From Eledone cirrhosa (Eukaryota), in the NCBI GenBank assembly GCA_964016885.1, contig OZ024743.1, positions 368,466,001-368,530,000 of the forward strand: a stretch of DNA of 64,000 nt, in the 5' to 3' direction. Every line of letters begins with the position of its first letter. Position 1 is the first letter of the stretch. The notes beneath the pieces are model-generated. The model was not told the origin of the DNA. It worked only from the letters and a program-made list of their open reading frames with translations, and searched no databases. This document shows, in pieces, positions 1 to 64,000 of the stretch. The translations under genes were made by a program, and so were the position numbers.

Positions 1-31
1 ATGTATATATATATATATATGTATGTATATA

Positions 32-195
32 TGTTGATTTAAAACTGCACTATCCACAAGTGTTTTTTAGCCTTCATATCATGTTCTCCTGTTTTATCTG
101 ATGAAAACACAAATATTATTGCATGATGATGTTTATTTTTGAAATGCGTATAATAAAATACATGGAACTCCTTTAACCATCTTTTGATCTTATAT

Positions 196-198
<3 letters not shown>
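32..198 (+). mobile_element. Non-autonomous Penelope-style element fragment (family H1) with hammerhead
   Basis: Near-identical to the arms at 13325-13481 (reverse complement) and 56109-56440; embedded in (TA)n; contains a hammerhead core. Confidence 0.7.
92..158 (+). ncRNA. Minimal type I hammerhead ribozyme (H1)
   Basis: Stem I TTTTAT/ATAAAA, core CTGATGA (98-104), long AT-rich stem II, GAAA (141-144), short stem III TGCGTA, ATA triplet (150-152). Confidence 0.7.
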
Positions 199-246
<48 letters not shown>

Positions 247-248
<2 letters not shown>

Positions 249-588
249 CATCATCATCATCATCATCACCGTTTTACGTCCGTTCTTCCACGCTAGCATG
301 GGTTAGACGGGTTGTCCTGTTGTGGGCAGTGTCTGGTCGGCTGACCATGCCTTGCTCATACAGGAACTGATCTGGCTTGATTTCTACAGCTGGATGCCCT
401 TCCTAACACCAACCTCATTTACAGTGAGTGCTGGGTGCTTTTTCGTGGCGCCTACACGTCCACTTTACAGTGTGGGCTGGGTGCTTTTTTGCCGTGGCAC
501 CTCCACGGCCACCTTGCGGTGGAGGGGGGGGGGCATATTGTTTATATGCTTCAGCATGTACCCATGGGAGGTCGGGTACCCTGTATTA
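247..588 (-). mobile_element. RTE LINE family B, 3' fragment with (GAT)n tail
   Basis: Near-identical to 50462-50803, including the last codons ([11 protein letters not shown]); (ATC)n tail on the + strand. Confidence 0.9.
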
Positions 589-3215
<2,627 letters not shown>

Positions 3216-6200
3216 TCATCATCATCATCATCATCATCAGGTTTAGCGTCCGTGTTCCACGCTTGCATGGGTTTGGACGGGGGTTTTCCCACTTGAGGCA
3301 AGAGTGGTTGTCTTGCTCGCATAGGACTGTCTGGCGGGTTTTCTACAGTTGGATGCCCTTCCTAACACCAACCACATTTACAGTGTGGGGCTGGGAGGTT
3401 TTTACCGTGTTGCCTATACGGCCACATTACAGCGTGGACTGTCTGGCGGGTTTTCTACAGCTGGATGCCCTTCCTAACACCAACCACATTTACAGTGTGG
3501 GGCTGGGAGGTTTTTACCGTGTTGCCTACACGGCCACATTTACAGCGTGGACTGTGTGTTTTTTGTCGTGACACCTACACGATCTCATTTGTTTCGGCCT
3601 GGATGTTGTGGGACCAACATAACTTTACATTGAAAGAGGCGGTGTGGGTGGGGTGGAGGTGGTGGGACGGGGGTGTGTTTTGATAGAGGTGCCTACTGAC
3701 TGTAGTAGGTTTTTACTTTGTATTTAGGTAAGGCGGGTCTTCTCTATTACTGAGTACCGCCAAAGGTCTCGGTCCAGTGACATTGTCTTGGAGAGGTGTA
3801 AGCGTGTGAGGTCGGAATTTATCAGCTCGTCCCATGTTTTTCTGGGTCTGCCTACTCCGTGGCTACCGTCTATCTTTATTGCCCTGCACTTTGTTATACA
3901 GCTATCGTCTTTCATGCGCATCACGTGACCATACCAACGTAGCCTTCTCTCGAGTAAACAACATCTGATCCCTCTTATTTCTAATTTTTTCCTTAGTTCG
4001 TTTATGCTTTGCCGTTCACGTATATTACTATTACACTTCCAGCGGAGCATGCAAGCTTCGTTCCTCTCTAGTCTGCGTATATCCTCTGCACACAATGCCC
4101 AGGTCTCACTGCCATGCAGCATTGCTGTTCGTATGCAGGCATCGTATAACCTGCCTTTCATTTTTAGGGAGAACCCTCTAGCGGCTAATAGTGGTATAAG
4201 CTCTCTGAACTTTTTCCATCCAGTTCTGACTCTAGCTACTGTACTTTCAGAGCACCCTCCCCCACTGCTGATTTTGTCACCCAGATAACGGAAGCTGTCC
4301 ACTATTTCTATAGAACCCTCTGCGCAGTTGAAGGAGCTAGTATTTTGTGGGCACTTGTTGCTACTTATTGCACCAGAGCACCGGCCACATGTATAATCTA
4401 TGTTCTTAGTTAGCTTACCTGTGATCCCACTACATCTTTTATGCACCCATACTTTGTATTTGGGACATAAAATGGAGTTTCTACCTACGCCTTTCCTACA
4501 CACTGAGCATGGCCATTTCCCAGATGGGACCGCCGCCTTATTTTCTTTCCTACAAACTAGAACTTTAGTCTTAGCCAGGTTAATTTTAAGGCCTTTTGAT
4601 TCTAGGCCGTGCTTCCATGTTTGGAATTTCTTCTCTAGTTCGGTCATTGATTCAGCTATGAGCGTTAGATCATCTGCGTATAGGAGTTCCCATGGGCAGC
4701 CGGTCTTGAACTCCTCTGTTATAGCCTGAAGGGCAATAATAAATAGTAGGGGTCTAAGAACAGAGCCCTGATGGACACCAACTTTTACGCTAAATTCTTC
4801 ACTATATTCGTTGTTAATTCTAACCTTACTGACTGTTTCTTTATACATGGCTTGTATAGCTCTCACAAGCCATTCGTCAACACCTAGTTTTCTAAGAGAC
4901 CACCAGATAATGGAACGGGGGACTCTGTCGAAGGCTTTCTCCAAGTCGACGAAAGCTAAGTATAGGGGTTTGCTTTTAGCTAGGTACTTCTCCTGTAGTT
5001 GTCGTACAATGAAAAGAGCGTCTGTGGTACTTTTGCCTGACACAAACCCGAACTGCATTTCATCTAGATCAATTCTCTCTCTGATTAGTTGTGCTATTAC
5101 TTTTTCCGTGGCCTTCATTACCTGGTTGATTAATTTAATGCCTCTATAGTTACTCCTATCTAGGGCATCTCCTTTTCCCTTATAGCAGTTAACGATGATG
5201 CTGCTACGCCATTCCTTCGGAACAACCCCATTCTGTATGACTTGGTTAACTATCCGGGTGACCATGGTGTGTCCCACCGAACCAGATGCCTTCAGCATCT
5301 CAGCAACTATTTCCGAAGGCCCAGCCGCCTTACCCGTCTTCATATCTTTGATTGCCTTACTTATTATACTACCTTCAACTAACACTGCTGGTCCCTCTAT
5401 TGGATCGATCTGGGGGAGACTGTCTTTCTCCCATTTGTTCTCCTCATTTAGAAGCCTTTCGTAGTGACACTTCCAAGCTACCTTCTTATCAGCGTCGGTG
5501 ATGGCAAGTATGCCATCATCGTTAAGTACACACTTCTCCCCGACAATATCACGGTTTTCCTTGACACATTGCCTGGCAATCCTGAACACCTCACGTTTTT
5601 GGTCCTCACGTTGTAGAACATGCTTGAACTTTCTTTCCTCTGCTTCCCTTCTTGCGAAGTACACTTGTCTCCTAGCTTCCCTCCTGGCCACTTGATAGTC
5701 TTCTCTACTTCCCCCATCCCGCCATACTTTCCAAGCCTGCTTTTTGGCCTTAATTGACTCCTCCACCTTACTGTTCCACCACCATGTTACTCTCCTCCTA
5801 CCTACAGGCCTGCTCCAGCCACAGACTTCGTCTGCCGCCGTCAGCAGGTTTGCTCTCAGGAATTCCCACTGTTCCTCTATATTATACGACTCTAATTGCT
5901 CTTCCTTACTGTCGAAAGCGTCAAGTAATATGCTTTGGAATTTACTTCTGGCTATGGGGTCCTTTAGCTTCCATATTTTTCTCCTGAGGATAGTCCTCTT
6001 CCGCTGTCTAGTACGTCTCGTCCTGACTATGAGGTCGCTAATTATCAGTCTATGTTGGGAGGTGAATTCTTCATGGGGGTGGGATTTAGTGTTAACAACA
6101 GACACTCTGTCACGTCTTCTGGTAAGGATGTAATCTACCTGGCTTGTGTGTTCCCCCGATCTATAGGTGATCAAGTGATTGTCTCGTTTTTTGAAGTTAG

Positions 6201-6876
6201 TGTTACAGATAGTTAAGTTATTTGCGTCGCAGAATTCCAGGATTCTGGAGCCTTCCTCATTTCTAGTACCGAACCCATAGCCTCCATGGATTCCATCATA
6301 GCCATCACAATGTTGTCCAACGTGACCATGTAGGTCGCCTGCAATAACTATATAGTCACTGTCGGTTATTTGGGAGGTAGCGAGCATCAGTGTGTCGTAG
6401 AATCTGTCTTTTATAGCGCCGGGCAGTCCGGATTGGGGTGCGTACGCAGATATTACTGTCACCGTAGTTTTATTGAGGACAAGTCTTATTTTAATTATTC
6501 TGTCGTTCACTCTATTTACGTCTATTATCTTATCTGCCCACTTTTCTGCTACCATGATTCCTACCCCACCCAACCCATTGTCATTTCCCACCCAGAAAAG
6601 CTTATAGCATCGTTCTTTACCCACGATGAATCTAGCCGACCCTCCCCTCCACCTGGTCTCTTGAATACAACAAACATCGACCTCCTTACGTTCAAGCATT
6701 TCTACAACCTCGTTAGAGCGACCCTTTAAGGTGCCTACATTCATGGTACCAACTCTGAAGTTTTGGATTGCGTTTGGAGGGTGGGGAGCGGTGGGGGATG
6801 GGGTTATGTTAGCCATCCTGGGCCGAAACAAGGAGGAGTGCTTGCATTCTCGTCCACGAGGTGAATTTGGCTTTAT
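3216..6876 (-). mobile_element. RTE LINE family A (subtype A1), 5'-truncated
   Basis: (GAT)n tail at 3216-3239, 3' UTR with a 112-bp internal duplication, single APE-RT ORF; truncated relative to the 17679-22411 copy. Confidence 0.95.
3724..6831 (-). CDS. RTE ORF (APE endonuclease + RT + PHD-type finger); open but probably defective
   Basis: GTMNV, IQETRW, SAYAPQ, DLEKAFD and YADD motifs present. Compared with sibling copies it has GDLNGH>GDLHGH, QGSVLSP>QGSVLRP and CPKC>CPKY; native 5' end missing. Confidence 0.85.
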
Positions 6877-7005
6877 GTATATATATATATATATGTATAT
6901 ATATATGTATATGTATATATATATATATGTTATATTATGTATATATATATATATATGTATATATATGTATATATATATGTGTGTATATATATGTATATAT
7001 ATATA

Positions 7006-7036
<31 letters not shown>

Positions 7037-7180
7037 GTATATGTGTGTATATATATGTATATATATATATATATGTATATGTGTGTATATATATGTATAT
7101 ATATATATATATGTATATGTGTGTATATATATGTATATATATATATATATGTATATGTGTGTATATATATGTATATATAT

Positions 7181-10100
7181 ACAATCCATATTTCGTATCA
7201 AGTCCAAATAGCCAATCTATCGCTAAAACAAACTACATTTTCTGTTTCTATTAATTGCTAAATACGTAGGTTTTTGGACGTATTTAACAGAACAAATTTT
7301 GTATTTTTGTTAATCGCTTGTTAAATGCATGGACCCCACTCAATCATTACCTTCTTGCTAGCTACCCAACACCCCTCCCTCCCACCCCCACGCACCACCA
7401 TTGCTATTACGTGGACCAATCATAAAACAGAGCCCCCACGCATCACCAGTATTATTACGCGGACCAATCAGAAACCAGAGGCCTATACTATCGCTTGCCT
7501 GGTTGCCTTTCGATATACGATATATGATGGTTGGATGGACTGCGGAATCCTGGAGAGTGGAGGTGAGAGAGAAAAATCTGGACGCTCAGCGACAATGCCA
7601 AAGATAAAGACAAATTCACCTCTTGGACGAGAATGCGAGCACTCCTCATTGTTTCGACCGCGGACGGCTAACATAACCCCATCGCCCCCCGCCCCTCACC
7701 GCCCCCAACCCCCAAACGCAATCCAAAACCTCAGAGTTGGTACCATAAATGTAGGCACCCTAAAGGGTCGCGCTAACGAGGTTGTAGAAATGCTTGAACG
7801 TAAGGAGGTCGATGTTTGTTGTATTCAAGAGACCAGGTGGAGGGGTGGGTCTGCTAGGTTCATTGAGGGTAAAAAACGATGTTATAAGCTTTTCTGGGTG
7901 GGAAACGACGATGGGCTGGGTGGAGTAGGAATCATGGTAGCAGAAAAGTGGGCAGATAAGATAATAGACGTAAATAGAGTGAACGACAGAATAATTAAAA
8001 TACGACTTGTCCTCAATAGAACTACGGTGACAGTAATATCTGCGTACGCACCCCAATCCGGACTGCCCGACACTATAAAAGACAGATTCTATGAGACACT
8101 GATGCTAACTACCTCCCAAATATCCGACAGTGACTATATAATTATCGCAGGCGACCTAAATGGTCACGTTGGACAACATTGTGATGGCTACGACGAAATC
8201 CATGGAGGCTATGGGTTTGGTACTAGAAATGAGGAAGGCTCCAGAATCCTGGAATTCTGTGATGCAAATAACCTAACTATCTGTAACACTAACTTCAAAA
8301 AACGTGACAATCACCTGATCACCTATAGATCCGGGAACACACAAGCCAGGTAGATTATATCCTTACCAGAAGACGTGACAGAGTGTCTGTTGTAAACACT
8401 AAATCCCTCCCCCATGAAGAATGCACCTCCCAACATAGACTGATAATTAGCGACCTCATAGTCAGGACGAGACGTACTCGACAACAGAAGAGGACTATCC
8501 TCAGGAGGAAAATATGGAAGCTAAAGGACCCCACAGCCAGGAATAAATTTCAAAGCATATTACTTGATGCTTTCGACAGTAAGGAAGAACATTTAGAATC
8601 GGACAATATAGAGGGAGAGTGGGAATTTCTGAAAGCAAACCTGCTGTTGGCGACAGACGAAGTCTGTGGCTGGAGCAGGCCTGTAGGCAGGAGGAGAGTA
8701 ACATGGTGGTGGAACAGTAAGGTGGAGGGGTCAATTAAGGCCAAAAAGCAGGCTTGGAAAGTATGGCGGGATGGGGGAAGTAGAGAGGACTATCAAGTGG
8801 CCAGGAGGGAAGCTAGGAGACAAGTGTACTTAGCAAGAAGGGAAGCTGAGGAAAGAAAGTTCAAGCATGTTCTACAACGCGATGACCAAAAACGTGAGGT
8901 GTTCAGGATTGCTAGGCAATGCGTCAAGGAAAACCGTGATATTGTCGGGGAGAAGTGTGTACTAAACGACGATGGCACACTTGCCATCACCGACGCTGAT
9001 AAGAAGGTAGCTTGGAAGTGTCACTATGAAAGGCTACTAAATGAGGAGAATAATTGGGAGAAAGGCAGTCTCCCCCATATCGACCCAATAGAGGGACCAG
9101 CAGTGTTAGTCGAGGGGAGTATAATAAGTAAGGCAATCAAGGATATGAAGACTGGTAAGGCGGCTGGGCCTTCGGAAATAGTTGCTGAGATGCTGAAGGC
9201 ATCTGGCACGGTGGGACACACCATGGTCACCCGCATAGTTAACCAAGTTGTACAGAATGGGGTTGTTCCGAAGGACTGGCATAGCAGCATCATCGTTAAC
9301 TGTTATAAGGGTAAAGGAGACGCCCTAGATAGGAGTAACTATAGAGGCATTAAATTAATCGACCAGGTCATGAAGGTCACGGAAAAAGTAATAGCGCAAC
9401 TAATCAGAGAGAGAATTGACCTAGATGAAATGCAGTTCGGGTTTGTGTCAGGCAAAAGTACCACAGACGCTCTTTTCATAGTACGACAACTACAGGAGAA
9501 GTACCTAGCTAAAGGTAAACCCCTCTACTTAGCTTTTGTCGACTTGGAGAAAGCCTTCGACAGAGTCCCCCGCTCCATTATCTGGTGGGCTCTTAGAAAA
9601 CTAGGCGTTGACGAATGGCTTGTGAGAGCTATACAAGCCATGTATAAAGAAACAGTCAGCAAGGTTAGAATTAACAACGAATATAGTGAAGAGTTTAGCG
9701 TAAAAGTTGGCGTCCATCAGGGCTCTGTTCTCAGTCCACTACTATTTATTATTGCCCTTCAGGCTATAACAGAGGAGTTCAAGACAGGCTGCCCATGGGA
9801 ACTCCTATACGCAGACGACCTGACACTCATAGCGGAATCAATGGCCGAGCTAGAGAAGAAATTCCAAACATGGAAGCACGGCCTAGAGTCAAAAGGCCTT
9901 AAAATTAACCTGGCTAAGACCAAAGTACTAGTTTGTAGGAAAGAAAACAAGGCGGCGGTCCCTTCTGGGAAATGGTCGTGCTCGGTGTGTAGGAAAGGCG
10001 TAGGTAGAAACTCCATTTTATGTCCTAAATGCAAAGTATGGGTGCATAAAAGATGTAGTGGGATCACAGGTAAGCTAACTAAGAACATAGATTTTTACAT

Positions 10101-11164
10101 GTGGCCGGTGCTCTGGTGCAATAAGTAGCAGCAAGTGCCCACAAACTACTAGCTCTTTCAAATGCGCAGAGGGTTCTATAGAAATAGTGGACAGCTTCCG
10201 TTACCTGGGCGATAAAATCAGCAGTGGGGGAGGGTGCTCTGAAAGTACTGTAGCTAGAGTCAGAACTGGTTGGAAAAAGTTCAGAGAGCTTATACCACTA
10301 TTAGCTGCTAAAGGGTTCTCACTAAAAATGAAAGGCAGGTTGTACGATGCCTGCATACGAACAGCAATGCTGCATGGCAGTGAGACCTGGGCATTGTGTG
10401 CAGAGGATATACGCAGACTAGAGAGGAACGAAGCTTGCATGCTCCGCTGGATGTGTAACAGTAATATACGTGAACGGCAAAGCATAAACGAACTAAGGAA
10501 AAAATTAGAGATAAGAGGGATCAGATGTTGTTTACTCGAGAGAAGGCTACGTTGGTATGGACACGTGATGCGCATGAAAGTCGATAGCTGTATAACAAAG
10601 TGCAGGGCAATAAAGATAGACGGTAGTCACGGAATAGGCAGACCTAGAAAAACCTGGGACGAGCTGATAAACTCCGACATCACACACTTACACCTCTCCA
10701 AGACAATGTCACTGGACCGAGACCTTTGGCGGTACTCAGTAACAGAGAAGACCCGCCTTACCTAAATATATAGTAAAACCTACTCCAGCCAGTAGGCATC
10801 TCTAACAAAATACACCCCGTCCCACCACCCCCACCCCCACCCGATCCACACCACCCCGTTCTATGTAAAGTTATGTTGGTGCCGCGCCATCGAGGCCGAA
10901 ACAAATGAGATCGTGTAGGTGTCACGACAAAAAAACACACAGTCCACGCTGTAATGTGGCCGTGTAGGCAACACGGTAAAAACCTCCCAGACCCACACTG
11001 TAAATGTGGTTGGTGTTAGGAAGGGCATCCAACTGTAGAAAACCTGCCAGACAGTCCTATGCGAGCAAGACAATCACTCTTGCTTCAAGTGGGACTACCC
11101 CCGTCCAAACCCATGCAAGCGTGGAACACGGACGTTAAACGTTGATGATGATGATGATGATGAT
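7181..11164 (+). mobile_element. RTE LINE family A (subtype A2), near full-length, frameshifted
   Basis: 5' UTR matches ~44703-45048; ORF split into three pieces; (GAT)n tail. Confidence 0.95.
7595..10765 (+). pseudogene. RTE APE-RT ORF disrupted by two 1-bp homopolymer indels (~8335, ~10095)
   Basis: ORF pieces ending 8353, 8383-10128 and 10187-10765 are collinear with the intact 45049-48285 ORF; CCGGGAAC vs CCGGGGAAC and GATTTTTAC vs GATTTTAC. Confidence 0.88.
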
Positions 11165-11183
11165 ATATGTATATGTGTGTATA

Positions 11184-11222
<39 letters not shown>

Positions 11223-11442
11223 GTGTGTATATATATGTATATATATATGTATATGTGTGTAAATATATGTATATATATATATATGTATATGTGTGTAAAT
11301 ATATGTATATATATATATATATGTATATGTGTGTAAATATATGTATATATATATATATATGTATATGTGTGTAAATATATATATATATATATATGTATAT
11401 GTGTGTATATATATATATATATGTGTATATATGTATATATAT

Positions 11443-11818
11443 ATTAGAAATTAGAAATTATAAGCTTTCACCGTATTTTAGACTAAAGAAATTTCTAGCC
11501 TGATAGTGGGGTTTATAACCCTCGGAGAAATGGAAAAAAATGAGTGTTGCCGTACATGGGAGTCGAACCCACATCTTTGGGATGTGTTTTGGTGTAATGG
11601 TAGCACAGTGGTCGCGATAACCAAAGATGTGGGTTCGACTCCCATGTACGGCAACACTCATTTTTTTCCATTTCTCCGAGGGTTATAAACCCCACTATCA
11701 GGCTAGAAATTTCTTTAGTCTAAAATACGGTGAAAGCTTATAATTTCTAATTTCTAATTTCAAACTCGCGCACCGTTTCAAAAACATACTTACATTTTTA
11801 CGTTTATAATTTGCTTGT
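11443..11818 (+). mobile_element. Hairpin element: 138-bp inverted arms around a tRNA-like module plus ~60-bp unpaired tail
   Basis: Arms 11443-11580 and 11621-11758 are reverse complements; A box TGGTGTAATGG (11590-11600), B box GGTTCGACTCC (11632-11642), T7 at 11661-11667; flanked by TA tracts. Confidence 0.75.
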
Positions 11819-11819
11819 G

Positions 11820-11850
<31 letters not shown>

Positions 11851-12522
11851 GTATATATATATGTATATATATGTATATATGTATATATATATATATGTAT
11901 ATATATATGTATATATGTATATATGTATATATGTATATATATATATATGTATATATGTATATGTATATATATGTATATATAAATATATATGTATATGTAT
12001 ATATATGTATATATAAATATATATGTATATGTATGTATATATATGTATATATATATATATGTATATATATATATGTATATATATGTATATATATATATGT
12101 TTATATATATATGTATATATATGTATATATATATGTATATATATGTATATATATGTATATATATATGTATATATATGTATATATATGTATATGTATATAT
12201 ATGTATATATATATATGTATATATATATATGTATATATATATATGTATATATATATATATGTATATATATATATGTATATATATATATGTATATATGTAT
12301 ATATATATGTATATATGTATATATGTATGTATATATATGTATATATGTATGTATATATATGTATATATGTATGTATATATATGTATATATTTATATATAT
12401 GTATATATTTATATATATGTATATATGTATGTATATATATGTATATATTTATATATATGTATATATTTATATATTTATATATATGTATATATATATATGT
12501 ATATATATGTATATATATGTAT

Positions 12523-12682
12523 ATGTGGTTGGTGTGAGGAAGGGCATCCAACTGTAGAAAACCCGCCAGACAGTCCTATGCGAGCAAGACAACCACTCTT
12601 GCCTCAAGTGGGAAAACCCCGGTCCAAACCCATGCGAGCGTGGAACACGGACGTTAAACCTGATGATGATGATGATGATGAT
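12523..12682 (+). mobile_element. RTE family A extreme 3' fragment
   Basis: Matches the 3' UTR end of the 44565-48685 copy; (GAT)n tail. Confidence 0.9.
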
Positions 12683-12847
12683 ATATGTATATATATATGT
12701 ATATATGTATATGTATATATGTATATATATATATATATGTATAAATATGTATATATATATATGTATATGTATATATGTATATATATGTATAAATATGTAT
12801 ATGTATATATGTATATATATGTATAAATATGTATATATGTATATATG

Positions 12848-12902
<55 letters not shown>

Positions 12903-12935
12903 GTATATATATGTATATATATATATATATGTATA

Positions 12936-13000
<65 letters not shown>

Positions 13001-13111
13001 GTATATATATATGTATATATATATATGTATATATGTATATATGTATATATGTATATATATATGTATATGTATATATGTATATATATATGTATATATATAT
13101 GTGTATATATG

Positions 13112-13142
<31 letters not shown>

Positions 13143-13205
13143 GTATATATATATATATGTATATATATATGTATATATATATGTATATATATATGTATAT
13201 ATATG

Positions 13206-13236
<31 letters not shown>

Positions 13237-13324
13237 GTATATATATATATATATGTATATATATATGTATATATATATATATGTATGTATATATATATAT
13301 ATGTATGTATATATATATGTATAT

Positions 13325-13506
13325 ATAATATAAGATCAAAAGATGGTTAAAGGAGTTCCATGTATTTTATTATGCGCATTTCAAAAACAAACATCATCAT
13401 GCAATAATATTTGTGTTTTCATCAGATAAAACAGGAGAACATGATATGAAGGCTAAAAAACACTTGTGGATAGTGCAGTTTTGTACTACAATAAAACTCA
13501 CCTCCT
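13325..13506. mobile_element. H1 element: inverted arm with hammerhead (minus strand 13365-13431) fused to the direct 3' tail
   Basis: 13325-13481 is the reverse complement of 38-196; 13482-13506 (TGTACTACAATAAAACTCACCTCCT) is the reverse complement of 56021-56045; GAAA-TGCGCA-TA intact. Confidence 0.75.
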
Positions 13507-13511
13507 ATATG

Positions 13512-13658
<147 letters not shown>

Positions 13659-13663
13659 TTATG

Positions 13664-13695
<32 letters not shown>

Positions 13696-13701
13696 TGTAT
13701 G

Positions 13702-13752
<51 letters not shown>

Positions 13753-13851
13753 CTATATATATGTATATATATATATATATCTATATATATATATGTATAT
13801 ATATATATCTATATATATATATGTATATATATATATGTATATATATATATG

Positions 13852-13938
<87 letters not shown>

Positions 13939-14055
13939 GTATGTATATATATATATATAGATATATATATATATATACATATATATAGATATATATCTAT
14001 ATATATGTATATATATATATATATCTATATATATATATATACATACATATATATC

Positions 14056-14142
<87 letters not shown>

Positions 14143-14259
14143 GTATGTATATATATATATATAGATATATATATATATATACATATATATAGATATATAT
14201 CTATATATATGTATATATATATATATATCTATATATATATATATACATACATATATATC

Positions 14260-14382
<123 letters not shown>

Positions 14383-14430
14383 GTATATATATATGTGTAT
14401 ATATGTATATATATATATATATGTATATAT

Positions 14431-14468
<38 letters not shown>

Positions 14469-14469
14469 G

Positions 14470-14506
<37 letters not shown>

Positions 14507-14527
14507 GTATATATGTATATATATATG

Positions 14528-14586
<59 letters not shown>

Positions 14587-14603
14587 ATATATATATGTAT
14601 ATA

Positions 14604-14636
<33 letters not shown>

Positions 14637-14862
14637 ATATGTATATATATATATGTATATATGTATATATATATATGTATATATGTATATATATATATGT
14701 ATATATGTATATATATATATGTATATATATATATGTATATATATATATGTATATATGTATATATATATATGTATATATGTATATATATATATGTATATAT
14801 ATATATGTATATATGTATATATATATATATATGTATATATGTATATATATGTATATATATAT

Positions 14863-17175
14863 AACTTTGAAATGTTTTGGCCAGTATTGGCCCAGGCCAT
14901 GTCTAACTTAATAGCACCACCTGGCGAAGTCTTTCAATTCAGGATTTGGGCACCATGGCCCATTCGAGAAGAGAATTACTGTTTGCGGAGACATATCCGG
15001 GTGTGGGTGGTTTGTCCGGGATTACTTGGAGGAATTTGTCCAAAGACTTCTTGAATTTTGAGTGGTCAGTTTCTGTTTTGACGTGTCCTGGTGTGATGTT
15101 GAAGAGAGCAGGGCCGATTGAGGTGAAATAATTGTGCCGTATTGTTGTTATGAGTTGCGATTTAGATTTTTGAATGGGACGGATAGCACGGGGCCCAAGC
15201 CTTGGGTGTATCTTGAAGGCGATGTCAACATCATTTGGGCAGTGATGATGGAACATTTTCCACATCATGCAGATAATATAACGCTCACGGCGACGTTGGA
15301 GTGAGTAAAGTTTCAGGTTTTCCAATCGACCCCAGTAGTCAAGGTCTGACATGCCATCTATCTTTTTCGTGATTGCCCTTTGAGGAGCTTCAAGTTTCAT
15401 GATACTTTGTTTCGTGTGGGGAGACCACAGTGGACAACAGTATTCAAGGTGTGGTCGGGCGAAAGAAGAGAAGGATAATGGTGTGGGAATCTCTCGACTG
15501 GAAGGTTCTGAGGATCCAGGAACACATTCTGCGGGCCATGTCAACTTTGCTGCTTATATGCGTGGTCCAGCTTATGTTGCTGTCCACGGTTACTCCCAAG
15601 TCTCTGATGTTGTTAGATGCCACGAGAGTTTCCCCGGAGGGAAGGGAGTACGGGAGTTTCAGAGCATCCTCTTTTCCAAAGTGGATCAGTTCGAATTTGT
15701 CCTCGTTCAGTAACATGTTGTTCTTTTCTGCCCATTGGGTAACAGCCAGTAGGTCTGACTGAAGGCTTATCCGGTCATCCACGCCATTGATGACCTTTTG
15801 GAGCTTGGAATCATCAGCGAAAATTTTAATGTTGCTGTGTTTGATGATGTCAGTGATGTCATTAATATAGATGATGAAGAGAAGTGGGCCCAACACAGTG
15901 CCTTGTGGGACTCCACTACTGACTTTGGCTGGGCTTGATTTGACTCCCTCAACTACAACATGTTGGGTTCTGTTTGACAGGAAGCTCTTGATCCACTGCA
16001 GCAGCTTTCCAGTGACACCAATATTGGACAGCTTTCTCAGTAGAATGTTATGATCAACCCTGTCAAAGGCCTTGCTGAAATCAAGGTAGATAACATCAGT
16101 GTTGGAACCCTCTCCCAAGGCTCTCAAAATGTCATCAAAGTGATGCAGTAGTTGCGTCAGGCAATCCCTTCCATTACGGAATCCATGCTGGTTGGAGTTC
16201 AGCATATTGTTACTCTCAAGGAAGTGGGTCATTCGCGATCTCACCACTCGCTCAAATACCTTAATGATATGAGAGGTGAGTGAGATTGGACGGTAATTCA
16301 CGGCAAGGGATTTGTTTCCCTTTTTGAAAACTGGGACAACAGACTGGGATAGAAGGTTTTCTGGCACATATCCAGCATCCAGTGAGTTCCGCCACAGATT
16401 GGCAAGAGGAGAAGCAAGTTGGTGTTGACACGCCTTCAGGACACAAGCAGGGAACCTATCAGGACCTACTGCTGAATTATGCTTCATTTCCTTTATTGCC
16501 GCCAAGACATCAGGGGCGCCAAACGTTATGTCCGATAAGGTGTAATGGGGAGTAACATCGCCGATACAGCCCAGATCGGCCATATCAGGATTGCTGAAAA
16601 CAGAGCAGTATTGTTTCTGCAGTATCTCACCCATGGTTTTAGCATTGTCTTGAAGAGGGCCAACAGTAGAGCCAGTGATTTTGTGTTTTTTTGCAAATGA
16701 AAAGAACACTTTGGGATTGAGTTTGATCTTCTCAATGGCCCAGGCCTCTTCAGCTCTTCTCTGATTGTTGATGAGGGACATTATGTTGTTTTGGAGGTTA
16801 TGTTTTTTAATCTCTAGTGATGAAATGGCAGTCAAGTTGATGTGTTGCTGCTGACAGTATTTCAGCTTGTTTATTTTTTTGTTCGTTCTCTTAATTTTCC
16901 TGATGAGCGTTTTTCTATTTCTAGGGATTCTGCTCTTAGATTTGTTTATAGTTCTTAATGGGGTGTGTTTAGCACATATGTTTGTAACAGTGTCCACAAA
17001 TGTCTGCCAGGACTTTTTGATGTTAGTGGGTGTATGAGTGTGCGTGAAGGACCAGTCGACATGTGCAAGATCATGACTGATCGCTTCCCAGTTTGCATTG
17101 TGGAAATCCATAGCGTCAAACGGATGGACAGGAGAGATGACATTGGGTTTGTATATTGGACGGTGGAATCTCAGA
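14863..17175 (-). mobile_element. CR1-type LINE, 5'-truncated, RT frameshifted near 15460
   Basis: [35 protein letters not shown] and FADD motifs, then [14 protein letters not shown] in another frame; short 3' UTR running into (TA)n. Confidence 0.88.
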
Positions 17176-17191
17176 TATATATATATATATG

Positions 17192-17254
<63 letters not shown>

Positions 17255-17255
17255 G

Positions 17256-17286
<31 letters not shown>

Positions 17287-17343
17287 GTATATATATATAT
17301 GTATATATATATATGTATATATATATATGTATATATATATATG

Positions 17344-17388
<45 letters not shown>

Positions 17389-17413
17389 GTATATATATGT
17401 ATATATATATATG

Positions 17414-17460
<47 letters not shown>

Positions 17461-17461
<1 letters not shown>

Positions 17462-17678
17462 AGTATGTATGTATACGTACATACATATATGTATATATAT
17501 ATATATGTATATATATATATAAGTATGTATGTATACGTACATACATATATGTATATATATATATATGTATATATGTATATGTAAGTATGTATGTATACGT
17601 ACATACATATATGTATATATATATATATGTATATATGTATATGTAAGTATGTATGTATACGTACATACATATATGTAT
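17461..17678. repeat. ~60-62-bp AT-rich minisatellite, 4 copies
   Basis: AAGTATGTATGTATACGTACATACATAT recurs at 17461, 17521, 17583 and 17645. Confidence 0.85.
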
Positions 17679-18172
17679 ATCATCATCATCATCATCATCA
17701 TCAGGTTTAGCGTCCGTGTTCCACGCTTGCATGGGTTTGGACGGGGGTTTTCCCACTTGAGGCAAGAGTGGTTGTCTTGCTCGCATAGGACTGTCTGGCG
17801 GGTTTTCTACAGTTGGATGCCCTTCCTAACACCAACCACATTTACAGTGTGGGGCTGGGAGGTTTTTACCGTGTTGCCTACACGGCCACATTACAGCGTG
17901 GACTGTCTGGCGGGTTTTCTACAGCTGGATGCCCTTCCTAACACCAACCACATTTACAGTGTGGGGCTGGGAGGTTTTTACCGTGTTGCCTACACGGCCA
18001 CATTTACAGCGTGGACTGTGTGTTTTTTGTCGTGACACCTACACGATCTCATTTGTTTCGGCCTGGATGTTGTGGGACCAACATAACTTTACATTGAAAG
18101 GGGCGGTGTGGAGGGACGGGGGTGTGTTTTGATAGAGGTGCCTACTGACTGTAGTAGGTTTTTACTTTGTAT

Positions 18173-21100
18173 TTAGGTAAGGCGGGTCTTCTCTATTACT
18201 GAGTACCGCCAAAGGTCTCGGTCCAGTGACATTGTCTTGGAGAGGTGTAAGCGTGTGAGGTCGGAATTTATCAGCTCGTCCCATGTTTTTCTGGGTCTGC
18301 CTACTCCGTGGCTACCGTCTATCTTTATTGCCCTGCACTTTGTTATACAGCTGTCGTCTTTCATGCGCATCACGTGACCGTACCAACGTAGCCTTCTCTA
18401 GAGTAAACAACATCTGATCCCTCTTATTTCTAATTTTTTCCTTAGTTCGTTTATGCTTTGCCGTTCACGTATATTACTATTGCACATCCAGCGGAGCATG
18501 CAAGCTTCGTTCCTCTCTAGTCTGCGTATATCCTCTGCACACAATGCCCAGGTCTCACTGCCATGCAGCATTGCTGTTCGTATGCAGGCATCGTATAACC
18601 TGCCTTTCATTTTTAGGGAGAACCCTCTAGCGGCTAATAGTGGTATAAGCTCTCTGAACTTTTTCCATCCAGTTCTGACTCTAGCTACTGTACTTTCAGA
18701 GCACCCTCCCCCACTGCTGATTTTGTCACCCAGATAACGGAAGCTGTCCACTATTTCTATAGAACCCTCTGCGCAGTTGAAGGAGCTAGTATTTTGTGGG
18801 CACTTGCTGCTACTTATTGCACCAGAGCACCGGCCACATGTAAAATCTATGTTCTTAGTTAGCTTACCTGTGATCCCACTACATCTTTTATGCACCCATA
18901 CTTTGCATTTGGGACATAAAATGGAGTTTCTACCTACGCCTTTCCTACACACTGAGCATGGCCATTTCCCCGATGGGACCGCCGCCTTATTTTCTTTCCT
19001 ACAAACTAGAACTTTAGTCTTAGCCAGGTTAATTTTAAGGCCTTTTGATTCTAGGCCGTGCTTCCACGTTTGGAATTTCTTCTCTAGTTCGGTCATTGAT
19101 TCAGCTATGAGCGTTAGATCATCTGCGTATAGGAGTTCCCATGGGCAGCCGGTCTTGAACTCCTCTGTTATAGCCTGAAGGGCAATAATAAATAGTAGGG
19201 GGCTAAGTACAGAGCCCTGATGGACACCAACTTTTACGCTAAACTCTTCACTATATTCGTTGTTAATTCTAACCTTACTGACTGTTTCTTTATACATGGC
19301 TTGTATAGCTCTCACAAGCCATTCGTCAACACCTAGTTTTCTAAGAGACCACCAGATAATGGAACGGGGGACTCTGTCGAAGGCTTTCTCCAAGTCGACA
19401 AAAGCTAAGTATAGGGGTTTACTTTTAGCTAGGTACTTCTCCTGTAGTTGTCGTACAATGAAAAGAGCGTCTGTGGTACTTTTGCCTGACACAAACCCGA
19501 ACTGCATTTCATCTAGATCAATTCTCTCTCTGATTAGTTGCGCTATTACTTTTTCCGTGACCTTCATGACCTGGTCGATTAATTTAATGCCTCTATAGTT
19601 ACTCCTATCTAGGGCATCTCCTTTTCCCTTATAGCAGTTAACGATGATGCTGCTACGCCATTCCTTCGGAACAACCCCATTCTGTACGACTTGGTTAACT
19701 ATCCGGGTGACCATGGTGTGTCCCACCGAACCAGATGCCTTCAGCATCTCAGCAACTATTTCCGAAGGCCCAGCCGCCTTACCCGTCTTCATATCTTTGA
19801 TTGCCTTACTTATTATACTACCTTCAACTAACACTGCTGGTCCCTCTATTGGATCGATCTGGGGGAGACTGTCTTTCTCCCATTTGTTCTCCTCATTTAG
19901 AAGCCTTTCGTAGTGACACTTCCAAGCTACCTTCTTATCAGCGTCGGTGATGGCAAGTATGCCATCATCGTTAAGTACACACTTCTCCCCGACAATATCA
20001 CGGTTTTCCTTGACACATTGCCTGGCAATCCTGAACACCTCACGTTTTTGGTCCTCACGTTGTAGAACATGCTTGAACTTTCTTTCCTCTGCTTCCCTTC
20101 TTGCGAAGTACACTTGTCTCCTAGCTTCCCTCCTGGCCACTTGATAGTCTTCTCTACTTCCCCCATCCCGCCATACTTTCCAAGCCTGCTTTTTGGCCTT
20201 AATTGACTCCTCCACCTTACTGTTCCACCACCATGTTACTCTCCTCCTACCTACAGGCCTGCTCCAGCCACAGACTTCGTCTGCCGCCGTCAGCAGGTTT
20301 GCTCTCAGGAATTCCCACTGTTCCTCTATATTATACGACTCTAATTGCTCTTCCTTACTGTCGAAAGCGTCAAGTAATTTGCTTTGAAATTTATTTCTGG
20401 CTATGGGGTCCTTTAGCTTCCATATTTTTCTCCTGAGGATAGTCCTCTTTCGCTGTCTAGTACGTCTCGTCCTGACTATGAGGTCGCTAATTATCAGTCT
20501 ATGTTGGGAGGTGAATTCTTCATGGGGGTGGGATTTAGTGTTAACAACAGACACTCTGTCACGTCTTCTGGTAAGGATATAATCTACCTGGCTTGTGTGT
20601 TCCCCCGATCTATAGGTGATCAAGTGATTGTCTCGTTTTTTGAAGTTAGTGTTACAGATAGTTAAGTTATTTGCGTCGCAGAATTCCAGGATTCTGGAGC
20701 CTTCCTCATTTCTAGTACCGAACCCATAGCCTCCATGGATTCCGTCATAGCCGTCACAATGTTGTCCAACGTGACCATTTAGGTCGCCTGCAATAACTAT
20801 ATAGTCACTGTCGGTTATTTGGGAGGTAGCGAGCATCAGTGTCTCGTAGAATCTGTCTTTTATAGCGCGGGGCTGTCCGGATTGGGGTGCGTACGCAGAT
20901 ATTACTGTCACCGTAGTTTTATTGAGGACAAGTCTTATTTTAATTATTCTGTCGTTCACTCTATTTACGTCTATTATCTTATCTGCCCACTTTTCTGCTA
21001 CCATGATTCCTACCCCACCCAACCCATTGTCATTTCCCACCCAGAAAAGCTTATAGCATCGCTCTTTACCCACGATGAATCTAGCCGACCCTCCCCTCCA

Positions 21101-21421
21101 CCTGGTCTCTTGAATACAACAAACATCGACCTCCTTACGTTCAAGCATTTCTACAACCTCGTTAGAGCGACCCTTTAAGGTGCCTACATTCATGGTACCA
21201 ACTCTGAAGTTTTGGATTGCGTTTGGAGGGTGGGAGCGGTGGGGCGCGGGGGGGGGGGATGGGGTTATGTTAGCCATCCTGGGCCGAAACAAGGAGGAGT
21301 GCTTGCATTCTCGTCCACGAGGTGAATTTGGCTTTATCTTTGACATTGTCGCTGAGCGTCCACATTTTTCTCTCTTCAACTCTCCAGAATTCCGTAGTCC
21401 ATCCATCATATCGAAAAGCAA
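18173..21421 (-). pseudogene. RTE APE-RT-PHD ORF with a premature stop at 18398-18400
   Basis: 1007-aa ORF ends at ...RCCLL, where siblings continue ERRLRW (GAG>TAG); the remaining C-terminus is still present to 18173. Confidence 0.9.
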
Positions 21422-21550
21422 CCAGTTAAGCGATAGTATGGGCCTCTGACTTATGATTGGTCCACGTAATAATGGTGGTGCGTGGGGGCGGGAGGGAGGG
21501 ATGATGGGTTGTTAGCGAGAATGTAAGGTTTAAGATAAGATCGCCGTATT

Positions 21551-22358
21551 TTGGGCATGATTTAACAATAAACGAAAATACAAGATTTGTTTTGTTTAAG
21601 AAATTACGATAGAGAAAATGCGGTGATAGGGGAAGTATGATTTTTAGAGAAAAGATATGATATATAATGGTGAAAATATGATATAGTGTGAAATTAGGAC
21701 ATAGAAGTGATTGAATGAATGGGTTCGGATGGAGAGAAGAATCGAGAAAGAAATTGGGCATAATTTAACAATAAACGAAAATACAAGATTTGTTTTGTTT
21801 AAGAAATTACGATAGAGAAAATGCGGTGATAGGGAAAATATGATTTTTAGAGAAAAGATATGATATATAATGGTGAAAATATGATATAGTGTGAAATTAG
21901 GACATAGGAGTGATTGAATGAATGGGTTCGGATGGAGAGAAGAATCGAGAAAGAAATTGGGCATAATTTAACAATAAACGAAAATACAAGATTTGTTTTG
22001 TTTAAGAAATTACGATAGAGAAAATGCGGTGATAGGGAAAATATGATTTTTAGAGAAAAGATATGATATATAATGGTGAAAATATGATATAGTGTGAAAT
22101 TAGGACATAGAAGTGATTGAATGAATGGGTTCGGATGGAGAGAAGAATCGAGAAAGAAATTGGGCATAATTTAACAATAAACGAAAATACAAGATTTGTT
22201 TTGTTTAAGAAATTACGATAGAGAAAATGCGGTGATAGGGGAAGTATGATTTTTAGAGAAAAGATATGATATATAATGGTGAAAATATGATATAGTGTGA
22301 AATTAGGACATAGAAGTGATTGAATGAATGGGTTCGGATGGAGAGAAGAATCGAGAAA
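21551..22358 (-). repeat. 203-bp tandem repeat x4 in the RTE 5' UTR
   Basis: TTGGGCAT unit starts at 21551, 21754, 21957 and 22160. Confidence 0.95.
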
Positions 22359-22505
22359 AATTTGAACGTTACTTTATACCGAAGGCAACAGCCATCCCAG
22401 AAATAGCGAGTTATATATATATATGTATATATATATGTATTATATATATATATGTATATATATATATGTATTATATATATATATGTATATATGTAGATGT
22501 ATATG

Positions 22506-22536
<31 letters not shown>

Positions 22537-24877
22537 ATCATCATCATCATCATCATCGTTTAACGTCCATATTCCACGCTTGCATTGGTTTGGACGGGAG
22601 TTTTCCCACTTGAGGCAAGAGTGGTTGTCTTGCTCGCATAGGACTGTCTGGCGGGTTTTCTACAGTTGGATGCCCTTCCTAACACCAACAGTGTGGACTG
22701 TGTGTTTTTTTTGTCGTGACACCTACACAATCTCATTTGTTTCTGCCTGGAGTTTGTGGCACCAACATAACTTTACATTGAAAGGGGCGGTGTGGATGGG
22801 GTGGGATGGTGGGACGGGGTTGTATTTTGTTAGAGATGCCTACCGACTGTAGTAGGTTTTACTTTGTATTTAGGTAAGGCGGGTCTTCTGTATCGGTCCA
22901 GTGACATTGTCTTGGAGAGGTGTAAGTGTGTGAGGTCGGAATTTATCAGCTCGTCCCAGGTTTTTCTGGGTCTGCCTACTCCGTGGCTACCGTCTATCTT
23001 TATTGCCCTGCACTTTGCTATACAGCTGTCGTCTTTCATGCGCATCACGTGACCATACCAACGTAGCCTTCTCTCGAGTAAACAACATCTGATCCCTCTT
23101 ATTTCTAATTTTTTCCTTAGTTCGTTTATGCTTTGCCGTTCGCGTATATTACTATTACTCATCCAGCGGAGCATGCAAGTTTCGTTCCTCTCTAGTCTGC
23201 GTATATCCTCTGCACACAATGCCCAGGTCTCACTGCCATGCAACATTGCTGTTCGTATGCAGGCATCATACAACCTCCCTTTCATTTTTAGGGAGAACCC
23301 TTTAGCGGCTAATAGTGGTATAAGCTCTCTGAACTTTTTCCATCCAGTTCTGACTCTAGCTACTGTACTTTCAGAGCACCCTCCCCCACTGCTGATTTTG
23401 TCACCCAGGTAACGGAAGCTGTCCACTATTTCTATAGAACCCTCTGCACAATTGAAAGAGCTAGTATTTGTGGGCACTTGCTGCTACTGATTGCACCAGA
23501 GCACCGGCCACATGTAAAATCTGTGTTCTTAGTTAGCTTACCTGTGATCCCACTACATCTTTTATGCACCCATACTTTGCATTTGGGACATAAAATGAAG
23601 TTTCTACCTACGCCTTTCCTACACACTGAGCATGGCCATTTCCCGGAAGGGACCGGCGCCTTATTTTCTTTCCTACAAACTAGAACTTTAGTCTTAGCCA
23701 GGTTAATTTTAAGGCCTTTTGATTCTAGGCCGTGCTTCCATGTTTGGAATTTCTTCTCTAGCTCGGCCATTGATTCAGCTATGAGCGTTAGGTCATCTGC
23801 GTATAGGAGTTCCCATGGGCAGCCGGTCTTGAACTCCTCTGTTATAGCCTGAAGGGCAATAATAAATAGTAGGGGGCTAAGAACAGAGCCCTGATGGACA
23901 CCAACTTTTACGCTAAACTCTTCACTATATTCGTTGTTAATTCTAACCTTGCTGACTGTTTCTTTATACATGGCTTGTATAGCTCTCACAAGCCATTCGT
24001 CAACACCTAGTTTTCTAAGAGCCCACCAGATAATGGAACGGGGGACTCTGTCGAAGGCTTTCTCCAAGTCGACAAAGGCTAAGTATAGGGGTTTACTTTT
24101 AGCTAGGTACTTCTCCTGTAGTTGTTGTACAATGAAAATAGCGTCTGTGGTACTTTTGCCTGACACAAACCCGAACTGCATTTCATCTAGATCGATTCTC
24201 TCTCTGATTAGTTGCACTATTACTTTTTCCGTGACCTTCATGACCTGGTCGATTAATTTAATGCCTCTATAGTTACTCCTATCTAGGGCGTCTCCTTTAC
24301 CCTTGTAACAGTTAATGATGATGCTGCTACGCCAGTCCTTCGGAACAACCCCATTCTGTATGACTTGGTTTACTATCCGGGTGACCATGGTGTGTCCCAC
24401 CGTTCCAGAGGCCTTCAGCATCTCAGCGACTATTTCCGAAGGCCCAGCCGCCTTACCCGTCTTCATATCTTTGATTGCCTTACTTATTATACTACCTTCA
24501 ACTAACACTGCTGGTCCCTCTATTGGATCGATCTGGGGGAGACTATCCTTCTCCCATTTATTCTCCTCATTTAGTAGCCTGTCGTAATGACACTTCCAAG
24601 CGACCTTCTTATCAGCGTCAGTGATGGCGTGTACGCCATCATTATTTAGTACACACTTCTCCCCAACAATATCACGGTTTTCCTTCACACATTGCCTAGT
24701 TTTTGGTCCTCGCGTTGTAGAACATGCTTGAACTTTCTTTCCTCTGCTTCCCTTCTTGCGAAGTACACTTGTCTCCTAGCTTCCCTCCTGGCCACTTGAT
24801 AGTCTTCTCTACTTCCCCCATCCCGCCATACTTTCCAAGCCTGCTTTTTGGCCTTAATCGACTCCTCCACCTTACTG

Positions 24878-24879
<2 letters not shown>
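22537..24879 (-). mobile_element. RTE family A, 5'-truncated with small deletions and a frameshift
   Basis: RT ORF pieces 23432-24688 and 22830-23477; (GAT)n tail. Confidence 0.92.
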
Positions 24880-25440
<561 letters not shown>

Positions 25441-25566
25441 TTGTTATACTTGGGGAGGGTCATATTTGTGTAATATTGCCAGAAATAATAACAGAACACA
25501 CTCACTGTTTGGTTGGTTTTCGCTTTTCGCTTCTGTGTCTTTTATATCGGTAATCTAATTTACTCG

Positions 25567-25601
<35 letters not shown>

Positions 25602-25693
25602 CATATACATATATACATATATATAAAAAACATCGCAAAACTAATATATACATATATATACATATATATATATACATACATATATATATATAC

Positions 25694-25726
<33 letters not shown>

Positions 25727-25757
25727 CATATATATACATATATATATATATACATAT

Positions 25758-25930
25758 ATCATCATCATCATTTCATTTTACATCCACTTTTCCCTGCTTG
25801 CAAGGGTGGGACGGGAACTGATGCTGGCTTGATTTCTACAGCTGGATGCCCTTCCTAACACCAACCTCATTTACAGTGAGTGCTGGGTGCTTTTTTGCCG
25901 TGGCACCTCCACGACCACTTTGCAGTGGAA
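25758..25930 (-). mobile_element. ~175-bp non-autonomous derivative of the RTE family B 3' UTR
   Basis: Near-identical to 56580-56762, with the same 5' end and the same internal deletions relative to 50462-50740. Confidence 0.8.
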
Positions 25931-25949
25931 TGATATGGACCCCGTCCTA

Positions 25950-26096
25950 TCATCTCATTTCTATAGCTGAGTAAACTGGAGCAATGTGAAATAAAGTGTC
26001 TTGCTCAAGGAAACAACACATCACCCGGTCTGAGAATTGAACTCACAACCTTTCGATTGCAAGGCCAATGCTCTAACCACTAAGCCATGTGCCTCC
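25950..26096 (-). mobile_element. tRNA-derived SINE
   Basis: GGAGGCACATGGCTTAGTGGTTAGAGC (A box) ... GAGTTCAATTC (B box) followed by TCCTTGAGCAAGACACTTTA; homologous to 48812-48918. Confidence 0.8.
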
Positions 26097-26108
26097 ATAT
26101 ATACATAC

Positions 26109-26155
<47 letters not shown>

Positions 26156-26299
26156 CATATATATACATACATATATATATATATATACATATATATACAT
26201 ACATATATATATATATATATACATATATATATACATATATATACATATATATATACATATATATACATACATATATATATACATATATATACATACATA

Positions 26300-26391
<92 letters not shown>

Positions 26392-26812
26392 TGTATATAT
26401 ATCTATATATATAAAACTGTAGTGTGTGTGTGTGTATGTGTTTGTCCTCATTTTTGAAAAGTCTATACAAATCCACATTTCTACTCCAATTGACTTCAAA
26501 CTTGCATTTATATATTCCTTGTGGTCTAAAGATACTAACTGCAGCTTTTATTTTTCCATTTTGTGTTGTTAAAGGGGTGTTAGGCGCCGATTATCGATCT
26601 CCGTTGAGCCCTTATAATATCTGTGTGTATGTCTGGTTGTCTGCATAATGTCATTGCTGACGTATTATCATCGCTACATTCACACACATATACTTATATA
26701 TACATATATATATATACACATATATGCATTTTCACACACACATACATACACATATACTATATATATATATATATATACACATATACAAACTAATAAAAAT
26801 ATATGTATATTT

Positions 26813-26853
<41 letters not shown>

Positions 26854-26919
26854 GAAGAGAGAAGAAACATTTAGATATAATTAGTAATAAAATGTATCAT
26901 ACCTAAACTGTTCCTAAAT

Positions 26920-27007
26920 TCCTCGACTACGTAGTTTCGTGGCATAAACAAAAACAATATATCAAAGATATAGAGTCCTTGCGAGATCTGCCGACTTATC
27001 AAGAGGA
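26920..27007 (-). ncRNA. Type I hammerhead ribozyme, U3:A8 variant (H2 copy 1)
   Basis: Minus strand: UCCUC-UUGAUAA-GUCGGCA...UGCCAC-GAAA-CUACGUA-GUC-GAGGA. Confidence 0.8.
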
Positions 27008-27510
27008 TACCTCATTTTACTAGTCTCAAGAATGCGTCTACACGACGTGAGAAAGAATCCCAAAAGGCGGAGGGGGAGACAGTCACGCGATATAACGGTC
27101 GAGAAACAGAGCTAAACCTCTTATAACCACGAAGAAAATACCTTGGAGGCGGAGGGGGTATTCATATCGAGGCCGTAGAAGAGGTAGTGAAGAAGGCGAG
27201 AAGTATGAGTAATGGAAGCTTTCCAGTTGTCCCCACACTTCAAAGATTGCTCGACCAGAGGGAGTTATTAATATATTTAGAAACACACAGATACATGCGG
27301 ACACACACATATATACATGAATGCATCCGCACCCAACTGTGAGTTAAGGGTGCCAACTTCACCGATGTTGCTCAATGAATGACTGGGACAGACCAATTCA
27401 GTTTGAACCAGACTGAACCAGTATCAGAGTTAAAAATACATTATGAAGAGAGAAGAAACATTTAGATATAATTAGTAATAAAATGTATTATACCTAAACT
27501 GTTCCTAAAT

Positions 27511-27598
27511 TCCTCGACTACGTAGTTTCGTGGCATAAACAAAAACAATATATCAAAGATATAGAGTCCTTGCGAGGTCTGCCGACTTATCAAGAGGA
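27511..27598 (-). ncRNA. Type I hammerhead ribozyme (H2 copy 2)
   Basis: Same motif, 591 bp further along. Confidence 0.8.
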
Positions 27599-28101
27599 TA
27601 CCTCATTTTACTAGTCTCAAGAACGCGTCTACACGACGTGAGAAAGAATCCCAAAAGGCGGAGGGGGAGACAGTCACGCGATATAACGGTCGAGAAACAG
27701 AGCTAAGCCTCTTATAACCACGAAGAAAATACCACGGAGGCGGAGGGGGTATTCATATCGAGGCCGTAGAAGAGGTAGTGAAGAAGGCGAGAAGTATGAG
27801 TAATGGAAGCTTTCCAGTTGTCCTCACACTTCAAAGATTGCTCGACCAGAGGGAGTTATTAATATATTTAGAAACACACAGATACATGCGGACACACACA
27901 TATATACATGAATGCATCCGCACCCAACTGTGAGTTAAGGGTGCCAACTTCACCGATGTTGCTCAATGAATGACTGGGACAGACCAATTCAGTTTGAACC
28001 AGACTGAACCAGTATCAGAGTTAAAAATACATTATGAAGAGAGAAGAAACATTTAGATATAATTAGTAATAAAATGTATCATACCTAAACTGTTCCTAAA
28101 T

Positions 28102-28189
28102 TCCTCGACTACGTAGTTTCGTGGCATAAACAAAAACAATATATCAAAGATATAGAGTCCTTGCGAGGTCTGCCGACTTATCAAGAGGA
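28102..28189 (-). ncRNA. Type I hammerhead ribozyme (H2 copy 3)
   Basis: Same motif, 1182 bp further along. Confidence 0.8.
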
Positions 28190-28474
28190 TACCTCATTTT
28201 ACTAGTCTCAAGAACGCGTCTACACGACGTGAGAAAGAATCCCAAAAGGCGGAGGGGGAGACAGTCACGCGATATAACGGTCGAGAAACAGAGCTAAGCC
28301 TCTTATATATATATATACATACACATATATACATATTCACACACACATACATACACATATACTATATATATATATATATATATATACAAACACATATACT
28401 CATAGATATACCCATATACACATATATAAATATACACATAAAAATATATCTATACACACACACACACACACACA

Positions 28475-28549
28475 CGTCTAACATGTCTAACCCATGCTAG
28501 CATGGAAGAACGAACGTAAAACGTTGATGATGCTGATGATAATGATGAC
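28475..28549 (+). mobile_element. Short RTE-type tail remnant
   Basis: CTAACCCATGCTAGCATGGAAGAACG...TAAAACG followed by degenerate (GAT)n. Confidence 0.7.
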
Positions 28550-28829
28550 ATACATACATACACACATATATATATATATGCATACATACATGCACACACA
28601 CACATATATATAAATTGTAGGTCGCTTTAACCCATCTTTTATTATTCAAAAAACTTCTTGCCAATAAACATTAACCCTTTGTGCGCCATTCATCTAACTG
28701 TAGACCAACAAATACCAAGTAAACAAGAACGATGGCAAATGAATCTTGGAGGTAATTCTCTGTTACACCTTTTCGTAATAATACCAAATAACGTACTGCT
28801 GGTCACTCTTTCCTCTAAAAGCCGTACAA

Positions 28830-28863
<34 letters not shown>

Positions 28864-29319
28864 TTATATATATATATTTGTTATAAGAACAGATTAAAGT
28901 TTAAGCAAAGAATCGCTGCTTTCAACATTAACGGAATCTTCTGAAACTAAAAAATTTAATATGTGAACGCAGAAGTAAATATTTCGAGAAACGTTGCAAC
29001 CGAAGGAAAACAGCAAGCGAGGATAGTACGTCTTTATATGGACCGAGAAGAACAATTTCATGCAAAGACAAGACCAAGTTTATGGTATAAATGGAGTCGT
29101 TAGACTAATATTCTATTTAAAATAACAGAATGATTTCCAGCCCCGGAGTTTAAGAATGATGTACATAAAATTGAAAACGAAACTGACAGAGGTTATTAAA
29201 ATAGTAAAAGTAAATAGTGAAGATTTAGGCCACTACATACGTATGCCCCGACGGACATACACATACATACACACACACAAATACATACGCACATACACAC
29301 GCACACGCGCGTGCGCGTA

Positions 29320-29755
29320 AGTATAAACCTTTTGCATTTCTACAATATTTTCACCAAACTTAAGACATAGGTTACTCATATACTCCGGATGGTCATGGAC
29401 ACTTTCATTTTTCCAGATATTGATTATACGGCCTCCCGGCAGATAACCCCCTTCATCCGCTTCCATGGAGTCGACTGAAGCACTGCAGTGCAATGCAAAA
29501 AAACGTCATAACTTCTGGAGTTCGCAACCGATTTTCACAAAACTTGACACATGGGCTACGTTTGTTCTACAGATGAATGTGAACTCTCAGAATTGGCACA
29601 TATTGAGTAGGGGACCCCTGGGGGCAGGAACCCTCTTTTGGAAAAAGCCGATGATTTTGTAAAAGTATAGTTTTCGAAGCAGCACTGAAGTATTGACATA
29701 AATGGTATACACAACTACTATTTAATACCCGAGCAACGCCGGGTACCTCTGCTAG
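29320..29755 (+). mobile_element. Non-autonomous Helitron-type element (3' end clear, 5' end approximate)
   Basis: Terminal hairpin ACCCGAGCAACGCCGGGT then CTAG|T at 29752-29755; similar end at 63496-63525. Confidence 0.6.
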
Positions 29756-29763
29756 TATATATA

Positions 29764-29897
<134 letters not shown>

Positions 29898-29902
29898 TGT
29901 AC

Positions 29903-29975
<73 letters not shown>

Positions 29976-30846
29976 TATGTGTATATATATATCAATATAT
30001 ACACATATATATATTGAAAATTAGAATCTGTCAGCTTTATCTCCCTCTCTTTGCTGAAAAGTTAAAGTAAGTGAGACCGTCACTACTCTCGAACAATAGC
30101 ATAAGGTCTTCAAAATGCTTTTAATTAAGCATACAGTGTATTGCAAAATACACTATATATACATTCATATATATATATATATGTATACATACATATATAT
30201 ATGTATATATACATATGCGTATGTATGTGTATATATATATATATATATATAACATATATATATACATACATACATACACCCATACTAGCGTGGAAGATGG
30301 ATGTTAAATGATGATGATTATATGTATATATATATATATATGAATATACTATATATATATAGAGAGAAATGAATATGTCTTTCCTTTTACTGCTTCTTTC
30401 TTCCTATCTCCCTTCTTCAGGTGACTTCTGCTTGCAGTGTTCTTCCTTTCTTGCAATGACTTGAGGTTTAGAGGACACCGTTTTTTTTCTTCCTCGTTCT
30501 AACCAGTCCCAACAAAAACATTATAGAAACAGAGATATTTATTTCTCCGTTGCTAAGTGACACCTATCCTTCGCAGTCCTTTCAGTCAAATCGTTGAAAC
30601 TGCAGGTGATCTGAGAGTTGAGTGTATTTAAATATTTGTGATCTGCTCTCACCATTCTATTTCTTTTCTATCAATTCTTCGAGCCAACTTACTTTGAGCC
30701 ACTGATTTCTGTCCGCCGAGGAAATGTTTTACCCAACACCATTTCAACAGCATTTAGCTGTTTTAAGAGTTTCCTTACACCAAGTCTTTCCATTACCTTT
30801 TACACACATATATATATATGTATGTATATATATATATATATATATA

Positions 30847-32025
30847 CAGTGTGTGTAAGGTATTTGAGGACAATTTATGTTTATAGAAAAACAGATATAT
30901 GATAACAGATAATCATTTAATTATTGAAAAAATGCTATAAACATAAAAATAAATTATCTTTTTATAATTTTATTCAATAAAGCCACCGTCATCTTCAATA
31001 ACTGTTTCTACACGAGATCAAAATCATCTACATGGTTGAATTAAATGGACCTGGTTCATATTGGACATTACTCTGGCTATGGCGACTTTAACAACATTCC
31101 ACATGTACTCGTCCAATGGATTGAGATCTGGGGAGTTAGGAGGCCAAATGTTAGGGGTTCTGTGAACATGAAAATGTTCAGCCTTCTATTCCTGCATTAC
31201 TTGAGCCTTGTGCTGAAACACACAAAGCCTTCCATTACACACACTGTCTATCCAGGGCTAAACAACTGTTTCCTGGACATCGATGTAGACAGCAGAGTTA
31301 ACTCTAAGGCCTTGTGGAAAGTAGTGAGGAGGCATCACATGTCCTTCATTGCTGACAACCATGACAGTTGCAGGAAAGTTTGTATGCATAACTGTTGGAA
31401 CTTCAAAAGGGTCTGAATATAACCATCTGTTATCATTTCTTTTGTTAAATTTCTGATTTTGGTCAAAGTTTTTCTCATCTGAGAAAAATCAAATCACATC
31501 ATCTTCTGCTGGATTTTTTAATTTCTTTAGGAGCTTTTTAGATCTGATTAAGCGATTTTTCTTTTTTTTTTTCTGACATAAATTAACCTTTCCTCATGAC
31601 ATAAGACATATCTAAATAATATTTCTGATTGTTCCTTCTGACACATGGAAATTGCAAGTGACCTCATGGATTTTCTGTGACTGTCATCAATGATCTGCTG
31701 AACTTGCTGGATAAATTCAGATGTTCTGATGATGTTAGAGTGTTAGGAATGCTTCTTGTGCTCTGATACTGTTGATACGTTTCCATCTTCAGTCTATAAC
31801 TCCTTATGAACTTTGTAGATGAAAGATCTGGCAACTTTTAAAAATCGAGTTATCTCTAAATCACTATGCTCAGCCTTTAAAGCCACAATTGCAGCATGCC
31901 CTTTCATTTCTTGAGTGAGCTGAGTGTCTGCCATTATTGTTTTCCCCCCAAAAAGATGATATAAAGTTTATTAAATGAAGCAATAACCAAATAAAGGTAT
32001 GTCCTCAGATACCTTACGTACCATA
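30847..32025 (-). mobile_element. Decayed Tc1/mariner-superfamily (DD37D/maT-like) DNA transposon
   Basis: Imperfect TIRs GTAAGGTAT(T/C)TGAGGACA at both ends, TA-flanked. Confidence 0.8.
30970..31934 (-). pseudogene. Transposase remnant
   Basis: N-terminus MADTQLTQEMKGHAAIVALK...EITRFLKVARSFIYKV, motif WPPNSPDLNPLDEYMW, C-terminus RVETVIEDDGGFIE*; no continuous ORF. Confidence 0.8.
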
Positions 32026-32313
32026 TATATGTATGTGTATATATATCATGTTCATCATCATGTTATGTCCATTTTTCCATGCTAGTTAAATGAGTTGTCC
32101 TGTTGTAGGCAATGCCAGGTCCGATGACCATGTCTTACTCATAACCATATATATATAAATTAATAAAAACAATGAATAAAAACAAAGAAGTTCCTTATAT
32201 TAACTCTGTTGTCCTGTGATTTTCATCGAAAATGTTTGAATGCATCTTCTCTTTTCATGATATATGGAATACATATATATATATATAAATGTCGTATTTC
32301 TAAAGAAACATGG

Positions 32314-32534
32314 CATGTTTACAGGAAACATTTAGGAAGCCGTAGCTATGTAAACACTGGGGATAGTGCCCTCTGGTGGTGTCCAGCAGAAGCAAGCGGT
32401 GGGAGGGACCGTCCTGATGAAGGCCAGTCAAGCCTGAAGATGGTTGTCCCCCTTGCTTCTGCTGGACACCACCAGAGGGCGCTAGCCCCGGTGTTTACAT
32501 AGCTACGGCTTCCTAAATGTTTCCTGTAAGCATG
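32314..32534. repeat. ~83-bp imperfect inverted repeat around a degenerate hammerhead-like spacer
   Basis: Arms ~32314-32396 and 32452-32534; spacer ACCGTC-CTGATGA-AGGC...GCCT-GAA-GATGGT. Confidence 0.75.
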
Positions 32535-32596
32535 GTATGTTTGAAGCGAAATCCTATTTCTATATATTTAGATATATATGTGTATGTGTATATATA

Positions 32597-32666
32597 TTGG
32601 GTCGTCAAGTATGAAATTTGTAGAAAAAAAAACAAATTTCTACCAATTTCATACTTGACGATCCAA
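32597..32666. mobile_element. 70-bp palindromic mariner-type MITE
   Basis: TTGGGTCGTCAAGTATGAAATTTGTAGAAA ... TTTCTACCAATTTCATACTTGACGATCCAA flanked by TA. Confidence 0.65.
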
Positions 32667-34059
32667 TATATATTTATATGTATATATATATATATCATCA
32701 TCATCATCATTTAACGCATATATATATATATCATCATCATCATCATTTTACATCAGCTTTTTCCTGCATGCAAGGGTGGGATATATATGTTTATATAAAT
32801 ATATATATCAACCTATTTGTATTTACCGTTGTTGTGGTATATGTATGGCCACTGCCTTCAGTCATTTTTCTTGGTGTCACACTTTACCTTTTGTGTTTAC
32901 TCTGGACGATAATGTATTAACTTCTCACTCCATTGAGTGCTTTGTGATTGTATTAAACAATTTGATTGTACATGCTATATTGCGGCTACAACTTTGATTC
33001 ATACCCAATATTGTGTATATATATATATGTGTGTGTGTGAGTGTGTGTATATATGTGTGTATGTGTGTATATATGCATACAAAGACATATATGGATGTAT
33101 ATACATATATATATATACACACACAAACACATACACATATGCATATATATACATGTATCTATATATTTATATATATGTTAAGTGCTTGAATATGGAAGGG
33201 CTCCTCTTCTGCTTAGTTTTTCATCACTGATAATACTAATTCATATAGGAAAGGTGCTTGATAAAATATTCTATGAAATGGGAATTTTACCAAAATCGTT
33301 ACTTATGTCGCTAGTATTGATTATTAATAATATATAACAATGATTAGTATTGTTCACTGAAGTCTATATTGATTTTTTCTTGTTTATATATTTGTTTGTG
33401 ATTTCATTAAAAAAAAAACCTACTTTAAAATAAACAAAAATAAAACTGTTGAGTTTCTCACAGCATGTGGCAAACTGATTTGGTCCTGAGACCTTTTTTG
33501 TCATCAAATAATGGTTATTTTGATGGTAATAATTATGGTTTTGTTCATGATAATTATAATTTTATTTATATAAATGAGCATTATAGTGATTGGCTCAATA
33601 ACATATTTCATTCTATCACTACAATGTCACAAATTTGCTTGGGAGAGGACACAGCCCATTGACTTTACCCCAATTTATAATGGGAAGGAAGAAAGACCAA
33701 GTTAACCCTGACAGGATTTTAACCCAGTACATAGCAGAACTAAAATACTGTAATACCGTTAGTTGAATTCTGTAGTGTCTCAATCAATGATAATAATAAT
33801 ATAGGCACAAATTTGGAAGAGAGATTAATTATTCTAGTAAATCAACCGCAAGTATTAACTAATAATACTAATGGCAATGGATAAATGTATAGTTAATATT
33901 TCTTTTAACAATATTTTAAGTCTTTCGGTGAAAAATGTTCAGGTGTACAGTAAGAGAGCTATTTGAAAAAAACACATCAACACTAGTTTGGTTTCCTTAC
34001 TAGCAAGGGTTGGATATTACATACATACGTATTTACATACATATGCCTATATATACATA

Positions 34060-34400
34060 TATATATATATAAATGGATGTAAAAATTATATATATATACA
34101 TATTTATGCATTCATAAAGTCACATGACACATAACAGACTCTATATATATTGTAATGTGTGTATATATATATATATATAAATGGATGAAAAAATTATATA
34201 TATATATACATATTTATGCATTCATAAAGTCACATGACACATAACTGACTCTATATATATTGTAATGTGTGTATATATATATATATAAATGGATGTAAAA
34301 ATTATATATATATATATATATACATATTTATGCATTCATAAAGTCACATGACACATAACTGACTCTATATATATTGTAATGTGTGTATATATATATATAA
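34060..34400. repeat. ~108-bp tandem repeat x3
   Basis: AAATGGATG at 34071, 34179 and 34287. Confidence 0.9.
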
Positions 34401-35631
34401 ACATATACTATCATAAATGTGTACTAATCATGCATACTGTAGATATCGCATACACAAATATAACCAAATACAAACACATACATACACCAACATACATATA
34501 AAATCGGACATTTACTCACTATCATGCACATACATGTGTGTGTGTGTGTATTCCTTTACAGGGTTCAGTTATTAGACTGATGTCATGCTGGCGAACTACC
34601 TTGTAAAAAATACATAAATATGATCAAGCTTAGTTGAATAGTCTACAGGGAATAAACTTAGTTTTCTTCAATGTTATACATAACATCTTAAATGTCACAT
34701 CATCATCATCATCATTGTTTAATGTCATTTTTCATCGCTAGTATATGTATCCAATTTATTTATAATTTCAGTTGTTGGTTTCTTTTCTAGATATCTCAAG
34801 ATTAATTTCCTTTTTTGTGATTTTCTTTTTGGCTTCCTAAACTGTTTTTATTTTTACCAATTTACAAGCAACCCATAGGTAGTTATTAAGAACTGGTATT
34901 GTTATGTTATAGTTGTTCATTTTTTAATAAAATTTATGAAGAGGAACATTGTTTTATATCTATTTGTTTTGTTTATTTTTCTTTCCTATTTTCTCAGCCA
35001 GCTTCTTGTTTTTGTTTTCACAGTAAACTGCTAGTAATTTTCACTACTGAGATCTTATTCTCTATCGAGTTGTGATAAACTGTCAGCTTAGTTTCCTAGA
35101 TTAATCTTTCATTGTTGATGCCATCCTCAAAGCTGCATTATATTTGCATTTGTGTTGCAGAGGAAAATTACTGATATCTAATATCCTGTCTGATATTGTT
35201 TTTTAAACTGTTCTTGCCAAACTTCTTTTGTTTTCACTCTAATTTGTATTTTTCTAGCTTTCAGATACTTTGGCAAATACTGTATTTGTTGTGCTTCTTT
35301 TTAAAATGTATCTTAGTCCATATATTTATATCAAAATCCTTTATGCATGAATGACTTCTAATGCCTGATTGTTTTAAACAATTGACATTCAATAGCCAAA
35401 AGTTCAACTCTAAGTCAGTCTTTGTTTCGTACTATCTTTTATATCCATTTATCTTTAATTTTCCACCTAGTTACAATATTTGCATTTAACCAGTTGTGAC
35501 ATCATATTGAGTATTTGTCAACCAAACTTATACAGCTTAAATTCAGTTATTAAAATCTTTTAAAATAGTTGCTTTTGTGGCATTTTGGCCATATTTCTGA
35601 AACTTGTAATGTACAAGTTTTGATGGATGTT

Positions 35632-36785
35632 CATCATCATCACCATCACCATTTAATGTCCATTTCCCATGCTAGCATAGGTTAGATGAGTTGTCCGGTT
35701 GTGAGACAAGCCAGATCAGATGACAATGTCTTGCTCATACATAACTGATTTTGGTTTGGTTTCTACATCTGGATGCCCTTCCTAACACTAACCACATTTA
35801 CAGTGTGTACTGGGTGCTTTTTGTGTGACTACTTTTCAGTGGGGAAGGTGTGTGTGGATGGGGGTGGTAGGTATAGGGGCATATGAGAGGTGGAGTGTTA
35901 GGACATGGGTGAGTGTTAGGACGTGGGAGGTGTATGAAAGGATGACAGTAGTGCATACTAGATATATGTTTCATCCTGTGTTCATGAGAAGGCAGGTCTT
36001 TTGTATTATTGCATAATGCCAGAGATCTTGGTCGTGTGACATCACCTTTGAGAGGTACAATTGTGCAAGGTCAGCTTTTATCACCTCATTCCAAGTCTCC
36101 CTGTACTAATGCATTCACCTTTCCTGTACACTGCATCAGATCCCTCTTATGTATAGTTTCAGTCTCAGTTCATTTATGCTTTGCATTCAAGCTTTATTTT
36201 TTCCAACCTTTGCAGGTCCTCTGCATACAGTGCCCAGGCCTCACTTTCATGCAACATTGCTGTTCATATACACACATCATACAATCTGCCCTTTATTTTG
36301 AAGCGTTTTGTAACTAGCAGTACTAGTAGCTCCCTGAACTTCTTCCATCCCGTTCTTACTTTGGCTACTGTACTTTCAGAACACCCACCACCACTGCTAA
36401 TTTGGTCACCCAGGTAACAGAAGCTGTCTACTGCTTCAACTGAACCTTCCCAGAATTTGAGAGCGCTTGTTTCCTGTGGTTATTTGCTGCTTATTGATAC
36501 ATGTAAAACGTAAATTCTTAGCTAAACTATCTGAGACCCCCACTACATCTCTTGTGTACCCATAGTTAGCAGAGGATGGAATTTCTACCTACACCTTTCC
36601 TACACACTGAGCATGGCTGTTTCCTCGAGGGGATCAGGGCTCTGTTTTCCCTTCTACTTACTAGGACCTTAGTCTTTGTCAGGTCGACTTTAAGACCCTT
36701 TGTTTCTAGGCCATGCTTCCAGGTTTGGAATTTCTTTTCTAATTCTGCCATAGATTCAGCTATAAATGTAAGATCATCCACATAC
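35632..36785 (-). mobile_element. Old, deleted RTE copy
   Basis: Remnant [23 protein letters not shown]...[15 protein letters not shown]; degenerate 3' UTR and (GAT)n tail. Confidence 0.85.
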
Positions 36786-38654
36786 AAAGTCTGCTAAAAT
36801 TCAATGTCTCTACAGTTTAGTAAGGAATCAATATGTTAAATAGACTATAAAACTCTGATTTTCCAATTACTCTTTTCATTTAGTGAAGGGCAATGAAAAT
36901 GGGGAAATCTGCAAAGGAATGGCATTCTCCTCCTTGTCAGTTTCTCATGGAGAAAGGGCTTATAGCATCTACTCTCTCCTTCCCAACCTCAGCCTCCCAG
37001 GCCTTAGCGTAGCCCTTATTCCTAAAACCCATCTACATCATTGGGTGAATAAGTTTTTCACAAGATTACTCAACAAAGAAAATCAAACTGAAAAGCAATC
37101 TATGTTTAAAGTGTTTTCATGCCATTTCTATAGATACTTTATTTGTGTTTTAAAATATTGTTTGTATCAGCCCAATTCTGGTCTTTAGTATTAGTATTCG
37201 GATTAACACCATATGGTAATGATAAATAATTGTTTGCCAGATGATTACTTGATATTAATATTAATGGAATTGCTTGTTAAAAGTGAAGGACTTTGGTAAA
37301 AGCAGGACTTTTTGGACTTCTGAGAAGTTTTCCTGACATTTACTAGCAGGCTTTTCATTCACATTTCACTACTGCCTTAATATTTTCCTTCAGATATCAT
37401 AAATATAGACCTTTAAAACTCATGCAACCAAGTATCATTTAACAGACATATGTATTAATAATACATGCCTCTATCAGTAACAATTAATGCAAACCCTTGC
37501 AATCATGCACAATCAGAGGGTTATGATTGCATTACAACATTTCTGGGATGGTGCATACATCATCTTCATTCAGCACTATTAAATGACAATTGATCCATTT
37601 TTTAAGTATGACCCTCTGCCATCCCTAAATGCATCACTAGACATTGCTCACTGTCTGTTTTCCAGTTAACTATAATAATCTTATCCAGCTATCCCAATCC
37701 CTTATCTAGAAGGGCCTATAAAGGTCAATAGTACTGCCCTTCCTTTTCTCTGACTAATAAAATCAAATCTGTGTTCCTCTAGATTGTTTTTTTGTAGATA
37801 CAGGCCATTTCTCAAATTACTGATTCAATGTGTTATTCAATATCCCTAAACTGATAATAAATTGCACTATAAGTTTGTGATGTTGATTGTCAAGCTATTA
37901 TTTCATTCATTGATTTCTTTTATAGTGACTCCACCAAATATTACTTTATTGCTTTAAATGCAGTAAGATGGAAATCCATAACAATTTTATCCTATGGGTA
38001 AAATTACAATTACACTGGACTGAATAGAAGGTTAGCTTGGTTGAGTGACTGCTTTATTTATGACTGGCATTGAGTTTGTTGGGAAAACATTTAGCTTAGA
38101 TTTCAAAGGTCTCTGACTGAAATTAAGTTACTCTATTCACTTAATATGTTAGAAAAAATATTATACAATAACAAAATTCTTATATTATGTTGCCTTATTA
38201 TCCAATTTTGTCTCTATCACATAACTGATATAATTTTACTGTTTTCTTCATTTCATTGCCATTAAATCCTTAATAACAAAAAGTGGCATGTAATGGATAA
38301 TTTCAAGTTTCAATATTGCTTTTCAACAAACACAAGAACAATGATGTTCAGAAAAAATAAGAAATCAGTATGAAGTATTATGTAGAATATGTGGTTCCAG
38401 TAGAAAGAATTGCACCATTTCAAATATTGGGATGGGTGATGAGGATAATGATAATTGTGATGATATTTTAGTTTATTTTTTACTTCATCTTTATTAAAAG
38501 ATTATCAGCTATAAGTTTCTGAAATATTTCCCATTCCCAGTTGCTGGGAGCAGATGTTGTAATTAGTTGTTATGTAGAACTTTCAGAACTTTAAATTGTG
38601 TTGTTAATGAAATAATTACAGAAGGGATAGATAGGGCACAAAAGTTTATGGATG

Positions 38655-38900
38655 AAAGTAATGGTTAGGATGTCTCACAAGTGTAATGTTGGGAGTTCAG
38701 TGCTCAATCCAGGTGGCACATTGTATTGTTAACCAAGGTACTTCATTTTACACGGCTCCAAACCACTTATATGAGAAAATGAATACCAGCAGTAGCTGGG
38801 GGTTAAATTTGGCATCCTGTCTAAAGAAAAAATTTGTTCTCTCAGTCTTTTAATGGCCCAGAATAAGCTCCAACTGGTGAATCTCTAGGTTCAAGAAAGG
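38655..38900 (+). mobile_element. Highly diverged tRNA-derived SINE
   Basis: Weak A/B-box-like head and a body resembling 25950-26096. Confidence 0.4.
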
Positions 38901-40559
38901 CTAACTTTTTTTAATCATATTTTCAAATAAGTTTGAATTAGTCAGTTTAAGTAAGTTAATTAAAATATCTATATTCTCTCTCTCAAGCAAGCATACACAT
39001 CTACAAATTCTTTATAATTAACTGTAATGGCAATTCGTTCCCCATACGCATATTCCAATATTGTCTTTTCCTGCCAACATTCTTTTAATGTCTTTCACTA
39101 TTTCCAATAGTCTTTATACTAAAGTAACATGCTAACTTTCTCACATTTCAAATACCAAATTATATATGTTTCTGCAGTAACATCCATCTTCACTCATTTT
39201 TTCTTTCTTCTGTTTGTTTTCCGGATATTATAAACAGAAATCTAAACCTTTTTAAAATAATGTACATATGTGTGATATGCATGTCTGCATATGATTTTGT
39301 GAAATTCACCAATGAAGCTGAAAGGATTTATTGCTACTTGAGAGCTTTTTTCTGTATATTCTATCTTCATGATAGAATCTTTAAGAGTTCTCTTTCAGTG
39401 ATATAACAACTGAAGCCAGAGAGGTTTTCTTTGAACAGTATAATGTGATTTTCTTTCATTTTCTCCCTCCCCCATCATATCCAAATATATATGAAAAGCA
39501 AATTTGCTGATTAAAAGCATTGTTTTATGGTCTTGCATATAGTTCAAATGAATGTTTAAATGTCGATGAATTGATGATGATAATTATTGTTGGGTTGGGT
39601 TGCTAATGGTACGTTGAACCTGACCTCACTAATTTTGTGAGCAACTATATTTGAAACAAGGTTCTTTTACTTTGTTTCCAATTTGAACTCCAACTAGAGC
39701 ACAGGGTATTTCATTTGTTCAAGCATAATCAAATAACTACCAGTAATTTACTGGGACTGTGTGGCATGTGCCTCCATTCTCGCCCTTTCCCTCTCTCACA
39801 CATGCACTGTAATAGCATTGGGCGAGATGTGACAGCAAATAAGTTTCAGTTGTTTATTGAAACCTCATCTTACCTCCCTAATCTCATTAGAAATGACATC
39901 AACTTCACAATTTCCCATTATCTTTCTTATATCTAGTTGAAAAATATTTATGTATAACATTGTTTTCTGAATTTATGGTCCCAAAGGATATTCAGTTTAT
40001 CTGATTCATTAGAGAATGCTTCTTTTATGATCAGTCTGTCAGAATATCAAATTTGATTATATTTTACCAGATAACAAGCTCGTTATAAAATTGAGAGAAT
40101 GAGAAACACCTTCAAATATCTGAACTTACATTTAATCTTTAATGGTAAACAATATCATCATCATAAATTTTATGTCTGCTTTTCATGCTGGTATGGGCTG
40201 AACAGGTTGTCATGCTCGGAGACCAGATGGGGGTGTAACAACCCATCTTGTTCATATGTTCCATATTTTGCATGGTTTCTATAACTAAATGCCTTTCCTA
40301 ACACCAACCACTTTACAGGGTGTTTTTTTATGGCATTCTTCACAACTTCAACCTATGTCTTTCACAGGTCCCATTCGCTCAGCACTTTTTTAATACAACT
40401 TGTGTTCCCCTTATACTTCACATGACCCTATACTAGCACAATCATCTCTCTTGCATGTTACATTCAATTCCTCTTCCAGTATATTTTAAATATATTCAGA
40501 AGTAGATGAATCACACATACATATGCTCAGAATACACACACACACATATTTTTATATAG

Positions 40560-41310
40560 TACAGTCAGTGACAGAATCGGTAAAGTGAGGGGAAAAGTTT
40601 CTTGCAGTATTCTGTAACCTCTCTCTATGACTGTGTTCAAATTTCAAGATCAGTTTCTTTTTATTCAACCTTCCGAGTTTAATAATTAAGTGCTTATCAG
40701 ATTACTGGAGGCGATCTGATCAACTTATGTCCTTCTCAAAAGGTTTAAGTCATGTTTCCTACATTAAAAATAATAATTGCTATTATTATTATGAAGAGTG
40801 GTGGATTGGCAGTATTGGTAGAGTGTCTGAGAAGATTCTTTGCATCATAGTTATGGCCCTTTACATTCTGATTTCAAATCCCATTGAGTTCAACCTTGCC
40901 TATTATCTTTCTGGTAGGGTTGATAAACATTGTTACCATTCAAATACTGGGATAGACTTAATCGACTTCCCCCACATCCAATTTGCTATACTTGTGCCGA
41001 AATAAGGAATTATGTATGTGGTGAATGTCAGGGGCATTCAATTACATTCATTTAGATTCTATCTTAAAATCCTGCAAGATTCAGCTTTGCCTTTCGTTCT
41101 TTTAGTGTGATAAAATAAATAGTTCCCCTAAAATTTGTGGCATTGTACCAATGTAACAAATCATTGTTTGATCACTAAGGGCAGTGGTTTGGCAGAATGA
41201 GAGTATCACAAAAAATGCTTTGCAATATTTTATGTTCTGAGTTCAAATCACACCATACTGCCTGAAGAGAATGACATATTAGATAATGTAATATTAAGTA
41301 CAGTATGACA
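40560..41310. mobile_element. Cluster of old SINE-like fragments
   Basis: Recurring degenerate motif ...TTCAAATC...CTTTGCCTTTC...GATAAA(AT)AA at about 40630, 40870, 41060 and 41240. Confidence 0.4.
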
Positions 41311-42044
41311 GAAAAGATAAAATGGTCACAGCTGTAATACTTTTGATCAGTAGTGTGCTTGATCAAGTTTGACCTGATGCTAAACAATTACTATCAAGAA
41401 AACCAAATCTCTCTCAAACTAAAATTTTAAATATCAAGCAAGTTGTTTTTAAGTACTAAATTCTAAGATACTACATCCCATAATAATGTTGAAATTACCA
41501 TTGCTACTGTGTTCTTTAGACCATAAACCTAAATCCAATATACTAAACATCTCATCTCTTCATATCTGTCATGGTTGGGAGTAGGTATTCAACTAGAGGT
41601 TATTTCATTTCTTTTTAAACATTTTAGTCTAGACTAGGGAGACCATGGTGGGATTGATAAAGTTGATCAGCTAAAACTTCTGGGAAAATTGCAGTTTTGC
41701 TGAGAATTTGTAAAGTGGTTAGTGTAGAATTTTGTGGACAATGTATCATCATCATCATATACCCATTTTTCTGTGTTGGCATGGGTTGGGCAGGTCAATA
41801 GTCATTACAAAAGTAGCCATCTCTGGTGTCGTGTATATTTTAGGTGCTTTTTATCATGCCACCAGTACTAGAGGTTTTCCCATGTGAGGAAAATTATGAA
41901 ATCCTTTCTAATTTGAATAAAAATCATATTCAGAGTTACTACTTCCCTAGATGGATAGTCAGTGTGACTTGTTGAGTCTATGTCCCACTTGAACATTTCA
42001 CAGTCAACCCTTATATATAATGATTTTTCTCTACTACCAGTATT

Positions 42045-42845
42045 GTCATCATCATCCTCATTTTACATCTATTTTTCCATGCTAGCAGGGGTTGGACAGG
42101 TATTATCCTGCACAGCTTCCCTCCACTTGTTACATTCCTTCAATTTCTCCTCTGTGAGCTTCAATAATTTCAGATAAGTTCTCACCAATTCGACTTAGGT
42201 GTTTCTTGATCTTCCTCCACTGCAATTTCTTGTTACTATTTCACCCAGCTATCATCATCCATATGCATGACATATCCACACCACTGCAGTCTTCTCTCAT
42301 GTACATTACATCTGATTCCTCATATATCCAGTTTTTCTCTCAGTTTAATGGAGCTTGCTTACTTCATTTCTCTTCAGTATCCATAGCATATACCACCTTT
42401 GTCTCACTGCCATGCAACATCGCATTTCTCATGCAAGCATCATACAATCTACCCTTCACTCAGAAAATAAAAATGCTTTTGTGCACAGAAGTAGTAGCTT
42501 TCAGAAATTTTTCCATTTGTTTTTTGTTGTTGTTTTTTTCTAGCTTGTATAATTTCATAGCAACTTCCTCCACTACTAATTATGTCACCTATATAACAGC
42601 AGCTATCAACTATTATTGAGCCTTCCAGGGATTGGAAAAGGTTTATTTCACTGAGGCCTTTACTATCCTGCTACATCTACCACTGGTGTCTTTTTCCCTA
42701 CTTAACTAAAACATTGGTTTTTGTCAAGCTTACTTTAAGCCCTTTTGATTCTAAGTTCTGTTCCCACAACCAGAATTTCTTTTCTAGCTCTTCTATAGAT
42801 TGTTATAAGAGCCAATTTGTCAGCATACAGAAGTTCCCATGGACA
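42045..42845 (-). mobile_element. Old RTE remnant
   Basis: [14 protein letters not shown] remnant, GSET-region homology and a degenerate tail. Confidence 0.7.
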
Positions 42846-43431
42846 GTGGTTATTTATCACTTCATTAGTGTGTATGTGTATAGTGACAATTAAAAATTGA
42901 GATGTTATTAACTTATTAATATTATGTATTGATATATATATATGTGTGTGTGTGTATTTTTTGTTCAAGGCTGTATATTCACAGAGATATATCTACTCTG
43001 AGCTTTGCGGTTAGATGATTCTTAATTGTATACACTGAGGCAATAGAGATTATGGTAGGAAGATGTAGCAGTAGTTTTAGTGTGTTGATGGTGTGAAAGT
43101 TGTAGTAACAATGTAAGGAAGATAAGCACAATTGTGTATTAGTGTTTGTAGTGTGATGTTTTATGGAACTTTTGCCAATTAATCAACAGACCTGAGGTGG
43201 GGAGCAGCTTTATAACTACTGTCAATTGGGCCCACTCAATAACAAGACGGTTTGTTTTTTCTATATCCTCATTACTTCAAATGATAATTAGCAAACTAAT
43301 TATTTTTGTTTCATCTTCATTTATTGCTCTGGGAGAATTGTGTGGGTGTGTGTGTGTGGTGTGTGTGTGTTAGTGTGCGTGTTTATATACATATATATAT
43401 AATCTACTTTTCCATGCTTGCATGGGTTGGA

Positions 43432-43988
43432 CTCATCATCATCGTTTAACGTCCGTGTTCCATGCTTGCATGGGTTTGGACGGGAGTTTTCCCACTTGAG
43501 TCAAGAGTGGTTGTCTTGCTCGCATAGGACTGTCTGGCAGGTTTTCTACAGTTGGATGCCCTTCCTAACACCAACCACATTTACAGTGTGGGGCTGGGAG
43601 GTTTTTACCGTGTTGCCTACACGGCCACATTACAGCGTGGACTGTGTTTTTTTTTTGTCGTGACACCTACACGATCTCATTTGTTTCGGCCTGGATTTTC
43701 TGGCACCAACATAACTTTACATTGAAAGGGGCGGTGTGGATGGGGTGGGGGTGGTGGGACGGGGGTGTATTTTGTTAGAGATGCCTACTGACTGTAATAG
43801 GTTTTACTTTGTATTTAGGTAACGCGGGTCTTCTCTATTACTGAGTACCGCCAAAGCTCTCGGTCCAGTGACATTGTCTTGTAGAGGTGTAAGTGTGTGA
43901 GGTCGGAATTTATCAGCTCGTCCCAGGTTTTTCTGGGTCTGCCTATTCCGTGGCTACCGTCTATCTTTATTGCCCTGCACTTTGTTAT
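43432..43988 (-). mobile_element. RTE family A 3' fragment
   Basis: ORF end, 3' UTR and short (GAT)n tail. Confidence 0.9.
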
Positions 43989-44069
43989 TATATATATATA
44001 TATATATATATATCATATATATATATATATGATATATATATATGATATATATATATATATATATATATA

Positions 44070-44151
<82 letters not shown>

Positions 44152-44505
44152 ATATATATATATATATATATGATATATATATATGATATATGATATATAT
44201 ATATATATATATATGATATATATATATCATATATATATATGATATATATATATCATATATATATATGATATATATATATCATATATATATATCATATATA
44301 TATATCATATATATATATGATATATATATATCATATATATATATCATATATATATATGATATATATATATCATATATATATATGATATATATATATCATA
44401 TATATATATCATATATATATATCATATATATATCATATATATATATATATATATCATATATATATCATATATATATATATATATGATATATATATATATA
44501 TGATA
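43989..44505. repeat. (TA)n microsatellite interrupted by GAT/ATC
   Basis: Direct reading. Confidence 0.95.
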
Positions 44506-44894
44506 TGCCTAACACACACAACCATCATGCGCCCCCCCCCCTCTCTCTCTATATATATATATATGATAGGAATTCACTTCGCCAAATTTCATTGCTTTGC
44601 TGTCTACACCACGATATTCATGTAACGTAATGTACATATTTTCCTTCATCTCTACCTCCACAATCCTAATTCCTCAATTCCTAATTCTAGCGTATTTTCA
44701 AAACAATCCATATTTCGTATCAAGTCCAAATAGCCAATCTAATCGCTAAAACAATCTACATTTTTTGTATTTACTAATTGTTAGATACGAAAGTTTTTGA
44801 TCGTATTGAACAGAACAAATTTTGTATTTTTGTTAATCGCTTGTTAAATGTGCAAGGACCCCATTCAATCATTACCTCCTATCTAGCTACCCAA

Positions 44895-45000
44895 CACCCC
44901 TCCCTCCCGCCCCCACGCTCCACCACTGCTATTACGTGGACCAATCATAAGCCAGAGCCCCCACGCATCACCAGTATTATTACGCGGACCAATCAGAAGC
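44895..45000 (+). promoter_or_regulatory. Putative internal Pol II promoter of the RTE (GC box + two CCAAT boxes)
   Basis: CCCGCCCCC and two GGACCAATCA in a short duplicated block; two CCAAT boxes also in the 7.4-kb copy and one in the 21.5-kb copy. Confidence 0.5.
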
Positions 45001-45048
45001 CAGAGGCCTATACTATCGCTTGCCTGGTTGCCTTTCGATATATGATGG

Positions 45049-48000
45049 ATGGATGGACTGCGGAATCCTGGAGAGTGGAGGAGAGAGAGAGAAAAATCTG
45101 GACGCTCAGCGACAATGCCAAAGATAAAGACAAATTCACCTCTTGGACGAGAATGCGAGCACTCCTCATTGTTTCGACCGCGGACGGCTAACATAACCCC
45201 ATCGCCCCCCGCCCCCCACCGCCCCCAACCCCCAAATGCAATCCAAAACTTCAGAGTTGGTACCATAAATGTAGGCACCCTAAAGGGTCGCGCTAACGAG
45301 GTTGTAGAAATGCTTGAACGTAAGGAGGTCGATGTTTGTTGTATTCAAGAGACCAGGTGGAGGGGTGGGTCTGCTAGGTTCATTGAGGGTAAAAAACGAT
45401 GTTATAAGCTTTTCTGGGTGGGAAACGACGATGGGCTGGGTGGAGTAGGAATCATGGTAGCAGAAAAGTGGGCAGATAAGATAATAGACGTAAATAGAGT
45501 GAACGACAGAATAATTAAAATACGACTTGTCCTCAATAGAACTACGGTGACAGTAATATCTGCGTACGCACCCCAATCCGGACTGCCCGGCACTATAAAA
45601 GACAGATTCTATGAGACACTGATGCTAACTACCTCCCAAATATCCGACAGTGACTATATAATTATTGCAGGCGACCTAAATGGTCACGTTGGACAACATT
45701 GTGACGGCTACGACGAAATCCATGGAGGCTATGGGTTTGGTACTAGAAATGAGGAAGGCTCCAGAATCCTGGAATTCTGTGATGCAAATAACCTAACTAT
45801 CTGTAACACTAACTTCAAAAAACGTGACAATCACCTGATCACCTATAGATCCGGGGAACACACAAGCCAGGTAGATTATATCCTTACCAGAAGACGTGAC
45901 AGAGTGTCTGTTGTAAACACTAAATCCCTCCCCCATGAAGAATGCACCTCCCAACATAGACTGATAATTAGCGACCTCATAGTCAGGACGAGACGTACTC
46001 GACAGCAGAAGAGGACTATCCTCAGGAGAAAAATATGGAAGCTAAAGGACCCCACAGCCAGGAATAAATTTCAAAGCATATTACTTGATGCTTTCGACAG
46101 TAAGGAAGAACATTTAGAGTCGGACAATATAGAGGGAGAGTGGGAATTTCTGAAAGCAAACCTGCTGTTGGCGACAGACGAAGTCTGTGGCTGGAGCAGG
46201 CCTGTAGGCTGGAGGAGAGTAACATGGTGGTGGAACAGTAAGGTGGAGGGGTCAATTAAGGCCAAAAAGCAGGCTTGGAAAGTATGGCGGGATGGGGGAA
46301 GTAGAGAAGACTATCAAGTGGCCAGGAGGGAAGCTAGGAGACAAGTGTACTTAGCAAGAAGGGAAGCTGAGGAAAGAAAGTTCAAGCATGTTCTACAACG
46401 CGATGACCAAAAACGTGAGGTGTTCAGGATTGCTAGGCAATGCGTCAAGGAAAACCGTGATATTGTCGGGGAGAAGTGTGTACTAAACGACGATGGCACA
46501 CTTGCCATCACCGATGCTGATAAGAAGGTAGCTTGGAAGTGTCACTATGACAGGCTAATAAATGAGGAGAATAAATGGGAGAAAGACAGTCTCCCCCATA
46601 TCGACCCAATAGAGGGACCAGCAGTGTTAGTCGAGGGGAGTATAATAAGTAAGGCAATCAAGGATATGAAGACGGGTAAGGCGGCTGGGCCTTTGGAAAT
46701 AGTTGCTGAGATGCTGAAGGCATCTGGCACGGTGGGACACACCATGGTCACCCGCATAGTTAACCAAGTCGTACAGAATGGGGTTGTTCCGAAGGACTGG
46801 CATAGCAGCATCATCATTAACTGTTATAAGGCTAAAGGAGACGCCCTAGATAGGAGTAACTATAGAGGCATTAAATTAATCGACCAGGTCATGAAGGTCA
46901 CGGAAAAAGTAATAGCGCAACTAATCAGAGAGAGAATTGACCTAGATGAAATGCAGTTCGGGTTTGTGTCAGGCAAAAGTACCACAGACGCTCTTTTCAT
47001 AGTACGACAACTACAGGAGAAGTACCTAGCTAAAGGTAAACCCCTCTACTTAGCTTTTGTCGACTTGGAGAAAGCCTTCGACAGAGTCCCCCGCTCCATT
47101 ATCTGGTGGGCTCTTAGAAAACTAGGTGTTGACGAATGGCTTGTGAGGGCTATACAAGCCATGTATAAAGAAACAGTCAGCAAGGTTAGAATTAACAACG
47201 AATATAGTGAAGAGTTTAGCGTAAAAGTTGGCGTCCATCAGGGCTCTGTTCTCAGCCCCATACTATTTATTATTGCCCTTCAGGCTATAACAGAGGAGTT
47301 CAAGACAGGCTGCCCATGGGAACTCCTATACGCAGACGACCTGACACTCATAGCGGAATCAATGGCCGAGCTAGAGAAGAAATTCCAAACATGGAAGCAC
47401 GGCCTAGAGTCAAAAGGACTTAAAATTAACCTGGCTAAGACCAAAGTACTAGTTTGTAGGAAAGAAAACAAGGCGGCAGTCCCTTCTGGGAAATGGTCGT
47501 GCTCGGTGTGTAGGAAAGGCGTAGGTAGAAACTCCATTTTATGTCCCAAATGCAAAGTATGGGTGCATAAAAGATGTAGTGGGATCACAGGTAAGCTAAC
47601 TAAGAACATAGATTTTACATGTGGCCGGTGTTCTGGTGCAATAAGTAGCAGCAAGTGCCCACAAAATACTAGCTCTTTCAATTGCACAGAGGGTTCTATA
47701 GAAATAGTGGACAGCTTCCGTTACCTGGGCGATAAAATCAGCAGTGGGGGAGGGTGCTCTGAAAGTACAGTAGCTAGAGTCAGAACTGGATGGAAAAAGT
47801 TCAGAGAGCGTATACCACTATTAGCTGCTAAAGGGTTCTCCCTAAAAATGAAAGGCAGGTTGTACGATGCCTGCATACGAACAGCAATGCTGCATGGCAG
47901 TGAGACCTGGGCATTGTGTGCAGAGGATATACGCAGACTAGAGAGGAACGAAGCTTGCATGCTCCGCTGGATGTGTAACAGTAATATACGTGAACGGCAA

Positions 48001-48285
48001 AGCATAAACGAACTAAGGAAAAAATTAGAGATAAGAGGGATCAGATGTTGTTTACTCGAGAGAAGGCTACGTTGGTATGGACACGTGATGCGCATGAAAG
48101 TCGATAGCTGTATAACAAAGTGCAGGGCAATAAAGATAGACGGTAGTCACGGAATAGGCAGACCTAGAAAAACCTGGGACGAGCTGATAAACTCCGACAT
48201 CACACACTTACACCTCTCCAAGACAATGTCACTGGACCGAGACCTTTGGCAGTACTCAGTAACGGAGAAGACCCGCCTTACCTAA
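45049..48285 (+). CDS. Intact RTE ORF, 1078 aa: APE endonuclease + RT + PHD-type finger
   Basis: GTINV, QETRW, YAPQ, GDLNGH, VDYIL, SQHRL, DLEKAFD, QGSVLSP, YADD, C4HC3 finger, FRYLG and GRPRKTW all intact. Confidence 0.93.
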   Translation: MDGLRNPGEWRREREKSGRSATMPKIKTNSPLGRECEHSSLFRPRTANITPSPPAPHRPQPPNAIQNFRVGTINVGTLKGRANEVVEMLERKEVDVCCIQETRWRGGSARFIEGKKRCYKLFWVGNDDGLGGVGIMVAEKWADKIIDVNRVNDRIIKIRLVLNRTTVTVISAYAPQSGLPGTIKDRFYETLMLTTSQISDSDYIIIAGDLNGHVGQHCDGYDEIHGGYGFGTRNEEGSRILEFCDANNLTICNTNFKKRDNHLITYRSGEHTSQVDYILTRRRDRVSVVNTKSLPHEECTSQHRLIISDLIVRTRRTRQQKRTILRRKIWKLKDPTARNKFQSILLDAFDSKEEHLESDNIEGEWEFLKANLLLATDEVCGWSRPVGWRRVTWWWNSKVEGSIKAKKQAWKVWRDGGSREDYQVARREARRQVYLARREAEERKFKHVLQRDDQKREVFRIARQCVKENRDIVGEKCVLNDDGTLAITDADKKVAWKCHYDRLINEENKWEKDSLPHIDPIEGPAVLVEGSIISKAIKDMKTGKAAGPLEIVAEMLKASGTVGHTMVTRIVNQVVQNGVVPKDWHSSIIINCYKAKGDALDRSNYRGIKLIDQVMKVTEKVIAQLIRERIDLDEMQFGFVSGKSTTDALFIVRQLQEKYLAKGKPLYLAFVDLEKAFDRVPRSIIWWALRKLGVDEWLVRAIQAMYKETVSKVRINNEYSEEFSVKVGVHQGSVLSPILFIIALQAITEEFKTGCPWELLYADDLTLIAESMAELEKKFQTWKHGLESKGLKINLAKTKVLVCRKENKAAVPSGKWSCSVCRKGVGRNSILCPKCKVWVHKRCSGITGKLTKNIDFTCGRCSGAISSSKCPQNTSSFNCTEGSIEIVDSFRYLGDKISSGGGCSESTVARVRTGWKKFRERIPLLAAKGFSLKMKGRLYDACIRTAMLHGSETWALCAEDIRRLERNEACMLRWMCNSNIRERQSINELRKKLEIRGIRCCLLERRLRWYGHVMRMKVDSCITKCRAIKIDGSHGIGRPRKTWDELINSDITHLHLSKTMSLDRDLWQYSVTEKTRLT

Positions 48286-48702
48286 ATATATAGTAAAAAC
48301 CTACTCCAGCCAGTAGGCATCTCTATCAAAACACCCCCCCCCGTCCCACCACCTCCACCCCATCCACACCGCCCCTTTCAATGTACAGACATGTTGGTCC
48401 CACAACATCCAGGCCGAAACAAATGAGATCGTGTAAGTGTCACGACAAAAAAACACACAGTCCACGCTGTAAATGTGGCCGTGTAGGCAACACGGTAAAA
48501 ACCTCCCCGCCCCACACTGTAAATGTGGTTGGTGTTAGGAAGGGCATCCAACTGTAGAAAACCCGCCAGACAGTCCTATGCGAGCAAGACAACCACTCTT
48601 GCCTCAAGTGGGAAAACCCCCGTCCAAACCCATGCAAGCGTGGAACACGGATGCTAAACCTGATGATGATGATGATGATGATGATATATATATATATATA
48701 TA

Positions 48703-48918
48703 TTGGGAACGATTGACTTTCGTCAAATCGGACCGAGGGAACAATTTTTCCGTTGGTCTTTCAAATTGCTAATACTATCTATCGGTCGCAACTCCAGGTA
48801 GAAGGAGCGACGTGATAAAGTGTCTTGCTCAAGGACATAACGCATCGCCTGGTCCAGGAATCGAACTCACAACCTTACGATTGCAAATCCAATTCTCTAA
48901 CCACTCAGCCACATGCCT
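48703..48918 (-). mobile_element. tRNA-derived SINE head (48918-48812) joined to a distinct structured 3' segment
   Basis: AGGCATGTGGCTGAGTGGTTAGAG ... GAGTTCGATTCC ... TCCTTGAGCAAGACACTTTA, then three hairpins. Confidence 0.7.
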
Positions 48919-49060
48919 TATATATATATATCATATATATATATATATCATATATATATATATATATCATATATATATATATATATATCATATATATATA
49001 TATCGTATATATATCATATATATATATATCGTATATATATATATATATATGATATATATA

Positions 49061-49095
<35 letters not shown>

Positions 49096-49112
49096 ATATA
49101 TATATGATATAT

Positions 49113-49492
49113 ATAAAATAAAGTTAAATAAAAGTCAAATGATTAAAATTTAGCTTCGTTTATTACTGCTATATATATTTCAGTGACAGCCATCTTTGGC
49201 TGTGACCTCTTCAGGCAGTTTGAATTAGTATGGTATAGACAAGTACATATGTTGTTTAGGTGTATGATATTGTCAATACTCTGATATGCCCAGTTCCTTG
49301 CTGGGTTGTTATTTCACTGGGGAACTGGAGTCATAAACTGGAGTAATAAACGAAGCTAAATTTTAATCATTTGACTTTTATTTAACTTTATTTTACACTA
49401 CTCCGGAGTAACCAAACCAACCTGCGCACTTCGTCGAGTGCTCCAGCCTGCATACTGAGGTGTTGGTATACAACCAACATAAACTCAAAATC
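49113..49492 (+). mobile_element. Non-autonomous Penelope-style element (family H3): inverted arm + direct 3' end with tail
   Basis: 49114-49167 is the reverse complement of 49342-49395; ~97-bp unpaired tail; flanked by TA tracts. Confidence 0.75.
49165..49219 (-). ncRNA. Minimal type I hammerhead ribozyme (H3)
   Basis: Minus strand: ACUGC-CUGAAGA-GGUCACAGCC aaagau GGCUGUCACU-GAAA-UAUAU-AUA-GCAGU, followed by AAUAAA. Confidence 0.82.
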
Positions 49493-49594
49493 TATATGAT
49501 ATATATATATATATATATATATGATATATATATATGATATATATATGATATATATATATATATATATGATATATATATATATATATATATATAT

Positions 49595-50222
49595 ATCATC
49601 ATCATCATCAACGTTTAACGTCCGTGTTCCACGCTTGCATGGGTTTGGACGGGGGTAGTCCCACTTGAGGCAAGAGTGATTGTCTTGCTCGCATAGGACT
49701 GTCTGGCAGGTTTTCTACAGTTGGATGCCCTTCCTAACACCAACCACATTTACAGTGTGGGTCTGGGAGGTTTTTACCGTGTTGCCTACACGGCCACATT
49801 ACAGCGTGGACTGTGTGTTTTTTTGTCGTGACACCTACACGATCTCGTTTGTTTCGGCCTGGATGGCGCGGCACCAACATAACTTTACATAGAACGGGGT
49901 GGTGTGGATGGGGTGGGGGTGGTGGCGGGACGGGGTGTATTTTGTTAGAGATGCCTACTGGCAAGGCGGGTCTTCTCTGTTACTGAGTACCGCCAAAGGT
50001 CACGGTCCAGTGACATTGTCTTGGAGAGGTGTAAGTGTGTGAGGTCGGAGTTTATCAGCTCATCCCATGTTTTTCTAGGTCTGCCTATTCCGTGGCTACC
50101 GTCTATCTTTATTGCCCTGCACTTTGTAATACAGCTATCGACTTTCATGCGCATCACGTGTCCATACCAACGCAGCCTTCTCTCGAGTAAACAACATCTG
50201 ATCCCTCTTATCTCTAATTTTT
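49595..50222 (-). mobile_element. RTE family A 3' fragment with a small deletion across the stop codon
   Basis: ORF end ...EKTRLASRHL; (GAT)n tail. Confidence 0.9.
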
Positions 50223-50393
50223 TTATATATATATATATATATCATCATCATCATCATTTTACATATATGATATATATATATATATATATGATATATATAT
50301 ATATATATATATGATATATATATATATATATATGATATATATATATATATATATGATATATATATATATATATATGATATATATATATATATG

Positions 50394-50442
<49 letters not shown>

Positions 50443-50461
50443 GATATATATATATATATAT

Positions 50462-53400
50462 ATCATCATCATCATCATCATCACCGTTTTACGTCCGTTC
50501 TTCCACGCTAGCATGGGTTAGACGGGTTGTCCTGTTGTGGGCACTGTCTGGTTGGCTGACCATGCCTTGCTCATACAGGAACTGATCTGGCTTGATTTCT
50601 ACAGCTGGATGCCCTTCCTAACACCAACCTCATTTACAGTGAGTGCTGGGTGCTTTTTCGTGGCGCCTACACGTCCACTTTACAGTGTGGGCTGGGTGCT
50701 GTTTTGCCGTGGCACCTCCACGACCACCTTGCGGTGGGGGGGGGGGGGGCATATCGTTTATATGCTTCAGCATGTACCCATGGGAGGTCGGGTACCCTGT
50801 ATTACTGCGTGACGCCAGAAGTCACGGTCGTGTGTCATTGACTTTGAGAGGTGTAGTTGGGTAAGGTCGGCTTTTATCACCTCATCCCAAGTCATCTTGG
50901 GTCTCCCCACTCCGCGGTTTCCATCAACTTCTAGTGCTCTGCACCTTTTTATGCAGCTGTCATCCTTCATACGCATCACATGTCCATACCAGCGTAACCG
51001 CCTCTCCTGCACGCAGCATTTGATTCCTCTTATGCTCAGTCTCTCTCTCAATTCATTTATGCTTTGTCGTTCACGTATATTACTGTTACACATCCATCGG
51101 AGCATGCAGGCTTCGTTTCTCTCTAATCTACGTAAGTCTTCCACCTTCAGCGCCCAGGTCTCACTACCATGCAACATCGCTGTTCGGATACACGCATCAT
51201 ACAGTCTGCCTTTCATTCTGAGGGAGAAGCCTTTTGCAGCTAGCAGTGGTAGTAGTTCCCTAAACTTCTTCCATCCCGTTCTTACCCTAGTTATTGTACT
51301 TTCTGAGCACCCACCTCCGTTGCTAATTCGGTCACCTAGGTAGCAGAAGCTGTCTACTGTTTCTACAGGGCCCTCCCAGAGATTGGTGGTACTTGTTTCC
51401 TGTGGCTGTTTGCTTGCTGTTTCAGCACAGCTGCTGCATGTGAATCCTACATTCTTAATTAAGCTTCCTGAGATCCCGCTACATCTCTTGTGTACCCATT
51501 GTTTGCATTTGGGGCAAAGAATGGAGTTCCTACCTACACCTTTCCTACATACTGAGCAAGGCCATTTCCCTGAGGGGATCTGGGTTCTGTTTTCTCGTCT
51601 ACTTATAAGGACCTTAGTCTTTGTCATGTTGACTTTGAGGCCCTTTCTCTCTAGTCCCTGCTTCCAGGTTTGGAATTTATTCTCTAGTTCTACCATAGAT
51701 TCAGCTATGAGTGCGAGGTCATCAGCATACAGGAGTTCCCATGGGCATCCGGTCTTAAACTCCTCCGTTATTGCCTGCAGGACTATGATGAACAGGAGAG
51801 GGCTAAGAACAGAGCCCTGGTGGACCCCAACCTGTACGCTAAATTCCTCGCTATACTCATTGCCAATCCTAACTTTGCTGACTGCTCCCCTATACATGGC
51901 TTGTACCGCTTTCACAAGCCATTCATCTACTCCTAGTTTTCTAAGAGCCCACCAGATTACTGCACGTGGAACTCTGTCAAAGGCTTTCTCAAGGTCGACA
52001 AATGCCAAGTAGAGTGGCTTACTTTTAGCTAGGTACTTTTCCTGTAATTGCCTCACAAGGAAGAGCGCATCAGTGGTGCCTTTCCCTGGAACAAACCCAA
52101 ATTGCATCTCGTCTATATTCACCCGGTCCCTAATCAGCTGTGCTATAACTCTTTCTGTTACTTTCATGACCTGGTCCATCAACTTTATACCTCTATAGTT
52201 TCCTCTATCTAGTGCATCGCCTTTACCTTTGTAGCAGTTGACAATGATGCTACTGCACCAATCTTTTGGTATGGCCCCCTCTAGTATTACCTGGTTAACG
52301 ATACGTGTGGTTATAGTGTGACCTACAGACCCAGATGCCTTCAGCATCTCGGCAGCTATACCCGATGGACCGGTTGCCTTCCCTATCTTCATATCTCTGA
52401 TTGCCTTACTTACTACGCTGCCGCTGACTTGTACTGCTGGTCCCTCTATAGGGTCTACGTGGGGTAGGGTCTCTTCTTCCCATGCATTCTCCTCATTTAG
52501 TAATCTATCATAATGACTCTTCCATGCATCTTTCTTCTCAGCACTTGTGAGGGCAAGCTCACCTTTATCATTCCGGATACACTTCTCTCCAATGACATCA
52601 CAACTATCTCTGACACACTGCCTCGCAATCTTGAATACCTCCTGTTTCTGGTCCTCACGTTGTAAAACATGCTTGAATTTTCTATCCTCTGCTTCCCTCC
52701 TAGCTAAGTATACTTGTCGCCTAGCTTCCCTCTTGGTCTCTATGTAATGTACCCTGCTCCCCCCGTTCTTCCATTCTTTCCATGCCTGTCTCTTGGCCTT
52801 GACTGCTTCATCTACCTTATTGTTCCACCACCAAGTCACTCTCCTCCTGCTTGAGGTCTTACTCCAGCCACAAACCTCATCCGTCGCCTCTAGTAAGTTA
52901 TTTTTTAGGAACTCCCAGTTCTCTTCTACGTTAAATGTCTCTATCTGTTCTTCTTTACTGTCGTAGGCGTTGAGTAAAATATCTTTAAATCTGTTACTGG
53001 TTGAGGGGACTTTCAGCTTCCAGATCTTTCTTCTCCAGGTTGGCCTCTGTTTCAGGGCTCGTCTAGTTCTGACCGTGAGGTCGCTGACAACTAAGCTATG
53101 TTGGGATGTACATTCCTCACTAGGGAAGGCTTTTGTGTTTACGACCGTCCATCTGTCACGTCCTCTGATGAGGATAAAATCTAACTGACTAGAGTGCTCC
53201 CCTGATCTATAGGTGATCAGGTGGTTGTCGGGTTTTTTAAAGTTTGTGTTACATATCGACATGTCATTGGCGTCGCAGAATTCTAGAAGTCTGAATCCTT
53301 CCTCATTCCTTGTGCCAACTCCATGGCCTCCATGTACTCTATTGAAGCCGTCGCAGTGTTTACCTACGTGTCCGTTAAAATCTCCTGCAATGATTAGGAA

Positions 53401-53868
53401 GTCCTTGTCGTCTGTTAGAGCAGTAGTGTGTATTAGGGACTCGTAAAACCTATCCTTAAGTTCGTCTGGCAGCCCCGATTGGGGTGCGTAAGCTGATATT
53501 ATTGTGGTAATTGTCTTATTCAGGACTAGTCTGAGTTTAATGATTCTTGCATTTACCCTGTACACTGAGATTACTTTATCTACCCACTTGTCAGCTAATA
53601 GTATACCTACACCACCCATCCCATCGTCATTTCCCACCCAGAAAAATTTGTAGCACTGGCTTTTTCCTACAAGGACTCTAGCAGACCCTCCTCTCCATCT
53701 AGTCTCTTGCACACAGCATACATCAACTTCCTTTCGCTCTAGCATTTCTACGATTTCTCCTGCTCTTCCTTTCATTGAGCCTACATTGATGGTACCAACT
53801 CGGAGTTTTGGGCATTTGTCGACACTCGTAGGGGAGGGTCTCTGGGTTGGCGCTTCACGTGGGTGCTT
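50462..53868 (-). mobile_element. RTE LINE family B, slightly 5'-truncated
   Basis: (GAT)n tail, distinct 3' UTR and long ORF; ends in (TA)n just upstream of the GTINV motif. Confidence 0.95.
50767..53775 (-). CDS. RTE family B ORF (APE + RT + PHD-type finger), open, native start missing
   Basis: GDFNGH, DLEKAFD, QGSVLSP, YADD and CSVC...CPKC...HKRC...CSSC intact; the frame continues upstream as KLRVGTINVGS until the truncation. Confidence 0.9.
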   Translation of the reverse strand: MKGRAGEIVEMLERKEVDVCCVQETRWRGGSARVLVGKSQCYKFFWVGNDDGMGGVGILLADKWVDKVISVYRVNARIIKLRLVLNKTITTIISAYAPQSGLPDELKDRFYESLIHTTALTDDKDFLIIAGDFNGHVGKHCDGFNRVHGGHGVGTRNEEGFRLLEFCDANDMSICNTNFKKPDNHLITYRSGEHSSQLDFILIRGRDRWTVVNTKAFPSEECTSQHSLVVSDLTVRTRRALKQRPTWRRKIWKLKVPSTSNRFKDILLNAYDSKEEQIETFNVEENWEFLKNNLLEATDEVCGWSKTSSRRRVTWWWNNKVDEAVKAKRQAWKEWKNGGSRVHYIETKREARRQVYLARREAEDRKFKHVLQREDQKQEVFKIARQCVRDSCDVIGEKCIRNDKGELALTSAEKKDAWKSHYDRLLNEENAWEEETLPHVDPIEGPAVQVSGSVVSKAIRDMKIGKATGPSGIAAEMLKASGSVGHTITTRIVNQVILEGAIPKDWCSSIIVNCYKGKGDALDRGNYRGIKLMDQVMKVTERVIAQLIRDRVNIDEMQFGFVPGKGTTDALFLVRQLQEKYLAKSKPLYLAFVDLEKAFDRVPRAVIWWALRKLGVDEWLVKAVQAMYRGAVSKVRIGNEYSEEFSVQVGVHQGSVLSPLLFIIVLQAITEEFKTGCPWELLYADDLALIAESMVELENKFQTWKQGLERKGLKVNMTKTKVLISRRENRTQIPSGKWPCSVCRKGVGRNSILCPKCKQWVHKRCSGISGSLIKNVGFTCSSCAETASKQPQETSTTNLWEGPVETVDSFCYLGDRISNGGGCSESTITRVRTGWKKFRELLPLLAAKGFSLRMKGRLYDACIRTAMLHGSETWALKVEDLRRLERNEACMLRWMCNSNIRERQSINELRERLSIRGIKCCVQERRLRWYGHVMRMKDDSCIKRCRALEVDGNRGVGRPKMTWDEVIKADLTQLHLSKSMTHDRDFWRHAVIQGTRPPMGTC

Positions 53869-56020
<2,152 letters not shown>

Positions 56021-56440
56021 AGGAGGTGAGTTTTATTGTAGTACAATAAAGCAATGCAGATATCGGATAAGAAGCACTCTACAGTTTGTAGGACTGGAGT
56101 ATACATAATATATAAGAACAAAAGATGGTTAAAAGAGTTCCATGTATTTTATTATGCACATTTCAAAAACAAATATCATCATGCAATAATATTTGTGTTT
56201 TCATCAGATAAAACAGGAAGACATGATATGAAGGTTAAAAAACACTTGTGGATAGTGCAGTTTTAAATCAACATACCTGTTGATTTAAAACTGAACTATC
56301 CACAAGTGGTTTTTAACCTTCATATCATGTCTTCCTGTTTAATCTGATGAAAACACATATTATTGCATGATGATATTTGTTTTTGAAATGCGCATAATAA
56401 AATACATGGAACTCTTTTAACCATCTTTTGTTCTTATATA
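56021..56440 (-). mobile_element. H1 element: ~165-bp hairpin with two hammerheads plus ~88-bp tail
   Basis: Arms 56109-56273 and 56278-56440, loop TACC; hammerheads at 56147-56213 (-) and 56338-56402 (+); tail 56021-56108. Confidence 0.8.
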
Positions 56441-56579
56441 TATATATGATATATATATTATATATTATATATATTATATATATATATATATTATATATAT
56501 ATATATATTAAATATATATCATATATATTATATATATATATATTATATATATATGATATATATATATATATATATATAT

Positions 56580-56762
56580 ATTCCACTGCAAAGTGGTCGT
56601 GGAGGTGCCACGGCAAAAAAGCACCCAGCACTCACTGTAAATGAGGTTGGTGTTAGGAAGGGCATCCAGCTGTAGAAATCAAGCCAGAATCAGTTCCCGT
56701 CCCACCCTTGCAAGCAGGGAAAAGTGGACGTAAAATGAGATGATGATGATGATGATGATGAT
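56580..56762 (+). mobile_element. ~180-bp non-autonomous RTE-B 3' UTR derivative
   Basis: Near-identical to 25758-25930; (GAT)n tail. Confidence 0.8.
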
Positions 56763-56845
56763 ATATATATATATATATGATATATATATCATATATATAT
56801 ATATATATACATATATATCACGTATATATATATTATATATATATA

Positions 56846-56885
<40 letters not shown>

Positions 56886-56984
56886 TAATCAATATCATTG
56901 TGTAACATCCATTTTCGCTGCTAGCAAGGATACACATGTGTATGTAGGTGTTTTTCAATATGTGTGTGTGTATGTATATATATA

Positions 56985-57610
56985 TACACTCAGCAAGACC
57001 TTTGTCAGCCGCTCTCCAGATATCTATTTAAGGCTGTATACAGCTATGGTGCGACCACACTTAGAATTTGCATCACCAGTCTGGAACCCCTATCTTGCTC
57101 AGGACATTGACCGCCTGGAAACTGTTCAGAGACGTGCAACCAAGCGAATACCCTCCATCAGGCATCTACCATACTCTGATCGCCTTGCTTCCCTGGGCAT
57201 GGATTCATTGAAGCTCCGACGCCTGGCAACTGACTTGGTAAACACCCACAAAATTGTTAACCATGTTGCCAACAACAACCCTGAGTGCCTTTTCGATTTC
57301 CATGTGTCTAACACACATGGACATGCCCACAAAGTAAGAAAACAGCACAGTTCCCATGACTTTCGGAAACATTTTTTCACGCTCAGAGTTGCTGAAGCAT
57401 GGAACAAACTACCTGCATCAGTTGTTAGCTGTCGAGACACTGCATCCTTTAAGGCCTCCATGCTTCCCGAGATCCGCCAACACTACAGCTAACACATACA
57501 AACATGTACTTCCCTGGCAGTTGTGTATTATTCTATGTACTATATTGACGAGTTGTAGTGCACCTGAGCACTTTACACAATAATTTCATTATTATTATTA
57601 TTATTATTAT
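56985..57610 (+). mobile_element. CR1-type LINE 3' fragment with (ATT)n tail
   Basis: LYTAMVRPHLEFASPVWNPY...FFTLRVAEAWNKLP; (ATT)n at ~57588-57610. Confidence 0.88.
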
Positions 57611-60600
57611 ATGCATGTGAATTTATCCGCATATATATACGTGTGTTTGTGTGTGTCTGGCTGTCTGTATATGTGGATGCATATATGGTTCTTTCTGCTT
57701 TTAATTATTTGAATGCTTCATATAAAGAAAGAATTTGTTTCTAATATAGAAATAAATCTCCATTTTGTAATTTAGAGAGTAACAGTAAGGAATTATTTAT
57801 TAAATTTTAGACTAGTCTTACATTTGTTCACTGTTCTACTTATAGATTGATTTGTAGACTGCGTGCTAGCAGATCATTTTCGTTCCTTGAAACTCCAGCT
57901 TTTCAATATTTATACTAAGGCACTTAGTAATGTAATCAGGTACACTAATGATTATGGGTAAAAATGTGAATTTACAATTTGGATAAAGGAGCTAAAGAGT
58001 CCAAAAGGTTCTCTTTCTCATTGATTTTGAAAGAAATGTTTACATATCTTGGGCAGCATATGTGTATGTATTATGTACTAGCATGGAGGGGGTTGTTTTC
58101 TCCAATTTATTTGTCTATATATTCGAATTATAGTTTCTTTTTAATACTTGGGGGACTTTCCTCAACCATGAAGTAGGTGTAAAAGCTATTTTCAGTCAAG
58201 TTGACTGTGGCAAGTAAAGTTAATTACCATCTTAAAACACAAAGCAATGCAACTTTAATACAATTCATGTGAGCTAGTCTCATAATCTCACAACCATTGG
58301 TCTGATTATTTATTAATGTATTTTAATTTACATCACATTTTGGGAACAATAGCATCATAGTTTACAGGTTTTCAATGAGCCAATTGTTGTTTGGTGAGTA
58401 TGACAAGGGGTTGTGTGTGCAACTCAGAACAAATATCACACAACAGAGTTTGTTGAAAAAATAGTTTATCATTTTTCTCACTGATATCAACATCTTTCTA
58501 AAATATACGACCGAAAGATACACACATACATAGAAACACACATATATTATATAAGAATGGTTTTATGAAGGGGCTCAGAAAGAAACCACAGTTAAATAAG
58601 GTACTCAAAACATTAATAGAAATGACTTCTACAGTTCTAGTCATGTAGAAGTCATTTACACACACTCACACACAAATATATATATATATATATATAGAGG
58701 GGGGGGGGGATTGGCAGAGTTATGAGAATGCCAGATAGAATGCTTTGCCTTTCATTCATTCGAGGTTCCCAAAAGAAAGTACCAGTCTAGTACTAGGGTT
58801 GATTCTTCCTCTATATCTCTTTCACATTTCCATTCTCTTACTCTCTATCCTTCTCTGGAAGAAATCTCTGCTGTATTCAAACCTGGATAGATGTTCTAGA
58901 ATTGCCATGTCAATATGGTACCCCTACGACTCTCTTTAGTTACAGGACCATACATAGTCATGTGCATGACGGTCATAAAATTTTGGTAAAGAACCAGCTA
59001 TAATAGACACATAACTAGAATTCCTTGCATTAAGATTGAACTCAGAAATATGTGGTTGCCAAATGAACTTCTTAACTACACAAACTGTATGTCCCTTTGT
59101 ATACTATAATTGAATGTAATGGGTAATGTTAAGTGTTTGGCGGCTATAGAGATGTTTAGTTGTTTGTGAAGAGTGTAGGTAATTGTTGGTGGGTTTTAGG
59201 GGAGTATGATAGTAGATGTTTTAGGATAGTTGGATTGTGCAGATGTTTGGTGATTGTGTTGTAAACAGATCAACAAAGTGTTCAATAATAAGTCAATTAA
59301 GAAAGACTTTAGATAATGATATGAAAGCAAGAAAAGAAATTATTAAGGATAAGTGTGAGCGAAGAATGGTCGTCATGCAGTGGTTCTAAATTGTCTATAA
59401 ATATAATTCTTTGATATTTTTTATTGTTGTTTTGACCCAAGTGAGCTTTAATCAAATAGACCCACGATCAAAAATATTCCAGCCTGTAACCAGCCTGTGT
59501 TATTTTCACATATATTGTTTCTAAGATTATATTATTCAATATGTTCTTCCTGTTTTTTATTGTTTTGTTTGTTTTTAAGTTGACAGGGTATGGCTTATGG
59601 AATACTTGGTTATTTCTAGCAAGATGAGTGATTACATAGAGACATTCTTTTTGGTTTGCATAATTTTCCTGTTGTAGTTTGGTGATTGTAATATACTTAG
59701 ATAAGCATGTTATCATATTTACTAGGGAAAGGGAACTGAAGGTTTCACATTCATTCATTTCCTCAAGAACAGTAATGCAATTGTAATAAAGCAGGGTGAT
59801 TTGGTAATTTAAACTGGTATCTTTGCAGAATAAAAGTTAAAGCCTACTATGGCAGTAACTGAACGTAGTATATAAAAATATAAAAATGAATACTACAAAG
59901 TCTTATGTTCTGTTGTATTTTCTCTGCGGCTATACAGCATGCATTTTTGGCTGAGATTTATGGGGCAGTGTTGTTTGAAAGTTTATGTTACTTAGCAGAG
60001 CAAGACAGAAATATATTCTAAAAGATGATTAATTGTTTGATTCAGACAGTTAAACCTTCTTACTTGTAATATCATCATAATCTGGCTGACAAATAATGTC
60101 TGTTTTTGCTCATTGGGGACTTAACTGCAGGTTTATGAAAATCTGATAGGAGTTAACTGATACTAACAGACTACCCTGAATAAGTCAGTCTGTGAAGTGG
60201 CTATAAATGGACCAGAATTATTGTTAATAAAGCTGTATTTGGTTTGATAAAACATTATTTGATTTCTCTTGAAGCATTATCATTTATTTAAGAAATGTGA
60301 TTGTTTTCCAATATATTTATAACAATCTTGTGTCTGTTGCACTGTGCTACAGGTATTCATTCTATATAATATGCACTCTATACAGTACATTTCATACTAG
60401 TAAATGCCATATTCATGCATATGAAATAAGAACTCATAATTAAGTTAAAAACATTCTTTTGAAAGTACTATTGAACAAATATATTTTTTTCTTTTTTACA
60501 TGTTTCTTTTTACTGTTTAGTCAGGGAAGGAAGGTTAGTGCCCATGACTCTTGTCTGGGTCTCTACGACTGGTGAAAAGGAAGAAAGAAGTTATATTTAA

Positions 60601-63159
60601 ACTGGAGATGTGACCCAAATACTTGCAACACAGTAGATTATGTTAAAGGAATCCAAGGGCCAGGTGGTAGTGTTAAACTGGGCTATGGATTAAGCCTACC
60701 ATCCAAGTTGGCCATATTGTGATTTGAACTTGAAAAACAAAGAGCGAGAACAATCTCAGTAAATGCTTTAACAATTCAGCCAATTCACTCTGAGCTAGTA
60801 CTTTATTTTATCAACCCAAAAAGGATGAAAAGCAAAGTTGACCTTGGTGGGATTTCAACTTAAGAGTTGGAGCAAACGTGCCATCTATCTCTGCCATTTA
60901 AAAATGAGTAGAAACCTGTGTGCTCAGAGGTAACCCACACATCTAAATATTGGGAAAATGTCAATATCCACAGGAATATTTTAAGTTTGGTTTTATTGCT
61001 TCAACTACTAATGAGACAATACCTATGTGCATATTATGTGAAAATGAAATTTGAAATGATGCAATGAAACTTTTAAAGATAAAAGACTGCCTTGAGATAA
61101 CGTATTCAGATAAGATGAACAAAGATTTTCAATTTTATAAGAGATTGAATGAATGGTTTTGAAAACATCTAACCGTAATGTCTTTTCATAAGTCACCATC
61201 TCATGCTGATATTTAAAGTGGGGAATGAAGGTCTCTTACTATATATCCTTTAACATAACAAAATAGGAATGCCATATGATTGAGCGTGTAATATACCAAC
61301 AGTAAAGGAAGATATAGAAACAAGGATGAAGAAAAACTCTGAACCTATTAAGTTTATTTCAAAGTAACACTATAGTGAAATGTTTTGATTACACCATAAT
61401 ATTAAAAAAATAATAAATTCAGAACTTTAATCGTGTAAGTTTTCTATGCAGCTGGACAAATCAGGATTTAAAGGTTCTAATATTCTCATTGCTTATTTGA
61501 ATCCATATAAAAATGCTTTATTGATGAATTTCTATTTGCAAAATAACTTAAATTTGAAATGATTTTCTTTTTGGACTAGTATGTGAGAAATAATACTCAT
61601 TCCTTTTAACATCACAATAGCTGCTTCTATTGCACCCAAGTTCTAGGTAATAGTGTTAAACTGAATGACATTATATCTACCTCATAAGTGGGCCACAGCA
61701 TGATTGGAACTCAGAATGCAAAGTGTCAAAATTCTCTAGTACAAAGTAATATAGTGTGCAGTCTTTCACTAGAAATATAGTAATGAACGGATCATGTATT
61801 ATTCATTGATACTGATTATTATGAGGGTAAGTTGTACCTCTCCACTGTACTTGCTTTACAGCAATGTAGACACAACTATTGTGTGTTTTGTGGCAGGGGG
61901 ATCAAAAACCATGTGTTATATGATAAAGTAAGGATCAACTGCCCAGCTGTAAACCAATCAACAATCTAAAATGTTGAAACTATATACTATTGCTATACCC
62001 AACCTGGGATCCATGAGCTAAGTTCAAAATTTCAAGTACTTTGTGAAAAAACATAATATACACACATTATTGGATATCCATTCTTTAAGTATAAAAAGTT
62101 TTCTCATGGGAAAATTCATTTATATAAAAGGGATCTTTGGTAGTGAAAATTTGGGACCACTGCTCTATATTGTTTGTGATTTTAGCAATTACCTGGTTGT
62201 AAAAAGAAAATACACTTTAGACCTATCAAATAAAATTCATTAAAACATTAATAATGTGTAAAATTAATATTATATAAATGAAATTAATATTATATGAATA
62301 AAAAATATATATTAATATTTTATGACAGAATATCGTTTACTCATTTCAATACCAGTCTGCCCCAAACTTCCCATATTAAAGTGTTTATAATTTAATTAAA
62401 ATCTGAGCAAAAATCTCATTAAAAATCAATGTTAACATGGGTGTTTTTTTTAATGTAAGACCTTTTATTAAATTGTATTACTAGCATGGGCTTAATATAC
62501 AAATAAATAAATAAATAAATAAATAAATAAACAAAAAGTTAGTGTTAGAGTTGTTTTACAAACTTTCCTCCAAATTCTTGATTATCTTTAAAATTAATTG
62601 AAACTCATAGGCACCGTATACTTGTCAGAAATATTTTAGACAAGCTCTTGTCTAAAGATTTTGAGCCTTCCCCATCCTCAAACTGTCTTTAACAAAATAT
62701 TGATTAGATATAGATAGATAGATAGATAATTTGCTATCTTATTTGACTAGCGATGATAATATGATATAAAAATATATGTACAAATGAAAAGGAAATTATA
62801 TTATCAAAACAGCAAAGTTATTCCAGAACATTGCATTTAAAAGGAAAAACAGGAAATAACATTGAATCAGGGGAATAACTTTGAATAGTATAAGATATAA
62901 AGTAAAATAGATTTTTAAAAATATTTTTTAATTACAAAATAACGATTGAAAAATATGTTTTCCTAACCAAATGAATAAAACATAAAATAATTCTCATATT
63001 TTGTCACATTTATGGAGCAATTCATCTGCAAATTTACTTTTTGATATATCTGTTAATTAATTAATGAATCACATACTGCTATATTGATAACAGTCTTGGG
63101 TCTAATGATATTACTAATATTTCCTTGAAATTGTAACTATGTGTTAGTCAGTCTCTTCT

Positions 63160-63525
63160 TCATACCGTGAGCAAAGAAAATCCAACTTTTTTATGGTCTA
63201 GAGCCTGCATTAGGTGAAAACTTCATTTTTTCAGCTTTTTAGGGCTTTTTTGAGGCGTTACATCTAGCCGATTTTCCCGAAATTTCAAGGCATATTATGC
63301 ACATAAAAAAAATTCCTTTTCTTGATCCCCTAGGGCCCTCATTAGGTGAAAACCTGCATTTTTCCTGCTTCATCGAGGAAAATCTTAAAGATTATCCAGC
63401 CATCAGAGTATTCGGTTTATTTTCTTTACATATTGTCCATGCATGCAGTTTTTCCACGATTAGGTCTGTTGGCAGCCCGCGTTCCAAAATACCTTATCCT
63501 GTGCAACGCCGGGTACCACTGCTAG
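63160..63525 (+). mobile_element. Helitron-type element 3' end (5' boundary uncertain)
   Basis: ATCCTGTGCAACGCCGGGT hairpin then CTAG|T, as at 29727-29755; internal repeat CATTAGGTGAAAAC. Confidence 0.55.
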
Positions 63526-64000
63526 TATATATATATATTTCTCTGTGTATATAATGCATCACTTTGATTGGTCAGTCAATCCACACAGATGCTTCTTTGA
63601 AACTATATTGTTTTTCTCCTTTATTTATTTTAGTAAAAGAAAAAATATGGAGACAGAAGACATCACAAGTGTTTTTTATATTCTTTTCTAAGTTACAGTT
63701 TTTAGCTTGCCAACTCCTAGAGTAGAGAGAGTCAGAGCAACAGATCAATGACAACTATGTCACAGTTTCTCTCATTTTTCTCCCCATTCCTATGGTAGAG
63801 CAAAATTTCAACAGAATATGGAAATTGAAGGCATCAAAAATCATGCACCTTTAAACCACACATGTACACTTGAAAAGTTTTGTTTCTTTTCAATGAAGCA
63901 TAAACGCATTTGAAATTTTGTTTCTTTTGAAAGTAGAGTCAGTATCCACCTTCTTCATTTAATGTGGGAGGAAGAAAAATCAGCAGAAGGGTAGAATTTG

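Follow-up and report, generated by a model that had tools for sequence, protein, structure and literature searches.

The locus described here raises the question of what kind of element leaves a short run of non-coding repeats, each with a candidate self-cleaving ribozyme, between two TA microsatellites, and what copied it there. The window, meaning the whole stretch of 64,000 nucleotides that was analysed, comes from contig OZ024743.1 of Eledone cirrhosa, whose genome comprises 3.0 Gb. Our preferred answer, which we consider reasonably probable, is that the array is a non-LTR retrozyme, likely copied into TA microsatellites by a Neptune RT-endonuclease and probably from a predicted 591-nt circular RNA. 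Circles as templates and Penelope-like elements (PLEs) as partners have been proposed in print, including by Li, Clavereau & Pollet 2026 (bioRxiv 10.64898/2026.07.22.740005; hereafter Li et al. 2026). In the papers cited here, the retrozyme mobiliser and the circular template are still hypotheses, and the PLE origin of tails, inversions and tandems is named as an open problem. The young retrozyme and the active Neptune family of this genome have matching insertion rules and contrasting 5′-end patterns, and such a matched pair makes these questions a defined in vitro test with one protein, two RNAs and two start sites.

The array and its hammerhead motifs

There are 2.47 head-to-tail units of 591 bp in the array, which extends from 26850 to about 28307 between TA tracts. 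At an offset of 591 bases, 859 of 867 positions are identical (26849-27715 compared with the sequence downstream), and the 8 mismatches leave the copies 99% alike. The initial annotation, which had described about 2.5 near-identical units in (TA)n, was thus accurate on this point. The insertion as a whole (26850..28307, minus strand) has a single orientation, is primed at the fixed 3′ end termed A below, and is 5′-truncated at unit position 276. Unit 1 (26850..27440, minus strand, 591 bp) adjoins this fixed end and has 5 differences from the commonest letters of the family, 4 of which are absent from all other sampled loci. Unit 2 (27441..28031, minus strand, 591 bp) has 2 such differences and serves as the reference, wherein q1-q591 correspond to window positions 27441-28031 on the plus strand and the cut lies at q75/76. 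Partial unit 3 (28032..28307, minus strand, 276 bp) has at its end a TTATA microhomology to the (TA)n-rich target tract on the right (28304..28454); the left tract occupies 26695..26849.

The unit is non-coding, in agreement with the lack of an RT or long ORF first noted, since no frame is open for more than 71 codons when it is read as a circle. The divisibility of 591 by 3 would permit an endless ORF on the circle, and this candidate is ruled out by 6-15 stops per frame and by the sizes of other subfamilies (585-595 bp). The GC content is 0.43, i.e. below 50%, and LTR organisation is absent, with units arranged head-to-tail only. A GCACCC...GGGTGC hairpin highlighted in the initial annotation does exist (27329-27353), but it is not a conserved part of the unit because its 3′ arm is missing from the older subfamily introduced below, as judged from the subfamily alignment. 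The view that the monomer is on the large side has to be given up, since 591 nt, although above the 170-400 nt given for retrozyme units by Cervera & de la Pena 2020 (PMC7229834), falls inside the 51-972 bp given by Li et al. 2026.

Each unit carries on the minus strand the motif UCCUC-UUGAUAA-(57-nt stem II domain)-GAAA-CUACGUAG-UC|GAGGA. The three representatives are spaced by 591 nt and span 26920..27007, 27511..27598 and 28102..28189, with predicted cuts at 26925|26924, 27516|27515 and 28107|28106, respectively. These are the positions at which minus-strand type I hammerheads with GUC sites had originally been placed, and there is likewise one motif per unit in other loci. In hammerhead 2, stem I is formed by 27598-27594 with 27515-27511, the UUGAUAA core (U3-A8) lies at 27593-27587, the extended stem II at 27586-27530, GAAA at 27529-27526 and the palindromic stem III at 27526-27517, all on the minus strand. 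The motif has the features of a type I hammerhead, namely a C3/U3-U-G-A-N-G8/A8-A core, GAAA, an NUH site (here GUC) and three stems, with 96.6% of cells paired. Its core is the rare U3-A8 variant of the C3-G8 pair, and the canonical CTGANGA is absent from both strands of the array. Stem II continues into the 57-nt helix domain, and stem III is a 10-nt palindrome whose self-duplex has an energy of -12.9 kcal/mol. An Rfam search of the window gave zero matches at gathering score; at E values up to 10 there was no hammerhead family, and there were only sub-threshold matches to microRNA hairpins.

The hammerhead stems are invariant and give no sign of covariation; there are 0 pairs with two-sided change, and 500 of 500 shuffles score as high. 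The stem II extension exhibits one-sided variation in 8 of 14 pairs. However, 0 of 50 ribozyme-forming positions differ between the young and old subfamilies, compared with 49 of 263 elsewhere in q1-318 (Fisher p 2e-4; p is 0.011 when the comparison is restricted to the 26 positions not covered by the search pattern). Decay of the ribozyme inside the old subfamily proceeds at about the rate seen in its surroundings, which indicates that selection acts on the transposing lineages.

The hammerhead strand folds far more stably than shuffled sequences (z -8.0; in a second comparison, -6.3 versus -1.9 for the opposite strand). By folding estimates, the active fold of the monomer lies 5-10 kcal/mol above the minimum. 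A long hairpin located directly 3′ of the cut (27446..27515, minus strand, with equivalents in units 1 and 3) stops just short of site A and is predicted to sequester the GAGGA strand of stem I. In a two-unit RNA, a double hammerhead is estimated to cost 5.8-13.5 kcal/mol above the minimum and two single ones 15.6-18.4 kcal/mol, and the former is favoured by 2.5-10 kcal/mol. Cleavage is thus predicted to take place in dimers, with poor folding of the monomeric ribozyme, and this modelled self-blocking of the monomer would set it apart from most animal retrozymes as described in the cited texts. For comparison, 1 of 9 Xenopus retrozyme dimers was reported to cleave in vitro (Li et al. 2026).

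The closest published parallels for this ribozyme are the minimal hammerheads of Cercyon PLEs from Schistosoma mansoni, for which the U3-A8 form of the C3-G8 pair has been described, and type I hammerheads that cleave as dimers (Cervera & de la Pena 2014, PMC4209133). The core covariation, the short stem I and a short stem III whose palindrome would permit a double hammerhead are common features, whereas the Eledone hammerhead resides in a non-coding tandem unit and has a much longer stem II domain.

A family with two fixed 3′ ends

There are 7,444 exact matches to the 24-nt core in the genome and 0 to its reversed control, and therefore the core is not a chance occurrence. Near-identical copies are found on at least seven contigs, and unit spacings in the family are 585-595 bp. 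Across the genome, the commoner form of the TA-to-A junction has 1,941 exact matches, and internal junctions between units number 4,671. These counts, together with a hammerhead in every unit and the lack of coding capacity of the unit, support the retrozyme identity that had been proposed. The expected dispersed multimers in TA tracts were also found, as evident from the 1,941 TA-to-A junctions and from (TA)3 adjoining 126 of 128 fixed ends. Unselected copies diverge from the commonest letters by a median of only 0.7%, and for 29 of 48 an identical counterpart over q5-140 exists. An older subfamily, sampled at 29 loci, is about 80% identical to the window copy and has about 4% internal divergence. 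Thus, the window array represents a single insertion belonging to a young, high-copy, non-coding family. In non-LTR retrozymes, target-site duplications exceed 4 bp when they occur; here a duplication is not readable, as the targets are TA tracts.

A gapped pattern aimed at relatives with shorter loops gave 22 matches, all of which are deletion variants of the retrozyme family. One deletion variant (G000:C4:341452716-341453348) has a far shorter stem II domain and is present as a 565-bp tandem, which indicates that the deletion was in the template.

The family resembles metazoan non-LTR retrozymes, as these are described in PMC7229834 and by Li et al. 2026, in being non-coding tandems with one type I hammerhead per unit, in reaching thousands of copies, and in having GC below 50%, no LTR features, a structured monomer and PLEs in the same genome. 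It therefore carries every defining feature of this class that a genome can reveal, with cleavage and the circle being predicted from sequence. Unlike the retrozymes in those texts, it has the U3-A8 core and the 57-nt extended stem II.

The array ends at a fixed 3′ end, A, at 26846..26853 (minus strand), with internal copies at 27437-27443 and 28028-28034. This end corresponds to q589-1, follows the cut by about 76 nt and meets (TA)n with 1-4 nt of microhomology. The initial annotation had predicted a common 3′ end (...CTTCATAAT), which is indeed found family-wide, but it is one of two. The second, B, lies at q420-424, 170 nt beyond A (27860..27866, also 27269-27275, minus strand); it serves about half of the family's arms and is unused in the window copy, which is an A-only insertion. 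The 170-nt tail between A and B (27862..28031, also 27271-27440, minus strand) is structured, although two-sided changes between the subfamilies occur in only 4 of 48 pairs, i.e. there are few compensatory changes.

The use of these ends was examined at 89 loci, comprising 50 loci on contig C1 (all those in the first 100 core matches listed there, with one duplicated copy dropped) and 39 near-identical loci, of which 38 came from a similarity search and 1 was met separately. There are 44 single-orientation copies, 26 ending at A and 18 at B (L148, among the latter, is internally rearranged), and 45 head-to-head copies. Both outer ends fall on A or B in 40 of these 45, and each of the 40 is A+B (p ~2e-13 under independent end choice); the remaining 5 have one or both ends elsewhere. 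The old subfamily has 17 A+B copies among 21 inverted ones, 4 with one other end and no AA or BB; here B was located by eye, at q420-434, and the query was biased towards copies that contain B. Pooled over both subfamilies, all 57 of 57 head-to-head insertions with ends at A or B have one of each. Inspection by eye found no facing A junctions within 5 kb among the first 100 A junctions listed. Palindrome instability was considered as a cause of the missing AA and BB forms and rejected, as the inverted arms of A+B copies are equally long.

The two arms of an insertion also resemble each other in sequence. Among the inverted loci, 33 offer at least 100 positions for comparison between the arms; minor alleles are common to both arms in 25 of these, and in 9 of the 33 the partner arm is the closest, with no other sampled arm as close; the remaining loci are too young to tell or are tied. 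In eight loci, the arms share variants found in no other sampled locus. An apparent exception, 15 cross-arm differences at L065, proved to be one deletion. Both arms are therefore from one haplotype, which is compatible with one RNA molecule and with one dominant source locus.

These data also bear on the possibility that monomers were inserted first and were later expanded into tandems at their insertion sites through unequal crossover, in the manner of a minisatellite. This scenario is discussed by Li et al. 2026, and it would account for the near-identity of tandem units within loci. However, it sits poorly with a fixed 3′ start, a random in-register 5′ end and non-integer sizes, with multi-unit arms on both sides of inversions, and with cross-arm divergence equal to that within arms (11/7656 versus 9/6995 at L123), such that we consider it highly improbable.

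Several of these traits are hallmarks of PLE mobilisation, namely two internal 3′ ends bounding a tail, a tail at one end of inverted copies, and 5′ truncation. One-sided tails and inverted copies are known for PLEs (PMC8557442; PMC3846280), and the PLE tail has been tied in vitro to two RT start sites (PMC11167929). As described in these three papers, Neptune-clade PLEs share with the Eledone family 5′ truncation, partial tandems, an inverted 5′-truncated copy, a tail restricted to one end, AT-rich targets, a pair of internal RT start sites that delimit the tail and a hammerhead upstream of them. Unlike Neptune PLEs, the retrozyme has no ORF, and its arms can be several units long. Its tail of 170 nt also exceeds the 30-40 nt of published PLEs. 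The tail at one end, termed 'often' present or 'optional' for PLEs in print, is strict here (57/57 for the retrozyme and 19/19 for the Neptune family N1). Two fixed ends with head-to-head copies are not described for retrozymes in the texts of Cervera & de la Pena and of Li et al. In the portions of the literature that we covered, there is no precedent for a cephalopod family or for retrozyme tails, nor for a 170-nt tail, a strict per-insertion A+B count or the 5′-end contrast presented below; Repbase, Dfam and supplements may hold the family or the rule.

Candidate partners among Neptune elements

A search for GIY-YIG domains gave 10,596 candidates, of which 150 were scored and 50 stretches read. 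Several of the 150 are RT-GIY-YIG frames with a CX4CxxC linker, a mark of the Neptune clade, whose linker is defined as CX2-5CxxC (PMC8557442). The nearest named relatives of one PLE protein of this genome are from bivalve molluscs. The family termed N1 has an RT, the CX4CxxC linker and, at the C terminus, a GIY-YIG domain, and belongs to Neptune by domain order and linker motif. Its hammerhead core is also U3-A8, with 11,180 exact core matches (626 for a second family, N2), and 33 other copies are identical over 701 bp of the ORF, which indicates that N1 is active now.

Copies of N1 end at 81 and 149 nt after the N1 cut, giving a tail of 68 nt. The spacing of the first end is thus 81 nt, versus about 76 nt in the retrozyme, and the second end (...TTTCTAATATATA) has a B motif similar to that of the retrozyme (...TTTCTAAATATAT). 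Among 40 N1 regions taken in C1 order, 19 are A′+B′, 17 are single, 3 have one other end and 1 is an apparent BB. The last (L203) consists of two separate insertions, and hence there is no true AA or BB in the 40 regions. N1 and the retrozyme therefore have in common the U3-A8 core, the TA target, the spacing of A, a similar B motif and the A+B rule.

There is no corresponding evidence from sequence homology. Comparison of the unit with the terminal repeats of 49 PLE loci gave best matches of 14-25 nt, with E values of 0.14 or worse outside CA/TG-rich stretches. No PLE frame abuts any of 51 truncated 5′ ends, where only two distant matches were found, and the layout of an autonomous PLE (an RT and GIY-YIG ORF between terminal repeats) is absent from the unit and from these 51 ends. 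The link to Penelope-like elements suggested in the initial annotation thus receives support from geometry and behaviour that match those of N1, but none from the sampled terminal repeats. N1 is the best candidate but not the sole one. Mobilisation by Neptune-type machinery is very likely, and N1 is its most likely source, with the chances about evenly divided between N1 and other Neptune families.

One possibility is that the unit is itself the terminal repeat of an unsampled coding PLE, and that the arrays are its truncated copies. The order of hammerhead, A, tail and B matches a Neptune terminal repeat, and the candidates scored and read form a small part of the 10,596. However, the next unit, and not the end of an ORF, lies 5′ of a unit, the 51 truncated ends are devoid of abutting PLE frames, and no ORF exceeds 71 codons. 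We therefore regard this as a very remote prospect. The initial annotation saw danger in a unit occurring at a single locus or only as the pLTR of a coding element, and the 7,444 core matches contradict the former, while the latter was not encountered at the 51 ends.

Alternatively, other machinery might be responsible, such as the APE-RT LINEs of the window, which holds seven APE/RT LINE frames, or a Naiad element, Naiads being known to favour (TA)n and to occur in cephalopods (PMC8557442). This is hardly credible, because the retrozyme lacks a poly(A) or a 3′ microsatellite of its own, and because the two-site tail and the head-to-head form are PLE traits common to N1. In addition, Naiads are described in the same paper as lacking canonical hammerheads.

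Similar to non-autonomous Chlamys PLEs such as MRC1 (PMC8557442), the Eledone family would be a non-coding passenger of PLEs with multicopy head-to-tail insertions. However, those elements share 3′ sequence with their partner, whereas the retrozyme shares only geometry and short motifs with N1 and, unlike the metazoan retrozymes of the cited texts, is not homologous to the terminal repeat of any sampled PLE. Moreover, the Chlamys PLE clade is described as having no canonical hammerheads, and the Eledone unit has one.

There are at least four Neptune families with hammerhead-like motifs (L071, L119, L097, L099, L104), three with U3-A8 and one with C3-G8. Among the U3-A8 families, one has GCAA in place of GAAA and one has an extra base before GAAA. 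Each of the families apparently has its own pair of 3′ ends. At L046:3808-3935, a miniature A′+B′ insertion of N1 adjoins a retrozyme 5′ end with almost no TA between them. A co-insertion of the two was rejected, as the N1 piece is itself a complete A′+B′ insertion.

The RNA template and neighbouring repeats

The inner ends of N1 insertions are strongly clustered, with 34 of 67 falling within 19 nt that lie 25-30 nt downstream of a TATA box; a single one of the 67 is at the cut. These observations indicate that the template of N1 is linear, uncut RNA, copied as far as its probable start, in keeping with the anole Poseidon data cited below, and suggest that the hammerhead of the PLE has not cut by the time of reverse transcription. 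Many N1 copies (L191-L230, L101) are tiny head-to-head insertions in which both arms stop 25-30 nt after the TATA box. They contain the uncut hammerhead and provide a genomic map of the start site.

The retrozyme arms are different, in that their densest 19-nt window holds 9 of 67 inner ends (versus 34 of 67 for N1; Fisher p 6e-6). The 67 are unselected arms, after exclusion of arms that start elsewhere and of 5 loci that lie at a contig edge, are rearranged or are too old. More than one unit is present in 31 of them, the longest being 2,902 nt, or about five units. The cut is crossed by 122 of 135 arms, and there is 1 indel near the cut among 221 spanning segments. A linear monomer template, for which arm ends should pile up at the cut, was rejected since 4 of 132 ends lie within q70-80 versus 2.5 expected. 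Arms stop 2-3 times more often within q241-330, a zone close to two GC-box-like motifs and a TATA-like word, and this rise could reflect a diffuse start zone. The GGCGGAGGGGG words occur twice per unit (27652-27665 and 27739-27751, +/-591) beside the TATA-like word and are conserved in the older subfamily; the paired words and the TATA-like word form a possible promoter in the same zone where arms stop more often.

The initial annotation had attributed both ends of the array to read-around reverse transcription of a circle. Read-around copying is supported at the level of the family but not by the window locus alone, in which the left end is a fixed RT start site and not a random point. Overall, a circular RNA template is the reading towards which we incline, although the conservation of the hammerhead is no proof of a circle, since N1 retains its hammerhead despite being copied from uncut RNA, and in vitro the protein of anole Poseidon has a preference for uncut RNA (Frangieh et al. 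2024, PMC11167929).

Perhaps the template is instead an uncut linear multimer, or several RNAs joined by template jumps, with Neptune driving the copying and the hammerhead rarely cutting or acting as a protein-binding or processing signal. The N1 copies derived from uncut RNA, the in vitro activity of anole Poseidon, which needs no cleavage (PMC11167929), the predicted poor folding of the active hammerhead and the raised termination at q241-330 near the promoter-like words would all fit. However, a sharp pile-up at a start site, as seen for N1, is missing. Multimers would also need rebuilding in each generation, given that the longest sampled arms are about five units, and haplotypes ranging from 80% to 100% identity each have their own tandems. 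For template jumps, the single indel near the cut in 221 segments indicates that there are no end-to-end jump scars. On these grounds we consider the uncut multimer rather unlikely, though it is the main rival, with a circular template as the preferred reading.

The preferred process may be outlined as follows. A tandem copy would be transcribed on the hammerhead strand, and adjacent hammerheads are predicted to pair via the palindromic stem III, to cut after GUC and to release the monomer. A host ligase would close the monomer, and the long hairpin after the cut would prevent the circle from being cut again. Judging from the insertion ends, the Neptune protein would nick both strands of a TA tract, and cDNA would be primed at fixed RNA sites on one template, at A on one strand and at B on the other. 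Each polymerase would then continue around the circle beyond the ligated cut, over a distance that varies at random. Finally, the two arms would join head-to-head (A+B), or one arm would be joined to the far TA tract (A-only as in the window, or B-only); genomic products of both kinds are seen. A bolder version, which we put forward tentatively and somewhat doubt, has a Neptune dimer on one circle, with two-site priming, which would always leave one end with a tail and one without, and with both subunits rolling independently, whereas the enzyme would copy its own RNA, linear and uncut, no further than the transcription start. If true, one process would underlie the PLE tail, the head-to-head inversion and the tandem units, and there would be genomic evidence for retrozyme circles as templates of a named and still active partner.

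Contigs from four sequencing runs of unknown kind include, in two runs, the unit as a self-closing contig of unit length plus 30. Such contigs are also expected from genomic tandems and are thus uninformative on expression or on a circle.

Other repeats share the window with the array. There are near-full-length LINE frames encoding an APE endonuclease, an RT and a C-terminal PHD finger at 3724-7197, 7325-10765 and 15444-21511, and further such frames at 23432-24775, 45046-48285 and 50767-53907, each of them located between long TA tracts. Four 203-bp tandem units that are 98% alike (21551-22358) adjoin the upstream side of the minus-strand LINE frame that ends at 21511 and may be repeated 5′ monomers of this LINE. 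In addition, about three 114-bp tandem units occupy a TA tract at 34048-34407, with no hammerhead core discernible by eye.

Follow-up and report, generated by a model that had tools for sequence, protein, structure and literature searches.

The stretch at positions 49113-49492 of the analyzed window (64,000 nucleotides of Eledone cirrhosa DNA, contig OZ024743.1) is a Penelope-type head-to-head remnant. It acts like an insertion of an endonuclease-bearing Penelope-like element (PLE), although formal membership lacks a coding gene. An inverted copy of the element, carrying a hammerhead motif, is joined here to a direct copy that starts almost at the predicted ribozyme cut. In the first-pass annotation, this proximity was read as a possible footprint of reverse transcription running off a ribozyme-cleaved RNA end and then re-priming in inverted orientation. 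Breakpoints in the element family are non-uniform, and their preferred sites are not the cut. The cut-site coincidence at this locus is probably local, and the copy most likely does not record ribozyme cutting.

Anatomy of the locus and its hammerhead motif

The locus (49101-49507 with its flanks) is a short, non-coding insertion inside a TA-type microsatellite, which lies between two LINE 3' ends facing one another. The insertion is most likely recent. Its arms, 49114-49167 and 49342-49395, form an inverted repeat identical at 54 of 54 positions, and inward extension of this repeat fails. The left arm, identified by self-comparison (minus strand, nucleotides +3 to +56 relative to the ribozyme cut), is part of an inverted, 5'-truncated element copy at 49114-49335 (minus strand), which spans -165 to +56; loose ends at 49335 were found in the sequencing runs X1, X4, and X22. 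The direct, 5'-truncated copy, delimited by the inverted repeat and by other copies of the element, occupies 49342-49492 (plus strand). Its start mirrors 49167, which is nucleotide +3 of the cut product, and its end lies at +153. The two partial copies at the locus have different 3' end points, +56 versus +153. The one-sided extension, or tail, at 49396-49492 (plus strand) is absent from the other side and continues for 97 nt beyond the inverted repeat. This agrees with the previously recorded extension of about 97 bp past the arm, and the end is supported by other copies. A terminal RNA hairpin was predicted in the tail at 49456-49487 (plus strand; fold z -3.9), with its 5' arm at 49456-49467. 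The left and right TA-type microsatellite flanks (49101-49113 and 49493-49507) may represent a target duplication of 13-15 bp. Because its 13-mer occurs 17 times in 48000-51000, this putative duplication is not diagnostic and was not counted as evidence.

The minus strand at 49165-49219 contains a minimal type I hammerhead motif, including the core, stems I and II, and a palindromic stem III. The core is formed by C3-A9 at 49214-49208 and G12-A15.1 at 49181-49178. The cleavage triplet AUA is located at 49172-49170, with U16.1 at 49171 and H17 (A) at 49170, and the cut is predicted between 49170 and 49169, so that the product begins at 49169. Stem I consists of 5 bp, stem II has 10 of 11 pairs, and stem III is the self-complementary word AUAUAUAU. 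The motif had been described as clean, which holds for the core, the stems, and the palindromic stem III but not for two blemishes, namely one C-C mismatch in stem II and a G10.1-U11.1 closing pair rather than G-C. The G10.1-C11.1 pair is restored in many other copies (approximately 4 in 10 X22 reads at 49182), and the catalytic core is free of variants among the 40 best-supported variants listed (141 further). The motif had also been assigned to the inverted arm. It does lie inside the inverted segment 49114-49335, but the perfect 54-bp arm overlaps the ribozyme by 3 nt only.

The hammerhead is the minimum-energy fold of a 71-nt stretch (z -2.3) but not of the longer stretches folded. In the predicted minimum-energy dimer, the palindromes pair but do not give a double-hammerhead fold. 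Dinucleotide shuffling of the 380-nt region produced such a motif in 2 of 20,000 cases, never with a palindromic stem III. No hammerhead family match for the motif was found in the Rfam search; a match to MIR821 covered the long hairpin alone, far under the cut-off, and was rejected. A ribozyme pattern specific to the element family gave 0 matches in metagenome, genome, and viral contigs. A general core pattern, used as a null set only, gave 117 metagenome matches, including 1 with both stems (4-bp stem I) and 116 without stems; none of the 117 resembles the families of the window. An AUG in the stem II loop opens 16 codons across the cut (49146-49193, minus strand), and this frame stops in an AU-rich stretch.

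The two segments are linked by a 6-nt filler at 49336-49341 (plus strand), which duplicates 49323-49328 and forms part of a 9-nt direct repeat (49323-49331 and 49336-49344). The chance of a 6-mer matching the last 30 nt of either arm is 2.4%. The inverted copy was considered to end at 49335, with 49336-49341 as filler, because other copies continue past 49335 with different letters (18 X1 contigs, 1 X4 contig, and 412 X22 reads). At three filler positions (49336, 49338, and 49341), X1 has depth 0, and the X22 reads covering the filler, 6-7 in number, bear ordinary ribozyme letters; the junction is therefore private to this locus. The direct copy had been reported to begin with a G at 49341-49342. 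The start at 49342 (+3) was retained, but the G at 49341 mismatches the element, in which C is expected, and belongs to the filler. The G at 49340 is in register with +1 of the cut product.

The two 5' ends meeting at the non-palindromic junction differ by approximately 168 nt. Of 313 element positions, the one that best matches the last 7 letters of the inverted arm is +3 to +9, with 6 of 7 identical; for the last 9 letters (49327-49335, plus strand), it is +1 to +9 of the cut product, with 7 of 9 identical (311 positions compared). Microhomology joins, sometimes with short copied fillers, occur in templated insertions at repaired breaks (polymerase-theta-type). In the simplest reading, the outer cDNA end may have annealed at the microhomology, been extended by 6 nt, and been re-joined. 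The microhomology at +3 thus gives the break a reason to sit there without cleavage. The match at 7 of 9 letters could also have caught a full run-off cDNA with its end at +1, and it therefore does not separate readings with and without cleavage at a single locus. For one junction, the prior chance of starting 0 to +4 from the cut is 2-4%, and the copy at 49113-49492 was picked on account of exactly this coincidence.

By masking, the window is approximately 18% microsatellite and approximately 42% LINE-like. Long open LINE frames are located at 45046-48285 (plus strand), 50767-53907, 3724-7197, and 18398-21511 (all minus strand). The two LINE frames that were scanned contain endonuclease, PHD-finger-like, and reverse transcriptase (RT) domains, and Pfam matches above the curated cut-offs were found in LINE frames only. 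No RT or GIY-YIG gene was found at the locus, nor any such Pfam match in the 78 scanned frames of the 174 non-LINE open frames of the window. The earlier designation of the locus as a Penelope-style inverted element is supported by the inverted 5'-truncated copy, the one-sided end, the minimal hammerhead, and the TA target, but no RT or GIY-YIG gene is tied to it.

Breakpoints in other copies and other families

The stretch or a part of it was found in 16 of the 24 listed sequencing runs (8 with at least half of its words; 13 organism labels). For the label designated organism D, one run contains half of the words and two runs under the same label contain next to none (X7, X19, and X20). Four of the 24 runs (X1, X4, X17, and X22) were compared, and runs with a small share of the words (X13-X16) were left out. 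The copies came from 3,115 contigs in X1, 15 contigs in X4, and 7,599 reads in X22, and the element family is thus an abundant repeat. The 0 reads obtained from X17 refer to approximately 1 in 100 of that run and were not counted as a test.

The far end of the element is fixed at 49491-49494, followed by microsatellite: 82 of 212 X22 molecules stop at 49491, and loose microsatellite ends were found at 49493-49494 in X1 and X4. The +56 position appears to be a fixed inner site of the family, as suggested by the window copy, by a contig branch at this position in X4 (records 9 and 16), and by a second hammerhead family described below. Mirror joints at 49132/49377 (21 reads) and 49134/49375 (one contig) show that in other copies the ribozyme and the tail share a strand. 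Molecule ends do not accumulate at 49167-49169 or 49340-49342, and none of the 17 loose ends listed (275 further) is located at the cut. Depth sums of X1 in mirror bins, a crude measure, were approximately 1.09, 0.89, 0.71, 0.54, and 0.44 million, with no step up downstream of the cut. Pile-ups of X22 read ends at 49147, 49223, 49226, and 49359 were rejected as element ends, as all of them fall on AATT words and are restriction-library artefacts; the mixed loose ends at the same four positions were rejected for the same reason.

Joints were collected from 15 joint rows listed (5 further) and 8 rows with filler letters. Rows were left out if they joined opposite strands (5), lay within the inverted part (6), or repeated another row (2). 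The 10 distinct joints retained, each connecting an inverted part to a direct part on one strand as in the window, are single contigs; in 5 of them the letters between the two sides are unspecified, and the sides given for 7 are 21-38 nt long at 85% likeness. X1 and X22 carry the same species label, and their loci may overlap. The direct parts in these joints start at +10, +37, +89, +94, +117, +119, +122, +125, +126, and +128. None of the 10 falls between -2 and +4 relative to the cut (in this small sample, the upper 95% bound for starts at the cut is 26%), while 6 lie at 49456-49467, the 5' arm of the terminal hairpin; the uniform expectation for the latter is 8e-5, before allowing for the post hoc choice of that interval. 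The inverted arms end at 49328-49335, approximately 160 nt upstream of the cut, in 8 of the 10 joints, with the reference itself stopping at 49335 and the true stop being visible in the window copy and in 4 joints with short known fillers only. Most of the joints consist of a long inverted arm and an end piece of 26-37 nt.

A second hammerhead family is represented in the window by three insertions in TA repeats, at 32-193 (plus strand), 13330-13507, and 56020-56437. These are 92-99% alike and have no alignment with the first family beyond short words. Their 5' ends lie at -121, -112, -121, -119, and +109 from the cut of this family, and none of the five is at the cut; the upstream ends, at 110-121 nt, look fixed. 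The arm ends at +41 in 4 of 4 cases, and the far end is at +133. Two of the three insertions are head-to-head. The copy at 13330-13507 comprises an inverted arm and a 25-nt end piece starting inside the terminal hairpin, like the major class of joints in the first family. The copy at 56020-56437 comprises two head-to-head arms, both extending across the ribozyme, with a near-perfect fold-back junction and a 4-nt spacer at 56274-56277. A tRNA-headed element at 11443-11819 (Rfam tRNA, 28.8 bits versus a cut-off of 29) has identical inverted arms of 138 nt, an end approximately 60 nt longer on one side, and TA flanks; no hammerhead was found in it by motif scans. Thus, the head-to-head layout arises without a start at the cut and apparently without a ribozyme. 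In total, this layout was also seen in three other short families of the window.

Plotting the breakpoints relative to the AUA triplet, as had been suggested with the first-pass annotation, therefore gave a non-uniform distribution piled up elsewhere than at the cut (0/10 joints; 0/5 ends in the second family). A footprint of reverse transcription off cleaved RNA is unsupported as a rule of the family, and at the locus itself microhomology alone picks +3. Re-priming in inverted orientation on the cleaved RNA also fails, because the inverted arm (-165 to +56) spans the cut and needs an uncleaved template, which the same cleaved RNA cannot provide.

In both hammerhead families, the word AAACUCA follows the terminal hairpin (49456-49492 and 56020-56050), the families being otherwise unrelated. 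Together, the word and the hairpin are a candidate signal for the start of reverse transcription.

Origin of the head-to-head structure

The structure was probably formed when both strands of the microsatellite were cut and primed cDNA synthesis on uncleaved RNA at two fixed sites, with the resulting cDNAs joined head to head. A Penelope-type reverse transcriptase/endonuclease, supplied in trans, would cut the two microsatellite strands. Because no coding partner was found, we infer this enzyme, and likewise the two priming events and the order of the steps. On the sense RNA, one cut strand would prime a cDNA at the far end (+153) and the other at the inner site (+56). The inner cDNA would read through the uncleaved ribozyme to approximately -165, a preferred 5' stop of the family; the stop near -160 may correspond to the transcript start or to a pause. 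The outer cDNA would come to an end within stem I, by stopping or by trimming, at the point of its best pairing with the terminus of the other cDNA, and would then be extended by 6 nt, released, and re-joined. The nearness to the cut would then reflect microhomology, and perhaps a pause in stem I, rather than self-cleavage. The other joints give a hint that most direct pieces end in the terminal hairpin and most templates are uncleaved.

An amended form of the cleavage footprint has to be weighed against this scheme. In this form, which has a low chance of being correct, the outer cDNA ran off a cleaved RNA at +1, lost two nucleotides, and joined a cDNA made from a second, uncleaved RNA. With both RNAs in one complex, the palindromic stem III could also form the dimeric ribozyme. 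The start at +3, the G at 49340 in register with +1, and the intact core, with 0 core variants among the 40 best-supported listed (141 further), agree with a cleaved end, but the filler accounts for both G's at 49340-49341 without a cut. The cut coincides with none of the 10 other joints and with none of the 5 ends in the second family, neither end pile-ups nor listed loose ends occur at 49167-49169 and 49340-49342, and the X1 depth, a crude measure, shows no step up downstream. The palindromic stem III suits dimer cleavage, and the protein of PAc (Poseidon of Anolis carolinensis) is a predicted dimer that assists its ribozyme (PMC11167929, available text); however, minimal hammerheads are weak in vitro (PMC4209133, available text), and cleavage was dispensable in PAc according to the same part of PMC11167929. 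A single event is also conceivable though rather unlikely, in which two RNAs in a Penelope-type complex, one cleaved by the dimeric hammerhead and one uncleaved, gave this copy; cleavage starts would then form a minor class of junctions under the major class of hairpin stops. If true, the two-RNA reading would mean that cleavage by a Penelope hammerhead in vivo has left its mark in the genome at this locus.

A head-to-head structure could also arise if an antisense transcript primed itself, an idea put forward for Penelope elements of rotifers on the basis of palindromes found where inverted copies meet (PMC3846280, in the part available), and the near-perfect fold-back junction of the second family, with its 4-nt spacer (56274-56277), would fit it. 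It is nevertheless improbable here: the junction in the window is non-palindromic, with 5' ends approximately 168 nt apart and filler between them, and most other joints combine a long inverted arm with an end piece of 26-37 nt. The absence of the junction from all runs compared, with X1 depth 0 at the filler and ribozyme letters in 6-7 X22 reads, would be expected of an assembly or fold-back read artefact, but the runs need not derive from the assembled individual, and some of their records are removed by a filter. Such an artefact is very improbable, given flanks that are not mirror images, a templated filler, joints of the same type in other runs, and the same layout in three other short families of the window. 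A miniature DNA transposon with 54-bp terminal inverted repeats, spreading as a unit, is scarcely credible and was largely refuted. It would explain the perfect 54-bp inverted repeat, but the junction is private, no listed piece spans the stretch, one arm is followed by another 97 nt of the element, and in other copies the ribozyme and the tail stand in collinear order.

Relation to known systems and other short elements

Endonuclease-bearing Penelope-like insertions (Penelope/Poseidon, Neptune, Nematis, and Hydra) share with the locus, as far as the available text of PMC8557442 and PMC3846280 describes them, the head-to-head inverted 5'-truncated copy, the extension at one end only, the hammerhead near the 3' end, and the TA microsatellite target with an unreadable target duplication. 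PLE insertions are described there as inverted 5'-truncated copies with a tail of 30-40 bp and a microsatellite bias (PMC8557442), whereas the tail at the locus is 97 nt and the locus is without coding sequence. The hammerhead-bearing segment may be regarded as a putative pseudo-LTR. In rotifer PLEs, head-to-head junctions, microhomology at a 5' junction, and the idea of antisense self-priming were reported (PMC3846280, in part).

As at the locus, where stem I has 5 bp, the minimal hammerheads of metazoan PLEs combine a short stem I with a long stem II and a stem III that is palindromic (Cervera and de la Pena, 2014; PMC4209133, available text). The locus differs from these by the G10.1-U11.1 pair (G-C in many other copies), and an additional nucleotide between A9 and 10.1 is not evident. 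The same text describes solitary motifs left by truncated PLEs, motif pairs located 100-700 bp from each other on opposite strands, a dimer model, and low in vitro activity.

The PAc protein cut and extended both strands in vitro, and reverse transcription began at two internal RNA sites matching the genomic tail (Frangieh et al., 2024; PMC11167929, available text). Ribozyme cleavage was not required, and, within that text, no RNA-seq reads began or ended at the cut. The locus shares with PAc two 3' ends that could be two start sites of reverse transcription, an AT-rich target, and an AC-rich stem-loop at the far end. The PAc ORF starts in its ribozyme, with the cut 26 bp after the start codon (PMC11167929, in part); similarly, the AUG of the locus is inside the ribozyme, approximately 24 nt upstream of the cut. 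In contrast to PAc, this AUG opens 16 codons only, the two ends are 97 nt apart, and no protein is linked to the locus. Non-LTR retrozymes are likewise short, non-coding, and low in GC, have a type I hammerhead, and are probably mobilised by Penelope elements, but they form head-to-tail tandem arrays, whereas the locus is a single head-to-head insertion (PMC7229834 and bioRxiv 10.64898/2026.07.22.740005, available parts). No tail-to-head joint was found among the 15 joint rows listed (5 further).

In L1 twin priming, primers on the two strands of the target lead to an inverted 5' part that is connected through microhomology. The locus shares with twin priming and polymerase-theta-type insertions the microhomology-joined inverted part and the short copied filler that sometimes occurs in them, but in the window the site of inner priming seems to be fixed (all 4 arms of the second family end at +41), and an overlap of 54 nt or more between the arms is possible.

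The role of the hammerhead in PLEs and the origin of inverted insertions are unsettled in the available text of PMC8557442 and PMC11167929, and the locus settles neither. In an open-access literature search, mostly at title level, no report of 5' truncations mapped against a hammerhead cut was found. The genome of the window, with very many short copies, several families, and apparently fixed ends, is a test bed for this. Counts of 5' ends relative to the cut, the upstream stop, and the terminal hairpin would test whether cleaved RNA ever serves as the template. The same counts bear on whether an additional priming event that stopped early produced the one-sided tail.

Three further short elements were observed in the window. 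The stretch at 32306-32542 forms a long hairpin with imperfect pairing (82% self-complementary). Its apex resembles a hammerhead core, in which CUGAUGA, a 4-bp stem II, and GAA are followed directly by the closing stem; neither a stem III nor a cleavage triplet is present at this apex. Another short hairpin insertion lies at 32590-32673. A tRNA-like head was seen at 48707-48915 on the minus strand (0 genes by ARAGORN in the window), which we take to be probably a SINE fragment.
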